NCBI GenBank assembly: GCA_946555345.1
Contig: CAMNSS010000003.1
Location: 8,080 to 72,079 of the forward strand
DNA from: an uncultured Eubacterium sp.
GTDB lineage: Bacteria > Bacillota > Clostridia > Peptostreptococcales > Anaerovoracaceae
Direction of reading: 5' to 3'
Length of the DNA stretch: 64,000 nucleotides
Below the pieces are notes generated by a model that was not told the origin of the DNA, did no database searches, and was given only the letters and a program-made list of their open reading frames with translations. Below are positions 1-64,000 of this stretch, piece by piece. Position 1 is the first letter of the stretch. Each line of letters opens with the position of its first letter. The position numbers and the translations under genes are program-made.

Positions 1-350
1 AAGGACACCCGTCTTTCGATCGATTCCGGCGCAAGCACATCGTCGCCGTCCGGCCAGATGAGAAACTCCCCCCGCACATATGGAAAGCCGCAGTTGAGGG
101 CTGCGGAAGCATTTTGATGGACTGCCCGCACGATGCGGTAATCATACCCCCTGGCGGCAAATTTACTGCGGTAATGCTCTGCAACCTGCACGGTTTCATC
201 CGTTGAGCCGTCATCGACCAGGATCATTTCAACCTGCCCGTACGTCTGGGAAAGCACGGAATCCAGCATCTGCGGCAGATATGCCGCCCCATTGAATATC
301 GGCGTGACGATGGAAACTTTGCCTTTTTCAAATTTTTCCTGCTCGTTCAT
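1..350 (-). CDS. GT2 glycosyltransferase, 5' part (continues beyond left edge)
   Basis: Manual translation MNEQEKFEKGKVSIVTPIFNGAAYLPQMLDSVLSQTYGQVEMILVDDGSTD...IWPDGDD shows GT2 motifs. Not in the ORF track. An in-frame alternative ATG lies at 419. Confidence 0.85.
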   Translation of the reverse strand, partial: MNEQEKFEKGKVSIVTPIFNGAAYLPQMLDSVLSQTYGQVEMILVDDGSTDETVQVAEHYRSKFAARGYDYRIVRAVHQNASAALNCGFPYVRGEFLIWPDGDDVLAPESIERRVS

Positions 351-483
351 CTCTGCGCCTTCACCTCCTCCGTCTCCTTCATCGTATCCCGTTCGCACCT
401 GCGCCTTGCATTCTTTCATCGTATCCCTTTCACGCCTGCGCCTTCCTCCTCTTCATGCCAACACTTTCCTGCCTGCTCCTCCG

Positions 484-2190
484 TTACCGCTGCCGCACAA
501 GCTTCTGATCCTCTATTTTATAAATAATATCGCATTCATTCGCCAAGCTCATATGGTGCGTTACCATCAGCATCGTTTTATCGCCTTTTACCTGCCTGAT
601 GGCATCGATGACCGCTTTTTCCGTCTCCATATCGAGGGCGGCAGTCGCTTCATCCATGACCAAAAGCGCAAAATCCTTGTAAATGGCTCTCGCCAGAGCG
701 ATTCGCTGTCGCTGCCCGCCTGAAATCGTCGTCCCGTTTTCGCCGATCAGCGTGTATACCCCCTGCGGCATTTTCAGGACATCTTCCTTGACCTGGGCAT
801 AAGCCAGGCATTCCAGGACACGCGCATCATCGATTTCATCATCTTCTTCAAAAAAAGCCACGTTTTTCCGTACCGTTGCGCCATTCAGGTATACGGTTTG
901 CGGAATATAGCTGACCAGATTCCCAATGCTTCCCTTGCACCTTCCTGCCGCATCCGCCTCTGCAACGATATCGTAATCATCATAAAAAATCTCTCCTTCC
1001 TGCGGTTTTAATAGCCCCAGGAGAAGCCCCAGCAAGGTCGTCTTTCCCGCTCCCGACGCTCCGATGACGGCAACGGAACGACCCTTTGGAATTTCAAGGA
1101 AGGCATTGCGCAGCAAAACTTCCCCGCCTTCATAAGCAAATGTGATATGCTTTGCGGAAATTCCCCGTTCAAAGGTAAGCGTTTTCTGCCGCAGCCCGGC
1201 GGCTTTTTTCTCCGCCTCCTTTACCGCATCATGCCTGATAAGCCCGTCCCTCACCATCTCATAGGATTTTTTTGTAAACTCCAGCTCGTTCATATGGTTT
1301 ATGATGCTATATGCCGCCAGCACCACATTCCCCAGAGCCGCCGTATAAGCGACGATCGGCGCAAGAATGGAGAGCAGCCCCCTTCCCGATATGAGCAGGA
1401 TCGCAAATACGAGGAACATCACCGACTGAACCAGCACCTGCATGATGGTTTTAATAAAACTATTTTGATAGGAAAACTCGCTTTGCGCCTGCGCATAACC
1501 TTCGCTCGCTTCCTGGTATCCCCTTGTAATAGAATCCGTCCGGCCGCTCATCTTCAGCTCTTCGAAGATGCCATAGGCGATACTGACCTGCGCATTCGAC
1601 TGAATCTCATACTTCCTGCTTGCTGCTCCGCAGGCGTTCACTTTTCTGCGGGCCAGGAAAAAAAGCCCTGCTGCAAAAGAGAATATCACGATACAGCTCA
1701 CAAGCCCAATCCAGCCGGAAACATAAGCCAGCATAAGAGTATACCCTGCCACGGTAAACACAGCAACCCAAATGCCGATATAATTTGTGACGACCTGGAC
1801 GCAACGGGTCGTATCGCTGCGCACCAGGACAACAGCCTGCATGACGCTCTTCCGGTTATGCTGCGCTAAATCTTCTTTCATCAAAAGCTCATATAGCTTG
1901 AGCGATAATTTCTGTGCGCCCCCATAGATAAAACGGTTGGTAAGCCTGCATTGGTACAGGGAAAAACAGCCGATCAGGACAGAGGCGGCAGCCATAAACA
2001 GCATAAAACCGACGATCACTTTCGGCGGCGCTTTTTGGCTGTGCGCCACGATGTTAATCATGTACACCACTGCGGAAAAGCTGAAAACGCTTAAAAGCGG
2101 ACTGACAAAGCTGGCAAAAGCCAGCCTCTTCCAAGAACTGCCTTCCTCACTTCCCAGTGCATCTACCACGAATTGGAACATTTTCTTCAT
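484..2190 (-). CDS. ABC transporter, fused permease-ATPase (PglK/MsbA-like glycan flippase candidate)
   Basis: N-terminal TM helices; Walker A GASGAGKT, signature ISGGQRQR, Walker B LLVMDE; lies inside the glycosyltransferase cluster. Confidence 0.85.
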   Translation of the reverse strand: MKKMFQFVVDALGSEEGSSWKRLAFASFVSPLLSVFSFSAVVYMINIVAHSQKAPPKVIVGFMLFMAAASVLIGCFSLYQCRLTNRFIYGGAQKLSLKLYELLMKEDLAQHNRKSVMQAVVLVRSDTTRCVQVVTNYIGIWVAVFTVAGYTLMLAYVSGWIGLVSCIVIFSFAAGLFFLARRKVNACGAASRKYEIQSNAQVSIAYGIFEELKMSGRTDSITRGYQEASEGYAQAQSEFSYQNSFIKTIMQVLVQSVMFLVFAILLISGRGLLSILAPIVAYTAALGNVVLAAYSIINHMNELEFTKKSYEMVRDGLIRHDAVKEAEKKAAGLRQKTLTFERGISAKHITFAYEGGEVLLRNAFLEIPKGRSVAVIGASGAGKTTLLGLLLGLLKPQEGEIFYDDYDIVAEADAAGRCKGSIGNLVSYIPQTVYLNGATVRKNVAFFEEDDEIDDARVLECLAYAQVKEDVLKMPQGVYTLIGENGTTISGGQRQRIALARAIYKDFALLVMDEATAALDMETEKAVIDAIRQVKGDKTMLMVTHHMSLANECDIIYKIEDQKLVRQR

Positions 2191-3386
2191 TTCACTTTTC
2201 TCCTCGCCAGAGCCGCCCCAAACTTACATTTACCCGCCCAGATGAACAATTTGAGCAAGAACGCAAACGGCAAAGCCTTGTATGCCGCCATAAACAGCCG
2301 CCGCCCCCTTGCCGCCCCGGCTGGGCTTTGCAAGCGCGGCTGGATGATCTGTTCTTTTTCACAGGCAAACCAGGCGGTATGCGCTTTTATTCCATCCCAG
2401 GTTTGCCTTGCTTTCTCCGTATGGGCAATTACGAGCGAAGTCCCCATGCCGTCATCCATATCCGGGCGGATGCGTTCCATGCCCCAAAAATCCCCGATCG
2501 TAAAATCGCTGTTTCGCACTGTCGTACAAAACGGACAAGCATGGCAGGACGGGCGCAGGATATAATTGCCGAAATACAGCTTGCAATAAAGATCCGAAAA
2601 AAGTGAATCCACATACTCAGCGCTGTCAATAAAAAACGAACGCATATGCCCATTGTCCTTGTTTCTCTTGTCCCGAAAGGAAAAATCCCTCATTGCTCCG
2701 CCGTGCTCATGCTCCAGGTACTGCACGTAATCCCGCCAGATGCCCGGCGAAGGGACGCCGTAGCATACCAGATCCACCAGAAGCAGCGTTTCATAGGGCT
2801 TGTTTAAGAAAAGCCGCAAAGCCTCAGCCTGGCAAGGCGTCCCGCAAAACAGCACCTGCTTACCTTCCTTTAACTGCCGCTCAATCCGTTCGTAAATCCC
2901 TTCCAGGCTGCTCTGGACATACTTTGTGCGTTTGAGTGCTTCCAGTTCCCCCAGGCTATGCGCCTCCTTATGTACCACGCGCATCTGTTCATCGTATCCA
3001 GCGCCATACACAACGCCCTGCCGCTCCAAAACAGATTGCGCCAGCAGGGGGAAAATCCCGCCCGACGAACTGTCATAACGAATTTGCGGATTCTTTGCCT
3101 GCGCGCCGAAATAGCGATTCGGCAATTCTGCTTGTACGCCGAAAGAATGGCCCTGTTCCCGTTTCTGGCCGTCGGAACACCGCCTCCCCCCCTTGCCTGC
3201 CTGGTATTTCTTCATCGGGCAGATCTGCCCGCACCAGCCACAGCCCGTACATTTTGCCCGATCGATTTGCGGATAAAAAAATCCTTCTTCATCCTGCTCC
3301 ATTGAAATTGCGCCCGCATCACAGCGATCGGCGCACGCGCCGCAGCCGCAGCACATCTCTTTTCCATCTGCGCCATGCGTTTTCAT
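2187..3386 (-). CDS. 4Fe-4S ferredoxin domain plus coenzyme F420 hydrogenase/dehydrogenase beta-subunit-like protein
   Basis: CCGCGACADRC and CTGCGWCGQICP; SSSGGIF, KYVQS, FCGTPCQ, CHGVPSPG-like CYGVPSPG, RPSCHAC, DFTIGDFWG. Confidence 0.85.
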   Translation of the reverse strand: MKTHGADGKEMCCGCGACADRCDAGAISMEQDEEGFFYPQIDRAKCTGCGWCGQICPMKKYQAGKGGRRCSDGQKREQGHSFGVQAELPNRYFGAQAKNPQIRYDSSSGGIFPLLAQSVLERQGVVYGAGYDEQMRVVHKEAHSLGELEALKRTKYVQSSLEGIYERIERQLKEGKQVLFCGTPCQAEALRLFLNKPYETLLLVDLVCYGVPSPGIWRDYVQYLEHEHGGAMRDFSFRDKRNKDNGHMRSFFIDSAEYVDSLFSDLYCKLYFGNYILRPSCHACPFCTTVRNSDFTIGDFWGMERIRPDMDDGMGTSLVIAHTEKARQTWDGIKAHTAWFACEKEQIIQPRLQSPAGAARGRRLFMAAYKALPFAFLLKLFIWAGKCKFGAALARRKVK

Positions 3387-3404
3387 CGTGATTCTCCCCG
3401 CTTT

Positions 3405-5567
3405 CTATCTTTCCGCCCCCAGATGTTTCATCAAAAAATCTTTAGAGGCTTTTTTTGCTCCTTCCAGCCTTCGCCCAGCTTCCTCCCAATCGATGGACGC
3501 ATCGATATCGATCGCTTGCCCTTCCTTGCGCAGCCTGTCCGCAAGCCCGCAAACCCGCAGGATATCGCGAAGCCTCGCCCCGCGATTGGTGTGCGGAAAC
3601 ACGATGAACCGTTTTTGGAAAATGATGCTGAACGCCGTCACATGGAAGGAATTGGTTATCACGTAATCGGCTTTATGAATCAGGCCCAAAAACTCTGACG
3701 GCCCGGCCGTATACGCTGTTTCAAAACTTCTGTCTGCAATTCCGATATCGCCTGCCAGTTCCACGACCTGTAGTTCCTTCTCCGCTGATAAACGCTTTAC
3801 ATAAGAAACCAATTCGTCATTTCGTTCTGTAAGATACAATAAAATATACCCGGAACGCCCTGGAAGGGTCTCAATGTGCGCCCAGCTTTCCTGCGCCAGA
3901 AGGAAGACCGGATCAAGAACCGCTTCCACAGGCTTGCCGCAAAGCTTTTTTACATACGGCACAGCTTCCGCTTCCCGAAGGGATACAACATCAACATGGC
4001 GCAGAAGCTTCGCAAATTCCCGGTCATATGCAGGCGAAAGCGCAGCGCCTCCCAAGCTGGCGGCATAAGCGATCACTTTTTCCTTCCGCTTATTCTCGAA
4101 TGCACCGAAGTACGCCCTTCTTAGCCCGATCGTTATGTCCGGGTTCCAAATTTGGTCGCTGCCTGCGATATAACAAGAATAGGGAAGTTGTTTTAGTTTT
4201 TTGGCAAAGAAGATCCTTTTCTGCCCCGCATCCAAGAGATATTGCCTGCGGAAATTCCGCATATTTTCCCGCCTTTGGAAAAAATCCCCTCTCATGGATA
4301 AATTGGATTCCCATCCTTTATACTGGCCGTAGATACGCCATAACCTGCCCTTCCAGCCCCTTTGCGGGATATAAGGAAACCACCAATGCCTTCCCGTCAT
4401 AAACGGCGGTTCATAAGCTACGATTTCGGTGTTGATCCCATTATCACATAAATACCGCTTTAGGCCATATGCCTGTAGCATCGCACCGTAATTATCCGCA
4501 CAGTGAAATGTTAAGATCCCAGCCTTTGCCCTTTCGCCAGCTTCTTTTCCAGCCTCTTTGTGAAAGATCTTTTGCGCCAGAAGATAAGGCCTTCTTAAAA
4601 TCCCGTAGAGGGGACCGCCGAAGATACTGCTTAAAAACCAGGCCTTAAACACCAAATCGAGCTTCCAGAACAAAGGCTGTTTTAATTCGCAAGCGGCCTC
4701 TTTTTTTAAGCGCCTGCCCCCATCACGGTCACCCGCCTCTTTCCTTTCTAAGAAAAGGTTTCCAATCACCGCAGATAATTCCTGCTCCCAGATCATTGCA
4801 AAAGAAGTCCAGCCTTTCGCATACGCAATATCCCTTCTTATCCTGCATATGCCAAAATAGTTGCTGCCTTTCGCCCCTTTTAAGGAGCGTGTAATGCTCG
4901 CATCATGCCGCCTGTAAAGATACCATTTCCCAGGCAGGTGCGCCATGCGGATTCCCTGGCAAAGCAAGCTATATAGAAACAGCGTATCCTCTCCGCTGGG
5001 CAAGCTTTCATCAAACGCCAAAGAGCCGATCACGCTCCTGCGGATCATTTTACCGCCAATCCCTGAAAGGATATACTTAAACTTTACATAGAACCATTCC
5101 CCAACGGCTTCTCCTTCGGCCAGCTCCCATTTGCCTGCCGGCGCCTGCTTCGCCAACTGCTCCCATGCCCTGTTCATTTCAGGAGATTCCAATTCCCGCC
5201 AATCACAAAACGCCAGATCAGCGCCGCATTTTTCCATTTGGCTGGCAAAGGTTTCCGTCAAGCCAGGATGAATCATGTCGTCACTATCGACAAATAACAG
5301 GTACGCACCCGTCGCAGCCGCAAGCCCCCGGTTTCTTGCAGCCGACACGCCCCGATGCGCCTGGCAGATGATGCGGATTCGTTCATCGGCAGCGCTGAAC
5401 TTGCGGCAAATTTCCAGGCTTTTATCTTCCGATCCATCGTCAACAAGAACGATCTCCAGTTCCGGATAGTTCTGGCTGACAAGGGACGTTAAGCACTGCC
5501 CAATAAATAATTCTGCGTTATAGACAGGAACAATCACCGATACTCTTTTCATTTTTTCTCCCGCCAT
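3405..5567 (-). CDS. Fusion of GT2 glycosyltransferase (N-term) and polysaccharide pyruvyl transferase-family domain (C-term)
   Basis: VSVIVPVYN...DDGSED...FVDSDD in the N half; NYGAMLQAY, GSDQIWN, SLRE, DPVFLL, TNSFH in the C half. Confidence 0.85.
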   Translation of the reverse strand: MAGEKMKRVSVIVPVYNAELFIGQCLTSLVSQNYPELEIVLVDDGSEDKSLEICRKFSAADERIRIICQAHRGVSAARNRGLAAATGAYLLFVDSDDMIHPGLTETFASQMEKCGADLAFCDWRELESPEMNRAWEQLAKQAPAGKWELAEGEAVGEWFYVKFKYILSGIGGKMIRRSVIGSLAFDESLPSGEDTLFLYSLLCQGIRMAHLPGKWYLYRRHDASITRSLKGAKGSNYFGICRIRRDIAYAKGWTSFAMIWEQELSAVIGNLFLERKEAGDRDGGRRLKKEAACELKQPLFWKLDLVFKAWFLSSIFGGPLYGILRRPYLLAQKIFHKEAGKEAGERAKAGILTFHCADNYGAMLQAYGLKRYLCDNGINTEIVAYEPPFMTGRHWWFPYIPQRGWKGRLWRIYGQYKGWESNLSMRGDFFQRRENMRNFRRQYLLDAGQKRIFFAKKLKQLPYSCYIAGSDQIWNPDITIGLRRAYFGAFENKRKEKVIAYAASLGGAALSPAYDREFAKLLRHVDVVSLREAEAVPYVKKLCGKPVEAVLDPVFLLAQESWAHIETLPGRSGYILLYLTERNDELVSYVKRLSAEKELQVVELAGDIGIADRSFETAYTAGPSEFLGLIHKADYVITNSFHVTAFSIIFQKRFIVFPHTNRGARLRDILRVCGLADRLRKEGQAIDIDASIDWEEAGRRLEGAKKASKDFLMKHLGAER

Positions 5568-6202
5568 TCTTTATTCAAAAAAGAAACATAATCAAAATCA
5601 TCCAAATACCGCCGCAGCCGGAACTGCTCTTTGTAATTTGTCAAAACCCCAAGCTCTTCTTCCGCCTCAAACCCTTTCATGTAGCAGGCTGATTGAAACT
5701 CCGGGTATTCCGTTTTGGTAAAGACCACTTTGTTTTCATATGGCAACTGGTCAAATTTCTGCAAGGTTTCATAACTGCATCCGTCTTTTTGCGTTCCAAC
5801 AATAAACAGGTTATCCCAGTTGATTCTCTTCTTTCGCTCGTTCCACTGCGCTACGCCTTCCGCAAAATCCGCATAATGCACGAATTGAATCCTGACGTCC
5901 GCCAGCATTCCAACCGGGTACGCTTCCAGCCCGCCGGACAACGTGATTTCCTGCTGCATATACCATTTTAAATTTCCTGCCATCTCCACAAAATCGTCCA
6001 TGCCGATGCTGAGATTGATGGTCGGAGAAAGATAAGGCAGGTCCAGGTCATAATACATAAATGTTCCATTGCAGTTTGAAGCAATGATCGTAAAATCCTC
6101 GTTTTTCAAGTTTTTTCGTTTTCTTTGCTGATAGCGCATTGCTTCCCGCCTTCGGAGTTTTTCATATGCGCCTGGAAAAAACCTAGGTATTATATTTCGC
6201 AT
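5549..6202 (-). CDS. DUF1919-like exopolysaccharide biosynthesis protein
   Basis: FTIIASNCNG...SPTINL...FVHY...WNERKKRINWDNLF pattern; start placed at MRNII (6202). Confidence 0.7.
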   Translation of the reverse strand: MRNIIPRFFPGAYEKLRRREAMRYQQRKRKNLKNEDFTIIASNCNGTFMYYDLDLPYLSPTINLSIGMDDFVEMAGNLKWYMQQEITLSGGLEAYPVGMLADVRIQFVHYADFAEGVAQWNERKKRINWDNLFIVGTQKDGCSYETLQKFDQLPYENKVVFTKTEYPEFQSACYMKGFEAEEELGVLTNYKEQFRLRRYLDDFDYVSFLNKEWREKK

Positions 6203-6380
6203 TTTGCTTTTCCCTGCCTTTTTCATGGATAATTGCATGATTCCGCAATTTTTTCGCTTGTCCCATATTGATTCCAATCTTCCGCTCCATCGTTTAAACT
6301 CCGTTTTATTCTGATGCGCCGCCGCAAAACGCATCGTTATGCATCCGGCCAATTTTCAATGCGCTTTCAGTCTCCCCCTG

Positions 6381-7472
6381 CTATTTTCCTTCAGGCAAAG
6401 TCCCCGCACCGCTTGTTTTTACCGGGATGCCTTTTTTTCCGCACAAAAGCTTTATCATCAACATCGCTGGATATACGATCCGAAAGCTGAATAGCAAGAT
6501 GCAGGCACGCGCTGGAAACGATAACCCTTCCAGGGGACTTACAGGAAATGCCGCCTCCTCCTTTAAAATCGTTTTCCATCTGCGCGCGGCCTGGCGGAGA
6601 GATGAGGCAAACCGGATTTCCTGGCATGCTGCCGTAATCAAGCCGTTAAACGCCAGCTCGTTAACCTGTTTCCTGGCTAGCGCAGCATTCCGCCCATTTT
6701 CACGGCTGCGCAAGTATGCCGCCATCGCAATATTGTTCCGAAACAAACCCGGATGATATCGCCGGTACATGGAACTTTCACTGTACTGGTCATACACATA
6801 ATAGCACGAACCGGAAAAATAGATCTCCTTTGCAAAACGAACGCATTCATAAGCGCAAACGAGATCCTCCCCGTAAAAAAGCGATATGTCCGTGCAATAA
6901 TGTGCCAGGAGCAAATCCCTGGCAATGATCTTATCCCAAAGAACGGGGCAAACCAGGTTTCTTGCCTCCCTCCCCGTCCCAAAAGCCTGAAGCATACGAG
7001 GATACACTGCCGCCTCCAGCCGTTCCCTGCTGTATGAACCCGGTGCAAGCGGCCATGGGCAATGAACCAGTTTTCCGGTCTCCAGGCTCCTCTTATGCCC
7101 GAAAATAAACAGATCCGGCGGCTCCGGCTGTTCCAACACGTGAATTGCCTCCTGCAACAGCCCCTGCTCAATCCAATCATCAGCATCGGCGTAGTACACA
7201 TATTTTCCCGCCGCGCGAAACAGTCCATCGTTTCTCGCCGCCGCCACACCTTGGTTCTCCTTATGGACAACCTGTATTCTGCTATCCTGCAAAGCATACG
7301 CATCACATATATCTGGCGTGGCATCTGTTGACCCGTCATTCACAATAATCAATTCAAAATCCGCAGAATGCTGCGCCAGAATGCTGTCGATGCATCTTTT
7401 CAATTCATGCTCGTTATTATATGCCGGCACAATAATTGAAAAAAAAGGGCTTTCCTGATCCGCGCGCTTCAT
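6381..7472 (-). CDS. GT2 glycosyltransferase
   Basis: FSIIVPAYN, NDGSTD, ARNDGL, YADADD; start overlaps the upstream stop. Confidence 0.85.
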   Translation of the reverse strand: MKRADQESPFFSIIVPAYNNEHELKRCIDSILAQHSADFELIIVNDGSTDATPDICDAYALQDSRIQVVHKENQGVAAARNDGLFRAAGKYVYYADADDWIEQGLLQEAIHVLEQPEPPDLFIFGHKRSLETGKLVHCPWPLAPGSYSRERLEAAVYPRMLQAFGTGREARNLVCPVLWDKIIARDLLLAHYCTDISLFYGEDLVCAYECVRFAKEIYFSGSCYYVYDQYSESSMYRRYHPGLFRNNIAMAAYLRSRENGRNAALARKQVNELAFNGLITAACQEIRFASSLRQAARRWKTILKEEAAFPVSPLEGLSFPARACILLFSFRIVYPAMLMIKLLCGKKGIPVKTSGAGTLPEGK

Positions 7473-8482
7473 AATATCACCCTCCCCGCTGTTTTCGCCA
7501 AGAACCATCCCAGCCTTGGATATTGCCTGGCGATCCGCATAGCCAGTTTCCGGTGCGGCAGTACATTGGGAGCGTTCATATAAATATCCGCATACCGCTC
7601 CAGCTCCCGCATACAGATCTTCCAGCTTTCGCTTTCTGGTGAAAATTCCCGCCTGCTACAGTACCGGGCCTCTTCATACCAAAAAGCCATGAACCGGAAA
7701 GCATACTGAATTTTATGCGCTGTGAAATGACAATCATCGATTGCTTCGCCTGCCCGGAGTATCGGCTGTAAAGCCTGGCAAAGATCCCCGGCTGAATGCC
7801 TTTTCGTCGTAAGGCTTCCCGGGCGCTTACAATAAAAATAGCCATGAAAAGGCAACACCTCCAAAAAACCATTACACCTGTGCAAATATTCACAAACAAA
7901 AGCAAAATCTTCAAAATTAACCACATCTTCTGAAAAAGAGAGCAGAAGCCTGCCAGCTTCATCGAGGATTTTCTCCCGTAAAAACAAAGCAGAATTACAG
8001 CTCATTAAGATCTGCTCCCACATAACCATCCCCAGCGCCTGTTGCGGACATCTTCGGTACTGCTCCCTGAGACGGGATTGCCGCCATGCCCGTTTTCCAT
8101 TTTCCTTGCAGACGAGCTGTCCGCAAACGGCCAAGTCGCTGCCCCGCCGCAGGCTTTCCGCTAGCCTTTCTATCATTTGCGGGTGAATCATGTCATCCGC
8201 ATCCACAAACCCGATAAACTGCCCCCGGGCCTTCTGCAAGCCTGTATTTCTCGCATGGGCAAGCCCTCCATTCGGAATATCGGCCAATTTAATCACAGGC
8301 CCGCTTGCATCGGCTTTTTCTATAAAGGAGCGGACAATCTCGCCCGTCCTATCCGTAGAGCCATCGTTTACTACGATCAGCTCCAGGTTATGGTATGAGG
8401 ATTTCAGGATGCTGTCCAAACACCGCCCAATTCTCTTTTCTTCCTGGTATGCAGGTATAATAACTGAAACTAGCTCTTTCAT
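7469..8482 (-). CDS. GT2 glycosyltransferase
   Basis: VSVIIPAYQ, NDGSTD, ARNTGL, FVDADD. Confidence 0.88.
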   Translation of the reverse strand: MKELVSVIIPAYQEEKRIGRCLDSILKSSYHNLELIVVNDGSTDRTGEIVRSFIEKADASGPVIKLADIPNGGLAHARNTGLQKARGQFIGFVDADDMIHPQMIERLAESLRRGSDLAVCGQLVCKENGKRAWRQSRLREQYRRCPQQALGMVMWEQILMSCNSALFLREKILDEAGRLLLSFSEDVVNFEDFAFVCEYLHRCNGFLEVLPFHGYFYCKRPGSLTTKRHSAGDLCQALQPILRAGEAIDDCHFTAHKIQYAFRFMAFWYEEARYCSRREFSPESESWKICMRELERYADIYMNAPNVLPHRKLAMRIARQYPRLGWFLAKTAGRVIL

Positions 8483-8519
8483 GACCTTTCCTTGCCATTA
8501 AAATTTTATGCCCCAATAT

Positions 8520-9953
8520 TTATTCAACATCGGCTGCGCCAATGCGATAACCATACTTTTCCTTTTTCTGCCCGTTTGCCAGAAAAATATCCTTTCCCGT
8601 CTGGCAATCCGTAATCGATACATATATCTGGTATTTGGTATCCGAAAGCTCTAGTAAAGGGATTTCCCGATGGAGCGTTAATGTCTCGTCCGCCTGCGCC
8701 CCGCCGGAAAGCTTCCGCAAATTCTGCGGCACTTCATAAGACAAAAGCTCATCATCTTCTTCACTGTACAGATGAAGCGCAACTTCAATGTCCCGGTAGA
8801 GCGGCGCAAAGCCCACATTTTGGAAGGTAACGTCCGCTGACAACGCTCCCTTGACAGGCTCATGTTCTAAATGCACATCCGTAATCAGCAGACGGTAGCC
8901 CAAATGCCGCTCGATATAGGAAAGCCCATCCATGCCGAAAAAACAGCCTGGTTCCGAAACCCGCTCTTCCGCCCACTTTTGAAAAACCTCCCTGTCGTAA
9001 TCCCGGTTCAAATACGTGACGTGCATAGCCGACAAATCATCCACGGCCCTTTCAAAATCATTAAAGGCGTTTTCGTGGATCACTTCACCGCCATTGGGAA
9101 CACGGGCGCACAACTCATTCTGAAACGCAAGCTCATCTTCCCTAGACCAACACGAATGCCAACCAGCCGCATCGGCGCTTTCACTGCCATAAGTGCCATA
9201 ATCGCTTTCACTGCCAAGCATCCCATCATTAAACAAGCCTAATCGCATTTTCAGATCCTTTGCAGTCTCCTGATCCGCCGAAAAAAAATTATTCCCCGTA
9301 ATATTCCGCCACTGTGCAGGCATACGAACCGAAAGGTAGGTGGATGCATCCGTCACATCCGCCAGTTTTGAAGCCAGACGGCACAAAGCTTCTGCTTGCA
9401 AAAACTTTGTTCCATTCATTTCGCCCCAGTTTCCGATAAAAAGCCCCTGCATCGTAAAAAGCTGTTGATGGCGCTTGCGCAGAACCGGTCCTAATTGCTC
9501 CATATGCGACAAGATTATCTCCAAATCTTCCGGCTCTGTTTCCTCGTTGTTGCCATCCCAATCGTAGAGAAAACGAAGAATTAACTGCTTATCCGTATCT
9601 TCCAGGGCGTCCAGCAGGGCTTCGATATTGGCAATCCCTGCTTCCGAAATCGCGCTGTCCGTGTAATTTTGAAGGTTGACTTCCACCAAAGAAAGAGCCG
9701 TATCCGTATCATGCGCATAATCATTCGCCACAAGCTGCTGGTAATTTTCTTGCCGATCCGTAATGCGAAACCCATGAATATAGTAAAAGCCCCTGTTTGG
9801 GTTATCCAGCTCCGCAGGCGACTCCGTAAAGGTACAAGTCTCGACATCCACGCTTCGTCCGCAGCCTCCAAACAACAGGCAAACGCCCAATATCATGGCG
9901 ATGGCAGCCCGCCTCCATTTTATCCCGATATACCGTCTGTCCATTCCCATCAC
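8520..9953 (-). CDS. Lipoprotein, DUF4874/DUF4832-like (putative glycoside hydrolase fold)
   Basis: Lipobox-like LLFGGC; NPNRGFY, ILRFLYD, GNWGE, GLFNDG, HLGYR motifs shared with 12251..13558. Confidence 0.7.
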   Translation of the reverse strand: MMGMDRRYIGIKWRRAAIAMILGVCLLFGGCGRSVDVETCTFTESPAELDNPNRGFYYIHGFRITDRQENYQQLVANDYAHDTDTALSLVEVNLQNYTDSAISEAGIANIEALLDALEDTDKQLILRFLYDWDGNNEETEPEDLEIILSHMEQLGPVLRKRHQQLFTMQGLFIGNWGEMNGTKFLQAEALCRLASKLADVTDASTYLSVRMPAQWRNITGNNFFSADQETAKDLKMRLGLFNDGMLGSESDYGTYGSESADAAGWHSCWSREDELAFQNELCARVPNGGEVIHENAFNDFERAVDDLSAMHVTYLNRDYDREVFQKWAEERVSEPGCFFGMDGLSYIERHLGYRLLITDVHLEHEPVKGALSADVTFQNVGFAPLYRDIEVALHLYSEEDDELLSYEVPQNLRKLSGGAQADETLTLHREIPLLELSDTKYQIYVSITDCQTGKDIFLANGQKKEKYGYRIGAADVE

Positions 9954-12223
9954 TTTATCGCCAAATTGTATAATGCATTCGGCTCTTGTTCAAAATAGTA
10001 GCATACAAAATCATCGTCTTCATAATAAGCTTTCAACTCCTGCGGGTATAATGCTGAGAAGGATTCGCACCATTCATATGCCTTTGATTCTAAAATCGTC
10101 CGGTTCTCAAGCTTCGCATAAGCATGCCATGGATTTTCATAATCCAGCCCTGCGGATGCAGCGTCCCCGGAAATCCTTGCAGCACGTATTTCCGGGCATT
10201 GGCTCGTATTATCAGCCGGGAAAAACGCCGGATATTTTTCCGCCGCCAGCCAGCAAGGACCCGCAAAGAAATGGGATTGCGCATAATGAATCGGTCTCTT
10301 TTCAATGTACAGGAATATGTATTTCGTCGGCAGCGTATACTCGATGTCATTGCTGCTCTTCTCAACAAAATCCAGCAGCCCTTCATGTCGCCCATATCCG
10401 AGCACCGCATATAATTGATCCGTTGGCGATACGATGGTATAACTGTCTTTCGGAAGCGTCCGTGTAATCGAATTTGTCACCATCACCGCTGAGTTGTATT
10501 GCGACAGCTCCATATACAGATAACCGTGATATACGCCTAACGCCATTTCCGCAACATAAATTCCCGCTACAGCAATGATTGATGCTGCCTGCAAAATCCG
10601 CTTCCGGCAACACAATGCCAGTGCGGAAAAAACCATGTCAACCGGCATCATGATCACGGCAAGGTTCAGGATCTGCTCCGTGGAACAAAGCCTTGCCCCT
10701 GCGATTAGCTGCGGAAACCCTGCCGGCGCCGCATACGCTGCCATAAAAAGAAATGCAGCTAAGATCATGGGCAGATATGCGTAAAAACAATTTTGTCCCG
10801 CTTTCAGCTTTGAATACCGGCGCAATAAAGCCATGGCAAACCGGACGATAAGCCACAAGAGCAAAGCAAATGCAGTTAATGCGGCGACCCACTTGCCTCT
10901 CTCCACCCCATATACGACCTGGTAATTATCTTCATAAACCTGGCTTAGCCCCTCCATAAACGCACCGGCCATAGATCCATCTTCGTCCTTTGCCGGCGGC
11001 GGTTCGATTTGCGGCGGCGGTTCTGGCGCTTCCGGATCTGCCCCGTTCATGACACCCAGCGCCCAGCCGATGGATTTCTCAAACGGAATGCCGGAAGCAA
11101 AAGCGCCGGCCATCGGGAAAACAGCAACGGCCAAACCGCATAAGACAGCAACGGCAAGCGGCACAAGCCGCTTGTAATAAAATGCCTTGCGGATGAAAAA
11201 TAAGGCAAAACAAATACACAAAAGAAACGCCATAATGGTCGTATAAAAATGCGTTACGACAGATGCAATAAACGCCATGGCAAACAAAAACAAATTTTCA
11301 TCCCAGTAAAGCTTTGATGGTTTTCCCTTATAGACAATATGATTCGCATTTTTCAGGTAGCGGATCAAAAATAATGCGCATAAAAATGGCGTAAATAGCC
11401 CAAACTCCTGCGGCAATGGCCACTGGAGGCGCGACATACTGTATACAGCATCTACACAAAGAGAGTCGATCGTCAAAAATATCACCAATACAAAAAAGGG
11501 AGTATACCGCCAATGGAACACTTCCCGCAGCAAACAGTACACGGAAACCAATAGAATAACAACGTGGATACCGCCAAAAAAGAGCAAGCTGCTATAAACT
11601 TTAATGCCAAAAAGAGCATATAAACAGTAGATGAAGCAATGCATCGCTTCCGGATAAATTCCTCCTGAAAAAATTTTTCCTTCCATTAATCCAGAGATCC
11701 AGCTATGATGGACATATGCATCGCCAAATCCGTAAGAATAGTCCTGAAATGCGCCATATGAAAAATAAATCATGGCAAAAACGACCAGCACAGAGAGAAC
11801 CAAATATTCTCCGAGATGCGGATATACCATGCCCCATATTTTCAAGCGCTGTTTTTTCAGGTGCGTCCGTACAAAAATAACAGCCTGAAACAAAAACCAT
11901 TTCACGCCATAAGCGCCATTTACCAAATGGCGGAGTTTCTCTATTTTTTCTGCATTAAATTCAATTTTGCGCAGGACTGCCGCCAAAAGCGTGCCAAAAA
12001 AGAACGCAAAAATTGTCCACCGATGGAGAATATGGATCAACCCGAACGTCAAAACAACAAGATTTGCCAATACGATCTGCACTGTCACGCAGAAACAAAA
12101 CCAATATGCTTTGCTTTTGCCCGCAAGATGGTTGCGAAAAACGATGGAAGGCCATATGAACAGCAAAAACACATAACCGCAGAGCACGGCGGCATATTCC
12201 AGCATCCAGTGAATCGCAATCAT
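9950..12223 (-). CDS. Large polytopic membrane protein, GT-C-like candidate
   Basis: Many hydrophobic segments; GDAYVH acidic motif in the first loop, YPEAMH, PQEF; soluble C-terminal domain. Confidence 0.55.
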   Translation of the reverse strand: MIAIHWMLEYAAVLCGYVFLLFIWPSIVFRNHLAGKSKAYWFCFCVTVQIVLANLVVLTFGLIHILHRWTIFAFFFGTLLAAVLRKIEFNAEKIEKLRHLVNGAYGVKWFLFQAVIFVRTHLKKQRLKIWGMVYPHLGEYLVLSVLVVFAMIYFSYGAFQDYSYGFGDAYVHHSWISGLMEGKIFSGGIYPEAMHCFIYCLYALFGIKVYSSLLFFGGIHVVILLVSVYCLLREVFHWRYTPFFVLVIFLTIDSLCVDAVYSMSRLQWPLPQEFGLFTPFLCALFLIRYLKNANHIVYKGKPSKLYWDENLFLFAMAFIASVVTHFYTTIMAFLLCICFALFFIRKAFYYKRLVPLAVAVLCGLAVAVFPMAGAFASGIPFEKSIGWALGVMNGADPEAPEPPPQIEPPPAKDEDGSMAGAFMEGLSQVYEDNYQVVYGVERGKWVAALTAFALLLWLIVRFAMALLRRYSKLKAGQNCFYAYLPMILAAFLFMAAYAAPAGFPQLIAGARLCSTEQILNLAVIMMPVDMVFSALALCCRKRILQAASIIAVAGIYVAEMALGVYHGYLYMELSQYNSAVMVTNSITRTLPKDSYTIVSPTDQLYAVLGYGRHEGLLDFVEKSSNDIEYTLPTKYIFLYIEKRPIHYAQSHFFAGPCWLAAEKYPAFFPADNTSQCPEIRAARISGDAASAGLDYENPWHAYAKLENRTILESKAYEWCESFSALYPQELKAYYEDDDFVCYYFEQEPNALYNLAIK

Positions 12224-12250
12224 TTCCCGTTCCTCCTTTCATAAAAATCC

Positions 12251-13558
12251 TCACCTAAGCTCACCCAGCAGGATGCGTTCACATCCTGCCCCGTTCGCAA
12301 AACGAATTATGCGCCCGCTCCGTTTTCCCTTTAATTGCAGAAATAACCTGCATCGCTTTAAATCCTGCGCTTGGGGAAGCCCAGCACGTAAAAGCGCCTG
12401 TTTTCCGCTCTCCCAGTTCCGTGCATCCGTATCGATCAACTGGCGGCGGATCGTTCCATCTCCTTTTTCCAGGAGCAAAACGCATTCCGCTTCCTCGCAC
12501 AGCTCCGCAAACCCACAGTTTTTTACTGTAATCCCCAAAACCGTTTTTTTCACCAGCCGCACGTTGCAGACAACAAACCGGTAACCCAAGTGCCTGCCGA
12601 TATACGCATACCCGCTCAAGCCATTCCAGATCCCCCGCCCTTTCACGATTTCCTCTTTCCAATATCCTAATTGTGCAGGATCGTAAACGCTGTTCAAATA
12701 GCCTGCGTGCATTTTCGCCATCTCTTCCGCTGCCTGTTCATAGCCGGCTGGCGGATTCCCCCGCAGGGCTTCGCCGCCGTTTGGCCGCCGCCGCAGCGTT
12801 TCGTTCTGCCAACAAAGCTCTTCATCCCTGTTCCACGAACCCAATTCGCCGATTTCCTGCCTGCTGCCCGCACCGTACGTCCCCAGGTCTGTGGAAGAGC
12901 CGAACATCCCATCATTAAAAACAGCGAGGATTTTTTCAAGCTCCGGTTCTGCCGCAGGGCTTGCAAGGATGCTTCGCCACTGCGCCGGGGTGCGCACTGC
13001 CAGATAGCAGCTTCCCCCTGTCGATTGATACAGTGCATTTGCCAGTTCAACCATGGCGCTTTGATAAAGAAACCTTGAGCCATGCATCTCCCCCCAGCTT
13101 CCGACAAAGATTCCCTGCATGAGGAGGATATCCGCCGCATGCAGCTTGACGATCCCGCCAAGCTGCTCCATATGCCGTTTCACGAGGGATATGGACTGCG
13201 GTTCGTTCCCTGCGCCTTTTCCCTCCGCATCATAAGCAAAACGCAGGATCATCTGCTTTCCCCTTTCCCGGAAAAAATTCAAGATGCTTTCCACATAAGC
13301 CAGCGCATCCTCCGAAAACTCCTGCTCCCGAAAATCCCCGATATCCATAAAAAGCAGCACGAGCTGTTCGTCCTCGCTGCCCGCATCCAGGTAAAAGCCT
13401 TCCTGCCCGCATGGCTGCCCGACGCAAAAATGATAAATATGATACCAGCCGCAGCCTGGATTGTGCAGCGGCTCGCTGGTTTCCGGAAGATCCGCCTTAT
13501 AAAACCGTACTTTTTTCTTTCCTTCACCCCACACTGTGTTCCCTGCCTTCTGCATCAA
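12251..13558 (-). CDS. DUF4874/DUF4832-like protein (paralog of 8520..9953)
   Basis: NPGCGWY, ILRFAYD, GSWGEMH, VFNDG, RHLGYR. Confidence 0.7.
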   Translation of the reverse strand: MMQKAGNTVWGEGKKKVRFYKADLPETSEPLHNPGCGWYHIYHFCVGQPCGQEGFYLDAGSEDEQLVLLFMDIGDFREQEFSEDALAYVESILNFFRERGKQMILRFAYDAEGKGAGNEPQSISLVKRHMEQLGGIVKLHAADILLMQGIFVGSWGEMHGSRFLYQSAMVELANALYQSTGGSCYLAVRTPAQWRSILASPAAEPELEKILAVFNDGMFGSSTDLGTYGAGSRQEIGELGSWNRDEELCWQNETLRRRPNGGEALRGNPPAGYEQAAEEMAKMHAGYLNSVYDPAQLGYWKEEIVKGRGIWNGLSGYAYIGRHLGYRFVVCNVRLVKKTVLGITVKNCGFAELCEEAECVLLLEKGDGTIRRQLIDTDARNWESGKQALLRAGLPQAQDLKRCRLFLQLKGKRSGRIIRFANGAGCERILLGELR

Positions 13559-14297
13559 TCTTCAAAACCTTAATCCGAAACAAGATCGACGTCATGCTGA
13601 AAAACATCCGAAACATATACCCGATGGGTCTTAACCCGGAATGCATGCTCCGGCCAGCTTCTCTCGTATGCATAACCGCTGGAATCTGCGCCACCCGGAA
13701 TCCCAGGAGAATCATCTGCAAGATCATATTGGCATCCGGATACCTGTCATCAAAGCAATCATATCTTGAATAATAGAAAAAAGCTTTCCGATTGAGTCCT
13801 TGCAACCCGGTTGTCGGATCACAAATCCTTTTTCCCGTCATGATATAAATGAGGCGCCGGAAAAACCGATATGCTATTTTCTTTGAGGCCGAAACCGGAA
13901 AATAAGCGCTTTCTTTCATAAAGCGGGAAGCCAGGACAATATCCGGGGGTTCTGCATATGCTGTTTTTTCCCGCAATGTACGATAAATCACAGGAATATT
14001 GCATACATCATGCTGCCCATCAGCATCCATTTGGATCACATATTGATAATTGTTTCTCACCGCATATTTATATCCTGCCCGCAAAGCGCTCCCATAGCCC
14101 ATATTAAAAATGTGGGTTACCATTTTACGATGCTGTGATTTTACGATCTCCCCCGTAAAATCCACAGACGCATCGTCGATCACAAGGATGTCTGCCATGT
14201 TTGCAATTTCGGGCTGCGCCAACTGGTTCAACACGCTTCGTATGTTTTTTTCTTCATTATATGCTGGTATGATAATCAACAAATCTTTTGCGTCCAT
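13524..14297 (-). CDS. GT2, DPM1/GacI-like polyprenol-phosphate glycosyltransferase
   Basis: IIIPAYNEE, DDAS, GYGSAL, QMDADGQHD, ASRF, DPTTG, GRSMHSG. Confidence 0.8.
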   Translation of the reverse strand: MDAKDLLIIIPAYNEEKNIRSVLNQLAQPEIANMADILVIDDASVDFTGEIVKSQHRKMVTHIFNMGYGSALRAGYKYAVRNNYQYVIQMDADGQHDVCNIPVIYRTLREKTAYAEPPDIVLASRFMKESAYFPVSASKKIAYRFFRRLIYIMTGKRICDPTTGLQGLNRKAFFYYSRYDCFDDRYPDANMILQMILLGFRVAQIPAVMHTREAGRSMHSGLRPIGYMFRMFFSMTSILFRIKVLKIDAEGREHSVG

Positions 14298-14315
14298 ATG
14301 AGTCCTGCCTTCTTT

Positions 14316-15518
14316 TTATGCAAGCAATGCGGCCAGCAAATGCATCTCTGGATTTTCTGATATTGCCTTATCTTTTGCCGCCCTGCCAAGGTTTCTTCTT
14401 TTCTCTTCATCGTTCAGCAATAGCCTGATATTTTCTGCAATGGACTGTGGCGTCAATTCGCAAACAATCCCATCCTCGTGATTAATGATTTGCTCCTTAT
14501 TTCCATTGCATCCAGAGACGATAATCGTGCATCCTAAAGCCTGCGCTTCCTGGACTGCAATGCTTTTTCCTTCAAATCTGGTCGCATGGACGTATAAATC
14601 CGCCTGCCTGTAATAAGGATAAGGATTTTCAACAGCGCCCATGAGAAAAAAGCAGTCTTGCAGCTGCAAGTCCGCAATCTTTTTTTCCAGTTTTTTTCGT
14701 TGCCCTCCCTCTCCCAGCACATACCATCTCGCTTTGCACCCGGAGTTTTGTAAAATCTTCATGGCATCGATTGCAATGTCATACCCTTTCTGATAAACCA
14801 GCCTTCCCACGGTCAGGATGCGCAAGCCCTGATAACCATCATCAAAGCCGCCTTTTTCCATAGCCCTGCTACAGATTGCATCCCTGTCAATGATATTATG
14901 TAACACGTCAACCTTCCCCGCATATTCAGGATAAAATGCTACAAAATGTTCCTTTACTTTGCCAGCAATCGCAAAAATCCGATCGAATTTCTTCCAGCAA
15001 TCCTGATCCATCTCCCTGGTATATCCAGCGTTTTCATAAGGAATATGGATGAAAGCTGCTTTTTTCCTAGCTTTCACATGGTCTGCCACATAGTAAGCAG
15101 AACCGCCTTCTATGTAAGCAATCGCCAAATCAAAAATCTCATCAAAACGCTGCGCCCCATCCGAAAGCATGCGCCAAAGCAATTTGTCAACCTGAAAATT
15201 GCCCGTCCTGAGCATGGCGGCAGAGGTTTTGAGCAGGCAGCCTAACTTTTTAGCGCATGCGCCGTTCCGAAAAAAAGCGGCAATGCTCGTTTTTACCATT
15301 CTCCGCCACCCGCGCTTTGATAACACCGACTGGGGGTAAAATCTTTCATTCAGCACCTTCACATAGCCAGGCAACTGTCCGATCATTTCACCCTGCGCCA
15401 TAACCACATAAAGGAAGATATCGTATTTCGATCTGTCCAGGTTGTTCAAAAGCCCTAAAAGCGCCGTTTCCGCACCGGCGCGCCCCAAGGTATTAATAAC
15501 CAACAGCAGTTTTTTCAT
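14316..15518 (-). CDS. GT4 glycosyltransferase
   Basis: GRAGAE N-terminal motif, VGRLVYQKGYD, FEGKSIAVQEA (EX7E). Confidence 0.88.
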   Translation of the reverse strand: MKKLLLVINTLGRAGAETALLGLLNNLDRSKYDIFLYVVMAQGEMIGQLPGYVKVLNERFYPQSVLSKRGWRRMVKTSIAAFFRNGACAKKLGCLLKTSAAMLRTGNFQVDKLLWRMLSDGAQRFDEIFDLAIAYIEGGSAYYVADHVKARKKAAFIHIPYENAGYTREMDQDCWKKFDRIFAIAGKVKEHFVAFYPEYAGKVDVLHNIIDRDAICSRAMEKGGFDDGYQGLRILTVGRLVYQKGYDIAIDAMKILQNSGCKARWYVLGEGGQRKKLEKKIADLQLQDCFFLMGAVENPYPYYRQADLYVHATRFEGKSIAVQEAQALGCTIIVSGCNGNKEQIINHEDGIVCELTPQSIAENIRLLLNDEEKRRNLGRAAKDKAISENPEMHLLAALLA

Positions 15519-15885
15519 AGTCCTTCGATTCCTCCCCCAGCTTCATCTCCATTTGTTCCCGGTTTTCCATCAGAAGGGCCACCTGCATGGCCAGCTCGCG
15601 ATTTTGGGTAATTAACTGCGAAAGGATCACGCTGACTGCGAATCCTCCAATAAAAAGAATACCGCCCAAGCATAGAAAAAGGATTCCCTGCCATACAGAA
15701 AACAATCTGCTCCAGGCCTGCATCGGCAGGACTGCGCCAGACAAGACAAAAACCGCACCCAGCACAGTCCAGCAGAGCGCAAAATTAACAGTCAGCATCT
15801 TGACCGAATGAAACCAGAATCCGGCTAAAAGCATTATTATTCCAAATATGATAATTCCGATTTTCATGATGGCAGCCATTTCCAT
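15493..15885 (-). CDS. DUF2304-like small membrane protein (GacJ-like)
   Basis: Three TM segments followed by S-x-L-x3-N-RELA-x-QVALL coiled tail. Confidence 0.65.
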   Translation of the reverse strand: MEMAAIMKIGIIIFGIIMLLAGFWFHSVKMLTVNFALCWTVLGAVFVLSGAVLPMQAWSRLFSVWQGILFLCLGGILFIGGFAVSVILSQLITQNRELAMQVALLMENREQMEMKLGEESKDYEKTAVGY

Positions 15886-15932
15886 CCGTCTCCACTTCCT
15901 TTCCTGCCATATCTTTGGCTGATGCGTTCCGC

Positions 15933-17393
15933 CTATTGCTGCTCTTGCGGTAAAGCATATTTATCATACACTTTGCCAGAAGGCTCTGGAACGTTTTCCC
16001 GCTTTAATAAATCCCCCCTGCAAAACACATGGGAAGCCAAATGTCTTTCTACCCAGCGTATCCGCAGATAAGACACGGTCCAGCCTGTAAAAGCGCCTGC
16101 AATCAAGCCAACGCCATACCATATGTCCGGCAGATGCACGGCAATCATGCTTCCTGCAAAAGTCACTGCACAAAAGCTGCAAGCCGTCATCAATGCGCCT
16201 GCCAAGTCGTTGAAGTAATAAAGAAATAAAATCGCCGCATACATGAGAAAGAGGATGAAATACCCGGCGGCAAGCGTTGGATAGATCCGCATGATCAGCC
16301 CTGCAAATCCAAGCTGCGGCAGCATCACCGTGCAGGCCAGGTAGACTACAACGGAAATGATGAACTGAACCCGCGCCAAAGCCATCAATTCGCTGGCCAG
16401 CTGCCGAAACATCCTTCTCTTGGCATTCTCAATATCCACACCCTTTCCTCCGATTACCGCCTCCGAGTAAGCTTTGTATTTCTCATGAAAATGCATTTCT
16501 ACCCGGGCGATAAAAAGGATGGTCGCCGATATATTGGTAAACAAAGCGATGCACGTCGCCATATCATAAGGCTGGTTGCATACAAAACTTTTCACCAGCA
16601 CCATCCGCATATCTGAAGTCCAAAATACGAAATTATGGATGTATAGCCCCAGGATATAGAGAAAATTCGCCGCCACTAGCTGCCACCATTTCGTAAAATA
16701 CTGTAACACTGGTTTGTAGCGGTTGCTGTTTTGCCTGAAATACCGTTTGATCGTGGCAAACTCTAACGCAGCGGTAAGGAAAAACCCAGTCATGAGCGCA
16801 AACAACATACTGAACCCGATGCTCCACTGGCACCAAAACCTCAAGCCTAAGGACATCAAAAATGCCGTTGCCATTCCAAGCAGGAAATAAACGGATATCC
16901 TCTGATAGTCCTTGCAAATGGACAAATAAATCATGGAATAAAGCACCATGACCAGGGAAAGAAAGGTACAAAATCCAGTAAACACATAATGTATTTTTAT
17001 GCCGCCTACAAAGTATTCCCAGATACAAAACGGGACGCTTGCCAGGCAGCCAAGGCCAAGATTCATCGCAAGGCCCAGATAAAAACACGGCAAAATATCC
17101 TGATACCGCTCCTCGTAAATCGCATCCTGCACATATTTTGACAATACTGCACAGAAAGGCGAAACCGCAAGCAGGGAGAAAATGAAGGTGTATAAAACCG
17201 TACACGAAAACAGCTCCCGCTCCATATAGCTTACTTCATCAAAGCCAAGCACGTATCCCATGAACAGAATATCAATGATTACCACAAACATCGGCGCGAC
17301 TGTGATGACCGTGCTGTAGGCAGCTCCAATAAAATTTGCTAAAATGGATTTTTTTTCAAAAATATTGTTCAGCTTAACGCCTATGCCTGCCAC
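15933..17393 (-). CDS. pelG: PelG-like exopolysaccharide transporter
   Basis: Begins MAGIGVKL; about 12 TM segments; directly follows the pelF-like gene. Confidence 0.85.
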   Translation of the reverse strand: MAGIGVKLNNIFEKKSILANFIGAAYSTVITVAPMFVVIIDILFMGYVLGFDEVSYMERELFSCTVLYTFIFSLLAVSPFCAVLSKYVQDAIYEERYQDILPCFYLGLAMNLGLGCLASVPFCIWEYFVGGIKIHYVFTGFCTFLSLVMVLYSMIYLSICKDYQRISVYFLLGMATAFLMSLGLRFWCQWSIGFSMLFALMTGFFLTAALEFATIKRYFRQNSNRYKPVLQYFTKWWQLVAANFLYILGLYIHNFVFWTSDMRMVLVKSFVCNQPYDMATCIALFTNISATILFIARVEMHFHEKYKAYSEAVIGGKGVDIENAKRRMFRQLASELMALARVQFIISVVVYLACTVMLPQLGFAGLIMRIYPTLAAGYFILFLMYAAILFLYYFNDLAGALMTACSFCAVTFAGSMIAVHLPDIWYGVGLIAGAFTGWTVSYLRIRWVERHLASHVFCRGDLLKRENVPEPSGKVYDKYALPQEQQ

Positions 17394-17422
17394 TTTTTCT
17401 TTCCTTTCCGCTTTTATTTGAA

Positions 17423-18862
17423 TTATATTCCCGTCTTGCCTGCCAGGGCCATGCTGGCTGAAAAATCACGATAGATGTTCCGGTAGGTTTCTTCCATCTG
17501 ATGGGCTTGATAGCCTGCCTTCACTCTTTTTCGGCCGATGCCGCCCATCTTGCGGCGCAACGGCTCATCATGCGCCAGCGTTAGAATCGCCTCGGTGATT
17601 TCCTCCACATTCATAATATGGGTGATAATTCCGGCGCTGCCATAATCATCCCGATCTCCGAAAACCAAGCCTTTGCAGTTCCCCACATCCGTTGCAATGA
17701 CTGGAATTCCTGCTGCAAAGCTCTCCAGGATGGATAAAGGCTGTCCCTCGCTGATGCTGGTTAAAAGGGTTATATCCATCCTGCCAAGATAATCCCTCAC
17801 ATCAATCCTCCCAGTAAATACCACATCCTGTAAGTCCATGGCATCTACCAATTCAAAACATTCCTGTGCATACGTTTTGTCTTCTTCCCAAGGACCCATA
17901 ATCCATAGTTTCAACGCTGGCTCCTGTTCTTTCGCAAAGCCAAATGCCTGAATCATCGTTTTGACATCCTTGATCGGCGATATGCGCAGCACTGCGCCTA
18001 CATTGATTTTCCCTGCATCCTCTTCCTGTTTGCCCGCAATGCCCTGAAAATCCTGTACTGAAACGCCATTTGGCGTAACCATCGTCTTTTCTGGCGGGCA
18101 GCCGAGTTCTATCTGCAATTCCCTAGCATGTTCGTACAAGCTGGTAATCAAGCTGCCGCTCGCATAGGCCAGCTTTGACATTTTTCGGAATTGCCCGATC
18201 CAGATGTTCTTATAGATCCCCTGTATCCATTTTGATTTAATCAATTCTTCTTCCCGTTCCCTGGTATAAATCCCGTGTTCCGATACCAAAAGCCGTCCCC
18301 CATGCATATATTTTGCCATGCTCCCCAGCACGCCTGCATAGCCAGTAGACACGCAATGGTACAGATCTGCCTTTGGCGTCTTCATTTTCAGCGTCAAAAA
18401 CAGGGGCAGGTAAATGGAACGCATCGTCCATAAAAAATCAGAAAATACGATCTGGCTGTAATCGAGGTTATAGCATTCCGTAACGGCATTTAAAAAATCT
18501 TCCCCCATGAGCAAGCCGCTGATCGAAAATTCTTTGTTTTGAAATAAGTCAAATAGGTTTTCCCACTCCACCTGCTGATTCAATAGGAGGCTCCGCAACG
18601 CATGGTATTCCTTTTTGTTCATGCGGGTCCTGTGCCATTTTTTCTTTTTTTTCCAGTCGGAATCTTCCAGATAAAGCTCGTGTACCTCCGTAACATTATC
18701 CGGTAAATCGTACACGAATTTCCCGCGCCAGGAACGATCAGCCACGATCGCTAAAATCACAAACTCCTGTCCTGGAAAAGAACGGATCAAATTATGTATC
18801 CAACTTGACACGCCGCCTACCACATAAGGGTAGCAGCCTTCCGCTATCATACAAATTTTCAT
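17423..18862 (-). CDS. pelF: PelF-like GT4 glycosyltransferase (DUF3492 N-terminus)
   Basis: EGCYPYVVGGVSSW, HCVSTGYAG, SEHGIYTRER, RISPIKD, SISEGQPLSILE. Confidence 0.9.
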   Translation of the reverse strand: MKICMIAEGCYPYVVGGVSSWIHNLIRSFPGQEFVILAIVADRSWRGKFVYDLPDNVTEVHELYLEDSDWKKKKKWHRTRMNKKEYHALRSLLLNQQVEWENLFDLFQNKEFSISGLLMGEDFLNAVTECYNLDYSQIVFSDFLWTMRSIYLPLFLTLKMKTPKADLYHCVSTGYAGVLGSMAKYMHGGRLLVSEHGIYTREREEELIKSKWIQGIYKNIWIGQFRKMSKLAYASGSLITSLYEHARELQIELGCPPEKTMVTPNGVSVQDFQGIAGKQEEDAGKINVGAVLRISPIKDVKTMIQAFGFAKEQEPALKLWIMGPWEEDKTYAQECFELVDAMDLQDVVFTGRIDVRDYLGRMDITLLTSISEGQPLSILESFAAGIPVIATDVGNCKGLVFGDRDDYGSAGIITHIMNVEEITEAILTLAHDEPLRRKMGGIGRKRVKAGYQAHQMEETYRNIYRDFSASMALAGKTGI

Positions 18863-18880
18863 TCTGCATTTTCCTCACGA

Positions 18881-20722
18881 TCAATAGATGTAATTCAATC
18901 CTCCCGCCGGTTCTAATGTGATGGCGGCATGATCCTGATCCACCTTGACGAGAAAGACATCATTCTCTATTCTTTCCCACTCCCCGCCTTCGATCGTTCC
19001 AATCGTTTTGTTATTGGTCCTGAGAATAAACCATGCCGTTCCATGACGGCCTGAAATGTCAAGGCAAATCTTTTCTTCTTCCCGCCATTCTTTATAATCC
19101 ACCGCAAGGAAGCTGCGGATTCGCTCATCGCATTCCGACACGGTCGTCCCGGAAAAAGCGGCAAAATTTTTCCAATAATAAGCAAGATCCTGCTCCATAT
19201 CCTCGGCGATATCTTTCCAGGTATCATCGCTTTTGTCCTGCGGGTATGCGGCTCTCATCACATCTACCAGCACGCTGCTGTACCCAAGGGCTGTTTCCAG
19301 GCTCTTCGTGCGGAAATCCTGCCTGTATGTATAGTTCAATCCGTCGGCAACCGTTTTTTGTTTCGTCACGGATTCCGTCGCATAGCCTAAAATTTCACTA
19401 TCCCCATCATAATCGGCAACTACCGTCCTGACGCCCGCTAAGGCTTCCTGCTGCAAAGCCTCCGCTACAGCGTCCCCATCTTCCTTTCCTGCATAAAAAG
19501 AGGTGAATACATACTGCGGAAGCGTTTCCTGGATAAATGCCCGGTCTTGTTCCAGCTTTTGCCCGATCGGTGTATCCGACACATTGCCGGCTGAAATCCC
19601 TGCCTCTGCACCCCGTTCGTTTAAAAGCTTCATATAATATACCAGCAGCTCCCGATCCGGTTCATTGTTGTCAGAGTAGTCAAACTGCGGCGACATCATG
19701 CAGGAAAGCCCCAAAGGATTGCCATACTGTGCTTCGGCAAGCGTTGGCCATATGATGTCCCGCATCACATGATTCATGGATTGGCTGTAGCGCCTCATCA
19801 TTTCATCGTCGTTTTCCGCAGCCATTTCCGGATAATTCGCCACCACCAGGTTCTGTGCGTTTACGACGGGATAAATGGTGTAATCCTTCGTTTTCGCTTC
19901 CATCGCTGACAAAATCCCCAGCCCGGTTACATCCTCCATATAGGTTCCGTTGACGGCAAAGACAGATGCGTTCCCGTAGCGTTTTTCCCAAATTACAGGA
20001 GGAGAATCTTCTGGCTGGATCGACTTGTCTTCCGGCACGCCTTTCATGTAAACCCTGGTTCCTGACGCAAGGCGGTACCAGGGAAAAGTCAGGTCCATAT
20101 CCTGTTTTTTCCGGTTTTCTTTCTTATCTTCCGTCCTGTAGATAAATTCGCCGCCCAAAAGAAAGCCTTCGTACAAATGCGTTCCGGCTACAGTCGTCGT
20201 TTTCGCTGTTATCTCACGAATCCCCAAAAGCTGACGCAAAGACGCATTCTTTTCCAGGACATCGACATCCGGCAATCCGCAGAACACCAGGTTCATGCCG
20301 GATTCCACATATTTTTCCAAGCTTTGCACGGCGGATTGCCCATCCCAATTTACACTGCCGGGATTTATTATTACCATCGGGGAAACGGGCGCATCCCTGA
20401 CTGCCGCATCTTCGCTTTTTTCAAATTCATCGATGGAAGCATATGTTTTCAACATTCGTTTTGCGTATAAAGCCCATGCTCCCGCCATATTTCCAACGCT
20501 GTCTTCCGTGTCTCCGATATATATGGTCATGCGCGTTTCCACATTTTCGCTTTGTACCGCCTGATATGCATCTTCTTTCCCCGGAAGCCCGCGCATATCT
20601 TTCACATACGGATTCTTATCGTAATCATTCCAAAATTCAACCGTAACGACCGAAAACTGGAACAAGAAAAAGGCGGTAAACATGATAGCCACAATTGCAA
20701 AATAAATTCGGCGCGATACCAT
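18881..20722 (-). CDS. pelA: DUF2194 / PelA(DA)-like membrane-anchored protein
   Basis: N-terminal anchor, long extracellular domain, position between pelE and pelF as in Gram-positive pel operons. Confidence 0.65.
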   Translation of the reverse strand: MVSRRIYFAIVAIMFTAFFLFQFSVVTVEFWNDYDKNPYVKDMRGLPGKEDAYQAVQSENVETRMTIYIGDTEDSVGNMAGAWALYAKRMLKTYASIDEFEKSEDAAVRDAPVSPMVIINPGSVNWDGQSAVQSLEKYVESGMNLVFCGLPDVDVLEKNASLRQLLGIREITAKTTTVAGTHLYEGFLLGGEFIYRTEDKKENRKKQDMDLTFPWYRLASGTRVYMKGVPEDKSIQPEDSPPVIWEKRYGNASVFAVNGTYMEDVTGLGILSAMEAKTKDYTIYPVVNAQNLVVANYPEMAAENDDEMMRRYSQSMNHVMRDIIWPTLAEAQYGNPLGLSCMMSPQFDYSDNNEPDRELLVYYMKLLNERGAEAGISAGNVSDTPIGQKLEQDRAFIQETLPQYVFTSFYAGKEDGDAVAEALQQEALAGVRTVVADYDGDSEILGYATESVTKQKTVADGLNYTYRQDFRTKSLETALGYSSVLVDVMRAAYPQDKSDDTWKDIAEDMEQDLAYYWKNFAAFSGTTVSECDERIRSFLAVDYKEWREEEKICLDISGRHGTAWFILRTNNKTIGTIEGGEWERIENDVFLVKVDQDHAAITLEPAGGLNYIY

Positions 20723-20735
20723 TCCACCCTCCTTT

Positions 20736-21695
20736 TCAGCTAAAAAGCCGAATCAGTTCCAGCGTTTCATTATCAATCACGACATTTGATTTCTTTAAAG
20801 CGTTAAAGGTTTCAAAAAAAGCGCTTTTGTTTCTTGTCGCAAAATACAGTTTTAGCTTGCAGGTGTAAGATGGCAATTCGCCAGGATGCTGTTCCGTTAA
20901 TCGCAAGCACCATTTTTCGCATTTTTTATAATCCCTGATTTCCAGCAGCCGCAGGATCACCCCTTCATACCGCCCGGCGGTAAGGCCGGCATCCCCCTTT
21001 TCATAAATCCGCCCAGCGGCTTCTTCCATCATATGCACAAACCGTTTTTGTTCAATCTCAGAAAATACTTTTTGTTTCAAAACCCCGTCCATATAGTCAA
21101 TCATCATTCTTTCGTATTCTGTTCCCTGATCATCTGCCTGTGATTTGTGGTAAAGCTTCTGCACGTTCAGGCGAAAATCATTTAACTGATCGCTCAGCAC
21201 AGATGACGCATAATGCGAAGACTCGGAATCCTCGACATTTAAAGCCATTGCGATGGAAAACAGGGACTCCGTGATGTCGCCTTTCAGCGTATTCAGCATA
21301 GCGATCCGCAAGTTCCTTTTATCGTCGAGGGAAATCGCCTCTTCAATCGGAATCACATTTCGTTCCCGTTCTTCATCTGCTTTTATCTGGATCTTGACAC
21401 GTTCTTTGCTAAAAATAACATCCTCCAGATCCACCTGCGACCAGAAAAACGCCAAACATAACAAGTGTGAAAACAGAAAAAACAAAGGACCAATAACCGG
21501 GCAGATCAGCATAATGATAAACCGAATGAGATAAGTCCTTCTATTCTCATGGAGGCGTTCTGCTGTTTTCCCGCTATTTTTCAACGATCTCACAGAAACA
21601 GCAAATATAGCGTTCCACAGGTAATATGCTAATGCCGCTAGCAGATTAACGATGAGTACAATCAAGAAAATAAATTCCTCTCTTGCCAATATCAT
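20736..21695 (-). CDS. pelE: PelE-like protein
   Basis: Two N-terminal TMs with CPVIGP, then helical region; D-x-ESSHYA motif; operon position. Confidence 0.65.
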   Translation of the reverse strand: MILAREEFIFLIVLIVNLLAALAYYLWNAIFAVSVRSLKNSGKTAERLHENRRTYLIRFIIMLICPVIGPLFFLFSHLLCLAFFWSQVDLEDVIFSKERVKIQIKADEERERNVIPIEEAISLDDKRNLRIAMLNTLKGDITESLFSIAMALNVEDSESSHYASSVLSDQLNDFRLNVQKLYHKSQADDQGTEYERMMIDYMDGVLKQKVFSEIEQKRFVHMMEEAAGRIYEKGDAGLTAGRYEGVILRLLEIRDYKKCEKWCLRLTEQHPGELPSYTCKLKLYFATRNKSAFFETFNALKKSNVVIDNETLELIRLFS

Positions 21696-23902
21696 ACCGC
21701 CAGCTCCTTTCTAGGATGGCTTTCATAACCGGAAATCCGAACGAGGCGGCTTTCATAGCCCAATGCCCGAAAGCGTTCAATGACGACGCCCGCATGCTTG
21801 TCATCCGTATTGGACAACAGCACGTATAGCCCGCCGTCTTTCAGCATTCCCATATAATCGGTCTGCCGCATATTCTGGCTCAGCGCTGCCGCTGCCTGCG
21901 CAGGAGAACCATCTTCTGTCAAGACACGCAAAAGCGTGCATTCCGTCAACCCTTTCGCCCTGGCGTCGAAAAAAGCCCTTACCAAAAGCGTAAATGCATT
22001 TTTGGCCAGCATATTCGTACCTTTCATGTACCGCTGGTCCTTCAAGGTATCCAAATAGCGGTTGGCCCGCAGCACGGCGTTTTGGATTAACCGCCCGATA
22101 ATGGTCAGCTTGTTCGTTTCTGCCAATGTCATGCGCTGCCATGGAAGCCCCCAAACCATCAGAATGAGTTGCATTCGCTCTCCTTCAAAAACAGGGCTTG
22201 CCATCAAAGGCAGCTTATCGTTCATGGTCTTATTGATGAAAACATGATTTGCCTTTAATTCCGCAGACATTTCTTCCATAGCTGTATACGCAATAGAATT
22301 TCCCAGCTTTCTCGCTTCGGGAGACGTTGCGGAAAAAAGCCTTGCATAGTTTTGGTTTGCTACCAGGTAGATTGCGACATCCCTGCTGTCCATCAGCTTT
22401 GCCAATGCCTGCGCAGCATAAAACAGGGTTTCTTCCGGGCTGTACCTGTCCAGGCTGGAGGTGATTTCATAAATCTTTCCCAAACTGTCCTTCTGGTTTA
22501 CGACTTGCCTTTCAAAATTTTGCTTCATCCGTACGTTGCTATCATTAATATTCGAGATATCTTCCAGCTTCCCCCGAAGATAATGCAATTCCTCTTCGTC
22601 GTCTTCCCGAATATGCTGCAGCTGATCCTTCATATAGCCTACGGTCATGCCCAAGATAAAAAGCTGTGCCATCCATACGTATGTATTATGATCCAACAGC
22701 ACATCGAACCCGCTGCGCGTATACATCTGCCGGAAACAATAGCCTGCCACCGACAACAAGCCCGAGAAAATCGCTTGTTGCTGTCCGTGAACGATGGCAA
22801 ACAAAAGCACGTATAACAGATAAAAATCAACTCTGTCAAAAAATTCACTCCCTACAGCCCTGTTATTGAGCATGAAAAAAGGGATGAAACAAACCAAGTT
22901 TTCAATGAAAGGAAGAAGCCTGCCGAAAATGCTCCTCAGATTCTGCTTTAATTTTCCAAACCATCCTGCTCCTGCATCGTCTGCCGTGGAGAAGAAACTG
23001 CTGTAACGTTTTACAAAGTCAGCTACTTTTTTTGCACCTTGCTGGTAATTCGTAAAAATTTTCTGGTCATATTCTTCTTGATAGATTTGCCCGTCCAGCA
23101 CCAGCTTGTAATTTTCACCTATGGAATTGTCGATGATTTCAACGCCTGGTCCCATGCTCTGGCATATCGCTTCCGCAAGCTGCAGTTCCGTAATTTCTTC
23201 CATGGAGGAAATATGGTAAAGAGGCTGTGCCGGCATCTTGTCAACGATCACCTTGTATGCCAATTCCACTGCGTCATTCAAGTACAGCATGGAAAATTTA
23301 TTGCGGCTGCTGGCGGAAATACTGCTGTTTTTAATCGCTTCCATGCACATTTTAAAGCAGGCGTCCTCCTGCTTTTTTCCGCGTTTTGGAATGCCATAGA
23401 CGCCATCAAAGCGCAGAATCAGCGTATCCATACCCTGTGCCTTGCGATAATTTCCACACAAGGACTCCCCCTGCGCTATGGTCAGCGCTTTCAATCCTTT
23501 CGGAGAAATTTCCTCTGTTTCGGGAATATTATTAGCATAAGAATCCCCGTATACTTCCTGGGAAGAAAAATACACAAAACGCCCGCTTCCGCTCAAAGAA
23601 TGAGCGGATAAGAGATTCGTCAGCCCCGCAGTATAACGCATCGATTCCTTCTGCGTCTTACCCCAATCGAAATTGGAATCGTAGCTTCCTAAAAATACTG
23701 TGATTTCCGGCTTTATGCTTTGCAAAATTTCCTGAATGCTGTCATCATCATAAGAAAAATTATATCTTTCATATACATGCCTATAAAACAACTTCTTTTC
23801 CCTGCGCCCCGTGAGCAAAAAAACACGATGACCTGTTTTGTTGAATTTATCGATTAACGCATCCATCATTCTGCTAACGCCGCCAATCAGCAAAACATCC
23901 AT
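21692..23902 (-). CDS. pelD: PelD-like protein: SDR/epimerase-like N-domain, TM region, GAF, degenerate GGDEF with RxxD
   Basis: SDR-like FSSQEVYG and LRFDGVYG; 4 TMs; GAF-like region; C-terminal RQTD I-site without a GGDEF motif. Confidence 0.75.
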   Translation of the reverse strand: MDVLLIGGVSRMMDALIDKFNKTGHRVFLLTGRREKKLFYRHVYERYNFSYDDDSIQEILQSIKPEITVFLGSYDSNFDWGKTQKESMRYTAGLTNLLSAHSLSGSGRFVYFSSQEVYGDSYANNIPETEEISPKGLKALTIAQGESLCGNYRKAQGMDTLILRFDGVYGIPKRGKKQEDACFKMCMEAIKNSSISASSRNKFSMLYLNDAVELAYKVIVDKMPAQPLYHISSMEEITELQLAEAICQSMGPGVEIIDNSIGENYKLVLDGQIYQEEYDQKIFTNYQQGAKKVADFVKRYSSFFSTADDAGAGWFGKLKQNLRSIFGRLLPFIENLVCFIPFFMLNNRAVGSEFFDRVDFYLLYVLLFAIVHGQQQAIFSGLLSVAGYCFRQMYTRSGFDVLLDHNTYVWMAQLFILGMTVGYMKDQLQHIREDDEEELHYLRGKLEDISNINDSNVRMKQNFERQVVNQKDSLGKIYEITSSLDRYSPEETLFYAAQALAKLMDSRDVAIYLVANQNYARLFSATSPEARKLGNSIAYTAMEEMSAELKANHVFINKTMNDKLPLMASPVFEGERMQLILMVWGLPWQRMTLAETNKLTIIGRLIQNAVLRANRYLDTLKDQRYMKGTNMLAKNAFTLLVRAFFDARAKGLTECTLLRVLTEDGSPAQAAAALSQNMRQTDYMGMLKDGGLYVLLSNTDDKHAGVVIERFRALGYESRLVRISGYESHPRKELAV

Positions 23903-23944
23903 TGTTCTATCACCGCCTGCTATACTAATTCACATTCCATTTCA

Positions 23945-24064
23945 TTAACAATTAAACCCGTCCGGATTATTGTTCTGCCAATGCCAGCTATCACGGCACA
24001 TATCCGCTAAGCCATATTCAGCTTTCCAGCCCAAAACCCGCTCCGCTTTTCCCAGGGCTGAAAA
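23945..24064 (-). pseudogene. galE: 3' remnant of UDP-glucose/GlcNAc 4-epimerase
   Basis: Reads FSALGKAERVLGWKAEYGLADMCRDSWHWQNNNPDGFNC*, the typical GalE C-terminus; an in-frame TAA lies immediately upstream and there is no start. Confidence 0.8.
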
Positions 24065-24114
24065 TTAGATTCTTGCTTCCGTTTTTCCCCCGCTTTTTAT
24101 GACATCCTATGACA

Positions 24115-24133
24115 ATTATAATACCCCCCCCCC
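24115..24133 (-). promoter_or_regulatory. Perfect -10 (TATAAT) preceded by a G10 homopolymer, upstream of the pel operon
   Basis: Plus strand ATTATA 24115-20, ATA, C10 24124-33; no clear -35. Confidence 0.4.
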
Positions 24134-24434
24134 AGAAAATGGGGGAGGGGCTGTTTCCCCTCAAAAGCACGGTATCGGTTTCATCCTAACGGAATCTTGC
24201 CATGCGCTCCTTATCCACCTAACCGCCTTCCATGTTTGATCCACAAAATGCTTGTTCACCGAAAAAAACATCGATATGTTCCCAAAACAAACACGGTAAT
24301 TCTTAGCAGTTCTTACGTGTATATTAGCATATGCATTACCGAAAGTAAAGTGCTAATCTGGGATTTTGCACAAAAAAGATGGGGGTTATCGGCCGATAAC
24401 TCCCATCTTAAAACCATGCCTTATTTCCGCCCGC

Positions 24435-25370
24435 TTACAAAACGCCCTTCTCCCGATGGTACGCCTTCGCCATGATGCAGTCGCTCTTGATCTGGCCGCT
24501 CAACTGCTCGACGCTGTCGAACTTCCGCTCTTCCCGCGTGCGTTTTATAAACTCCACTTTAATATGCTTGCCGTACAGCTCCTTGTCGAAGTTAAAAATA
24601 TGCGTTTCCACATTCTTGTTATATGTTCCGATCGTCGGTTTATGCCCCACATTAGTGATGCTCGGGTACTTCACGCCGTTGTAATTGCAATAAGTGATAT
24701 ACACGCCGTTTGGCGGTGCGGCCATCGTTTCATCGAGCACGAGATTAGACGTCGGAAACCCGATGGTCCTGCCCAGCTTGTTCCCTACGACCACTTCGCC
24801 GCCGATCGCGTACATCCTGCCCATAAACCTGGCGCATTCCTCCATGCTTCCTTCTTCGATCAGCTTCCGGATATACGTGCTGCTGACGATGATATCATCG
24901 ATTTTGTAAGGCGCTTGCACATGGATGGCAAACCCTTTTTTCAAGCCCTCCCGCATCAAAAGCTCCGGTGTTCCCGCCGCCTTATGCCCGAAGCTGTAAT
25001 TGAACCCGCAATACGCCTCCCGGATCATGAATGTTTCCACCAAAATCTCGTCAATAAACTGCACCGGCGGCATATGGAGGATTTCCTGCGTGAAGGGAAT
25101 GTTAAACAGGTAATCAATGCCCATTTCTTCCATGATCGCAGCTTTTTCTTCCGCATAGAGAATATTTTTCACCGCTGGCAATTTTTTCAATAAAGTCCTC
25201 GTGTGGTTTGAAAACGTAAAAACGGCGCTTTTCAGGCCTGCCGCCTCTGCGCTCTTCACCGTCCTGTTGATGACCTGCTGGTGGCCCTTATGCACGCCGT
25301 CAAAATTTCCCAGAGCCACCACCGTTGGTTCTATCTCTTTCACTTCTTCCAATGAATTGAAAATTTTCAT
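24435..25370 (-). CDS. ribF: Bifunctional riboflavin kinase/FAD synthetase
   Basis: LGNFDGVHKGHQ, FSFG-like YSFG, ISST-like VSST, GRTIGFPT, VETHIF. Confidence 0.95.
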   Translation of the reverse strand: MKIFNSLEEVKEIEPTVVALGNFDGVHKGHQQVINRTVKSAEAAGLKSAVFTFSNHTRTLLKKLPAVKNILYAEEKAAIMEEMGIDYLFNIPFTQEILHMPPVQFIDEILVETFMIREAYCGFNYSFGHKAAGTPELLMREGLKKGFAIHVQAPYKIDDIIVSSTYIRKLIEEGSMEECARFMGRMYAIGGEVVVGNKLGRTIGFPTSNLVLDETMAAPPNGVYITYCNYNGVKYPSITNVGHKPTIGTYNKNVETHIFNFDKELYGKHIKVEFIKRTREERKFDSVEQLSGQIKSDCIMAKAYHREKGVL

Positions 25371-25502
25371 TTCTAGTCCTCTTTACCATCTGCACAAAGA
25401 TTATCCTGCAAAACCTAACTGCACAAAAAGCTCCGCCCGCAATTCTTTTTATGAAAGGCAGGCCGCTAATAGACTTATGCCCCGCCGCCTGCTGGCCAAG
25501 CT

Positions 25503-26495
25503 CTACTTTACCGCCTGCTGGCCGGCCGTTAAAATCTTATCTGCTTTCAAAAGGTTCTCCTTCTGGTCATAATAGCCGACGCCCAGGAACAGGCTCGTAT
25601 CCGAACAGTACACACGATACAAGCTGCCGTAGCTGCGCCCCCGCTTATTGAGCCGTCCGCTGTCCGTGACCTTTGGCGTTTCCAGCACGGTCACCTGATT
25701 CCAGCGGATACTATTTCCCATAGCAAAATATTTCGCCCTGTCAGAAGGCATACACGCCTTGCCCAAAAAAACAAGCGGCTGGTCGATATCCACCATAAGC
25801 GTTTCGATTTCCCCCGCCTCCATCGTTTTCAACGCTTCCGGGCTTATGCTGTGCGCAAGCCGGAACACCCCGCTGGCCGTCCTGGTAAGCTGCGACATGG
25901 TTGCGCCGCATCCCAGAGCCTGCCCAAAATCGCTGCAGATCGTCCTTATGTATGTGCCTTTGGAACAGGATACTTCAAAGGAAACCTCGCCGTTTTCCAA
26001 ATCGATATCCTCGATCGCCAGGGAATTGATAAAAACCCTGCGCGGCTTCGCCTCCACCTCGATCCCTTTCCTGGCGTATTCATAGAGCCGTTTTCCGTCC
26101 ACCTTGACCGCTGAATAGCGCGGCGGGGTCTGTTCGATCTCCCCATGGAAAGCGCCCAATGCTTTTCGCACCGCATCCTCCGTGATCCCGGAAAAATCTT
26201 TTTCCGCCAAAACCTGTCCCCAGATATCCTGCGTGTCCGTGACAAGCCCTAGCTTGGCCGTGCAGCGATACGTTTTTTCATCCAAGTCGGTATACTCCAT
26301 CAGCCTGGTCGCTTTGCCGATGAAAACCGGCAGAACGCCGCAAGCCATTGGATCGAGCGTACCGCCATGCCCGGCCTTCTTCACGCCAGCTTTCCGCAGT
26401 ACGCTGCGGCAAACCGCCACGCAGTCATGGGACGTCCAGTTCTGCGGTTTATTCAAGACCAATATCCCGTCCTTCATTTTCCTTGATTCTCCCAA
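25503..26495 (-). CDS. truB: tRNA pseudouridine-55 synthase
   Basis: GHGGTLDP, PPRYSAVKVDGKRLYEYAR, CSKGTYIRT. Confidence 0.97.
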   Translation of the reverse strand: MGESRKMKDGILVLNKPQNWTSHDCVAVCRSVLRKAGVKKAGHGGTLDPMACGVLPVFIGKATRLMEYTDLDEKTYRCTAKLGLVTDTQDIWGQVLAEKDFSGITEDAVRKALGAFHGEIEQTPPRYSAVKVDGKRLYEYARKGIEVEAKPRRVFINSLAIEDIDLENGEVSFEVSCSKGTYIRTICSDFGQALGCGATMSQLTRTASGVFRLAHSISPEALKTMEAGEIETLMVDIDQPLVFLGKACMPSDRAKYFAMGNSIRWNQVTVLETPKVTDSGRLNKRGRSYGSLYRVYCSDTSLFLGVGYYDQKENLLKADKILTAGQQAVK

Positions 26496-27451
26496 TAAGC
26501 CGTCATTTCCCGTTTCATTACCTCCACGGCCTCCGCAAGCGGCAGATGAATCGTACAGCCCGCCGCCTTTGCATGGCCGCCGCCGCCGAATTTCGCCGCA
26601 ATCTGATGCACATTAGAGAAAGATTTCGCCCGCATGGAAACCCGCACGCTATCATCTTGTTCTTTTAAGAATGCCGCCATCTCCACGCCTTCTATATTGC
26701 GCAACAAATCGACGCTTCCTTCCGCATCATCCAGGCTCGCTGAAAGCGCTTGCATCATTTCATTTGAAACATAAGAAATTGCCGCCTTCCCATCCGCCAG
26801 CACTTCCATGCGCTCCAGGATTTCCGCCTGGAGCTGTACGGTTTTCAACGGAACGGTCTGGTATAACCGCACCATGATGCCCGTATGGTCAATGCCCTTT
26901 TCAAAGAGCTTCGCCGCAATGGCGTGTGTTTCGGCGGTCGTATTGGAAAACTGGAATCCTCCCGTGTCGGTGCTGATTCCAATGTAAATGGACTCCGCAA
27001 TGACCTGATCGATCTCCGCCTCCATCGCTAAAAGAAGCTTATAGATAATCTGCGCAGTCGCCGCTTCATCGCCATCGATATAATAGTAATCCCCGAATCC
27101 TTCCCCCGTGACATGGTGGTCGATGCAGACCCGCACCTTTCCAGCCTTGTACTTGGCCGCCCGCTTTGGCATCCGACTTTCCTCGCTGCAATCAACGCAA
27201 ATGCAAAGATCCGGCTGCATGATGCAATCCGCATCTTTCGTGCAAAACGCCGTGTCCATGAAGCTGATATACGACGGGATTTCCCCCTCAAGCAAAATCC
27301 AAGCATCCTTTTTCTGGTTGCGTAATGCGCGGCAGAGAGCCGCCGCCGATCCCAGCGCATCCCCGTCTACGTTAATATGCGGAAAAATCAAGATGCTCTG
27401 TGCGGGCTTTAACAGGCCAGCTATTTTTTCCAGCGATGCATTGCTCTTCAT
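26474..27451 (-). CDS. nrnA: DHH/DHHA1 phosphoesterase (NrnA-like nanoRNase/pAp phosphatase)
   Basis: H-x2-DGDALGS, IDHH, TDTG, FGGGGHAKAAG. Confidence 0.88.
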   Translation of the reverse strand: MKSNASLEKIAGLLKPAQSILIFPHINVDGDALGSAAALCRALRNQKKDAWILLEGEIPSYISFMDTAFCTKDADCIMQPDLCICVDCSEESRMPKRAAKYKAGKVRVCIDHHVTGEGFGDYYYIDGDEAATAQIIYKLLLAMEAEIDQVIAESIYIGISTDTGGFQFSNTTAETHAIAAKLFEKGIDHTGIMVRLYQTVPLKTVQLQAEILERMEVLADGKAAISYVSNEMMQALSASLDDAEGSVDLLRNIEGVEMAAFLKEQDDSVRVSMRAKSFSNVHQIAAKFGGGGHAKAAGCTIHLPLAEAVEVMKREMTAYWENQGK

Positions 27452-27855
27452 GATTCTTCCTCGCCATGCAATTCGTCCTCGTCATGCGGAATATCCAGAC
27501 CGTCTATGATTTCAGATATATGCCTGCCGTATTCCATCGATTTATCGATTTTAAAGATCAAGTCCGGCACGTGCCTGAGCTTAACCTGCCTGCCGATTTC
27601 CTTACGGATAAAGCCCTTCGCATTCCGCAAGGCTTCCAGGGTTTCCTGCTGCTGGGATTCCGCTTTTTTTTCCTCTGGATTCAGCCCCAGCACCGAAAGG
27701 TATACCGTCGCATAGCTTCCGTCGCTGGTTACTTCTACTGCCGTTATGCTGATCATGGCAGACAGCCTAGGATCTTTCAGCTCCCGCAAAAGCAACTCAC
27801 TTATGAGCCGCCGAATTTCCTCACCCAGCCTTCCCTGTCTGTGTCCTTTGCCCAT
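27448..27855 (-). CDS. rbfA: Ribosome-binding factor A
   Basis: LKDPRL, LRHVPDLIF, operon position. Confidence 0.96.
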   Translation of the reverse strand: MGKGHRQGRLGEEIRRLISELLLRELKDPRLSAMISITAVEVTSDGSYATVYLSVLGLNPEEKKAESQQQETLEALRNAKGFIRKEIGRQVKLRHVPDLIFKIDKSMEYGRHISEIIDGLDIPHDEDELHGEEES

Positions 27856-27863
27856 ATGGCCTC

Positions 27864-30800
27864 CTAATTTCTCTCAATTTCTTCCATGGTGAAGCATTCG
27901 ATGACATCGCCTTCTTTGATATCGTTGTAATTCTCGATGCCGATCCCGCACTCATAACCCTGTGCGACTTCCCTTGCATCATCCTTGAACCGCTTGAGGG
28001 ATGCGATCTTGCCTTCGTGGATCACGATCCCGTCCCGCACGAGGCGTACCTGCTCGTTTCTGACCACTTTACCGTCCGTCACATAAGCGCCGCCTACGAT
28101 GCCAACACCCGGAACTTTGAACGTATTTCTTATTTCTACTGTTCCCAGAATCACTTCTTTAAATTCAGGATCCAACATACCCTTCATGGCATTTTCTACA
28201 TCGTCGATGATATCGTAAATAACCCTGTAGGACCTGATCTGGATACCTTCCCGCTCCGCAATGGCGGCAACCGCTGCGGAAGGCCTTACATTAAAGCCGA
28301 TGATAATCGAACCTGACGTTCCCGCCAGCATGATATCCGATTCATTGACTGTCCCTACGCCAGTATGGACGATTCTAACCCGTACTTTTTCATTGGACAG
28401 TTTTTCAAGCGATGATACGATCGCACCGACAGAGCCCTGCACGTCGCCTTTTATGATCAAGTTCAGTTCCTTGACCTCGCCTTCCTGGATCTGGCTGAAC
28501 AGTTCTTCCAGCGTCGTGCTCGCATTTCTTGCCAGCACTTCTTCCCGAAGCTTTAACTGTCTCTTTTCTGCGATTTCCCGCGCTGTGCGGTCATCCTTCA
28601 CCGCATTGAACACATCGCCTGCCTGCGGGACTTCCGTCAGTCCCAAAACCTCAACCGCCGTAGCAGGGCCTGCCAAGCGGACCTTTTCGCCCTTGTCGTT
28701 TGTCATCAGCCTGATCTTTCCGGAACAAGTCCCGGCAACAATGCTCTTTCCTGATTTCAGCGTACCGTTGAGTACCAAAAGGCTTGCCACAGGACCCTTC
28801 GCCTTATCCAGCCGGGCTTCCAATACGGTACCCAGCGCCAGCCGGTCAGGGTTTGCCTTTAATTCAAGCACTTCTGCTTGCAGTAATATCATTTCCAGGA
28901 GGTTTACGATGCCTTCGCCCGTCTTCGCCGACACGGGAACGCTGATTACTTCCCCGCCCCAGTCTTCGACCAATATGCCGTTGTTCGCCAAGTCGCTCTT
29001 CACCACATCGGGATTCGCACCCGGTTTATCGATCTTATTGATCGCAACGATGATCGGGACGCCCGCCGCCTTCGCATGGCTGATAGACTCGACCGTCTGC
29101 GGCTTCACGCTGTCATCCGCCGCTACGACCAGCACTGCGATATCGGTCGAATGCGCGCCCCTTGCCCGCATCGCCGTAAATGCTTCGTGTCCCGGCGTAT
29201 CGAGGAATACGATCTTCTGCCCGTTGATTTCAACCTCGGACGCACCGATGTGCTGCGTAATGCCGCCTGATTCCTGCGCCGTAACGTTCGTCTTCCTGAT
29301 CGCGTCAAGCAATGAAGTCTTGCCGTGGTCTACGTGTCCCATAACGGTAATGATCGGCGCTCTCGGTTTCAGATCCGCTTCCTTATCCTCAAAATCTTCG
29401 ATGCCTTCTTCCTTCGTTTCCTCCTTGACCTTGCCGATGGCTACTTGGATGCCCATTTCCTCTGCCAAAAGCACGACGGTATCCTCATCGAGATTCTGGT
29501 TCACATTGGCCATAACGCCCATCTTCATCAGCGTCATGATGATCTGTGAAACAGTGGTCTTCGTCTGCTCCGCAAAACCTGCTACAGTAATCGGCACGTT
29601 GATGAGAACGGTTCCTACCGGCAATACAACTTCTTCCACTTCCGGTTCAGGCGCAGCCTTCGGTTTATTGCTCCTCTTATTGCGCACCTGTTTTTCAAGG
29701 GATTTCGGCTGATGCCTGGATGTTTTCTTGCCGCCTCTTTCTAGCTTGGCGAACTTATCCCGCTCCTTGTCCTTTTCCCTGCTTTTCTTATCGCCTCGTC
29801 CCATGCCCGGCTTGCTGCCCATCATGTCAGACGCTGGCTTATCGTCCCGCCTTGCCGCAGGCCTTGCCGGTCTTTCCGGCCTGCCGCTGCGCTCCGTCTT
29901 ATCCCGTCTCCTGTCAGGGCGTCCATCCGTTCTTCGCTCACCCGGCTTCCTGCCGTCCGCCCTGCGGTCGGAAGGATTTCTGTCCGCACCTGTCCTGCGG
30001 TCGGAAGATTTCCTGTCGGCTCGTTTCTTCAGCCGTTCTTCCTTCCTTTCGGCAGCCCTTTTCTCCGCTTCCCGTTTTTCTGCTGCCCTTCGTTCCGCCG
30101 CCTCGGCATCTTCACGCCTCACATCCTCTGCCCGCTTAACGATTTTAAGCCTGCTGAGCCGCCTAGGCGCTTCCTTGCGTACTGGTTCTGCTTTTTCAGG
30201 CGTTGGCGCGGCGTCTGCTCCTTTTGCTTCTGATTCTTTTGGCGCTGCTGTCTTAGCATCCTTTGCTTCCTTCACGGCCTTCGCATCCCCGGCTTCCCTT
30301 GCCGCTTCTGCCGCCTTGCTTTCCTTTTCTTCTTTCGTTTCTTTGGCGTCCGCAGGCCGTGCCATTTCTTCCTTAGGCTTCCCAGCAGGATCTGACTTCC
30401 CGTCAGGCGTTTTTTCAATTTTTTCCGGTGCGGCTTTCGCTTCTGCCTGTGCGAGTTTTTCTCTCTTTTCTGCTTCTTCCCTGGCTAATCGTTCTTCCAG
30501 CATCGCTTTTGATACAACAGGTTTTCCAACAGGCGGTTTTGGCCTTCCTTCAACCTCCTTGGGAACAATCGGCTTTCCAACAGGTGGTTTCGCTGTCGTC
30601 TGCTTAACGGAGGATTTTGCAGATGCTTTCGCTGTTTTCTTGACTTCTGGAAGCTTGATATTCGCGGCTTTAACCGTTACTTTCGGTTCGTCGCCCTTCT
30701 TTTCTTTTTCTGATTTTTTAGCCTTTGCCCTGACCACTTTCGTCTCGGTATGCGTACCGCTCCTCATAATCGTATTTTTTACCGCAGTCGCATCGATCGC

Positions 30801-30908
30801 TGACAGCTCATCGCTTATCTTTGACACGCTGATATTCATGGATTTCGCTTTTTCAAGCACCTCTTTCCCGGTCAAATTAAGCTCTGCCGCCAGATCCTTT
30901 ATTTTCAT
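27864..30908 (-). CDS. infB: Translation initiation factor IF-2
   Basis: GHVDHGKTSLLD, DTPGHEAF, NKID, GYECG; long charged N-terminus; start after AAGGAGG. Confidence 0.98.
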   Translation of the reverse strand: MKIKDLAAELNLTGKEVLEKAKSMNISVSKISDELSAIDATAVKNTIMRSGTHTETKVVRAKAKKSEKEKKGDEPKVTVKAANIKLPEVKKTAKASAKSSVKQTTAKPPVGKPIVPKEVEGRPKPPVGKPVVSKAMLEERLAREEAEKREKLAQAEAKAAPEKIEKTPDGKSDPAGKPKEEMARPADAKETKEEKESKAAEAAREAGDAKAVKEAKDAKTAAPKESEAKGADAAPTPEKAEPVRKEAPRRLSRLKIVKRAEDVRREDAEAAERRAAEKREAEKRAAERKEERLKKRADRKSSDRRTGADRNPSDRRADGRKPGERRTDGRPDRRRDKTERSGRPERPARPAARRDDKPASDMMGSKPGMGRGDKKSREKDKERDKFAKLERGGKKTSRHQPKSLEKQVRNKRSNKPKAAPEPEVEEVVLPVGTVLINVPITVAGFAEQTKTTVSQIIMTLMKMGVMANVNQNLDEDTVVLLAEEMGIQVAIGKVKEETKEEGIEDFEDKEADLKPRAPIITVMGHVDHGKTSLLDAIRKTNVTAQESGGITQHIGASEVEINGQKIVFLDTPGHEAFTAMRARGAHSTDIAVLVVAADDSVKPQTVESISHAKAAGVPIIVAINKIDKPGANPDVVKSDLANNGILVEDWGGEVISVPVSAKTGEGIVNLLEMILLQAEVLELKANPDRLALGTVLEARLDKAKGPVASLLVLNGTLKSGKSIVAGTCSGKIRLMTNDKGEKVRLAGPATAVEVLGLTEVPQAGDVFNAVKDDRTAREIAEKRQLKLREEVLARNASTTLEELFSQIQEGEVKELNLIIKGDVQGSVGAIVSSLEKLSNEKVRVRIVHTGVGTVNESDIMLAGTSGSIIIGFNVRPSAAVAAIAEREGIQIRSYRVIYDIIDDVENAMKGMLDPEFKEVILGTVEIRNTFKVPGVGIVGGAYVTDGKVVRNEQVRLVRDGIVIHEGKIASLKRFKDDAREVAQGYECGIGIENYNDIKEGDVIECFTMEEIERN

Positions 30909-30922
30909 ATGCACTTCCTCCT

Positions 30923-31234
30923 TCACTGATTTTCCCTGTTTATTTCATTTAATATAGCTTCTGAAAAATTTCTGTCGCACACCGCGAATACGCTCCGCCC
31001 TTGCGAGCCTATCGCATGTGACATTTCTTCGCCGTTTCCGTATTTCACATATCTGGCGCCATGCCGCCTGATTTCCTTCATGATCTTCTTTTCGCTGTTT
31101 TCGGAAATGTCCTCCGCCAATATCACTAAGCGCACCTTTCCTTTCTTCAGTGCAAAGGTGCAGGTATTGACGCCCGCCATAAGGTTTCCTGATTTTTTGG
31201 CAAATCCCAGATAGCTAATCACTTTCTTGTTCAT
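30923..31234 (-). CDS. ylxQ: L7Ae/YlxQ-like RNA-binding protein
   Basis: LGFAKKSG..., LAED-SEN, AIG motif; position before infB. Confidence 0.88.
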   Translation of the reverse strand: MNKKVISYLGFAKKSGNLMAGVNTCTFALKKGKVRLVILAEDISENSEKKIMKEIRRHGARYVKYGNGEEMSHAIGSQGRSVFAVCDRNFSEAILNEINRENQ

Positions 31235-31499
31235 ATTGCTCCAATTCTGCAAATATCTTTTCTATCGTTTCAGCCGGTATTTCCATCTCAAAGTTTCTTT
31301 GCAACGCGCGCTTTTTGCGCGCTTTTTCCATGCACTTCCGATCCGGGCAAAGGTATACGCCCCTTCCCTTCGCCTTTCCGGTAGGGTCAACGCTGATATT
31401 CCCTTCATAGCATGTAATCCGGACCAGGCTGTTCTTCGGTTTTGACTCCATGCATCCCACGCATCTTCTCATCGGCGTTTTTTTATTCTTCAATGCCAT
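31215..31499 (-). CDS. ylxR: YlxR/RnpM family nucleic-acid-binding protein
   Basis: PMRRCVGC...DPTGKAKGRGVYLC. Confidence 0.92.
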   Translation of the reverse strand: MALKNKKTPMRRCVGCMESKPKNSLVRITCYEGNISVDPTGKAKGRGVYLCPDRKCMEKARKKRALQRNFEMEIPAETIEKIFAELEQYEQESD

Positions 31500-32928
31500 C
31501 GCCCCTGTCTTCTGCATCCGGTGCGGAATGTTCTTCTGCGAAAGCCTCGTCTGCAAGGGATGCTTCCGCCGCTTCTTGCACGGGTTCTTCCATCGTCTCT
31601 TCAAGAGTTTCTTCCAATGCGTTTTCTGGTTCTGCCGCTTCCCCTTCCGCCAGGACATCTTCGGAAGTTTCCGCATCCTCAAACGATTCTTCTTCAAAAT
31701 CATCCTCGGAGGAATCCTCTTCCATCATCCCTTCCTGTGCTTCTTCAAAAGGTTCTTCTGCAAAATCGCCCTCTTCCGCAAAATCATCTTCTTCAAATGC
31801 ATCCTCATCAAACGCCTCGCCTGCATATGCGATGCCATCCTCTTCGTACTCGCCAGCTTCATCAAGGCGTTCAATTTCCACCGCATCTTCCTCGTCAAAA
31901 TACTTCGTATGGCTTTTGATATCGATTTTCCAGCCGCAAAGCCTGGCCGCAAGCCTTACGTTCTGCCCTTCCTTGCCGATTGCCAAAGATAGCTGGTAAT
32001 CAGGAACGACAACCGTTGCAGACCTGCTTTCTTCATCGATGATCACTTCCTCAACCTTCGCCGGGCTCAATACGTTCTTAATCAGCACGGCCGGGTCTTC
32101 ATCCCAGGTCGTAATATCTATTTTTTCGCCAAACAATTCATCCACGATGTTCTTGACCCGGGAGCCGCCGGTACCGACGCACGCACCCACGGGATCTACA
32201 TTCTCATCATCGGTATATACCGCAATTTTCGTTCTCGATCCAGCTTCCCTGGCAATGCTCCTGATTTCCACAGTGCCATCCTCGATTTCAGGGACTTCCA
32301 GCTCGAACAACCGCTCCACAAAACCGGGGTGCGTCCTGGAGAGGAATACCTGCGGGCCTTTTGCGCTCTTCCTCACGTCCATAATATAAGCCTTGATCCG
32401 GTCGTTCACCCGATAGCGTTCGCCATACGCCCGCTCGCCCGCTACCAAAATGCCTTCCGTATTTCCCATGTTGACAAAAATCGTTTCGTTGCTGATGCGC
32501 TGCACCACGCCCGTAATGAGATCGCCCTGCCTGTCAATGTAATTATCGAATATCATGCCGCGCTCCGCTTCCCTGATGCGCTGCACCACGACTTGTTTCG
32601 CCGTCTGCGCTGCGATCCGCCCGAAATCCTTCGGCGTCACCTGGTATTCCACCACGTCGCCCACCTGGTATCTCGGATCGATTTCAAGCGCCTCCGCAAG
32701 GGAAATCTCGGTAAACGGATCTTCTGCCTCTTCCACGACATCCCTTCTCATCAGGACATCGACATCCCCCTCCTCCTTGTCAATGCTTACCCTTACATTC
32801 TGGGAGGTTCCGTAATTTTTCTTATAGGCAGAAACCAGCGCCGATTCGATCGCTTCAATCAGGACTTCCTTGGAAATTCCTTTTTCCTTCACTAAATCGT
32901 CAATCGCAGCAATAAACTCTTTATTCAT
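31483..32928 (-). CDS. nusA: Transcription termination factor NusA with long acidic C-terminal tail
   Basis: FGRIAAQTAKQV, AREAGSRTKIAV, LSLAIGKEGQNVRLAA. Confidence 0.97.
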   Translation of the reverse strand: MNKEFIAAIDDLVKEKGISKEVLIEAIESALVSAYKKNYGTSQNVRVSIDKEEGDVDVLMRRDVVEEAEDPFTEISLAEALEIDPRYQVGDVVEYQVTPKDFGRIAAQTAKQVVVQRIREAERGMIFDNYIDRQGDLITGVVQRISNETIFVNMGNTEGILVAGERAYGERYRVNDRIKAYIMDVRKSAKGPQVFLSRTHPGFVERLFELEVPEIEDGTVEIRSIAREAGSRTKIAVYTDDENVDPVGACVGTGGSRVKNIVDELFGEKIDITTWDEDPAVLIKNVLSPAKVEEVIIDEESRSATVVVPDYQLSLAIGKEGQNVRLAARLCGWKIDIKSHTKYFDEEDAVEIERLDEAGEYEEDGIAYAGEAFDEDAFEEDDFAEEGDFAEEPFEEAQEGMMEEDSSEDDFEEESFEDAETSEDVLAEGEAAEPENALEETLEETMEEPVQEAAEASLADEAFAEEHSAPDAEDRGDGIEE

Positions 32929-32949
32929 TTTATTCCATATCCTCCTAAT

Positions 32950-33423
32950 TTAGAAAATAACAGCCAAATTCGCCTTGGCGATTTCTGATAATTGCAGTTC
33001 CCATGTCTTCCCATCGTGATCGGTGACGGTAACCTGTCCGCCTGAAATCCCATCCAGGATTCCATGGATCTCTTTCGTCCCGTCTTTTGCCTGGTAAAGC
33101 CTGATTTCTATTTCACTGCCAGCATACCTTTCATAATGCTCCGTCCGCAGAAGCGGCCGGTCCATTCCCGGAGAGGAAACCTCAAGGTAGTAATTCTGCT
33201 CGATCGGGTCTTTCTCATCGAGCTTCTCACTGAGAAACCGGCTCACCTTCTCGCAATCCTCCGTGCTCATGTAATCATCCCCTGAAACGCGATCCACATA
33301 TACCCTTAAAAACCAGTCCTTGCCTTCCTTGACAAATTCCGTATTATAAAGTGCATAGCCTTCGTCCGTTAAAAAATCGGAAAGCAGTTCCGATACGATT
33401 TGCGTAATCTTTTTCTTCGCCAT
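32950..33423 (-). CDS. rimP: Ribosome maturation factor RimP
   Basis: LRVYVD, DCEKVSR, YYLEVSSPGMDRPL; start MAKKKI. Confidence 0.95.
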   Translation of the reverse strand: MAKKKITQIVSELLSDFLTDEGYALYNTEFVKEGKDWFLRVYVDRVSGDDYMSTEDCEKVSRFLSEKLDEKDPIEQNYYLEVSSPGMDRPLLRTEHYERYAGSEIEIRLYQAKDGTKEIHGILDGISGGQVTVTDHDGKTWELQLSEIAKANLAVIF

Positions 33424-33761
33424 ATATTTCCCCTTCATCGCGCCAGCAACCATATTGCGCCCTGCCTGGGCAGCGGCGGCTCTTTTGCCAGCAGACAATC
33501 CACGGACAATCATTCCGCAAGACCGTTTTGCCAACGGCCGTTTCACAAAGCAGCCATGCGATGAACCGCCTATGCTGCCCCGCTGGCAATCATTTCGCAA
33601 GACCGTTTTGCCAACGATTTAATATGCCGCCTTGCATCGCATTGCCTCTCCTTTTACCGAACCGGCAAAGACCGCCGCAGTGCAAAACATTTATCATTTT
33701 TATCAAAACAGCATACCCGTTTCAAGCGCAAACGCCGCCTGTTAAACTATAGGTAAGCCAT

Positions 33762-33787
33762 AAAAAGAGTGGGCTTTACCCACTCTT
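33762..33787 (-). terminator. Intrinsic terminator/attenuator in the rimP-nusA leader
   Basis: Minus strand AAGAGTGGG-TAAAG-CCCACTCTT followed by a T-run, downstream of a TTGCAA...TATGATAAT promoter-like element. Confidence 0.7.
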
Positions 33788-33959
33788 GCTAAATCACACT
33801 CGTTTTAACATATTTATATTATCATAGTTTGCAGGCTATTGCAAGGGCTAAATTCAGGAAATGCAAAGCCTTCACAGGCAGATAAACCATGCGCACCAGG
33901 GAAATACCCTAAGGCAATCCAAACCGGATTACAAATCGCCAAACAGCCTTTTCGCCCGC

Positions 33960-34256
33960 TTATTTCCCCGGCAGTTCAATCTGTGGATTTTCCTTAGAGC
34001 GGCGGTACAAGATAAAACGCCTGCCGATAGCTTGGACAAATTCCGCACCGAGGATTCCTGCGATTTCATTTGCCGCCTGCTTTGGCTGCATCTGGCTGCC
34101 TTCCTGTATCTTTACTTTGACGAGTTCCCTCGCTTCCAGCAAATTATCGATTTCCTTTATCACGTTATCGGTCAGGTCGTTCTTGCCGATGTACGCCACG
34201 GGATCGAGGTCGTGGCCCAGGCGTTTTAAATAGCTTCTCTGCTTGCTCGTTATCAT
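33960..34256 (-). CDS. yhbY: YhbY/CRM-domain RNA-binding protein
   Basis: KQRSYLK, L-P-x3-IGK, ELVKVKI, VQAIG-x-FILYR. Confidence 0.92.
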   Translation of the reverse strand: MITSKQRSYLKRLGHDLDPVAYIGKNDLTDNVIKEIDNLLEARELVKVKIQEGSQMQPKQAANEIAGILGAEFVQAIGRRFILYRRSKENPQIELPGK

Positions 34257-34286
34257 TTGGCTTTTTGTCTCCTTCCATCACTTCAC

Positions 34287-34445
34287 TTGCAAAGCAAAAC
34301 GGAGATTCCCGTTTTTTCCGTTCCTTTGCAAAACAATGCGGATTCATTTGCTTTTCCGTTCCTTTGCAAAGCAATGCGGACATCCCCGTTTTCCTGCCCT
34401 TTTGCAAAACAACGCAGATGACCCCGCTTTTCCCTGCTCCTTTGA
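34287..34445. repeat. Imperfect ~38-bp tandem repeat, about 4 copies, in the yhbY leader
   Basis: TTGCAAA(A/G)CAA..GC.GA unit starts at 34287, 34326, 34364 and 34402. Confidence 0.85.
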
Positions 34446-34446
34446 G

Positions 34447-34475
34447 ATTATACGCAAAAGAAGCGAAAAAGTAAA
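34447..34475 (-). promoter_or_regulatory. sigmaA-like promoter for yhbY
   Basis: TTTACT-N17-TATAAT. Confidence 0.6.
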
Positions 34476-34911
34476 GCCCTCTGATCTGCGGCTGGCGGCG
34501 CTAGGCAAATTTCGGTTTCGCAGCCGGTTCACACCCCTGGGGTCCAACGGCCCAACAATCCAATTTTGCCGTTCATGCGGTCCTGACCAGCTTATTTCCC
34601 TGCGATACGCCCTCGGCGGCTCCAGCCTTCCTATTGACCGCCCCAACAGCAAGCAAATTCTAATCCGCCCGTCCGGAGGCCTTTCCCCTTTTATGCGCCC
34701 GCCCCAGCTTGCAAACCCGCTGGCACAAACGCCGTCCGCAATGGCTCGGCGAAGGCACGACAGCAAACGCCACTCACATAAGCCCCAGTCATGCTCACTG
34801 CCCATATAAATGCGCCAATACAGCCGCTGTCATTGCGGCGGGGATAATTCATTCCCATCCACCCAAAAGGGGCATACAAATACGCCAACACAGCCACCGT
34901 TGCAGGCGCTA

Positions 34912-36249
34912 TCAATAATGATATTTTTTCCTGTTCGCCACAACGAATACGACGGCCAGGATAAACGCTGCGCACTCTGCGACGATAATCGCGTTCCAAA
35001 TTCCACGGACGCCTAAAAACAGCGGCAACAGCAAAACCGCGCCTGTCTCGAATACCAGCGTGCGCATGAAAGAGACAAACGCCGAGATCAGCCCGTTGTT
35101 CAGCGCAGTGAAAAATGCCGAGCTGAAAATATTGAACCCCACCAGCAAAAATGAAAACGAATAAATGCGGAATGCCGATATGGTAAGAGCCATCAGCTCT
35201 GCATCATAGCCCACGAAGAGCAGGGACATCGGCCTTGCCAAAAGCTCGGCGGCGGCAAACAAAACGACGGACAAAATCCCGATGATTTTCAAGCTTCGCA
35301 CAAAGAGATTATGTAATTCATCATGCGTCTGCGCCCCGTAATGATAGGCAAATAACGGAGCGGTCCCCATGCTGTAGCCAAAGAGCATGGAGTGAAAAAT
35401 AAAATTGACATACATCAATACGCCATACGCCGCCACGCCATTTTCACCCGCATAGCGCAGAAGCTGCATATTATATAAAACACTGACAACGGAGATTGCG
35501 ATGTTTGTCACAAATTCCGAAGAACCGTTCGTCGCCGCTTTCAAAAGCGCGTCAAATTCGATTCGCGCCCTGCCCAGTTTCAGAAGGCTCGCATTCTTCC
35601 TGCCGAAATAAACACACGGCACGATCCCGCCCACAAACTCCGAAGCAGCCGTCGCTGCGGCCGCACCCGCCACACCCCAGTGAAAGCCTGCGATAAACAA
35701 CGCATCCAAGACAATATTCGCCACGCCCGCGCCAACGGTGACGGCGAACCCCAAATGCGGCTTTTCCGCTGTCACGAAAAAGTTCTGAAACGCATACTGC
35801 AACATATAAGCAGGAACGGAAACCATGCTGATGCGGGCATAGAGAATGCAGTTATCCAAAAGCGCCCCTTGCGCGCCTAAAAGCTGCGCAATCTGCGGGA
35901 TAAAAACAAAACCTGCGAGAGCCAGGACGCTTCCGCATACGGCTGGCACATAGACGAACAGCGAAAAAAGCCGGTTCGCCGCCTCACGGTCTCCTTCGCC
36001 GAGCGTCTTTGCTACAAGGGCGCTTCCCCCTGCGCCAAAGATTCCGCCCACAGCGCCGATGATCATAATCACGGGCATGATGAAATTAATCGCCGCAAAC
36101 GCTGTCTTTCCTACGAAATTCGATACAAAAAAGCCATCTACTACGCCGTAGATAGAAGTAAAAATCGTCATGGCGACGGTCGGCAGTGCAAACTGCAGAA
36201 GGCGTTTATAATCGAAGTGATCCGAAAGCTTTATCTGTGCCTTTCCCAT
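34912..36249 (-). CDS. MATE family efflux transporter
   Basis: P-x-MIFTSIYGVVDGFFVSN, NIVLDALFI, two-fold 12-TM repeat. Confidence 0.92.
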   Translation of the reverse strand: MGKAQIKLSDHFDYKRLLQFALPTVAMTIFTSIYGVVDGFFVSNFVGKTAFAAINFIMPVIMIIGAVGGIFGAGGSALVAKTLGEGDREAANRLFSLFVYVPAVCGSVLALAGFVFIPQIAQLLGAQGALLDNCILYARISMVSVPAYMLQYAFQNFFVTAEKPHLGFAVTVGAGVANIVLDALFIAGFHWGVAGAAAATAASEFVGGIVPCVYFGRKNASLLKLGRARIEFDALLKAATNGSSEFVTNIAISVVSVLYNMQLLRYAGENGVAAYGVLMYVNFIFHSMLFGYSMGTAPLFAYHYGAQTHDELHNLFVRSLKIIGILSVVLFAAAELLARPMSLLFVGYDAELMALTISAFRIYSFSFLLVGFNIFSSAFFTALNNGLISAFVSFMRTLVFETGAVLLLPLFLGVRGIWNAIIVAECAAFILAVVFVVANRKKYHY

Positions 36250-36269
36250 AAAATCTCCCTTTTCTTTCT

Positions 36270-36704
36270 TTAAAGCTCGTTTATTTTCTCGTTGAAATCC
36301 CGCAAATACCGTCTTGACAATGCAATGTACTGTTCCAGCTCCGCCGAAGACCACGTTGCTAACGCTTCGTTTTCTATCCCAATCATCTTATCAACGGTAT
36401 CCTTGGCATACTGGACGCCTTGTTCTGTCAGGCAAACTTTCTTTCTGTTTCCGCCGATCGTTTCCAGGTATACGATACCTTCCCGCTCCAGCTTGCGCAA
36501 CGCCGAATTGACCGTCTGCTTGCTGATTCCCAGCGCCGTTATATCGCACAGCGAGCAACTTTCTCCTCGGGAGCGTATGCTGTAAAGGATCATGCATTCG
36601 CTGTCGGAAAGCCCCAGCTTGAGCGATGCTTTATGGTAAGCGGCATCCATCTCCTCGCAGATATAAGTAAAGCGCTTTAATTTTTTTGACACTAAATCCG
36701 GCAT
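36270..36704 (-). CDS. MarR family regulator
   Basis: Winged HTH SKQTVNSALRKLE...KKVCLTEQG. Confidence 0.88.
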   Translation of the reverse strand: MPDLVSKKLKRFTYICEEMDAAYHKASLKLGLSDSECMILYSIRSRGESCSLCDITALGISKQTVNSALRKLEREGIVYLETIGGNRKKVCLTEQGVQYAKDTVDKMIGIENEALATWSSAELEQYIALSRRYLRDFNEKINEL

Positions 36705-36955
36705 TGCCCGACCTCTTTTCTGTGTAGAATTTTAAAAACTGCCAACGTGCTTTTGTGAGCCTTTGCCGCTTTTATGCGCTTTCGTGCATTTTTGTCGCTT
36801 TTGTGTGCCAAAGCGTTCAGAAGCTATACGGCGGATTCGGGCCAAAATTCCAAGCCATGCAAATGCGAGCCGCCAAAACTTCCAAACAACCCGAATGCTG
36901 CCCATGGATGCTTCGTTTCCTGAAAGCGATACGAAGCCGCAACGCACCAAGCAGG

Positions 36956-37005
36956 GTACGAAATCGTACTTCATTTAGCATAGTATGATTTCGTACTTTT
37001 GTCAA
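36956..37005 (-). promoter_or_regulatory. sigmaA promoter with two palindromic operators (probable MarR sites)
   Basis: TTGACA-N17-TATGCT; GTACGAAATCGTAC (36956-69) and GTATGATTTCGTAC (36983-96). Confidence 0.7.
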
Positions 37006-37304
37006 GCCTTTCCATTGAGGAACGGGGTTCTGGCAAACAGATTTTTAACAAATAGCAAAATAAAAAAATGGCATAACCACTAAAAAAGCAGCAAATGCAT
37101 TATTTTAAGCGCTTGCTGCTTTTTTCAACAGTTTGTGCGATTCCATCTATTCCAGCGCAGCTAATCATTTCCCACAGACAGGGGAACGCCCAAAACTAGC
37201 TGCATCCGCCAGTTTCCAAGCCTCCCTCCGCCGCTTTGCATCGCGGCTGCCATCTTTTGCCGCTTTGCATCATGACTATCATGAATCTGTTTACCTGCTT
37301 ATAG

Positions 37305-39635
37305 CTACTGCAAAATGCCGCTCACCTTTTCCATGCCAGCGATTTCCTTTTCCAGCGCCTTTACAAGCTCCGCCTTCACCAGCTCTGCCGACGCTTCATA
37401 GCCTGCGATCGAAGCGCTGTAATCAGCCTCGCCCTCGCCGTAGAGCTGTGCCAATGCGTTCTGCGTCGCATCATACGTATCGTTTAAACGAACTGATTTG
37501 CCAAATCCCCACGTATCTTGCACAACGTCGCAATTTACGGATTCCAGCAGCTTTTCATAGGAATAATGGCTGTATCCGAAAGCGGTGAACTCCGTTCCGC
37601 CGCCAAGCCCTGCCATTGCTGCCAGCGTCGGGTCGTCGCCTTCATCCGTCACTTTGCCCGACTTCATGTCTTCGATTACCCTGCTGTATCCGTCAAGCGT
37701 GCTCTGCGCCGTGATATGCAGCGCCATCGTCGTATCCGAACCGATAATGCCCATCAGCTCATCCTCCATCGCGCGGAAAGCCTGCAATGTCGTTTTATTC
37801 AGCTCTGTGCCTTTTGCGATAATCGCAGACAAGTCTTCTGCGGAAGCCTCACTATGATATGCTTCTTCGTATTCCGCATTGATTTCCTGCGCTTTTTCAA
37901 GCTGTTTTGCGCCAGCCTGTTTCATCGCTTTCAGGTTTTCTTTGTACTGATCGATGAGAAGCTTCTGGTCATCGTTCAGGTACGCTTCCGTCCCTTCAAC
38001 CTGCGCTTCGAGCGTCCCGCATCTGGATGCAAAATCAAGTTCCAGGGCAGGATTCATGTCGAGGTATACCGCAAGACCGCCATAAAGGCCGATATCGTAC
38101 TGCATCAGTTCGGATGAATACGTGCTCATGTCATCGTATACGGTATGGTATCTGTCCATCATCCAATTATCGGTACTGCTCACTTCGCCTTTTTCCGGTT
38201 CTTCAAAGTCAGGACTGTTGATGATAACGGGAACGCCGTTCCTCTGGTATGAAATGCAGTCGCTCATTCCCATGTTATGGTCGTTAGCCGTTTTTACGCC
38301 ATCAGCGTAATATGAGCCGCTGAGAAGATCCTCTTCGAGGTATCCGCCGACTGCCGTATTGAACTCATAGCTTGTTTGGATCGTCCCTTCCGCCTGTCCT
38401 GATTTGATCGCAGGCATCTCGAAATTGATCAACGCCAGCGTCGTACCCTGCCATTCAGGGTGCTTTTCGGTAATCTGCTCCCATGAACCGATCGCCCAGT
38501 CGTCGGCTGCGCCGGAACGTCCCCATTCTTCGGCTGCATGCGCCACGAAATAGATATCGTTTTTCGGCTGGTAACCGGAATTGATCATCGCCTTGGCAAT
38601 GGATGCCGTCAAGGCAACTGCCGTACAGTCGTCGTTTACGCCGCCATGGTATTTGTCATAGTGGCCGCTGATGATGATCTGCTGTCCCGTGTTCTCGCTT
38701 CCTTTGATTTTTCCGACTACGTTGTATGCAGGCGTATCAAGCATGATATCGCAGGTCAGTTTAAAATCAACATCGCCGAGGGTATCCGTCTTCTCCTTTT
38801 TCATCTTGGCGAGGATTTTGCCCGCATCCTTCGGGGAAATACTGCCGCACGGAATCAAGTCTTCACAGCAGATATCCTGCACGTTGATCGTGTCGCAGTT
38901 TTTCTCGTTGTCGATGAGGTCATACATGCCGTAGCCCATCTTATCTTCCTCGTACTGATATGTAACGATTGCCGCAGCGCCATGGTAGAAAGCTTCCGTA
39001 TACGGCTGGTCGATCCAGTTTTCCGTCCACTGGTTCACCGCCGCTAAAACGATCTTTCCCTCAACGTCCACGCCTTCATACTCTTCCTGCGTTCCTGTCC
39101 CGACGTTGACGATTTCCATATTCGACCAGTCCTTGTCAATGGTCTTTTCCCGATCGCCGCTCTCGCCCTGGCTTAGATCCCGGATCGATACAGGATTGAC
39201 CTCGCCATTCGTTTTGTGGGAACCCGTCGCCTGGTAGGAAACCATGTCCTTGACCTTGATGTCCCCTACGTTCATGTAGCTTTCGCCCGTCGCCCAGCCG
39301 TCTACAATGACCTCATCCCGCGTCACATCGCTAAGGCCGATTTTTTCAAATTCCTTAGCCAGATACTCGGATGCCGCAATTTCAGAAGCGCTTCCGCCGC
39401 CCCTGTAAAGCGTGTCAACATCGTTGAGCTTCTCGTCATAAGCGAGCTTTTCCGTCATCTTTTTCGCATATTCTTCGTCTGCGGCCTCTTCGATGGCTGC
39501 GATATCGTCCGCGGCAACGCTCGTAGAGCTTTTGCTTTCGTTTCCGCACCCCGTCGCCATCGTCAGCGTCGCACCGGTCATCATACATACGGCCACACCG
39601 GCTAAAATACGCTTTTTCAAAAGTGATTTTTTCAT
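37305..39635 (-). CDS. M28 family metallopeptidase lipoprotein with PA domain
   Basis: Signal/lipobox MATGC; SGHYD, GVNDD, AAEEWG, SD, YHTVYD zinc-binding motifs. Confidence 0.85.
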   Translation of the reverse strand: MKKSLLKKRILAGVAVCMMTGATLTMATGCGNESKSSTSVAADDIAAIEEAADEEYAKKMTEKLAYDEKLNDVDTLYRGGGSASEIAASEYLAKEFEKIGLSDVTRDEVIVDGWATGESYMNVGDIKVKDMVSYQATGSHKTNGEVNPVSIRDLSQGESGDREKTIDKDWSNMEIVNVGTGTQEEYEGVDVEGKIVLAAVNQWTENWIDQPYTEAFYHGAAAIVTYQYEEDKMGYGMYDLIDNEKNCDTINVQDICCEDLIPCGSISPKDAGKILAKMKKEKTDTLGDVDFKLTCDIMLDTPAYNVVGKIKGSENTGQQIIISGHYDKYHGGVNDDCTAVALTASIAKAMINSGYQPKNDIYFVAHAAEEWGRSGAADDWAIGSWEQITEKHPEWQGTTLALINFEMPAIKSGQAEGTIQTSYEFNTAVGGYLEEDLLSGSYYADGVKTANDHNMGMSDCISYQRNGVPVIINSPDFEEPEKGEVSSTDNWMMDRYHTVYDDMSTYSSELMQYDIGLYGGLAVYLDMNPALELDFASRCGTLEAQVEGTEAYLNDDQKLLIDQYKENLKAMKQAGAKQLEKAQEINAEYEEAYHSEASAEDLSAIIAKGTELNKTTLQAFRAMEDELMGIIGSDTTMALHITAQSTLDGYSRVIEDMKSGKVTDEGDDPTLAAMAGLGGGTEFTAFGYSHYSYEKLLESVNCDVVQDTWGFGKSVRLNDTYDATQNALAQLYGEGEADYSASIAGYEASAELVKAELVKALEKEIAGMEKVSGILQ

Positions 39636-40078
39636 TGCTGGTTTCTCCTCCCTCGCATTTGTAATGGATATAATTACATAATGGTGATTCTATTACAAAT
39701 ACAAGCGATGCGGCAATGGTCCAGGTGGACTATTTATAGCGCTTTTGGGCGGCCGGCGCAAGGAATTGCAAAAAAAGCCTGTAATGCTGGTGCAGGGCAG
39801 CGCAGGGAAATAACCGCAAACTAACGCAAGAATCATCTCCACGGGCGGTCATTGCGTGATACCGCAAAGCGCAGACATCACAATGATGTGAAATGCGGAA
39901 AGCCTTGCAATGCAAAACGCTGGCATCTCCATAATGCGAAACATTGCCAGGCCGGCAGCAATAGGCTATTCATGCAAGATGGCGCAGGAAATTATTCCTG
40001 CGCCATTTTTACACTTCAATTCCTTTTGCCTTTTAAAAAACGGCTTGTCTTCTCATCCCCGTCTGCGCTTTGCATGAA

Positions 40079-41779
40079 TCAAAACGGATTGATAACCCCC
40101 ATGAAGATCAGCGCCAGGGAAGCCACCGCCAGCACCACTAAAAGGATTGCGATATTCCGCTCAAACGGCGCAAACGCCTGAAGGCCTTTTTCCTTCCGCC
40201 CTTTGATATAAACCCAGATTCCCGGCGCATAAAGAATGCTCGTAATCAGGAACTGCACGATCCCGGCAGAAATAATCATCCAAAGGCCGTAAATGCTTCC
40301 CACGATCGCAAACACCCTGCCCTTTCCAATTTCTCCCTGCGGCACGGTCTCAAATCCTTCCCGCTTTCTGGTGATCTTTTCATAATAAAGCGCACTCAGA
40401 AGGTACGGCAGCATAATCATCGACGAGCCAATGGTATAAAATGCCAAATAGGAAGACTCGCTGAACAAAATAATCAGGAGAAAAGCCTGCACCAAAAGGT
40501 TCGTAATCACAAGCGCCACGGATGGAGATCCATTTTTGTTGCTTCTGGCAAACGCCTTCGTAAAGACGCCCTGCCTGGCGGCTTCATAAGGGCATTCGGC
40601 GGCGATGATCGTCCAGCCCAAAAGCGCGCCCAAAATCGAAACGATGACGCCGACATTCACCAGCTTCGCACCCCATGGACCAACTACCGACTCAAGGATC
40701 TGCGCCATTTGCGGATTATCAAGCTGTGCCAGCTCTTCCGCTGTCATGACGCCCATGCTCAATACTGCGACGATAACATAAAGCGCCAAAATCCCTAAAA
40801 ATCCTGTAAGGGACGCTTTGCCGACATCGCTGGAACGCCTCGCCCTCGCCGAAAGCACCACTGCGCCTTCCACGCCGATAAACGCCCAGACCGTCGATGC
40901 GGTCGTCGCCATGACCTGGAGGCTCAGCGGCATCGTCCCATTTCCCCAAAAGTTATGCATAAACGTATCCAAATCGAATGCGCCCAGCAGAAGAACCGCT
41001 ACCATGAACACGAAAATAGGAATCAGCTTGCAGATTGTAACGATGGCGTTAATGATCGTCGCCTGCTGTACGCCCCGAAGCACCAGCCACACCATGAACC
41101 ACACAGCCGCAGAACCGCAGGCTACCGAAGCCAGGTTGTTGCCCGTGCCGAATACCGGGAAAAAATACCCCAGCGCCCCGAACAGAAGCGTAATGTAGGA
41201 TACATTGCAGATCAGGGCGCTCATCCAGTAACCCCACGCCGATGTAAAACCCACAAATTCGCCAAAACCTTCCTTCGCATAGCTATAAACGCCATTAGTT
41301 AGATCCGGCCTGATTTTATTGAGGCCAAAAAAACACATCATCAGCATATACATGCCAATCCCAGCAATGCCCCAGCCGATGAGAACGCTGGCGGTATGCG
41401 CGCCGTTTGAAGCCATGTCACCGGCGGTGGTGAAAATCCCTGCGCCGATGGTAGATCCGATGATCATGGCGGTAAGCCCGCTGAATCCAAGCTGGTTTGT
41501 TTGTTTTGCCGTGTCTGTTGGAGAGACGGCGTTCGCTTGGCTTTCACCGCTCATTTGGTGAATATCATCAGCCTGATTTGAATCGTTTGAACGATGGGCG
41601 CTGCTTGCCTGGCTTGTACTGTTGGACTGGCGGACGCCGCCTGCCTGGTTCGTGCCATTTGCCTGCCCCGCACCGATTGCTTCCCTTTTGCCAGTCTCTT
41701 GCTGGGCATTGTTATTTTGATTGGTGCCGCTTTCTTCACCAGTCTTCCCCCGACGGTTTGTCACTTGATTTTTTCCCAT
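40079..41779 (-). CDS. arcD: Basic amino acid/polyamine antiporter (ArcD-like) with polar N-terminal extension
   Basis: GSTIGAGIF, GWGIAGIG, GYWMSA, WAFIGVEGA, SDVGKA. Confidence 0.82.
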   Translation of the reverse strand: MGKNQVTNRRGKTGEESGTNQNNNAQQETGKREAIGAGQANGTNQAGGVRQSNSTSQASSAHRSNDSNQADDIHQMSGESQANAVSPTDTAKQTNQLGFSGLTAMIIGSTIGAGIFTTAGDMASNGAHTASVLIGWGIAGIGMYMLMMCFFGLNKIRPDLTNGVYSYAKEGFGEFVGFTSAWGYWMSALICNVSYITLLFGALGYFFPVFGTGNNLASVACGSAAVWFMVWLVLRGVQQATIINAIVTICKLIPIFVFMVAVLLLGAFDLDTFMHNFWGNGTMPLSLQVMATTASTVWAFIGVEGAVVLSARARRSSDVGKASLTGFLGILALYVIVAVLSMGVMTAEELAQLDNPQMAQILESVVGPWGAKLVNVGVIVSILGALLGWTIIAAECPYEAARQGVFTKAFARSNKNGSPSVALVITNLLVQAFLLIILFSESSYLAFYTIGSSMIMLPYLLSALYYEKITRKREGFETVPQGEIGKGRVFAIVGSIYGLWMIISAGIVQFLITSILYAPGIWVYIKGRKEKGLQAFAPFERNIAILLVVLAVASLALIFMGVINPF

Positions 41780-42479
41780 AGAATCCCCTTTTCCTTTCGG
41801 CAATACGATCAAATAAGATGGGCAGCCATTGCATAAGCGCAAAGCACGGCCGCTCCACTTCATATCGTAATTGCTGAACGATTTTAAAACCATCCACATC
41901 GTAATCGCCGAACGATTTTGTGACTATTATTTGTAATTGCCGGTAAAATCATGCATATACCACAAAAGTCTTTTCGGTATATAAAATCCACAAAACGCAG
42001 CTGTGCATTTAGGCAAATGGCCAAATTACCAGCAAGAGGCCTAACGGTGAACCTCACATCATGGCAAGCGCAGGATTCATGCCAAATAGCTGCTTCCTGC
42101 GCCAAGCTTCACCGTTTGGGCAATTAACCCAGTTTATAGAGTCCTTGCCTTTGACTGCATCATCAAATAAAATTTCCGCATTCATAACATATTTTCCCAC
42201 ACTTGCACCGCCCATAAACCGATCCCTGCCCCTCTCATCGGACTTCCCATTCTCACATCCAGCTTGATATCCCCTGCTTGCAGAACAAAGCCAGCTTCGC
42301 TAATTCTGTTTCATATGAGCCGCCTCCGTTATGATTCCGGCACAATAGCCAGCTCCGCTTTGATATCCCTATTTCCATGTCTCTTCTTGGTTTCATCAAG
42401 CCGCTCGCTGAAAATATGCCCTGGAATTTCAAATACGATCCACACGTCTTCATCGTGAAAATGGCCTTTGCCGCTTCCC

Positions 42480-42745
42480 CTGGCCTGCACCAATGTCTTT
42501 TTTAGCCTCCCCATGATAGCTTTTCTCCTGAATTTCGGTGCAAAAACGATATGGCATTCGCAAACAGCAGCTTAAATGTGCTGTGTGTTTTATTTCATTT
42601 TTCATTGTCAAAAACCTCCTGTTGCATCTAAGTGATGCGGTCGCCAAACCAGCATCATTGTAACACGGAGGTTTTATTTACGTATACTGAAGTCTTTTAC
42701 CTACCCTTGGTAAAACCAAGGGTTTTATTGCCGCTAAAGCGTCAA
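42480..42745 (-). mobile_element. tnpA: IS200/IS605-family remnant (left end plus frameshifted tnpA 5' part)
   Basis: From ATG 42605: MKNEIKHTAH / CECHIVFAPKFRRKAI-G-LKK / DIGA across two frameshifts; perfect hairpin ACCCTTGGT-AAA-ACCAAGGGT at 42703-23. Confidence 0.8.
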
Positions 42746-42785
42746 AAAAGCGATACGAAATCCAAATCTAGTTTCCGTATCGCTT
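42744..42785 (-). terminator. Intrinsic terminator downstream of the GntR-ABC operon
   Basis: AAGCGATACG(G)AAA...TTTCGTATCGCTT stem followed by T6 on the minus strand. Confidence 0.55.
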
Positions 42786-43029
42786 CATAATCACCGTGGA
42801 TTTGCCGCTTTATGATCGCAGCTGATTCATCGCTTACGCACTGCCAATTCACAGACGGTCCAAGCTTTGCATCTTTTTCGTATTCAACCAGCGGCGGTCT
42901 TCATCCGGCAGCTTTAAGCTGTTAGCTTTGTTTCGGCAGCGATTTCATTTTAGTGAAATGCTGCTTGCGGTTCATTCAACGACCTGAAAGATACCAGCAG
43001 CGGCCGCCTCAGCAAGTCGTTTTGCTTCC

Positions 43030-43863
43030 CTAAAGCAGGTTCAGCTTGAGGGACAAGATCCGCTCCGTAATCACATGGAATGCGGCAAGCTGCACAACCG
43101 TCACAAGGAACATCGCCCCCATCGTCATCTGTATGATGGTAAAGGTCTTTTCCGTAAAGTCAACGCCCATAAGCCATCTTCCAAGTACATAATCCAAGCC
43201 CGTCGCATCCCCGATCAAGATGATCGCTACGAAAAGCACCGTCAATGCGATATTGATCGCAATATAGGCGGCAAGGGAAGCAAGCGCCCTGTATTTATCA
43301 GCAAGCTGCCCGATCGCCATCGCCGCATAAATGCGGTAGACCGACTGCAACGCCGACAGCACCATGAGGATCACGCCCTCGATGACCACCAGGATATATT
43401 TCGGTTCATCGGCAAGACTTTCCAGCATATTGCCAATCCCCCGCATCATGCCGCTGAAATCATCAAAGCCCACCAGTATCATGATAGACAAAACCGCTAC
43501 GATACTGCTGACGATCACAACGCCTGCGGCCACGACCCCTTTGGCAGTAATCAGCTGCCACGGCTTTACGGGAAGCGTATGCATTAAGTAGCCTTCATCC
43601 CCTAAAAGCCCCCTGTAAAACCGCAACAGGACAAGGAGTATCGTGATGACAAACATCGCGATGAATATCCCCGTATAAAGAAGCGGTGGAATAACGCTCA
43701 AAAGTTTTCCCAGCACTGCGATCGCGCCATGCGCCTGCATCAGCCTGTCGAAAATGCCCATGACAATCCCTAATAAAACGGATACCGCCAACAAGGCAAT
43801 CCAAATCAGCCCTATGAGCCTGATGCTCGACCTTATCTCATATTTAATCAATTTACCTGTCAT
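43030..43863 (-). CDS. ABC transporter permease
   Basis: Six TM segments; GDEGYLMHTLPV motif. Confidence 0.85.
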   Translation of the reverse strand: MTGKLIKYEIRSSIRLIGLIWIALLAVSVLLGIVMGIFDRLMQAHGAIAVLGKLLSVIPPLLYTGIFIAMFVITILLVLLRFYRGLLGDEGYLMHTLPVKPWQLITAKGVVAAGVVIVSSIVAVLSIMILVGFDDFSGMMRGIGNMLESLADEPKYILVVIEGVILMVLSALQSVYRIYAAMAIGQLADKYRALASLAAYIAINIALTVLFVAIILIGDATGLDYVLGRWLMGVDFTEKTFTIIQMTMGAMFLVTVVQLAAFHVITERILSLKLNLL

Positions 43864-44590
43864 ATCCGTTCACCCCCATATACGGAATCATTTTAAAAGT
43901 ATCCTTGAATACATCATCGATGGATTTGCCTTCCTTTTCTTTGATCTCATCGACGGACTCATGCCTGACGATCACGCCGTTCCGAATGAAAACCACTTCA
44001 TCGAGAACCCGTTCGATATCGGAGATGAGATGCGTGGATATCACCACCGTGCCTTCATCATTATAGCTGTTGATAATCGTGCTTAAAATATAATCCCTCG
44101 CCGCCGGATCGACGCCCGCAATCGGCTCATCCAGGAGATAAAGCTGCGCTTTCCTGCTCATGACGAGAATCAGCTGCACTTTTTCCTTCGTACCCTTGGA
44201 CATCGTCTTGATCCTGTCCTTTGGCTGGATTCCCATCGAAGCGCACATTTCTTCCGCTTTGCTCCTGTCAAAATCCTGATAAAAATCGCTGAACAGATCC
44301 AGCACATCCTTTACCGTCATCCAGCTGGCAAAATACGTTTTGTCAGGCAGGTAGCTGATCGCCGCCTTCGTATAAGCGCCCGGATGCGCCCCATCTATGA
44401 GCGCCTCCCCAAAGGTTGGCCGCAACAGCCCGCTTAAAAGCTTGATCAATGTCGTTTTGCCGCTTCCATTCGGACCTAAAAGCCCGATGATTTTTCCCCT
44501 GCCGATTTTCAGGTCAACGCAGTCAAGCGCTTTCTTGCCGGAAAAATTCTTGGTAAGCCCCTTACATTCTACCAGTAATTCCGTTCTCAT
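43853..44590 (-). CDS. ABC transporter ATP-binding protein
   Basis: GPNGSGKTT, MSKG, LLDEP. Confidence 0.93.
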   Translation of the reverse strand: MRTELLVECKGLTKNFSGKKALDCVDLKIGRGKIIGLLGPNGSGKTTLIKLLSGLLRPTFGEALIDGAHPGAYTKAAISYLPDKTYFASWMTVKDVLDLFSDFYQDFDRSKAEEMCASMGIQPKDRIKTMSKGTKEKVQLILVMSRKAQLYLLDEPIAGVDPAARDYILSTIINSYNDEGTVVISTHLISDIERVLDEVVFIRNGVIVRHESVDEIKEKEGKSIDDVFKDTFKMIPYMGVNGYDR

Positions 44591-44955
44591 TTATGTTCAA
44601 CCCCTCTCTCTTCAATCATTTTTATGACCTCGTCCGCACGATACCCGATCGCTTCCATTTCTTCCATGAAATTTTCAATTCTGTCCTTTGCTATGTTCTC
44701 TTTCATCTGTGCCACCAAATTTTCATCCGTCGTAACAGTCCTGCCCGAAGTCCGGTTAGTTATGACCAGGCCTTCGCTCTCAAGCTCGCGAAGCGCCCGC
44801 TGCATGGTATTCCGATTGACCCCCGCATCCTCCGCCAGTTCCCGCACCGTTGGAAAAGCGCTGCCCATCGGGTATTGCCCGGCTACGATGCTTCTCATCA
44901 TCTGCTCTTTCAGCTGAGGCCAAATCATCCTGTTATCATCCAAGTTCCAGTCCAT
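44587..44955 (-). CDS. GntR (YtrA subfamily) regulator
   Basis: PTVRELAEDAGVNRNTMQRA, RTSGRTV. Confidence 0.92.
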   Translation of the reverse strand: MDWNLDDNRMIWPQLKEQMMRSIVAGQYPMGSAFPTVRELAEDAGVNRNTMQRALRELESEGLVITNRTSGRTVTTDENLVAQMKENIAKDRIENFMEEMEAIGYRADEVIKMIEERGVEHK

Positions 44956-45607
44956 ATGCCCCTCCTCCCTTCTTTTAAATCCATTCGTTTGCCTTTTTCC
45001 TGCACTTGGCGCATCACCCCTTCACTCAATGTCTCATTGTCTTATTGTGCTACTGTTTTGTTGTCCTATGTCACTATGACAATGATAGAATAACAAAACC
45101 ATCTAAGGATGTCAATAGGTTTTTTCAAAAAATGCAATGCCGCCAGCATTTTTGATGCAAAAGGCAATCCACTGGTTTTGCTGGTTTTTCTCTATCAAGT
45201 CCTCTTTATAAGCTTTTTAGGAAAACCCAACCTGTGGGAATGCGAGTTCTTGCCGTTTTCCCGCCGGAATACTGACTGGATTTTCTCAGGACCACGCAAA
45301 AGACAGTCTTCCGAGGGTTCATGCAAATGGCGGCCTGCCGACGTTTTTCCGCATGATGGCCCGCCGCTGCATTCTGTGACGCTCCACGCATAAACAAAAC
45401 CCGCTTTGCCGGTTCCCTGCCAAAAAAAATCCCGCATCCATCTGCGCCCGATAAATAAAGGCGCACGAAGCGGGAAACCAGAGCATAGCCCTAGTAAATT
45501 TTAAAGACCTTTGATGCTTTTTTGCAGGCCGCAAGCCCTCTTTATAAACTGAAACCTGTAACGATTTGTAACGATTCAATAACACTTCCTATAAACTGGA
45601 ATCTGTA

Positions 45608-46120
45608 CTATTCAATGCCAAACTCTTTCGCATATTTTATAACGCCGCTTAGATTGGCTGCGTCTTCCCTTATCTTGTAAGCCATGAAGTTTTCGCTTGG
45701 CACATCAAAAGGCGGCTTAATCCCAAATTTGCCAGCCGGCACGTATCCTGCTTTTGGATAGTATTTTTCACTGCCCAATACAACCGAATATCCATAACCC
45801 AATTTGCCAGCAGCGCTATGCCCCGCTTTCATTAAAGACAGTCCTATCCCCCGTCTTTGAAACTTTGGCAGGACAGACAGGGGAGCCAATGCTAAAACAG
45901 CATCATCTCCCACCTTTGCTTTTGTAAACATGATATGCCCTACAATCTTGCCGTCCATTTCGGCAACTAAAGACAAGTCAGGAATAAACGCTTCCCCTTT
46001 TCTCAATGCGTTTACTAAATCGTGTTCATTTCCATCAGAGTGTTTGGCGCTGCCAAATGCAGCTTTCACTACAAAATATACGATTTCATATTCCTTCGGT
46101 TTTTCTCTCCTTATGAACAT
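45608..46120 (-). CDS. GNAT N-acetyltransferase (YhbS-like)
   Basis: LAPLSVLPKFQRRGIG, VLGSEKYYPKAGY. Confidence 0.88.
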   Translation of the reverse strand: MFIRREKPKEYEIVYFVVKAAFGSAKHSDGNEHDLVNALRKGEAFIPDLSLVAEMDGKIVGHIMFTKAKVGDDAVLALAPLSVLPKFQRRGIGLSLMKAGHSAAGKLGYGYSVVLGSEKYYPKAGYVPAGKFGIKPPFDVPSENFMAYKIREDAANLSGVIKYAKEFGIE

Positions 46121-46237
46121 AATTCCCCCCCTCGCAATCACCGATTTGCATATTGAAACCCGCAAAAGCGAAACCATGAGTCTCCCAGCAAGGTATCCCG
46201 CTCCAAAAGCGGACCGTCTCCTTGCTGGACCAGCACG

Positions 46238-47044
46238 TTACGCATACCGCTCGATCACGACTGCGAGCCGGTCTTTTCTCGTCCTTTTCCCCACCTCGCG
46301 CAGATACGCCTTGCCCTTTCCGCGAAGAACCAGCTTACAGCCCTCCGCCACCTGCATATCCGGCTTTTCCGCCTCCATGCTGTTGACAAACACGCTTCCG
46401 CTGCGAATCGCCTCAGCCGCCTTGGCGCGGGACAGCGAAAAAGCCGCCGCAATCACATTGTCGAGCCTGAGGGAAGCGACCGTATCCTTCACCAAAACCG
46501 TTTTCTGCTCCGGGATGCAAAGCCCGCCGATCGGCACAGCTTCCAATTTTAGGGCTGTCCGCCCCGCCTTATCGTAATTGAGAAGGAGGAAATCCTTGAT
46601 TTCATCCAAAATGATAAGATCCGCGCCGCCGTCGGTAACCAGAATGTCGCCCGTCATTTCCCGCTTCAGCCCCAATGCGAGCAGTGAGCCGAGATAATCC
46701 CGGTGCGTCAGTATTTTCCCGCCCGCCGCTGTGCTGATGCGAATTACGGAAACCGGGCAATCAGCAAGCGCTGCGTAATCCGGCAAAAATACCGCCAGCG
46801 TACGTTCCGCATCCTCATAGCCGCCATAAAACACACAGCGTACGTCCGCATTTCCACGGCACAGCTTCTGGCAGAGCTTTTCCACCAAAGAACGCTGCCT
46901 TAAATCCAAAAAAGCAGTATGCGTAAGCCGGTACTGCTGGCAGCATTGCTGATATTTATCCTCTGCTCCCGCCAGGAGCATCTTGTCTTCCTTCGTAAGT
47001 TCCATGTTCATACGCTCCATCAGAAAATTAACGCTGACCTGCAA
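46238..47044 (-). CDS. ylmH: YlmH/Sll1252 S4-domain RNA-binding protein
   Basis: FLD, GGYEDAER, HRDYLGSLLALG, ASLRLD, LRGKGK. Confidence 0.88.
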   Translation of the reverse strand: MQVSVNFLMERMNMELTKEDKMLLAGAEDKYQQCCQQYRLTHTAFLDLRQRSLVEKLCQKLCRGNADVRCVFYGGYEDAERTLAVFLPDYAALADCPVSVIRISTAAGGKILTHRDYLGSLLALGLKREMTGDILVTDGGADLIILDEIKDFLLLNYDKAGRTALKLEAVPIGGLCIPEQKTVLVKDTVASLRLDNVIAAAFSLSRAKAAEAIRSGSVFVNSMEAEKPDMQVAEGCKLVLRGKGKAYLREVGKRTRKDRLAVVIERYA

Positions 47045-47317
47045 GTTTTGGCCTGCATGAGCTGCAAGCTTTTGATCGATGCAAATCCGCCACTGTTCGA
47101 TGAACGGCTAGTTACAAGCCTTCGAGCCTGCGCCAGCATTTCGCCTGCCGCAAGCGGCCATGGTTTTGCGGTTATCCCCTGCCGTCCTCGATGCTGCACC
47201 GCTTCCGCCGCATTTACTCCTCCATTGCGGTTGCGCTTTTCCATCCGTTCCTGCCCCTGCTCCGGCCAGCGCCTGCGCATTGCCGCTCCATCCGTTCCTG
47301 CCACGCTTATCATCTTT

Positions 47318-48436
47318 TTATCGCTGCGGCTGCTTTAAGCGCTGTACCAGACCGTTAAAATCCAGCGTCATAAAGCCCTTTGCCTCACTGACGCCCTGCG
47401 GGTTATTGAAATCCTTCAAATCCGAAACACGGCCGACCGCATACCTGCCGCTCAAATAATCGCCGTTCTCAACGCAAGCAAAAATATAATGACTGATATT
47501 CCACCTGATAAAATTAGTGATCCTGGCTTCAATGCCGCCATCGCTCTCCACGAACCAATAATCGCTGACATCCGCATCCGCCTGCTCCATATGCATCACG
47601 AATACCGAGGTTACGGGAGTCAGGCCCATCTCCGCCGCAATCCCTTTCGCCGCCAGCAACGCAATGAACTTCTCCTTCATCGCATTGCCCTGCACCGCTT
47701 GCCCCGCATCACCGGAAAGCGCCAAATTGTAATAATGCATTTCACGGAAAGAGGAAAGAACCGCTTTGACAAGCTCTGCCGTGATCTGGGAAGCCTGGAC
47801 GCAGTTTTCCTCATAATTCTGCACGCCGCTGCACTGCGCCGTATCAGTTATCGTCCTGACTGCAAGAAAGGCAATTCCATTGACATGGCACACATGCGCG
47901 ACAGCGGCGGTTTCCATATCCACGCCCAGCGGCGCGAACGCCTGGTTGATGGCAACCCTTCCAGCCTGTCCCACGAATTGATCCCCCGTCACCATTTTGC
48001 CAAAATACACGCTGTGGTCCGTATCGGCTTGGGCTACGGCTTTTTTCGCCGCCTCTACAAGCCCGGCGTCGGATTGAAAAGAAGCAGACTCCAGCATCGG
48101 GGGATTTTCAGCCAAAATCGCAGGATCGACATCATGGTATGCCGATTCCGTACAGATTATGGTATCAAAAATTGCAAGGGATTCATCCATGCCGCCCGCC
48201 GTCCCGGAATTGATGATCGCATCGCAATCATAAGAATCGATCAGGATCTGCGCTGCCAAGGCAGCATTGGTCTTTCCAACCCCGGCAAAAAGAACCACTG
48301 CTTCCACGTCGGAAATCTTTCCCTGGTGAAATTTCAGCATCGCCTTTTCTGTCGTTTCACAATCCTTTAGCATGGAAATAAAAGGTGCTGCTTCCCTGTC
48401 GTCTGCACATAGAATCCCTATTTTCATTTTAACCAC
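47318..48436 (-). CDS. mtnN: 5'-methylthioadenosine/SAH nucleosidase with ~135-aa C-terminal extension
   Basis: GVGKTNAA, INSGTAGG, VTGDQF, DMETAAVA, RTITD. Confidence 0.82.
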   Translation of the reverse strand: MVKMKIGILCADDREAAPFISMLKDCETTEKAMLKFHQGKISDVEAVVLFAGVGKTNAALAAQILIDSYDCDAIINSGTAGGMDESLAIFDTIICTESAYHDVDPAILAENPPMLESASFQSDAGLVEAAKKAVAQADTDHSVYFGKMVTGDQFVGQAGRVAINQAFAPLGVDMETAAVAHVCHVNGIAFLAVRTITDTAQCSGVQNYEENCVQASQITAELVKAVLSSFREMHYYNLALSGDAGQAVQGNAMKEKFIALLAAKGIAAEMGLTPVTSVFVMHMEQADADVSDYWFVESDGGIEARITNFIRWNISHYIFACVENGDYLSGRYAVGRVSDLKDFNNPQGVSEAKGFMTLDFNGLVQRLKQPQR

Positions 48437-48753
48437 TCATTCCTTTCGCATTGATTCAGCGCAAGCATTTGTTTTTATGCGGCGCAAGCAGGGGAAGCGC
48501 TTATTATTGGTCGGATAGACCCTGTCGAGCGCACTGGAGTTTCTCAACAGGGAAACGGAAATGTACGCAATGTTAAACCACCCGCTATGCGGGCGTGCAG
48601 CAATTTTACGCATGGCATTCCCTCCGCTTTGCCTTGTTTTCTGCCATATGCCGTTATTTTGCCGCTGCGCCTGCTCCTGCAGCCAGTTACCCTGCCAAGC
48701 CGCTTCTGGCGTTCCCATCTTTTGCCTTTGATGTTCTGCCTGCCTTCGCACCC

Positions 48754-49752
48754 CTATCGCCTGCCCTGCAAATCTTCCGGGTTCATGCGGTGCAAAATAA
48801 TGCTGTCCATCGTTTTCGCCCCCAGTTTTCGATAGAAATCCATCGCCGGTCCGTTCCAGTCAAGGCATGCCCATTCCAATCGTTTGCAGCCTTTTTGCAC
48901 GGCAAGGCGGGCGATATAGTCCATCATCTGCCTGCCGATCCCACATTTTCTGTATTTTTCTTCTACATACAGGACATCGATATAAATGCCACGCTCCCCC
49001 AGCAATGCCGGTGCAGTCTCATAATAATACAGAAAGGCCGCCACCTCGTCTCCCGCCATCCCGAAAACCGCCTTGCCTGCACCGGATTCCAAAAACGCTT
49101 TCATCTTTTCGGCAGTGACCGCTGCAGTACCGGATACGTTCATATAATCAGCCAGCTTCTTCACATATGCGGCAGCCCGCTCTCCATCATCTGCCGCAGC
49201 GCAAACAATCGAAAAGGCATACAACGGTTTTTCCAAATAAACCGAAGTCTCCATAGGGCTATCATTATAGCGCGGAATCTCATAAAAACCAAATTGCTGG
49301 TACAAGCGGAGCGCGCTTTTCAAAAACGGCAAGGTATCAAGCCTTATGTACGAATAGCCCATTTCTTTTGCATCATCTATGATCTGCTGGATTAAACAGC
49401 TTCCGATCTGCCTGCCGCGAAACCGGGGCTTGACATAAAGGCGCTTCAATTCTCCAATTTGCGCATCAATTTTTATCAGGCCGATACAGCCTGCCAAGTC
49501 TCCATGATCGTAAGCCAGGTACAATCTGCCGCCTGCCCCTCCGTATTTTTCTTGCAAATGCTGCAATTCTTCATCATAATCCTGTATGTCCAGATATTTT
49601 TTGAAAGCAGGGTCGCCTGCGATCAGCATATCCGTATATTCTGAGAATAACATACGGATTTCCTCCGGGTGATCATAAGCTGGGATGATTTCCAAATCCC
49701 GGAAAGTGTTTTTGGGCAAAGTTGGCATAATCTTGTTTTGGCTTCCTTTCAT
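48754..49752 (-). CDS. Tandem GNAT acetyltransferase; second domain resembles spermidine/spermine N1-acetyltransferase
   Basis: ELKRLYVKPRFRGRQIG and YIDVLYVEEKYRKCGIG...LEWACLDWN...FYRKLGA. Confidence 0.85.
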   Translation of the reverse strand: MKGSQNKIMPTLPKNTFRDLEIIPAYDHPEEIRMLFSEYTDMLIAGDPAFKKYLDIQDYDEELQHLQEKYGGAGGRLYLAYDHGDLAGCIGLIKIDAQIGELKRLYVKPRFRGRQIGSCLIQQIIDDAKEMGYSYIRLDTLPFLKSALRLYQQFGFYEIPRYNDSPMETSVYLEKPLYAFSIVCAAADDGERAAAYVKKLADYMNVSGTAAVTAEKMKAFLESGAGKAVFGMAGDEVAAFLYYYETAPALLGERGIYIDVLYVEEKYRKCGIGRQMMDYIARLAVQKGCKRLEWACLDWNGPAMDFYRKLGAKTMDSIILHRMNPEDLQGRR

Positions 49753-49796
49753 AATTTTTCACGAGCATTTGTTTATGGTATGTATATAACATACGC

Positions 49797-50015
49797 GCCT
49801 GGCGGCGAGTTTCAGTGAACGCTTCCGCCCGGCAGCGCCGCATCAATCAGTGCGTTCATTATAACGAGCAGGCCCGGCGCCGAGTTTCAGTGAACGCTTC
49901 CGCCTGGCAACGCCGCATCAATCAGTGCGTTCATTATAACGAGCAGGCCTGGCGGCGAGTTTCAGTGAACGCTCCCGCCCGGCAACGCCGTACCAATCAG
50001 TGCGTTCATTATAAC
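49797..50015. repeat. 75-bp tandem repeat, about 3 copies
   Basis: GAGTTTCAGTGAACGC recurs at 49807, 49882 and 49957; each unit contains the inverted repeat TGAACGC...GCGTTCA. Confidence 0.9.
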
Positions 50016-50354
50016 ATACAAATTTTGCTTTTTCCATCATCTTGAACCTTTTCAATTCCAGCACCATGAGCAAAACTTCCAGCCAAATTGAAAAAGAGAT
50101 ATTTACTTTTGCAAATAAATATCTCCCTTTTCAATTAGTTTAGCATTTCATAAATCTCTTATTTGCCAGCCAGCTGCTGCTCAGCCATTTCGACTAACTT
50201 CTTAGTCATATAACCGCCAACGTAACCGTTCTGTCTAGCAGGTTAGAGAGTATCCCGTCCCTGTGGACAGCAAGCTGTAAATACTTGCGGTCAAATGATA
50301 CATATCCTTATAGCCAAACAGCATCATCAGCGCCTTTTCAAAAGCATATGGCAT

Positions 50355-50690
50355 TCACCGGCTTATTTCCAGCCAGATTTCCGCAAGCAATGCGGCGATC
50401 GCCTCTTTCTTTTCCCCAGGAAATTCTGCGATCCATTTGCCTGACTGGTCTATATGTTTGATGATAAACTGCTTATCCGAAAAGTGAGTGTCATATACCA
50501 AAGCATCCAGCCCCACGCCCATATGTTCTGAAATATGAATCGCTGTTTCAAGGGTCGTGTTCCCGTCCCGCAAAATGGCTCTCAATGTCGATTTCGGTAT
50601 ATCAAGCTCTTCTGAAAATTCCATTAGGGAAAGTTGCTGCGACTTTTGGTATGCTTTCAGGTTTTCTGACAACAAATTTCTTTTCTTCAT
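50355..50690 (-). CDS. Xre-family HTH protein
   Basis: LSENLKAY...FSEELDIPKSTL...NTTLETAIHIS...LDALV. Confidence 0.75.
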   Translation of the reverse strand: MKKRNLLSENLKAYQKSQQLSLMEFSEELDIPKSTLRAILRDGNTTLETAIHISEHMGVGLDALVYDTHFSDKQFIIKHIDQSGKWIAEFPGEKKEAIAALLAEIWLEISR

Positions 50691-50916
50691 CTTTTCCCTC
50701 CTTCTTGATCCGAGAAGGAGGAAGGATTATCTGTTTCCTTCTATATTTATTATATCACATTGCTTTTCATAAATCTACTATTTTCGACAAATTTAGACAA
50801 AAAATAAATTTCATGGAAGAGCAATTCCCTGCCAAAAAGGATGTTCGGATAAAACCCGCCCCTGCGCCAAGCACAAGGTTTTCTTTGCACAGAAAAGGCG
50901 GCAATGCGCCGCCCTC

Positions 50917-51108
50917 TCATTCGATATCATCGTACAGTTCATATGGATCAAGGCCCAGCGCCTTAGCGATGATGAGGCCGTTTTTTAAGTTCGGCTCCCT
51001 GCGCCCGCTCCGATATCCCTCTATCGTCCTGACGCTGATCCCCGTCATCTCTTCCAACTGCTTTGACGAAACCTTCTTTTCCTTCATAATTTCCGACAAC
51101 TTCATCAT
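50917..51108 (-). CDS. Xre HTH protein, cassette 1
   Basis: LEEMTGISVRTIEGYRSGRREP; ATG overlaps the upstream peptide stop (ATGA). Confidence 0.85.
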   Translation of the reverse strand: MMKLSEIMKEKKVSSKQLEEMTGISVRTIEGYRSGRREPNLKNGLIIAKALGLDPYELYDDIE

Positions 51109-51200
51109 TTCTTGCTCCTTTTCAATGCCGTAACCGCAACAGCTAAAGCCGCAATGCTGATGCACAGGCTCACGATTCGCATGATCATATCTATTTGCAT
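51105..51200 (-). CDS. 31-aa hydrophobic peptide B, cassette 1
   Basis: MQIDMIMRIVSLCISIAALAVAVTALKRSKK*; TM plus basic tail; no clear RBS. Confidence 0.55.
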   Translation of the reverse strand: MQIDMIMRIVSLCISIAALAVAVTALKRSKK

Positions 51201-51223
51201 ATTATAAAGATGGATGATATAAT
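51195..51223 (+). promoter_or_regulatory. Antisense promoter, cassette 1
   Basis: TTGCAT-N17-TATAAT with extended TG. Confidence 0.6.
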
Positions 51224-51254
51224 AAACATATGCCCCATAAGGGGCGGGGAAGTT

Positions 51255-51362
51255 TTATTTCTTCCCCTTCTTATCTCTGGTAACTATGGTTAATGTTATA
51301 ATCGAAGCGGTCAAACTAACGATTGATGTAACCATGTCTATCAGAGATTTTATTATATCCAT
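51255..51362 (-). CDS. 35-aa hydrophobic peptide A, cassette 1 (type I toxin-like)
   Basis: MDIIKSLIDMVTSIVSLTASIITLTIVTRDKKGKK*; RBS AAAGGAGGTG; TTGACA-N17-TATAAT at 51418-51390. Confidence 0.7.
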   Translation of the reverse strand: MDIIKSLIDMVTSIVSLTASIITLTIVTRDKKGKK

Positions 51363-51675
51363 CTTTCCCCACCTCCTTTCTATATTTCTATTATACGTCG
51401 TTCGGCGTGATTTGTCAAGTGCAAAATTGCTTTTTTTATCATTTTTTCCATTATTTTATATATGGAGAAACGCCCCATGCGCCAGCACAATCATGAAGGA
51501 AAACACAAATGCCATTTTAAACAACACCCTCAATGAAAGGGAATGCAATCGGAGGCGTGCGGCATTGCCATAAACGGACGGCTTTCACAAATCTGCACCC
51601 CAAACAAAACAACGGCGGAACACAAACCGAAATGAACCGCCCCTTTGCTTACAAGTTTACCGCATACCGCATCAC

Positions 51676-52131
51676 TTAGCCTTCACCCAAGCCAGCATCA
51701 AATGAAAGGTACGTTGTCAAAATTGCGATCATCTCCGTATTGGATGGCCTTTCAGCCAACGAACGCTTTGCCATCTCGCAAAGAAAACCGGGATTTCGTT
51801 CCCAGGAAATCCTGCAAATCGTACGGATGTTCCGCTCCACGCATTCAGGGCTTGTGTGATACCTTCTGGCTATGTCAGGGTAAAGCCATTTGGTTACAAG
51901 GAGCAATCGGTCAGGCTCTTGGATGCAAAGCGAAACAGCACAAGCCATATAATTAAACCCTGCATAATTAATCGTAATCCCCAGCCTGAATAAGATGAGC
52001 GACATTCTTTGAAAGGCTTCATGATCCACCTGTCCGCCATCGCCTCCATTTTCACAACCCCCAGAAAGGGCAGCGCCCGCAATTTCTTGCACATTTTCCA
52101 TTTCTTTCGACAATAAATTACTTTTTTCCAT
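51676..52131 (-). CDS. Stand-alone Spo0A C-terminal (DNA-binding) domain protein
   Basis: GFNYM, LLLVTKWLYPDIARRYHTSPECVERNIRT, PSNTEMIAIL; no receiver domain. Confidence 0.8.
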   Translation of the reverse strand: MEKSNLLSKEMENVQEIAGAALSGGCENGGDGGQVDHEAFQRMSLILFRLGITINYAGFNYMACAVSLCIQEPDRLLLVTKWLYPDIARRYHTSPECVERNIRTICRISWERNPGFLCEMAKRSLAERPSNTEMIAILTTYLSFDAGLGEG

Positions 52132-52221
52132 GTTTTTCGCCTCCTCTTTCTTTAAGCATAAAAGAAAAAGACGGAAAATAGGACGCAGGATTTTAGCAGG
52201 CCTGGGCGAAATTACGCCCGT

Positions 52222-52533
52222 TCATAACATTTCCTTGTTTTTCATAAAAAAATCCTGCCGATGATTATCAAAGAAACACCCGACGCTCCCCGCCCGGCGC
52301 TTTCCACGCATAAAAAACATTGCCCCGTCCTCCAACGGGCTTGCTGCGGGCGCAGGCTTTCCATCCTCCAGTTCATCGAGAACCCAGCCAGACGCGGCAT
52401 CCATGCCCATGAGGATAGCTTCTGCCAGCGTGCCGCCTCCACTGACACAACCGGGAAGGTCCGGAACCTCAACAGCATAAGCTCCCTGCTTTTCTTCATC
52501 AGGGTAAAAACAAGCGGGATACGTTAATTTCAT
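52222..52533 (-). pseudogene. hicB: HicB antitoxin, C-terminally truncated
   Basis: MKLTYPACFYP...VPDLPGCVSGG-TLAEA...LEDGKPAPAASPLE, then unrelated sequence in place of the RHH domain. Confidence 0.75.
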
Positions 52534-52570
52534 AGACGAAACTTCCTTTATGATATTGCAGCGCCGGGTT

Positions 52571-52748
52571 TTACAGCCCGGCCTGCTTGAAAATTTGTTT
52601 GACGATTTGCAGGGCAATGTCTCCGGGATGCTTAGGAATTGTGGCCTTGCCCGCCTTTGATGGGTGTGTGTACTGACAATGCGAACCCTTTGCTTTCTTG
52701 TACCGCCATCCATCCGCTAAAATATTTTTTTATTTCCCAAAATCCCAT
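52571..52748 (-). pseudogene. hicA: HicA toxin, frameshifted in an A-run near the 5' end
   Basis: MGFWEIKK / ILADGWRYKKAKGSHCQYTHPSKAGKATIPKHPGDIALQIVKQIFKQAGL*; RBS AAGGAGG. Confidence 0.8.
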
Positions 52749-52977
52749 GCTGCGACCTCCTTGCAAATCACATTATGCGCATAATACGCATAATCATCAA
52801 GCAATTTTTTGCATTTTATTAAAGAATTATAAAATAAAATGCTTCCCCGTTGTTGCTTGGCGAGGCGCTTCCCTTGCCCAAAATCCAGCCTGTTTATCAC
52901 GCCCCAAAAGAGGTCATTATTAACCTTTGCATCCCTTTCAATATCCATATAAGCAACGCATTGCATGAAAGATATCA

Positions 52978-53006
52978 TTGCCTCCGGCATCATTTTTTTG
53001 TATAAT
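52978..53006 (+). promoter_or_regulatory. Antisense promoter, cassette 2
   Basis: TTGCCT-N17-TATAAT pointing into the hairpin at 53014-53034. Confidence 0.6.
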
Positions 53007-53056
53007 AACAAAAAGGCGGTGACAAGCCCGCCCCAAACATTTTCTTAGCCTGCTGC

Positions 53057-53191
53057 CTATTCAGCAGGCTTTTCTTTTTCGAGAAGTTCTGCTACTTTCG
53101 CTTTTGCTTCCGCTAAATCTTCACACCCATCCAGGATCATAGCTACCATTTTCAGTATTTTGCCAAGCTGCTTGTCCGTCATGTTTTCCAT
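53057..53191 (-). CDS. 44-aa helical small protein, cassette 2
   Basis: MENMTDKQLGKILKMVAMILDGCEDLAEAKAKVAELLEKEKPAE*; RBS AAAGGAG. Confidence 0.7.
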   Translation of the reverse strand: MENMTDKQLGKILKMVAMILDGCEDLAEAKAKVAELLEKEKPAE

Positions 53192-53281
53192 TGTTTTCTC
53201 CTTTCTCTGCTTGCCCAGCAATTAAGTTAATGCCTTAACTTAATTGTATTATACTAATATTGGTATAACTTCAAATATTTT

Positions 53282-53509
53282 TTAAAAATATTTCAATTTT
53301 TCTTCATCCGTTATGACCATCTCTATAATGTCCCCCGGCTGCTTTCTGCACATGATGCAAATTTTATTAAGCGTATCCAACGTTATGCTTTTCCCGGCCT
53401 TTATATTTGTCATTGTCTGGCGCGGCAATAAATTCTCCTTTTGTATCCGCGTCTGGTTAAACCCGTGCTTTTTCATCTCTTCAAAAACATCTATTTTGTA
53501 CCGTATCAC
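53282..53509 (-). CDS. Cro/C1-type HTH protein
   Basis: GTG start after GGAGGG; TMTNIKAGKSITLDTLNKICIMCRKQPGDIIE. Confidence 0.82.
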   Translation of the reverse strand: MIRYKIDVFEEMKKHGFNQTRIQKENLLPRQTMTNIKAGKSITLDTLNKICIMCRKQPGDIIEMVITDEEKLKYF

Positions 53510-53905
53510 TGCCTTTCCCTCCTTACTTTGCAATCGTAACATTCCGGCATACAAACGCCAATGGGTTTTATCCTAAAATTAGTATGATTCTATCAAAACC
53601 GCATTATCTTGGCACATAAGGAGAAATCGTTATTCCCCGTCGCGCCGCAACAGCAATTAGGGGGATGCCGCCTACGATCAGAAGCCAGCCTGCCCGCCAT
53701 CTCCCCAATGGCGATTCCGTGCCAGTTGCAAACCAATCCGGAATTATATTCTTATTGGAAGCCCTGCATCCAGATGTCGACAGGCCTTATGCTGCAGCCA
53801 GCAAACATCGATTGAAACCATTCGCCATAAACGAAAAACACATCAAAAAATAAATTGCGTTTTTATCTTTTCGCCAAACTTTTTTAAAATACGCTGCAAT
53901 ACGCA

Positions 53906-53934
53906 TTGACATATTGTGCAATATGTAGTATAAT
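53906..53934 (+). promoter_or_regulatory. Consensus sigmaA promoter with palindromic operator, cassette 3
   Basis: TTGACA-N17-TATAAT; CATATTG-TG-CAATATG overlaps the spacer. Confidence 0.8.
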
Positions 53935-53997
53935 AAAGATAGTTAAGCGAGATCCATAAGCTTAATGAATACCGGGCAAGCGAGAAAGAAGAACAGC

Positions 53998-54138
53998 ATG
54001 GAAGACATGGACAAAAAGGAAATAAAAGAAGTCATTGAATGGTGTGATGAAAAAGGGCATAGCGAACATGAAATTTTGGATTTAATCAGAAGAATCGTGG
54101 ATGCAAAGCCTAGAAAAGAAGAAAAGCCTAACGAATAG
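53998..54138 (+). CDS. 46-aa small protein, cassette 3
   Basis: MEDMDKKEIKEVIEWCDEKGHSEHEILDLIRRIVDAKPRKEEKPNE*. Confidence 0.68.
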   Translation: MEDMDKKEIKEVIEWCDEKGHSEHEILDLIRRIVDAKPRKEEKPNE

Positions 54139-54216
54139 GCTTCCGGAAAACAGAAAGGGCGGCGGACTTGCCAAAGCCGCCCAGACTGTAAAATATATTG
54201 TATATCATTTGGCAAG
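54124..54216 (+). ncRNA. Candidate structured RNA element (two hairpins plus possible pseudoknot)
   Basis: AAGCCTA/TAGGCTT stem over the stop; GGGCGGC/GCCGCCC stem 54157-82; loop CTTGCCAAA complementary to TTTGGCAAG 54208-16. Confidence 0.5.
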
Positions 54217-54236
54217 AAAAAGGAAGAGGGAAACGG

Positions 54237-54437
54237 ATGCAAAAAGAAAAAAAAGAATTTGACCAGATCAAATACCAAAACAAATTCATCAAAGAAAAGT
54301 ACGACCGCATCAATTTAACCGTACCCAAAGGCGAAAAAGCGGCGATCAAAGAGAAAGCGGAAGCAGCCGGGGAAAGCGTAAACGAATATATAAACCAGGC
54401 CATAAAGAAAAGAATGGAAAGCGGGGAAAATGCTTGA
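54237..54437 (+). CDS. Ribbon-helix-helix (Arc/CopG-like) protein, cassette 3
   Basis: YDRINLTVPKGEKAAIKEKAEAAGESVNEYINQAI. Confidence 0.82.
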   Translation: MQKEKKEFDQIKYQNKFIKEKYDRINLTVPKGEKAAIKEKAEAAGESVNEYINQAIKKRMESGENA

Positions 54438-54845
54438 AAAATGCATTGTTGAAATCCGTTTTATGAAAGCCATGCCGTTTTGCCGCATAAAAAACCGCCG
54501 CCCCTCGATGCCCATCGCATGAGGGGCGGCATTTCACTGCGAGCATCTGTTGCTCCATGCACCCCAGCCTGCAAGAACGGGGCTTTCGCCCGTTTCCAAA
54601 CCATCAAAGCGGGCCTTGCCCGATTTCAGAATTTTCTCTCGTCTGCCAAATAAGCTTGCGTAATTTCCTTTTTTCATGCAGCAAAAGCTTCCCCGGCGTC
54701 TTCTATTTCTTCCACCTCCTGACGATTACTGCGATCAACACGATATCTGCAATAATAATGCCAATGTCCGCTACCATTCCTATGACCTTCATTTTCTTCT
54801 TTCTCTCCTTGTGACGGTCCATGTTGGCAACGAGCCGTGAAAAAG
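54334..54845. repeat. ~0.5-kb direct repeat, copy 1 (copy 2 at 56166-56650)
   Basis: Shared RHH 3' end, GC-rich terminator hairpin, peptide B gene and GAGCCGTGAAAAAG end. Confidence 0.85.
54703..54792 (-). CDS. 29-aa hydrophobic peptide B
   Basis: MKVIGMVADIGIIIADIVLIAVIVRRWKK*. Confidence 0.68.
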   Translation of the reverse strand: MKVIGMVADIGIIIADIVLIAVIVRRWKK

Positions 54846-54853
54846 CGATCTTT

Positions 54854-55057
54854 TTATTCTTCTTGTTCTGCTGCTTCCATTTTATCTTTTACCGCCGAAT
54901 ATACAAACTCATTCACGCTTTGCCCTGCCGCCGCTGCCCTTTCTTTTATAATTGCCTTTTCCCCCTTTGGCACAAGCAATTCCATGCGGTCATAAGTTCT
55001 TTTCTTGTATTCGTTCTGATACTTCACTTGGTCGAACTCTTTTTTTATTTTTGGCAT
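54854..55057 (-). CDS. Ribbon-helix-helix protein, cassette 4
   Basis: YDRMELLVPKGEKAIIKERAAAAGQSVNEFVYSAV; paralog of 54237..54437. Confidence 0.82.
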   Translation of the reverse strand: MPKIKKEFDQVKYQNEYKKRTYDRMELLVPKGEKAIIKERAAAAGQSVNEFVYSAVKDKMEAAEQEE

Positions 55058-55076
55058 TTATGCCCTCTTCCTTTCC

Positions 55077-55179
55077 CTTGCCAAATCGTGTATAATCTAT
55101 TTTACAGATATGGGCGGCTTTGGCAAGTCCGCCGCCCTTTCTGTTTCTTGGAAGCCTTACTATTTATTGAGTAAGGCTT
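55077..55179 (-). ncRNA. Candidate structured RNA element, second copy
   Basis: 10-bp stem over the stop (55152-79), GGGCGGC stem 55112-37 with identical loop, complement at 55077-85. Confidence 0.5.
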
Positions 55180-55300
55180 TTACTTTTTCCTTTGCTTCTG
55201 CAAGGTCTTTACTCTCATTTAAGATTTCAAGAATTTTTCTCGTCTGATTTTCCTCTGCCGTTTCTTTAAGGATTTCACCTACATTCATTTCTTCGTCCAT
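55160..55300 (-). CDS. 46-aa helical small protein, cassette 4
   Basis: MDEEMNVGEILKETAEENQTRKILEILNESKDLAEAKEKVKALLNK*; shares DLAEAK-KV--LL with 53057..53191. Confidence 0.72.
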   Translation of the reverse strand: MDEEMNVGEILKETAEENQTRKILEILNESKDLAEAKEKVKALLNK

Positions 55301-55364
55301 GTTTTTTTCCTTTCCCTGCCGCCCAGTTATTTGTTAAGTTTATGTATCTCCCTTAACTGTCTTT

Positions 55365-55393
55365 ATTATACAACATATTTCGTACTATGTCAA
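55365..55393 (-). promoter_or_regulatory. Consensus sigmaA promoter with direct-repeat operator, cassette 4
   Basis: TTGACA-N17-TATAAT; CATATTTCGTACTA occurs twice. Confidence 0.8.
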
Positions 55394-55539
55394 TACATAT
55401 TTCGTACTAATTAAAAAAGCATAATTTTTTTATGAGGAGAGGAAGGTATGAATATGCAATATATATTACGTAAATTAGATAATACATATTAGCAATACGT
55501 AATTTATGTAATATAATATGCATTGTAAGGCGGTTGGTT

Positions 55540-55716
55540 ATGAAAGGCAAAGAGCTTGTAAAGCTGTTCAAAAAAGATGGCTGGGAAGCGACCAGAGTAA
55601 GAGGAAGCCATCATGTGATGAAAAAAGGCAATTAGGTTGAAGTAATCCCAGTACATAGCACCGGCATACCAATCGGCCTGGCAAATAAAATACGAAAGCG
55701 GGCAGAGCTTAAATAA
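55540..55716 (+). pseudogene. hicA: HicA toxin with internal amber stop
   Basis: MKGKELVKLFKKDGWEATRVRGSHHVMKKGN*VEVIPVHSTGIPIGLANKIRKRAELK*; TAG at 55633-35. Confidence 0.82.
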
Positions 55717-55751
55717 ACCTAGCATCGCTTTGATTGAAGGGAACGCATATT

Positions 55752-56126
55752 ATGTTAAAAGTATATCCTGCCATATTTCATGAAGAAGACGGTTTCCGGG
55801 TCGAGTTCCCGGACCTTGATGGCTGCAATGCCTGTGGAAACACCCTTGAGGAAACTATGGAGCTTGCGCAAGAGGCGCTTTGCCTTTATCTTGCTACGCT
55901 TGCAGAAGAAGACCTTGAAATTCCTTTCCCATCACCCATAAAAGACATAAAAACCGACGGCTTTGTATCATATGTTTCCACAAACATGGATAAGTACCGC
56001 AGAAATAACAAGGCGGTTAAAAAAACGTTATCCATACCGCAATGGCTCGCCGATGAAGCAGAAAAAAATAATCTTAGCCTGTCCAAGGTTTTACAAGAAG
56101 GATTAAAAACCCGTCTTGGATTATAA
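55752..56126 (+). CDS. hicB: HicB antitoxin, intact
   Basis: YPAIFHEE, VEFPDLDGC, AQEAL, C-terminal KAVKKTLSIPQWL...SLSKVLQEGL. Confidence 0.9.
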   Translation: MLKVYPAIFHEEDGFRVEFPDLDGCNACGNTLEETMELAQEALCLYLATLAEEDLEIPFPSPIKDIKTDGFVSYVSTNMDKYRRNNKAVKKTLSIPQWLADEAEKNNLSLSKVLQEGLKTRLGL

Positions 56127-56165
56127 CGACAAAAGCCCCCATCGCCAGGGCTGGCCGCAAAATAA

Positions 56166-56650
56166 AAAAAGCGGCGGCCAAAGAGAAAGCGGAAGCAGCT
56201 GGGGAAAGCGCAAACGAATATAGAAACCAAGCCATAAAGAGAAAAATGGAGAGCGGGGAAAATGCTTGAAAACCGCACTGACAATCTCCTTTTTGTTGAA
56301 GCCATGCCGTTTTGCCGCATAAAAGAAACCGCCGCCCCTCGATGCCCATCGCATGAGGGGCGGCGGCATTTCACTGCAAGCATCTGTTGCTCCATGCACC
56401 CCAGCCTGCAAGAACAGGGCTTTGCTGATTCCAGGATTTCCGCTCGTCCGCCAAATGAGCTTGCGCGACTTCCTTTTTTCATGAATCAAATGCTTTCCCA
56501 GCGCCTTCTAGTTCTTCCACCTCCTGACGATTACTGCGATCAGCACGATATCTGCGATAATAATGCCAATGTCCGCTACAATTCCTATGATCTCCATTTC
56601 CTTCCTCCTCTCCCTGTGACGATTTATATTGACAACGAGCCGTGAAAAAG
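56166..56650. repeat. ~0.5-kb direct repeat, copy 2 (begins with an RHH 3' fragment)
   Basis: Aligns with 54334-54845. Confidence 0.85.
56508..56597 (-). CDS. 29-aa hydrophobic peptide B, cassette 5
   Basis: MEIIGIVADIGIIIADIVLIAVIVRRWKN*; RBS GAGGAGG. Confidence 0.72.
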   Translation of the reverse strand: MEIIGIVADIGIIIADIVLIAVIVRRWKN

Positions 56651-56657
56651 TTATCAT
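56629..56657 (+). promoter_or_regulatory. Antisense promoter, cassette 5
   Basis: TTGACA-N17-TATCAT directly before hairpin 56665-87. Confidence 0.7.
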
Positions 56658-56690
56658 TCTCTTAGGGCGGGGCTTTCGCCCCTGCCCTCC

Positions 56691-56810
56691 TTACTCAATC
56701 AGCTTATCAATCAGTGTTATGATTGCGCTGATGAGCTGAATTAAAACCGTGACGAGGATGATTTTTTCAACGTTGGTATCCTCTTTGCGGTTTTTCTTTT
56801 TCCTGCCCAT
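56691..56810 (-). CDS. 39-aa peptide A, cassette 5
   Basis: MGRKKKNRKEDTNVEKIILVTVLIQLISAIITLIDKLIE*; RBS AAGGAGG; TTGACA-N17-TATAAT at 56892-56864. Confidence 0.75.
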   Translation of the reverse strand: MGRKKKNRKEDTNVEKIILVTVLIQLISAIITLIDKLIE

Positions 56811-56938
56811 TGTTCCTGCCTCCTTTTTGTGATATATTTAAGTTAATTTCTTAACTTGGTTATATTATATCTTATTTTTATGAGATTGTCAATGTATTTT
56901 TCTTATTTTTATGAGATTTTGAATGGAGGGCAAAACCT

Positions 56939-57154
56939 GTGTTTTGGGAACGTTTTTACAGTATGTGCGTTGCAAAAGGCACAAAGCCAAACCCTGTTGC
57001 CAAAGAAATCGGCATTTCTTCTGGAATTGTAACTAAATGGAAAAATGTTGGGACACTCCCTAATGGTGAAACCTTAATTAAAATCGCCGACTACCTCGGC
57101 TGCTCCGTTGACTACCTCCTCGGCAGGACGGACAAACCAGAAGTAAACCGTTAG
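56939..57154 (+). CDS. Xre HTH repressor, divergent, cassette 5
   Basis: VAKEIGISSGIVTKWK...LIKIADYLGCSVDYLLGRTD; RBS GGAGG. Confidence 0.88.
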   Translation: MFWERFYSMCVAKGTKPNPVAKEIGISSGIVTKWKNVGTLPNGETLIKIADYLGCSVDYLLGRTDKPEVNR

Positions 57155-57230
57155 GTTTCTTTTTGTTTCCTTTCCCTGCCATCAGGATTGCAGGCAATGC
57201 GCCGTTCATTTCCTGCCCCCTTCTTTATAT

Positions 57231-57471
57231 TATACAGTTTCGTCAGTTTTCCCGTTCCGTTTTGGCGGGCTGGTTTCCCTTTGCAAGCAGGCATTCAAGC
57301 CCGCATCCCAGGACGTCCGCTATTTCCTTCCCGGCCTGCAGTGACGGGTTTTTCGTCCCCCCTTTCAACCTGGCAGAGCATCGCCTGGAAGATGCCCGCC
57401 CGTTCAGCAAGGCGCGCCTGCGTCAGCCCCTTTTCTTCCCTGATGCGGCGGATGTTGTCCCCTGCGCCCAT
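57231..57471 (-). pseudogene. Xre HTH gene with +1 frameshift in a G6 tract, cassette 6
   Basis: MGAGDNIRRIREEKGLTQARLAERAGIFQAMLCQVERG / TKNPSLQAGKEIADVLGCGLECLL; tract at 57357-62. Confidence 0.75.
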
Positions 57472-57560
57472 TATCCATTCCACCTTCTTGCGATATAGAC
57501 AATTACTGACAGATAAAAAACCACTTCAATTCCTTTAAAAACCCAATACAAAATATTCAT
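57471..57560 (-). CDS. 29-aa hydrophobic peptide B, cassette 6
   Basis: MNILYWVFKGIEVVFYLSVIVYIARRWNG*; stop overlaps the Xre ATG (TAATG). Confidence 0.68.
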   Translation of the reverse strand: MNILYWVFKGIEVVFYLSVIVYIARRWNG

Positions 57561-57593
57561 GTCCGCCATCCTTCCTTCATTAAAATATTTATA

Positions 57594-57622
57594 TTGACAA
57601 TGCGCCTCGAAAAAGTTATCAT
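57594..57622 (+). promoter_or_regulatory. Antisense promoter, cassette 6
   Basis: TTGACA-N17-TATCAT before hairpin 57630-52. Confidence 0.7.
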
Positions 57623-57652
57623 TTCCGTAGGGAGGGGCTTTCGCCCCATCCC

Positions 57653-57784
57653 TTACTCAATGAGTTCTTTGATGATTTCCATCAGTATCTCAATGAGCTC
57701 AAGTATTGCGATTGCAAGAAGTATGTGTTCTCTGTGTGAACTCTTCTTGCTTTCGCTTTTTTTGCGCTTCTTTTTCCTGCCCAT
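57653..57784 (-). CDS. 43-aa peptide A, cassette 6
   Basis: MGRKKKRKKSESKKSSHREHILLAIAILELIEILMEIIKELIE*; RBS AGGAGG; TTTACA-N17-TATAAT at 57866-57838. Confidence 0.72.
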   Translation of the reverse strand: MGRKKKRKKSESKKSSHREHILLAIAILELIEILMEIIKELIE

Positions 57785-57910
57785 TGCTTTTTGCCTCCTG
57801 TTCTGGTATATTTTAGTTAATTTCTTAACTTGGTTATATTATATCATGCTATTACGTGATTGTAAATACTTTTTTCATGTTTTAGCGTGATTTTTTAGGA
57901 GGGGTGTGTC

Positions 57911-58138
57911 ATGTATGATTTAGAACTAATTGCTTTTCGCATAAAACAAACTTCAAAAGCCAAGAAAATTCCCATGAAAACCCTTCTTTCAGAATGCCAT
58001 CTCGGCATTAACGCCGTATCTGAAATGGCAAAAGGAAAGACCATGTCTTCTATAAATCTCGCCAAAATCGCCGACTACCTCGGCTGCTCCGTTGACTACC
58101 TCCTCGGCAGGACGGACAAACCAGAAATTAATAAATAA
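57911..58138 (+). CDS. Xre HTH repressor, divergent, cassette 6
   Basis: C-terminal KIADYLGCSVDYLLGRTDKPE; RBS AGGAGG. Confidence 0.85.
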   Translation: MYDLELIAFRIKQTSKAKKIPMKTLLSECHLGINAVSEMAKGKTMSSINLAKIADYLGCSVDYLLGRTDKPEINK

Positions 58139-58182
58139 AAAACAAGCCCGCTTTTTCTTTGCCGCCTATCCGTCTCCCCAGC

Positions 58183-58335
58183 CTACCGCCTAACCAAATC
58201 CCTGACGATGCACCCCAGCAACGCCAACGCATTCAACGAAACAGCCACTTTACAAAACACCGTCCATTCAAGCGTTATTGCTATTACCAGATTTACGCCT
58301 AATGCCCCTGCCAGCCAGTTTCTTGCCTTGTTCAT
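58183..58335 (-). CDS. 50-aa two-TM peptide B, cassette 7
   Basis: MNKARNWLAGALGVNLVIAITLEWTVFCKVAVSLNALALLGCIVRDLVRR*; RBS GGGAGGG. Confidence 0.65.
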   Translation of the reverse strand: MNKARNWLAGALGVNLVIAITLEWTVFCKVAVSLNALALLGCIVRDLVRR

Positions 58336-58353
58336 GATAACCCTCCCTATCTA

Positions 58354-58382
58354 TTGACTTATCTATTACGATATGATAGACT
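58354..58382 (+). promoter_or_regulatory. Antisense promoter, cassette 7
   Basis: TTGACT-N17-TAGACT before the GC hairpin near 58389-58415. Confidence 0.5.
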
Positions 58383-58425
58383 TTTTACAAGGACGGGGGC
58401 TTCCGCCCCTGCCCTTGGCTATCCT

Positions 58426-58527
58426 TTAGGACTTAATAGCTGTTATCAAAGCGGCAATGGTGGCAACACTTTGGATAACGATATTTGCTATTTCCTTTTT
58501 GGATAGCTTTTCTTTTTCATCTTTCAT
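58426..58527 (-). CDS. 33-aa peptide A, cassette 7
   Basis: MKDEKEKLSKKEIANIVIQSVATIAALITAIKS*; RBS AAAGGAG; TTGACA-N17-TATAAT at 58589-58561. Confidence 0.7.
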   Translation of the reverse strand: MKDEKEKLSKKEIANIVIQSVATIAALITAIKS

Positions 58528-58677
58528 ATCGTTTTCTCCTTTCCTCTTGTCTGTAATTTTATTATAACTCTACTTTATGTAGATGTCAATACTTTTTGTA
58601 AACTTTTTTTAATTTTTGTATTGATTTTTTCTACTTTATGTAATATACTTTTCTATACAGGGAGGATTTTTCTAATT

Positions 58678-59340
58678 ATGAATGATGATCAATATAAAAG
58701 AATTTTTTCCGAAAACCTAAAGAGATACATGGCGTTAAATAACAAAAACCAAATAGATTTGATTAATGATTTAAAACTCAATAAATCCGCTGTTTCTACA
58801 TGGTGTAATGGAACAAGGCTTCCAAGAATGGATAAGATTGAAATTTTAGCAAAATACTTTAATGTCAATCGCTCTGACCTGATAGAAGAACATGATTTCA
58901 CTAATAATGCCACCGGCGGCCTCAATCCCTGCGGCAATACAGCCCCCCTCCCAGCGGAGAAAATCCCCCTGCTGGCCGGATTAGCCAATGGAGAACTTTT
59001 GTTCTACGGCGAGGACAGGGAAAGCTATGTCCTCGCAGGCACGGGCATTGACGCTGATTTCTGCCTCAAAGCCAGGGGGGACAGCATGATTGGCGCCAGG
59101 ATACTCGACGGGGACATCGTATTTATCAGAAAGACCAGCACGGTGGACAACGGGGAAGTTGCCGCCGTTGCAATGGACGATGAAGTGTCATTAAAACGGG
59201 TTTATTATTTCAAAGACGAAAGCCTGCTGATGCTCCTGTCCGAAAATCCGCAATACCCGCCGGAGTGCTATAAGGGCGGGCAACTGGATCACATACGGAT
59301 TCTCGGCAAGGCCGTTGCCTTCCAGGGCAGTATCATATAA
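58678..59340 (+). CDS. CI/LexA-like repressor (Xre HTH plus S24 peptidase), divergent, cassette 7
   Basis: VSTWCNGTRLPRMDKIE HTH; GDSM (catalytic Ser), DGDIVFI, SLKRV (catalytic Lys), SENP; cleavage-site-like LAG. Confidence 0.92.
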   Translation: MNDDQYKRIFSENLKRYMALNNKNQIDLINDLKLNKSAVSTWCNGTRLPRMDKIEILAKYFNVNRSDLIEEHDFTNNATGGLNPCGNTAPLPAEKIPLLAGLANGELLFYGEDRESYVLAGTGIDADFCLKARGDSMIGARILDGDIVFIRKTSTVDNGEVAAVAMDDEVSLKRVYYFKDESLLMLLSENPQYPPECYKGGQLDHIRILGKAVAFQGSII

Positions 59341-59610
59341 GCGATGCCAGAGAAATTTGCCTTTCAGCCAAATGTTTCACCGCCTTCGTAAAATCATTGC
59401 TGCCTTTTATTTGTAATCACGTTAGGATGTTGTCTCACAGTGAGGATTTCAGCCTCCCTGTGAAGGCTTTGCGGCTAGCTCGTCCAAAATCTCAATTAAC
59501 ATTTTTAAATGTTCGTTGGGATTTTTTATTATTTTACAATATGATAATTTACAAAAGGCGCTTTGCAAAGAAATAAACGGGCTGCACAACAGTTTCAGCC
59601 CGTTTGTTTC

Positions 59611-59796
59611 TTATTTCTGTAATTCCTGGCAGACACAATCGATTCCTTTCCTGATGATATCGGTTTTTGTCATCCCGGTTTTTTCCATGCAAAATCTTAT
59701 CTTTTGCATATCTTCTTCGGAAAGCCTGAAACTTTCCCGGTAGCTTTTAGGATTGTCAGTAGGCCTGCCCATCCGTTTCTTTTCTATTTTCATCAC
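59611..59796 (-). CDS. RHH/CopG-like small DNA-binding protein, cassette 8
   Basis: MGRPTDNPK..ESFRLSEED...TGMTKTDIIRKGI. Confidence 0.78.
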   Translation of the reverse strand: MMKIEKKRMGRPTDNPKSYRESFRLSEEDMQKIRFCMEKTGMTKTDIIRKGIDCVCQELQK

Positions 59797-59805
59797 CTCT
59801 TGACC

Positions 59806-59869
59806 CTTGCCATGATAAACATATATATGATAATATATATTTAGTAATTGGGCGGTGGCAAGCCCGCCC
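59806..59869 (-). ncRNA. Candidate structured RNA element, third copy
   Basis: GGGCGG/CCGCCC stem with loop GCTTGCCA; complement TGGCAAG at 59812-06 just before the RBS. Confidence 0.45.
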
Positions 59870-59898
59870 TTTACTGTTTTGCTGGGTTATGCCCCTTT

Positions 59899-60054
59899 TT
59901 AGTCTTCCAAAGTGCTTTGAAGGTTGTCCAAAATCTTTTCAAGCCTTTGGTTTTTCTTTTTTTCATCCGTTTCTTCCTTTGCCTCTTTCAGGTCGTCTAT
60001 CAGAAATCGGATGAACCCGTTGAACTGCTTGTCTGTCATTCCCATGCCCTGCAT
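59899..60054 (-). CDS. 51-aa helical small protein, cassette 8
   Basis: MQGMGMTDKQFNGFIRFLIDDLKEAKEETDEKKKNQRLEKILDNLQSTLED*; MTDKQ shared with 53057..53191; TTGACT-N17-TATAAT at 60145-60117. Confidence 0.72.
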   Translation of the reverse strand: MQGMGMTDKQFNGFIRFLIDDLKEAKEETDEKKKNQRLEKILDNLQSTLED

Positions 60055-60158
60055 ATTGTCTCCTTTCCGGCTTCTTGCCTGCCTTACTTGTTAAGTTTTC
60101 CCTTAACTGTAATTATATTATACATTATGTTATGACAAAAGTCAAGAGGTTTTGAAAA

Positions 60159-60401
60159 TTATTTATGAAATTCTTCAAGGTCGCTGACCCTATGGTTTAC
60201 GACTTTTATCTTTTCTTTATTAATGCCCACCGCCTGTTCAAGCAGATAAGTGCGCTCCACGAGGTTGTTGTGCTTGTCCACTTTCTTTTCAAGTTGCCCG
60301 ATCCTGTAGCCTGTCAGCCTGCTCGACGCAATCACGCCGAACAGGGAGCCTAAAAGACCCCCCGCCGCCGCAATGGCGGCAACGATGATTTCCGTGTCCA
60401 T
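60159..60401 (-). CDS. Phage lysis-module membrane protein (TM plus coiled coil, XhlA-like)
   Basis: N-terminal TM, LEKKVDKHNNLVERTY coiled region; follows the endolysin. Confidence 0.6.
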   Translation of the reverse strand: MDTEIIVAAIAAAGGLLGSLFGVIASSRLTGYRIGQLEKKVDKHNNLVERTYLLEQAVGINKEKIKVVNHRVSDLEEFHK

Positions 60402-60412
60402 AGCTCCCCCTC

Positions 60413-61291
60413 CTACAGCCTGCTGTTGATGTAGCGCTGCCATGCCCTGACGGTTTTTGCTCCCATGTATCCGTCAATCTGCCCGCACGGGAAGCCTTTG
60501 CCCTGCAAAAGCCCCTGCATGGCCGTGACAGTCTGCTTTCCTGCCTTGCCGTCCGGCGCTGCCCCTGCCAGCCCCTGGATTGCCCGCACCATTGGCGAAC
60601 CGTTACCTGTTTTCCCGAAAGACCACGAAGACACAAGGCAGTTTGGCAAATACTGCTTACAGCTTATGAGCTGCCCTGACACGATGCCGTCAGCAGGCGT
60701 CCCCATCACCGCCTGGGTCTTCCTTGTGGTGTCCTTCCCCCACTTGCCATCCTCATCCAGCTTCCCCGGCAGCCTGCCTGATGGGGCTTCGCCTGTGTCT
60801 GCCGCGCCGCCCATCGCAGCGGTCACCATATTTAAAAACCTCTGCCATCCGTAAGCCATCGTCCTGTGCGGGCAGTCCTTGCCGCTCCAGTCCTTGTGCC
60901 GCCTTACCCGGTCAATGCCCCAGCCGTAAGATTTTAGCAATGAGGCGATGTACGCCGCCGCATTCTGCTCTGCCGCATCAAACCTTGCGCCCCCGGACCT
61001 CGAGTAGCAGATTTCTATCCCAATCGACTTGCGGTTTCCCGTGCCGTTCCCGCCGTCCCCGGCATGGAACGCATTTCGGTCAAACGGGAGGCAACGCACG
61101 ACTTCCTTGTCATCCACTGCCACGTGGTAAGATGTCGAAGAACTGTTGTTCCTCATGTAATTCGCCTCGTTCCTTGCGCTTGCGTCGTTTGCCGTGTTAT
61201 GCACCGTGACGTACTGCGGCGTCATTTTGTACGGGCTTTTCTTCCCGTACTTGCCGGACGGTACCGGCAGGTCAATTATCGTGTATGGCAT
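60413..61291 (-). CDS. Endolysin, N-acetylmuramoyl-L-alanine amidase (Amidase_2, XlyA-like) with PG-binding repeats
   Basis: TVHNTANDASARNE, HAGDG, SIGIEICYS, HKDWSGKDCPH; DG-x2-G-x2-T repeats. Confidence 0.92.
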   Translation of the reverse strand: MPYTIIDLPVPSGKYGKKSPYKMTPQYVTVHNTANDASARNEANYMRNNSSSTSYHVAVDDKEVVRCLPFDRNAFHAGDGGNGTGNRKSIGIEICYSRSGGARFDAAEQNAAAYIASLLKSYGWGIDRVRRHKDWSGKDCPHRTMAYGWQRFLNMVTAAMGGAADTGEAPSGRLPGKLDEDGKWGKDTTRKTQAVMGTPADGIVSGQLISCKQYLPNCLVSSWSFGKTGNGSPMVRAIQGLAGAAPDGKAGKQTVTAMQGLLQGKGFPCGQIDGYMGAKTVRAWQRYINSRL

Positions 61292-61313
61292 TTATTTTCC
61301 CTCCATCAAATTT

Positions 61314-61574
61314 TCAACAACCTTTTTTACTTTTGCCCCTGGCGTCCCCATCATCAACGGCTCCACCGTCCGTTTCCCTGCACTCCGGCAGCCCCGCCAC
61401 CGACGTCAGCAGGGACAAAGCCCCAGCCATGAGCGCTGCGGATGCCACAGCGAGCCAATTCACGTCCGTGACCAGCGTAGATGCGCCGATCGTTGCCACG
61501 GCCGCCTGGGCAACCGTCCTGATTGCCCTCGTTGCCGCAGCCTTCCACCATTTTTTGTTTATTGTTTTTGACAT
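61314..61574 (-). CDS. Phage holin (r1t-like)
   Basis: WWKAAATRAIRTVAQAAVA...VNW...LSLLTSVAGLPE. Confidence 0.85.
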   Translation of the reverse strand: MSKTINKKWWKAAATRAIRTVAQAAVATIGASTLVTDVNWLAVASAALMAGALSLLTSVAGLPECRETDGGAVDDGDARGKSKKGC

Positions 61575-61611
61575 TTTCTAAGACCTCCCTTTCATTTCTC
61601 ACCTTTTAGCG

Positions 61612-62784
61612 TTATTCAAAATAAGCGATGTTGCCGCCAAATTGTGCCACGGGTAGCTTGTACATGGGCGTATATCCAAGACCGGTTTTGTAAAATAAAT
61701 ATCTAACGTCCAGTGTTCTGCCTGTGCGAAAATAATCCACAAAAAATCCATTGCAGACGTTATGCCCGCCAGAAAAAGACCAAACCACTTTGCCGGCAGG
61801 AGATACCTTTCTTAGCGTAAATTCACCGTCCGACTGGTATATATATCCATCCTCATCCACTGTAAAAGTATGTACATCATAATTAGTCGTGCTGCCTTGC
61901 AGTTCTATCCGGAACACCTTGTTCAGATCCGCATCAAATTTTTCTATGAACCTCTTTGATGCCACGCCTGACTTGCCCATGCTAACGCCTGACACATATA
62001 TATATGCATTATCAGTACATGCTGCCATGATTTTACTGCCTGAAAATGTGTCCGTGTCCGTATTAAGGTTAACATCGTAGCTGGACATCAAAGTGCCTGA
62101 CTCCGAAAACTTTTTCACGCTCTGCAAATCCACAACATAGCATTCTGATCTCTGGGCTAGTCCGCCCACAAACTTGCATTGGTCCGCATTGGTGCTGAAG
62201 CCTCCTAAAAACGCCCCATTAATGTCAAATATCTCAAGGTATTTCCCTGTATTAACGATCAGTATCCTGCCCAACAAATCCATGTTTACCACTAAAGCAT
62301 TAGGGTAGCTTGTATTATTGAAGATCACTTCAACTGCGCTGCTCGAATTAAAAAAATATTTGCTGGGGTTAATTTTATATATGCTTCCATTCTGGTTTAC
62401 CGCATATATGTATCCGCCTAACATTTGCATATGCATAATAAAGTGTGCTGAATTGTTTACTACCGCAAGAGGAGAACCATCGCTTACCTTTTGACCGCTG
62501 TTTGCATTATACCTGGACAAACTGAGCTGGTAGGTAGAGCCATTTTGTACCTGCCTGGCAACATATATGTAGTCATATTGGTCATCATAGCAAACAAATC
62601 GGGGTATATTATCAGCAATCACCAACTCTTGTGCATCAGGCGCAGTCACATGATCCATCACCGATTCAATCTTGGTCACCTTCCTCGGCACATCGGTGTC
62701 CTGGTAATACAAAACGCCCTTTCCACCATCAAAAAATTCAATGCCTTTCTTACCCCCGCCCAGCAAATTCTTTACCTCAAGCAT
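61612..62784 (-). CDS. Putative phage receptor-binding/tail tip protein with beta-propeller-like repeats
   Basis: Repeated D-x2-G-(Y/N)-IY blades; position between tail genes and holin. Confidence 0.55.
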   Translation of the reverse strand: MLEVKNLLGGGKKGIEFFDGGKGVLYYQDTDVPRKVTKIESVMDHVTAPDAQELVIADNIPRFVCYDDQYDYIYVARQVQNGSTYQLSLSRYNANSGQKVSDGSPLAVVNNSAHFIMHMQMLGGYIYAVNQNGSIYKINPSKYFFNSSSAVEVIFNNTSYPNALVVNMDLLGRILIVNTGKYLEIFDINGAFLGGFSTNADQCKFVGGLAQRSECYVVDLQSVKKFSESGTLMSSYDVNLNTDTDTFSGSKIMAACTDNAYIYVSGVSMGKSGVASKRFIEKFDADLNKVFRIELQGSTTNYDVHTFTVDEDGYIYQSDGEFTLRKVSPAGKVVWSFSGGHNVCNGFFVDYFRTGRTLDVRYLFYKTGLGYTPMYKLPVAQFGGNIAYFE

Positions 62785-63610
62785 TTGAAACCTCCTGTTT
62801 CCTTCTCACGCTTAACAATACCGGGATGTCAACCAAAGGGACTTCCCCCAAGGCAGTCAGGACATTTTCCGCAGAAGACCCCATCGGCACCATTGCGCCC
62901 CATGCCTCCGCCTGCTCCGCCGTGCAGTCCACCGGCTCAATTCCCACATCGTAGGCGCTTTGCGGGTATGCTTCCTCGAAGCTGTATGTCTTTGATTCCG
63001 CATCCCAGTTTCCTGCCGCAAGCGTCATGGCCGTTTTAACTGCCGCTTTTTCAAAGCCCTCGCTTTCCAGCTCTTCCACCATGCCGGAAACCACGGCTTT
63101 CTTCCCGTCAAACCACTGCATGAACTGCTGGTTCACGGCTTCAAAATTTGCCGACACGTCAGCAAAAATATTGTCCAGCACCAGCGTCGGCGCATCAATG
63201 GCAAACCCGGAAACCGCCGCCCCGTCCCACTGGAAATGGCAGAACGGCATCTGGTATACATGCCCGCCTGCATCCAAGTCTTCCTGTACCAGGCCAGCAT
63301 CATCCAGAACTTTTATCTTTCCCTGCCTGAACTCCTCAATAGTGTTTTCCTTCGACAAATCAATTTCATACACAATGCGGTTATATCCCTCGGCAAAGCC
63401 CTGGGCAGCTTCAACCGTTTCCGCTTCTTCCACGCACAGCATGCGCCCGCAGGCAATGAAGAAGCCCGTGCCGATCGTGACCGTTCCCCCGCTATGCGTG
63501 ACCTGGCATCCCTTGGTAATGCCGCTCCGGCCATTCAGGAAAAAATTCTGGTAATGGGCAAAATCGGCTGAATAAAACGCCTGTTCCGAAAATGTAATCC
63601 CCCTGATCAC
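62777..63610 (-). CDS. Phage distal tail/baseplate protein
   Basis: MIRGITFSEQ...GCQVT...IGTGFFIACGR pattern of Firmicute siphovirus tail proteins. Confidence 0.6.
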   Translation of the reverse strand: MIRGITFSEQAFYSADFAHYQNFFLNGRSGITKGCQVTHSGGTVTIGTGFFIACGRMLCVEEAETVEAAQGFAEGYNRIVYEIDLSKENTIEEFRQGKIKVLDDAGLVQEDLDAGGHVYQMPFCHFQWDGAAVSGFAIDAPTLVLDNIFADVSANFEAVNQQFMQWFDGKKAVVSGMVEELESEGFEKAAVKTAMTLAAGNWDAESKTYSFEEAYPQSAYDVGIEPVDCTAEQAEAWGAMVPMGSSAENVLTALGEVPLVDIPVLLSVRRKQEVSNA

Positions 63611-64000
63611 TGTCTTCCAACCCCTTTCAGTTTTTCTATAAGCCCAACCTTTAACTTTCCAAGCGTTATGTCAATGGCATGGCTTCTGCTGCTGTATGCC
63701 AGCCCCGATATGATGGAATCCTTGATCCCATTTTTTGTTTTCACGCGGCAGGCACGCCCTATGCACAGGTCTTCTGCCCTCACCAGTTTTGATGATGCAG
63801 ACAGCCGGAAACTAATTTTATGCTGGTACGCATTGCTCGCAAACTGGTTTCTCGCTTCCTGCACCATTGCTGCTTCTGTCTCCGCCTGCACCATTATTAT
63901 ATCCGCCGTTCCTTTCGCCCTGTCAGGATCATCCACGTCCTCCGTGATCGTCCTGTCCGTCCGCAGGAAAAACTGCCTGGTGCTTTCATCTGCCCCGGAT
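63607..64000 (-). CDS. Siphovirus Gp37-like minor tail protein, 3' part
   Basis: Frame is open to the right edge; ends ITLGKLKVGLIEKLK. Confidence 0.55.
   Translation of the reverse strand, partial: SGADESTRQFFLRTDRTITEDVDDPDRAKGTADIIMVQAETEAAMVQEARNQFASNAYQHKISFRLSASSKLVRAEDLCIGRACRVKTKNGIKDSIISGLAYSSRSHAIDITLGKLKVGLIEKLKGVGRQ

Follow-up and report, generated by a model that had tools for sequence, protein, structure and literature searches.

Cassettes 5 and 6, two neighbouring units in the accessory terminal region of a gut-bacterium prophage, flanked by its endolysin gene on one side and by host DNA on the other, are mosaics in which a pair of operators and the DNA-binding head of an Xre repressor lie between blocks of conserved sequence. 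Operators and head are in all likelihood exchanged together, as a single module, by recombination in these flanking blocks. This had been proposed in a sequence-only reading of the window (W, the whole 64,000-nt stretch of DNA analysed here), and it is supported by natural recombinants, by the covariation of heads with operators and by a many-to-many association of leaders with heads. The cassettes would constitute a variant of phage immunity-module exchange. Their features are collected in Table 1, where, as in the text, L-numbers (L037, L137 etc.) designate the phage and metagenome loci with which W was compared.

Table 1. Features of cassettes 5 and 6, in coordinates of the window
Feature	Position	Strand	Remarks
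pepA5, 29-aa hydrophobic peptide, basic C-terminus	56508..56597	-	Distal cargo of cassette 5; ORF list
Rightward promoter-like site TTGACA-N17-TATCAT, cassette 5	56629..56657	+	Promoter scan, 11/12 match
GC-rich hairpin GGGCGGGGC-TTTC-GCCCCTGCCC	56665..56687	.	Adjoins pepB5 stop codon; read from sequence
pepB5, 39-aa peptide, basic N-terminus, hydrophobic C-terminus	56691..56810	-	Proximal cargo; ORF list
Left conserved block, cassette 5	56794..56871	.	pepB N-terminal codons, ribosome site, leader hairpin, -10 box
Leftward promoter P_L5, TTGACA-N17-TATAAT	56864..56892	-	Promoter scan, 12/12 match
Operator O5-1, TCTTATTTTTATGAGA	56870..56885	.	Fills P_L5 spacer
Variable module V5	56873..57082	+	Both operators, ribosome site, Xre5 head (helices 1-3, first half of helix 4)
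Operator O5-2, same sequence as O5-1	56901..56916	.	31 bp downstream, directly before Xre5 ribosome site
Xre5, 71-aa Cro/C1-type helix-turn-helix protein	56939..57154	+	
Xre5 right conserved block (tail), encodes KIADYLGCSVDYLLGRTDKPE	57080..57142	+	63/63 identical to 58064-58126
Frameshifted copy of 75-aa helix-turn-helix gene	57295..57483	-	Cassette-6 cargo; partial HTH_3 match
pepA6, 32-aa hydrophobic peptide	57471..57569	-	ORF list
Rightward promoter-like site TTGACA-N17-TATCAT, cassette 6	57594..57622	+	Promoter scan, 11/12 match
pepB6, 43-aa peptide	57653..57784	-	ORF list; gene call in six assemblies
Left conserved block, cassette 6	57768..57845	.	Right-hand side of L037 junction
Leftward promoter P_L6, TTTACA-N17-TATAAT	57838..57866	-	Promoter scan, 11/12 match, extended TG
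Operator O6-1, TCATGCTATTACGTGA	57844..57859	.	Within P_L6 spacer
Operator O6-2, TCATGTTTTAGCGTGA	57875..57890	.	31 bp from O6-1; upstream of Xre6 ribosome site
Xre6, 75-aa Cro/C1-type helix-turn-helix protein	57911..58138	+	
Xre6 right conserved block (tail)	58064..58126	+	Begins at K52, mid helix 4

Conserved blocks and operators

The two repeats on which the sequence-only reading was built are exact, over 31 nt on the left (56841-56871 = 57815-57845) and over 63 nt encoding the C-terminus of Xre on the right (57080-57142 = 58064-58126). An exact match of 63 nt is far beyond chance expectation, and in the 2.85-Mb assembly both blocks are unique to cassettes 5 and 6, even when 5 mismatches are allowed in the shorter and 12 in the longer. 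The helix-turn-helix (HTH) heads are indeed unrelated, with 18% amino-acid identity, and Xre5 and Xre6 can be aligned only across their C-terminal 40 residues. The left-hand identity also holds, and the conserved island is longer than had been given: it extends over 56794-56871, comprising a 19-nt identical stretch (56794-56812) that covers the N-terminal codons of pepB, and a leader hairpin, AAGTTAATTTCTTAACTT, at 56840-56857. The 31-nt block had rightly been taken for a -10 and leader element; however, it belongs to the leftward promoter of the peptide genes, not to a rightward Xre promoter, and consists of the minus-strand TATAAT -10 box and the 5' leader hairpin of the small-peptide promoter. 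A third conserved island (D6), 56622-56688, is about 85% identical to 57587-57653. It contains the rightward promoter-like site and the GC-rich hairpin, which is kept in cassette 6 and in L038.

As for the operators, the paired sites of the two cassettes do differ, but the absence of any evident similarity, as first described, was an overstatement: they sit in the same register and are identical at 12 of 18 positions. Both are imperfect 16-bp palindromes, TCTYA-N6-TRAGA in cassette 5 and TCAYG-N6-CRTGA in cassette 6; the spacer of the latter, initially counted as seven nucleotides, has six (TCATG-N6-CGTGA). The -35 box, a T-run and the ribosome site are also common to the two operator regions. 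In a whole-genome search each operator occurs as a pair only at its own cassette, and variation of O6-1 among W, L137 and L037 is confined to spacer positions.

Each cassette may be seen as a miniature genetic switch. A Cro-like Xre protein of 71-75 aa, predicted to form a dimer, would bind two copies of its own 16-bp palindrome placed 31 bp apart, the first in the spacer of a leftward promoter that would drive pepB then pepA, the second upstream of the Xre ribosome site. With operators so placed, binding of Xre would silence the cargo and probably limit its own transcript. Geometry and covariation suggest repression and orthogonality between modules. A promoter scan found no consensus rightward sigma-70-type promoter within the Xre intergenic region; the rightward promoter-like sites, matching at 11 of 12 positions, are instead located beyond pepB, and Xre would be transcribed from there. 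That of cassette 5, which faces pepB5 convergently, is the candidate promoter of the Xre5 transcript.

Under the leftward promoters lies a cargo of genes for peptides of 29-43 aa, together with a small HTH gene. This last gene, frameshifted in W, is intact in L137 (1835-2062, minus strand), with a 1-nt difference in a C-run between the two. The counterpart of pepA5 in this sister phage is called as a 29-aa gene, and pepB5 is called as a gene in independent assemblies. The small peptides pepA and pepB have no match in Pfam, NCBIfam or PHROG and match no known toxin family; with type I toxin-antitoxin loci in view, where the promoter of an antisense RNA runs convergently into the gene of a small hydrophobic toxin, pepB was seen to be convergent with both the promoter-like site and the GC hairpin. 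Searched over the whole of W at gathering thresholds, Rfam returned no match.

The Xre proteins

Xre5 is an Xre/Cro-C1-type HTH protein by its match to Pfam HTH_3 (34.5 bits, cut-off 23). It is assigned to PHROG phrog_8, and its residues 19-62 align with residues 23-66 of the P22 C2 repressor. Xre6, which has 656 relatives in the protein database, matches HTH_26 (23.2 bits, cut-off 22), its score with HTH_3 (16.8) being below the cut-off. In the AlphaFold2 model of Xre6 (mean pLDDT 83) five helices (residues 4-17, 22-28, 35-40, 47-57 and 61-65) form a bundle with helices 2-3 as the helix-turn-helix, and Foldseek places this model at TM 0.65-0.77 to SinR, P22 c2, 434 Cro and C.AhdI. The tail motif CSVDYLLGRTD is invariant in 32 aligned family members, and a text search for DYLLGR in the library of papers used here found no occurrence.

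Several assignments were considered and set aside. Membership of the RstR repressor family (NCBIfam NF041951) fails for Xre5, with 36.9 bits against a cut-off of 80. A type II toxin-antitoxin system, in which an Xre antitoxin is co-transcribed with a toxin of known family, does not fit either, Xre5 and Xre6 standing alone on the plus strand with divergent neighbours; HicA and HicB, encoded at 55534-56126, form a unit of their own. As dimers, the C proteins of restriction-modification systems occupy a pair of neighbouring palindromic boxes that precede their own gene, and they can be sorted into specificity groups. C.AhdI, C.BclI and C.Esp1396I are, like the Xre proteins, HTH proteins, of similar size (about 75 aa) and similar in fold (Foldseek TM about 0.7), but the cassettes, unlike C-protein genes, form a phage array with divergent small-peptide cargo, and there are no restriction or methylase genes among the ORFs of 50000-64000.

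Natural recombinants

The breakpoints that had been predicted at the conserved blocks were found there when homologous cassettes were compared (W with L137 and with L037, L082 with L086). W and L137 are the same phage: their left flanks differ by 1 mismatch in 393 nt, and their right flanks have no mismatch in the first 223 nt and are 97.1% identical over 1.1 kb. Between these flanks the 210 nt of W 56873-57082 are exactly replaced in L137 (1464-1674) by another operator pair and another head, the left breakpoint being at 56872/56873. The replaced segments are 64.5% identical, with 29 of 49 amino acids shared by the heads. As in an immunity module, the specificity unit of near-identical phages has been replaced between conserved flanks. 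The nearest outside relative of V5 is unit 1 of L038 (79%), above the allelic L137 module (70%). The change is a single clean replacement whose donor is not among the sampled sequences: in viral contigs, the best match to the L137 module has 70% amino-acid identity. Hypermutation by a diversity-generating retroelement was rejected as the source of the difference because of indels, substitutions of all types and the 64.5% identity, and further because another phage carries a module closer to that of W.

Two other cases affect whole units. L037 has lost an exact 974-nt unit relative to W by a crossover within 56794-56812, in the left island, and an identical pepB5 body is now under operator 6 and Xre6. 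In a phage pair unrelated to W, one unit of exactly 361 nt distinguishes L086 from L082; the crossover lies inside the tail block, and L086 encodes a chimeric tail. Both of these mapped crossovers are unit deletions, not swaps. In the array of L038 three operator-plus-head modules, each different, are separated by repeats of one identical stretch made up of tail, stop codon and leader block.

A common scheme would account for these events. A stretch of some 210 nt, which comprises both operators and codes for helices 1-3 plus the N-terminal half of helix 4, behaves as a single inherited specificity module. On its left lies the block with the start of the cargo, its ribosome site, the leader hairpin and the -10 box; on its right, the block that encodes the rest of helix 4, helix 5 as well as the C-terminal tail (IADYL-CSVDYLLGRTD-PEVNK). 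Homologous recombination in the blocks would then replace the module, as between W and L137, delete or re-pair whole units in tandem arrays, as in L037 and L086, and homogenise the flanks of units within one phage.

Covariation across the family and rival explanations

The family was surveyed in the viral and metagenome loci fetched in this analysis. Its 85 unique genes fall into 30 head clusters; for 40 of the genes an operator pair was detected (spaced by 30-31 bp in 27/40), with 25 distinct half-sites. The type of head and the half-site of the operator vary together (Mantel r = 0.67, reached in 0/2000 permutations), and the O5 operator fits the consensus of its head type, ATCTCA-N6-TGAGAT. 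Leaders and heads are associated many-to-many: one leader is combined with 7 or more types of head, and a single head type with 5 or more leaders. The tail 32-mer has no match and the leader 27-mer one match in representative genomes, a distant blastn of 56400-58200 against INPHARED phages gave no match, nor did a first metagenome scan with a 33-mer of pepB5/left block, and the cassette is absent from 60 relatives of the host genome.

It could be argued that the modules are inherited vertically, the leader and tail blocks alone being copied between neighbours by short-tract gene conversion. Leaders and tails are indeed far more alike within a phage than between phages: for tails of the same phage the median fraction of identical codons is 0.80, for tails of different phages 0.41-0.45, with a maximum of 0.72 among the latter (Mann-Whitney p = 1.7e-5). 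Homogenisation of the tails of paralogs that share a phage but have unrelated heads extends to synonymous sites in at least 6 phages, and breaks off at the same codon. The identity tract of the W tails is short, 63 nt bounded on both sides, the last four codons being different, and both have a Gly at a position occupied by Asp, Asn or Glu in almost every relative. However, the W and L137 flanks are near-identical and their difference is exactly the 210-nt module, so it is the module that changed; moreover the W module is nearer to that of L038 than to its own allele. Homogenisation probably acts too, yet probably does not suffice as the sole explanation, a role in which we find it unlikely.

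Ordinary divergence of old paralogs, with selection keeping the promoter, the leader and an essential helix and no recombination at all, is very improbable. To be sure, the tail motif is invariant, the leader core TTAACTTGGTTATAKTATA is conserved across 36 viral contigs, and also in phages with unrelated regulators, so that part of the left-block identity may reflect functional constraint, and gradual co-divergence of heads and operators is also seen within clusters. But selection on the protein leaves synonymous sites free, and the two W tails are identical in 21 of 21 codons, synonymous positions included, where tails of different phages have a median of 41-45% identical codons for the same residues; in other phages the tail nucleotide sequence varies freely, and in three natural recombinants the breakpoints fall within the blocks. 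An assembly artefact is scarcely credible: L037, L086 and L137 come from metagenome assemblies, and assemblers might create chimeric joins at the exact repeats of 19, 31 and 63 nt in the cassettes, but the L137 form recurs at 99.9% in two other samples (L139, L140) and that of W at 100% in several more (L131-L136), the L137 module is novel sequence and not a rearrangement, and the junctions of L086, between mismatches 2 nt apart, and of L037, in the 19-nt repeat, were judged too short for false joins at usual k-mer sizes.

Comparison with known systems and significance

The closest counterpart is the exchange of immunity regions in temperate phages. In lambdoid imm regions, and in the heteroimmunity of CTXphi with its rstR and ig-2, a repressor and its operators diverge, or are exchanged for others, as a set within the conserved surroundings of otherwise near-identical phages. 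The cassettes resemble such immunity regions of temperate phages in that repressor and operators change jointly between conserved flanks, yielding new specificities. They also have paired operators overlapping a divergent promoter beside the repressor gene, in both cassettes. Unlike classic immunity regions, however, they form several tandem units in one prophage, with homogenised flanks, and what they would regulate is not the lytic operon but, at the end of the prophage, a set of genes for small membrane peptides; the array lies where the endolysin gene meets host DNA. Furthermore, the right-hand joint cuts through the DNA-binding domain, halfway along helix 4, which means that only the head travels with the operators, not the whole gene. 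Exchange of immunity regions is documented in the temperate phages P2, P2 Hy dis and WPhi (PMC1904268, PMC3448106), and operators of P2 type are paired repeats near the promoter, as in cassettes 5 and 6.

A study of Cluster A mycobacteriophages describes the co-evolution of repressors and stoperators, with specificity evolving along a spectrum of genetic diversity (PMC6550527). As there, repressor recognition and sites covary across a large natural family, with many specificities and graded intermediates; the cassettes differ by their sharp recombination joints, their portable 210-nt modules and their single-domain Cro-like Xre proteins of 71-75 aa. In Gifsy-1 and Gifsy-3, short repressors resembling the CI N-terminus have different operators and shared antirepressors (PMC3121763). 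They set a precedent for a variable DNA-binding output combined with a conserved handle. In the cassettes, where no antirepressor was identified, the conserved Xre tail might, by way of speculation, be such a shared handle.

Short-tract gene conversion of the flanks probably operates alongside module replacement. A further step, that the blocks are kept as recombination linkers and that the prophage end works by recombinase-free cassette exchange of mutually orthogonal mini-switches, is unlikely as a joint reading. If it were true, gut phages would trade and stack mini-switches that hold toxic membrane peptides silent; the tail (CSVDYLLGRTD-PEVNK) could be the handle by which one antirepressor or protease fires all cassettes together; and the arrays would be a programmable weapon and immunity bank for phage-phage conflict.

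In sister phages this spot is occupied by another unit, which provides a natural kit of probably non-cross-reacting switches; some pairs of modules differ little, and the W half-site TCTYA and those of L137, TCTAA/TCTGA, differ at one position, so that cross-recognition is possible for this pair. The family consists of dozens of repressors of 71-78 aa, each with its own palindrome of 16-18 bp in a fixed promoter scaffold, making it a candidate set of orthogonal switches for synthetic biology (25 distinct half-sites in 40 cases), and its repressor-operator pairs are a data set for rules of helix-to-base recognition. The recombination joint in mid helix 4 of the HTH domain is a natural splice point for chimeric repressors. 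The variable end of gut prophages appears to be built of tandem recombining mini-switches rather than loose single genes, and three natural variants of one phage offer a concrete case of the re-assortment of regulatory specificity.

Two identical blocks and the module between them

Cassettes 5 and 6, two predicted mini-switches at the prophage end, each combine small peptide genes (pepA, pepB), an operator pair and an Xre gene. The sequence-only reading had described a 31-nt block (56841-56871 = 57815-57845) and a 63-nt block (57080-57142 = 58064-58126) as identical between them; both identities are exact, and in the window's assembly (2.85 Mb, 36 contigs, ~49% GC), searched with 5 mismatches allowed for the first and 12 for the second, both are confined to these two cassettes. 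A sliding comparison displays islands of identity against a near-random background (see table). The recognition regions are as dissimilar as had been claimed: the heads (the N-terminal DNA-recognition parts) of Xre5 and Xre6 are 18% identical, and BLASTP restricts its alignment to the last 40 residues. The tail blocks are 57% GC, the heads 37-40% and the operator regions 25-34%. An unusual Gly codon common to both tails makes a small terminator-like hairpin possible on the minus strand of the tail block (57100-57086).

Both Xre proteins, encoded on the plus strand, are of the Cro/C1-type helix-turn-helix class (Pfam HTH_3/HTH_26 above cut-off; phrog_8), and residues 19-62 of Xre5 can be aligned to the DNA-binding domain of the P22 C2 repressor (its residues 23-66). 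An AlphaFold2 model of Xre6, using 32 family members as input (mean pLDDT 83), has five helices (4-17, 22-28, 35-40, 47-57, 61-65), its closest solved folds (TM ~0.7) being a chain of 9iaq (an arbitrium lysis-lysogeny complex), SinR, P22 c2, 434 Cro and restriction-modification controller proteins. Because the 63-nt block begins at K52 of Xre6, the head comprises helices 1-3 and half of helix 4; the tail begins midway through helix 4 and continues through helix 5 into a C-terminal extension modelled at low confidence.

The 31-nt block does contain a -10 box and leader, as first read, and lies on the minus strand as part of the leftward promoter of the peptide genes. Downstream of the -10 box on that strand come a hairpin (AAGTTAA-GAAA-TTAACTT), a ribosome site and then a small peptide gene. 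In both cassettes the first operator copy occupies the spacer of this promoter, while the second immediately precedes the Xre ribosome site. The operators O5 (cassette 5, TCTYA-N6-TRAGA) and O6 (cassette 6, TCAYG-N6-CRTGA) are imperfect 16-bp palindromes, the O6 spacer being N6 and not N7 as initially given; their half-sites differ, but to see no evident similarity was too strong, because they share a register and 12 of 18 positions. In a whole-genome scan each occurs as a pair solely at its own cassette. Given where the operators lie, the separation of the paired sites by about three helical turns, and the covariation described below, each Xre is predicted to repress its own leftward promoter and the modules are predicted not to cross-react. 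Since a promoter scan gave no consensus rightward promoter in the Xre intergenic region and one was found beyond pepB, Xre transcription may run antisense across pepB.

Features of cassettes 5 and 6 and their surroundings
Feature	Position	Strand	Remarks
Leftward promoter, cassette 5	56892-56864	-	TTGACA-N17-TATAAT, 12/12 match
Leftward promoter, cassette 6	57866-57838	-	TTTACA-N17-TATAAT, 11/12 match
Rightward promoter, cassette 5	56629-56657	+	11/12 match; beyond pepB, with GC hairpin
Rightward promoter, cassette 6	57594-57622	+	11/12 match; beyond pepB, with GC hairpin
pepB5	56691-56810	-	small peptide gene, downstream of cassette-5 leader
pepB6	57653-57784	-	small peptide gene, downstream of cassette-6 leader
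Operator O5	56870 and 56901		two copies, 31 bp apart
Operator O6	57844 and 57875		two copies, 31 bp apart
Xre5	56939-57154	+	71 aa
Xre6	57911-58138	+	75 aa
Identity island	56622-56688		~85%, cassette 5 vs 6
Identity island	56794-56871		exact runs of 19 and 31 nt; ~90% overall
Intergenic scaffold			~67% identity, cassette 5 vs 6
Xre head			40-55% identity in sliding comparison, cassette 5 vs 6
Xre tail			100% identity, cassette 5 vs 6
Cassette 7	58183-59340		
Endolysin gene	60413-61291		array flank; tail genes beyond

Natural recombinants

That operator and DNA-binding head are exchanged jointly by recombination at the blocks, as had been proposed, is well supported by natural recombinants, their breakpoints and covariation. 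Breakpoints at the blocks were found in homologous cassettes of the sister phages L037 and L137 and of another pair, L082/L086. L037 (IMG/VR), ~98% identical to the window across 50223-55699 and 57587-60500, carries a single hybrid cassette in which the body of pepB5 is fused to the cassette-6 ribosome site, leader, operator and Xre; the join lies within a 19-nt identical stretch (56794-56812 = 57768-57786), and the window is longer there by exactly 974 nt. One cargo peptide thus has operator and repressor partners that differ between the two sister phages. L082 and L086, near-identical phages of another lineage, differ by exactly 361 nt: in the Xre of L086 the head matches the first Xre of L082 and the final codons match the second one, the switch falling inside the tail block between mismatches 2 nt apart.

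L137, a 52-kb contig from a different sample, was reached via the L037 variant of Xre6. Its flanks differ from the window by one mismatch in 56480-56872 and none in 57083-57305 (97.1% identity over the next 1.1 kb), whereas the intervening 210 nt (56873-57082) are exchanged for 211 nt at 64.5% identity, with ATCTAACTTTAGTTAGAT and ATCTAACTTTTTTCAGAT as operators and a head that agrees with the Xre5 head at 29/49 residues. The replacement starts and stops at the inner edges of the 31-nt and 63-nt blocks. Independent assemblies reproduce the L137 allele at 99.9% (L139, L140) and the window allele at 100% (four), 99.9% (one) and 98.3% (one; L131-L136). The window module is 79% identical to that of the unrelated phage L038 vs 70% to the allelic module in L137, for which no donor was found among viral contigs. 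Half-sites of the window and L137 alleles differ at a single position, so these two may cross-react.

Covariation, leaders and tails

Across 85 unique genes, 30 head clusters each have their own palindrome; all 20 members of the Xre5-type cluster (57-85% identical) have ATCTCA-N6-TGAGAT. Among the 40 genes with a detected operator pair, which represent 25 distinct half-sites, the identity between half-sites is 0.44 where heads are <30% identical and 0.84-0.90 where they are >50% identical (Mantel r = 0.67, matched in 0/2000 permutations). It is well supported that operator pair and recognition part are inherited and exchanged as one unit; within clusters, heads and operators also co-diverge gradually.

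Leaders reassort: the window's type pairs with 7 head clusters, three further metagenome loci have its core with additional operators, and the Xre5-type head pairs with at least 5 leader types. Co-resident units in one phage have a common leader type. Tails accompanying unrelated heads have a median identity of 0.60 (maximum 0.86) between phages; within a phage the values are 1.00 (window), 0.95, 0.94, 0.905, 0.905, 0.87 and 0.86, and the break is always at the same codon. Counting codons for identical residues only, the identical-codon fraction of tails has a median of 0.80 within phages vs 0.41-0.45 between them, GC3-matched pairs included (p = 1.7e-5). Leader and tail blocks are well supported as real recombination substrates, and module replacement and flank homogenisation probably both act.

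The wider family and known systems

Xre5 searches returned >500 relatives in viral contigs, and the protein database holds 656 of Xre6, mostly 75 aa. Many fetched loci have a common layout (leftward -10, palindrome, -35, second palindrome 30-31 bp on, ribosome site, Xre), the short Xre ending in CSVDYLLGRTD-PEVNK. In L038, three different operator-plus-head modules are separated by identical repeats of a single block made up of tail, stop codon and leader; this conserved-variable-conserved array lacks cargo genes between its Xre genes. Two or three short Xre genes are directly consecutive, again without cargo, in L038 (2640-3400), L040 (2495-3200) and L082 (2369-2960); each has a leftward promoter and its own operators upstream, so transcription from that promoter would enter the upstream Xre gene in antisense orientation.

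The leader core TTAACTTGGTTATAKTATA (56851-56869, 57825-57843), consisting of the -10 box and first transcribed bases of the leftward promoter, was retrieved from 36 viral contigs (loci L002-L037) and one mouse-gut Clostridia genome. Some of these contigs have ribbon-helix-helix regulators, or none recognisable, and no Xre, which suggests a function besides that of a plain -10 box. Another motif, TTGCACAAAA, recurs ahead of the Xre ribosome site at a distance of ~10-15 nt (L002, L004, L005, L013, L038, L041 and others) and is absent from cassettes 5 and 6.

The modules resemble classical immunity-region exchange among temperate phages, as in the lambdoid imm regions and CTXphi rstR/ig-2. Further examples are P2, P2 Hy dis and WPhi (PMC1904268, PMC3448106), and repressor-site co-evolution resembling that of the Xre modules is described for Cluster A mycobacteriophages (PMC6550527). 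Unlike in these systems, the DNA-binding domain itself contains the right-hand joint, one prophage holds a stack of several units whose flanks are homogenised, and the regulated genes encode small peptides, not a lytic operon. A conserved "handle" has a precedent in the Gifsy repressors, which have different operators and common antirepressors (PMC3121763); no partner of this kind came to light for the Xre cassettes.

Neighbouring features

Host acetyltransferase genes lie below 49752, and three tandem 75-nt repeats (49785-50015, 89% identical) mark the border with the prophage array. The cassette peptides matched no known family in Pfam, NCBIfam or PHROGs. Cassette 7 shares the layout of cassettes 5 and 6, again with a pair of small peptide genes, a hairpin and a leftward promoter (58589-58561, 12/12 match), but its regulator is a complete LexA/CI-type repressor that includes a Peptidase_S24 domain. 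At 57295-57483 (-) the window has a helix-turn-helix ORF whose 75-aa counterpart is intact in L137 (1835-2062, -); an additional base in a C-run has frameshifted the window copy. In L037 a 437-nt deletion (55695-56131), whose ends show AAAGC microhomology, has removed the HicB antitoxin gene and left the HicA-like short ORF in place; L137 carries both genes. A ~520-nt repeat (54334-54858 and 56166-56663, 84-98% identical) contains a second copy of a pepA-type peptide gene and GC-rich hairpins, its second copy being without 31 nt that L037 has.
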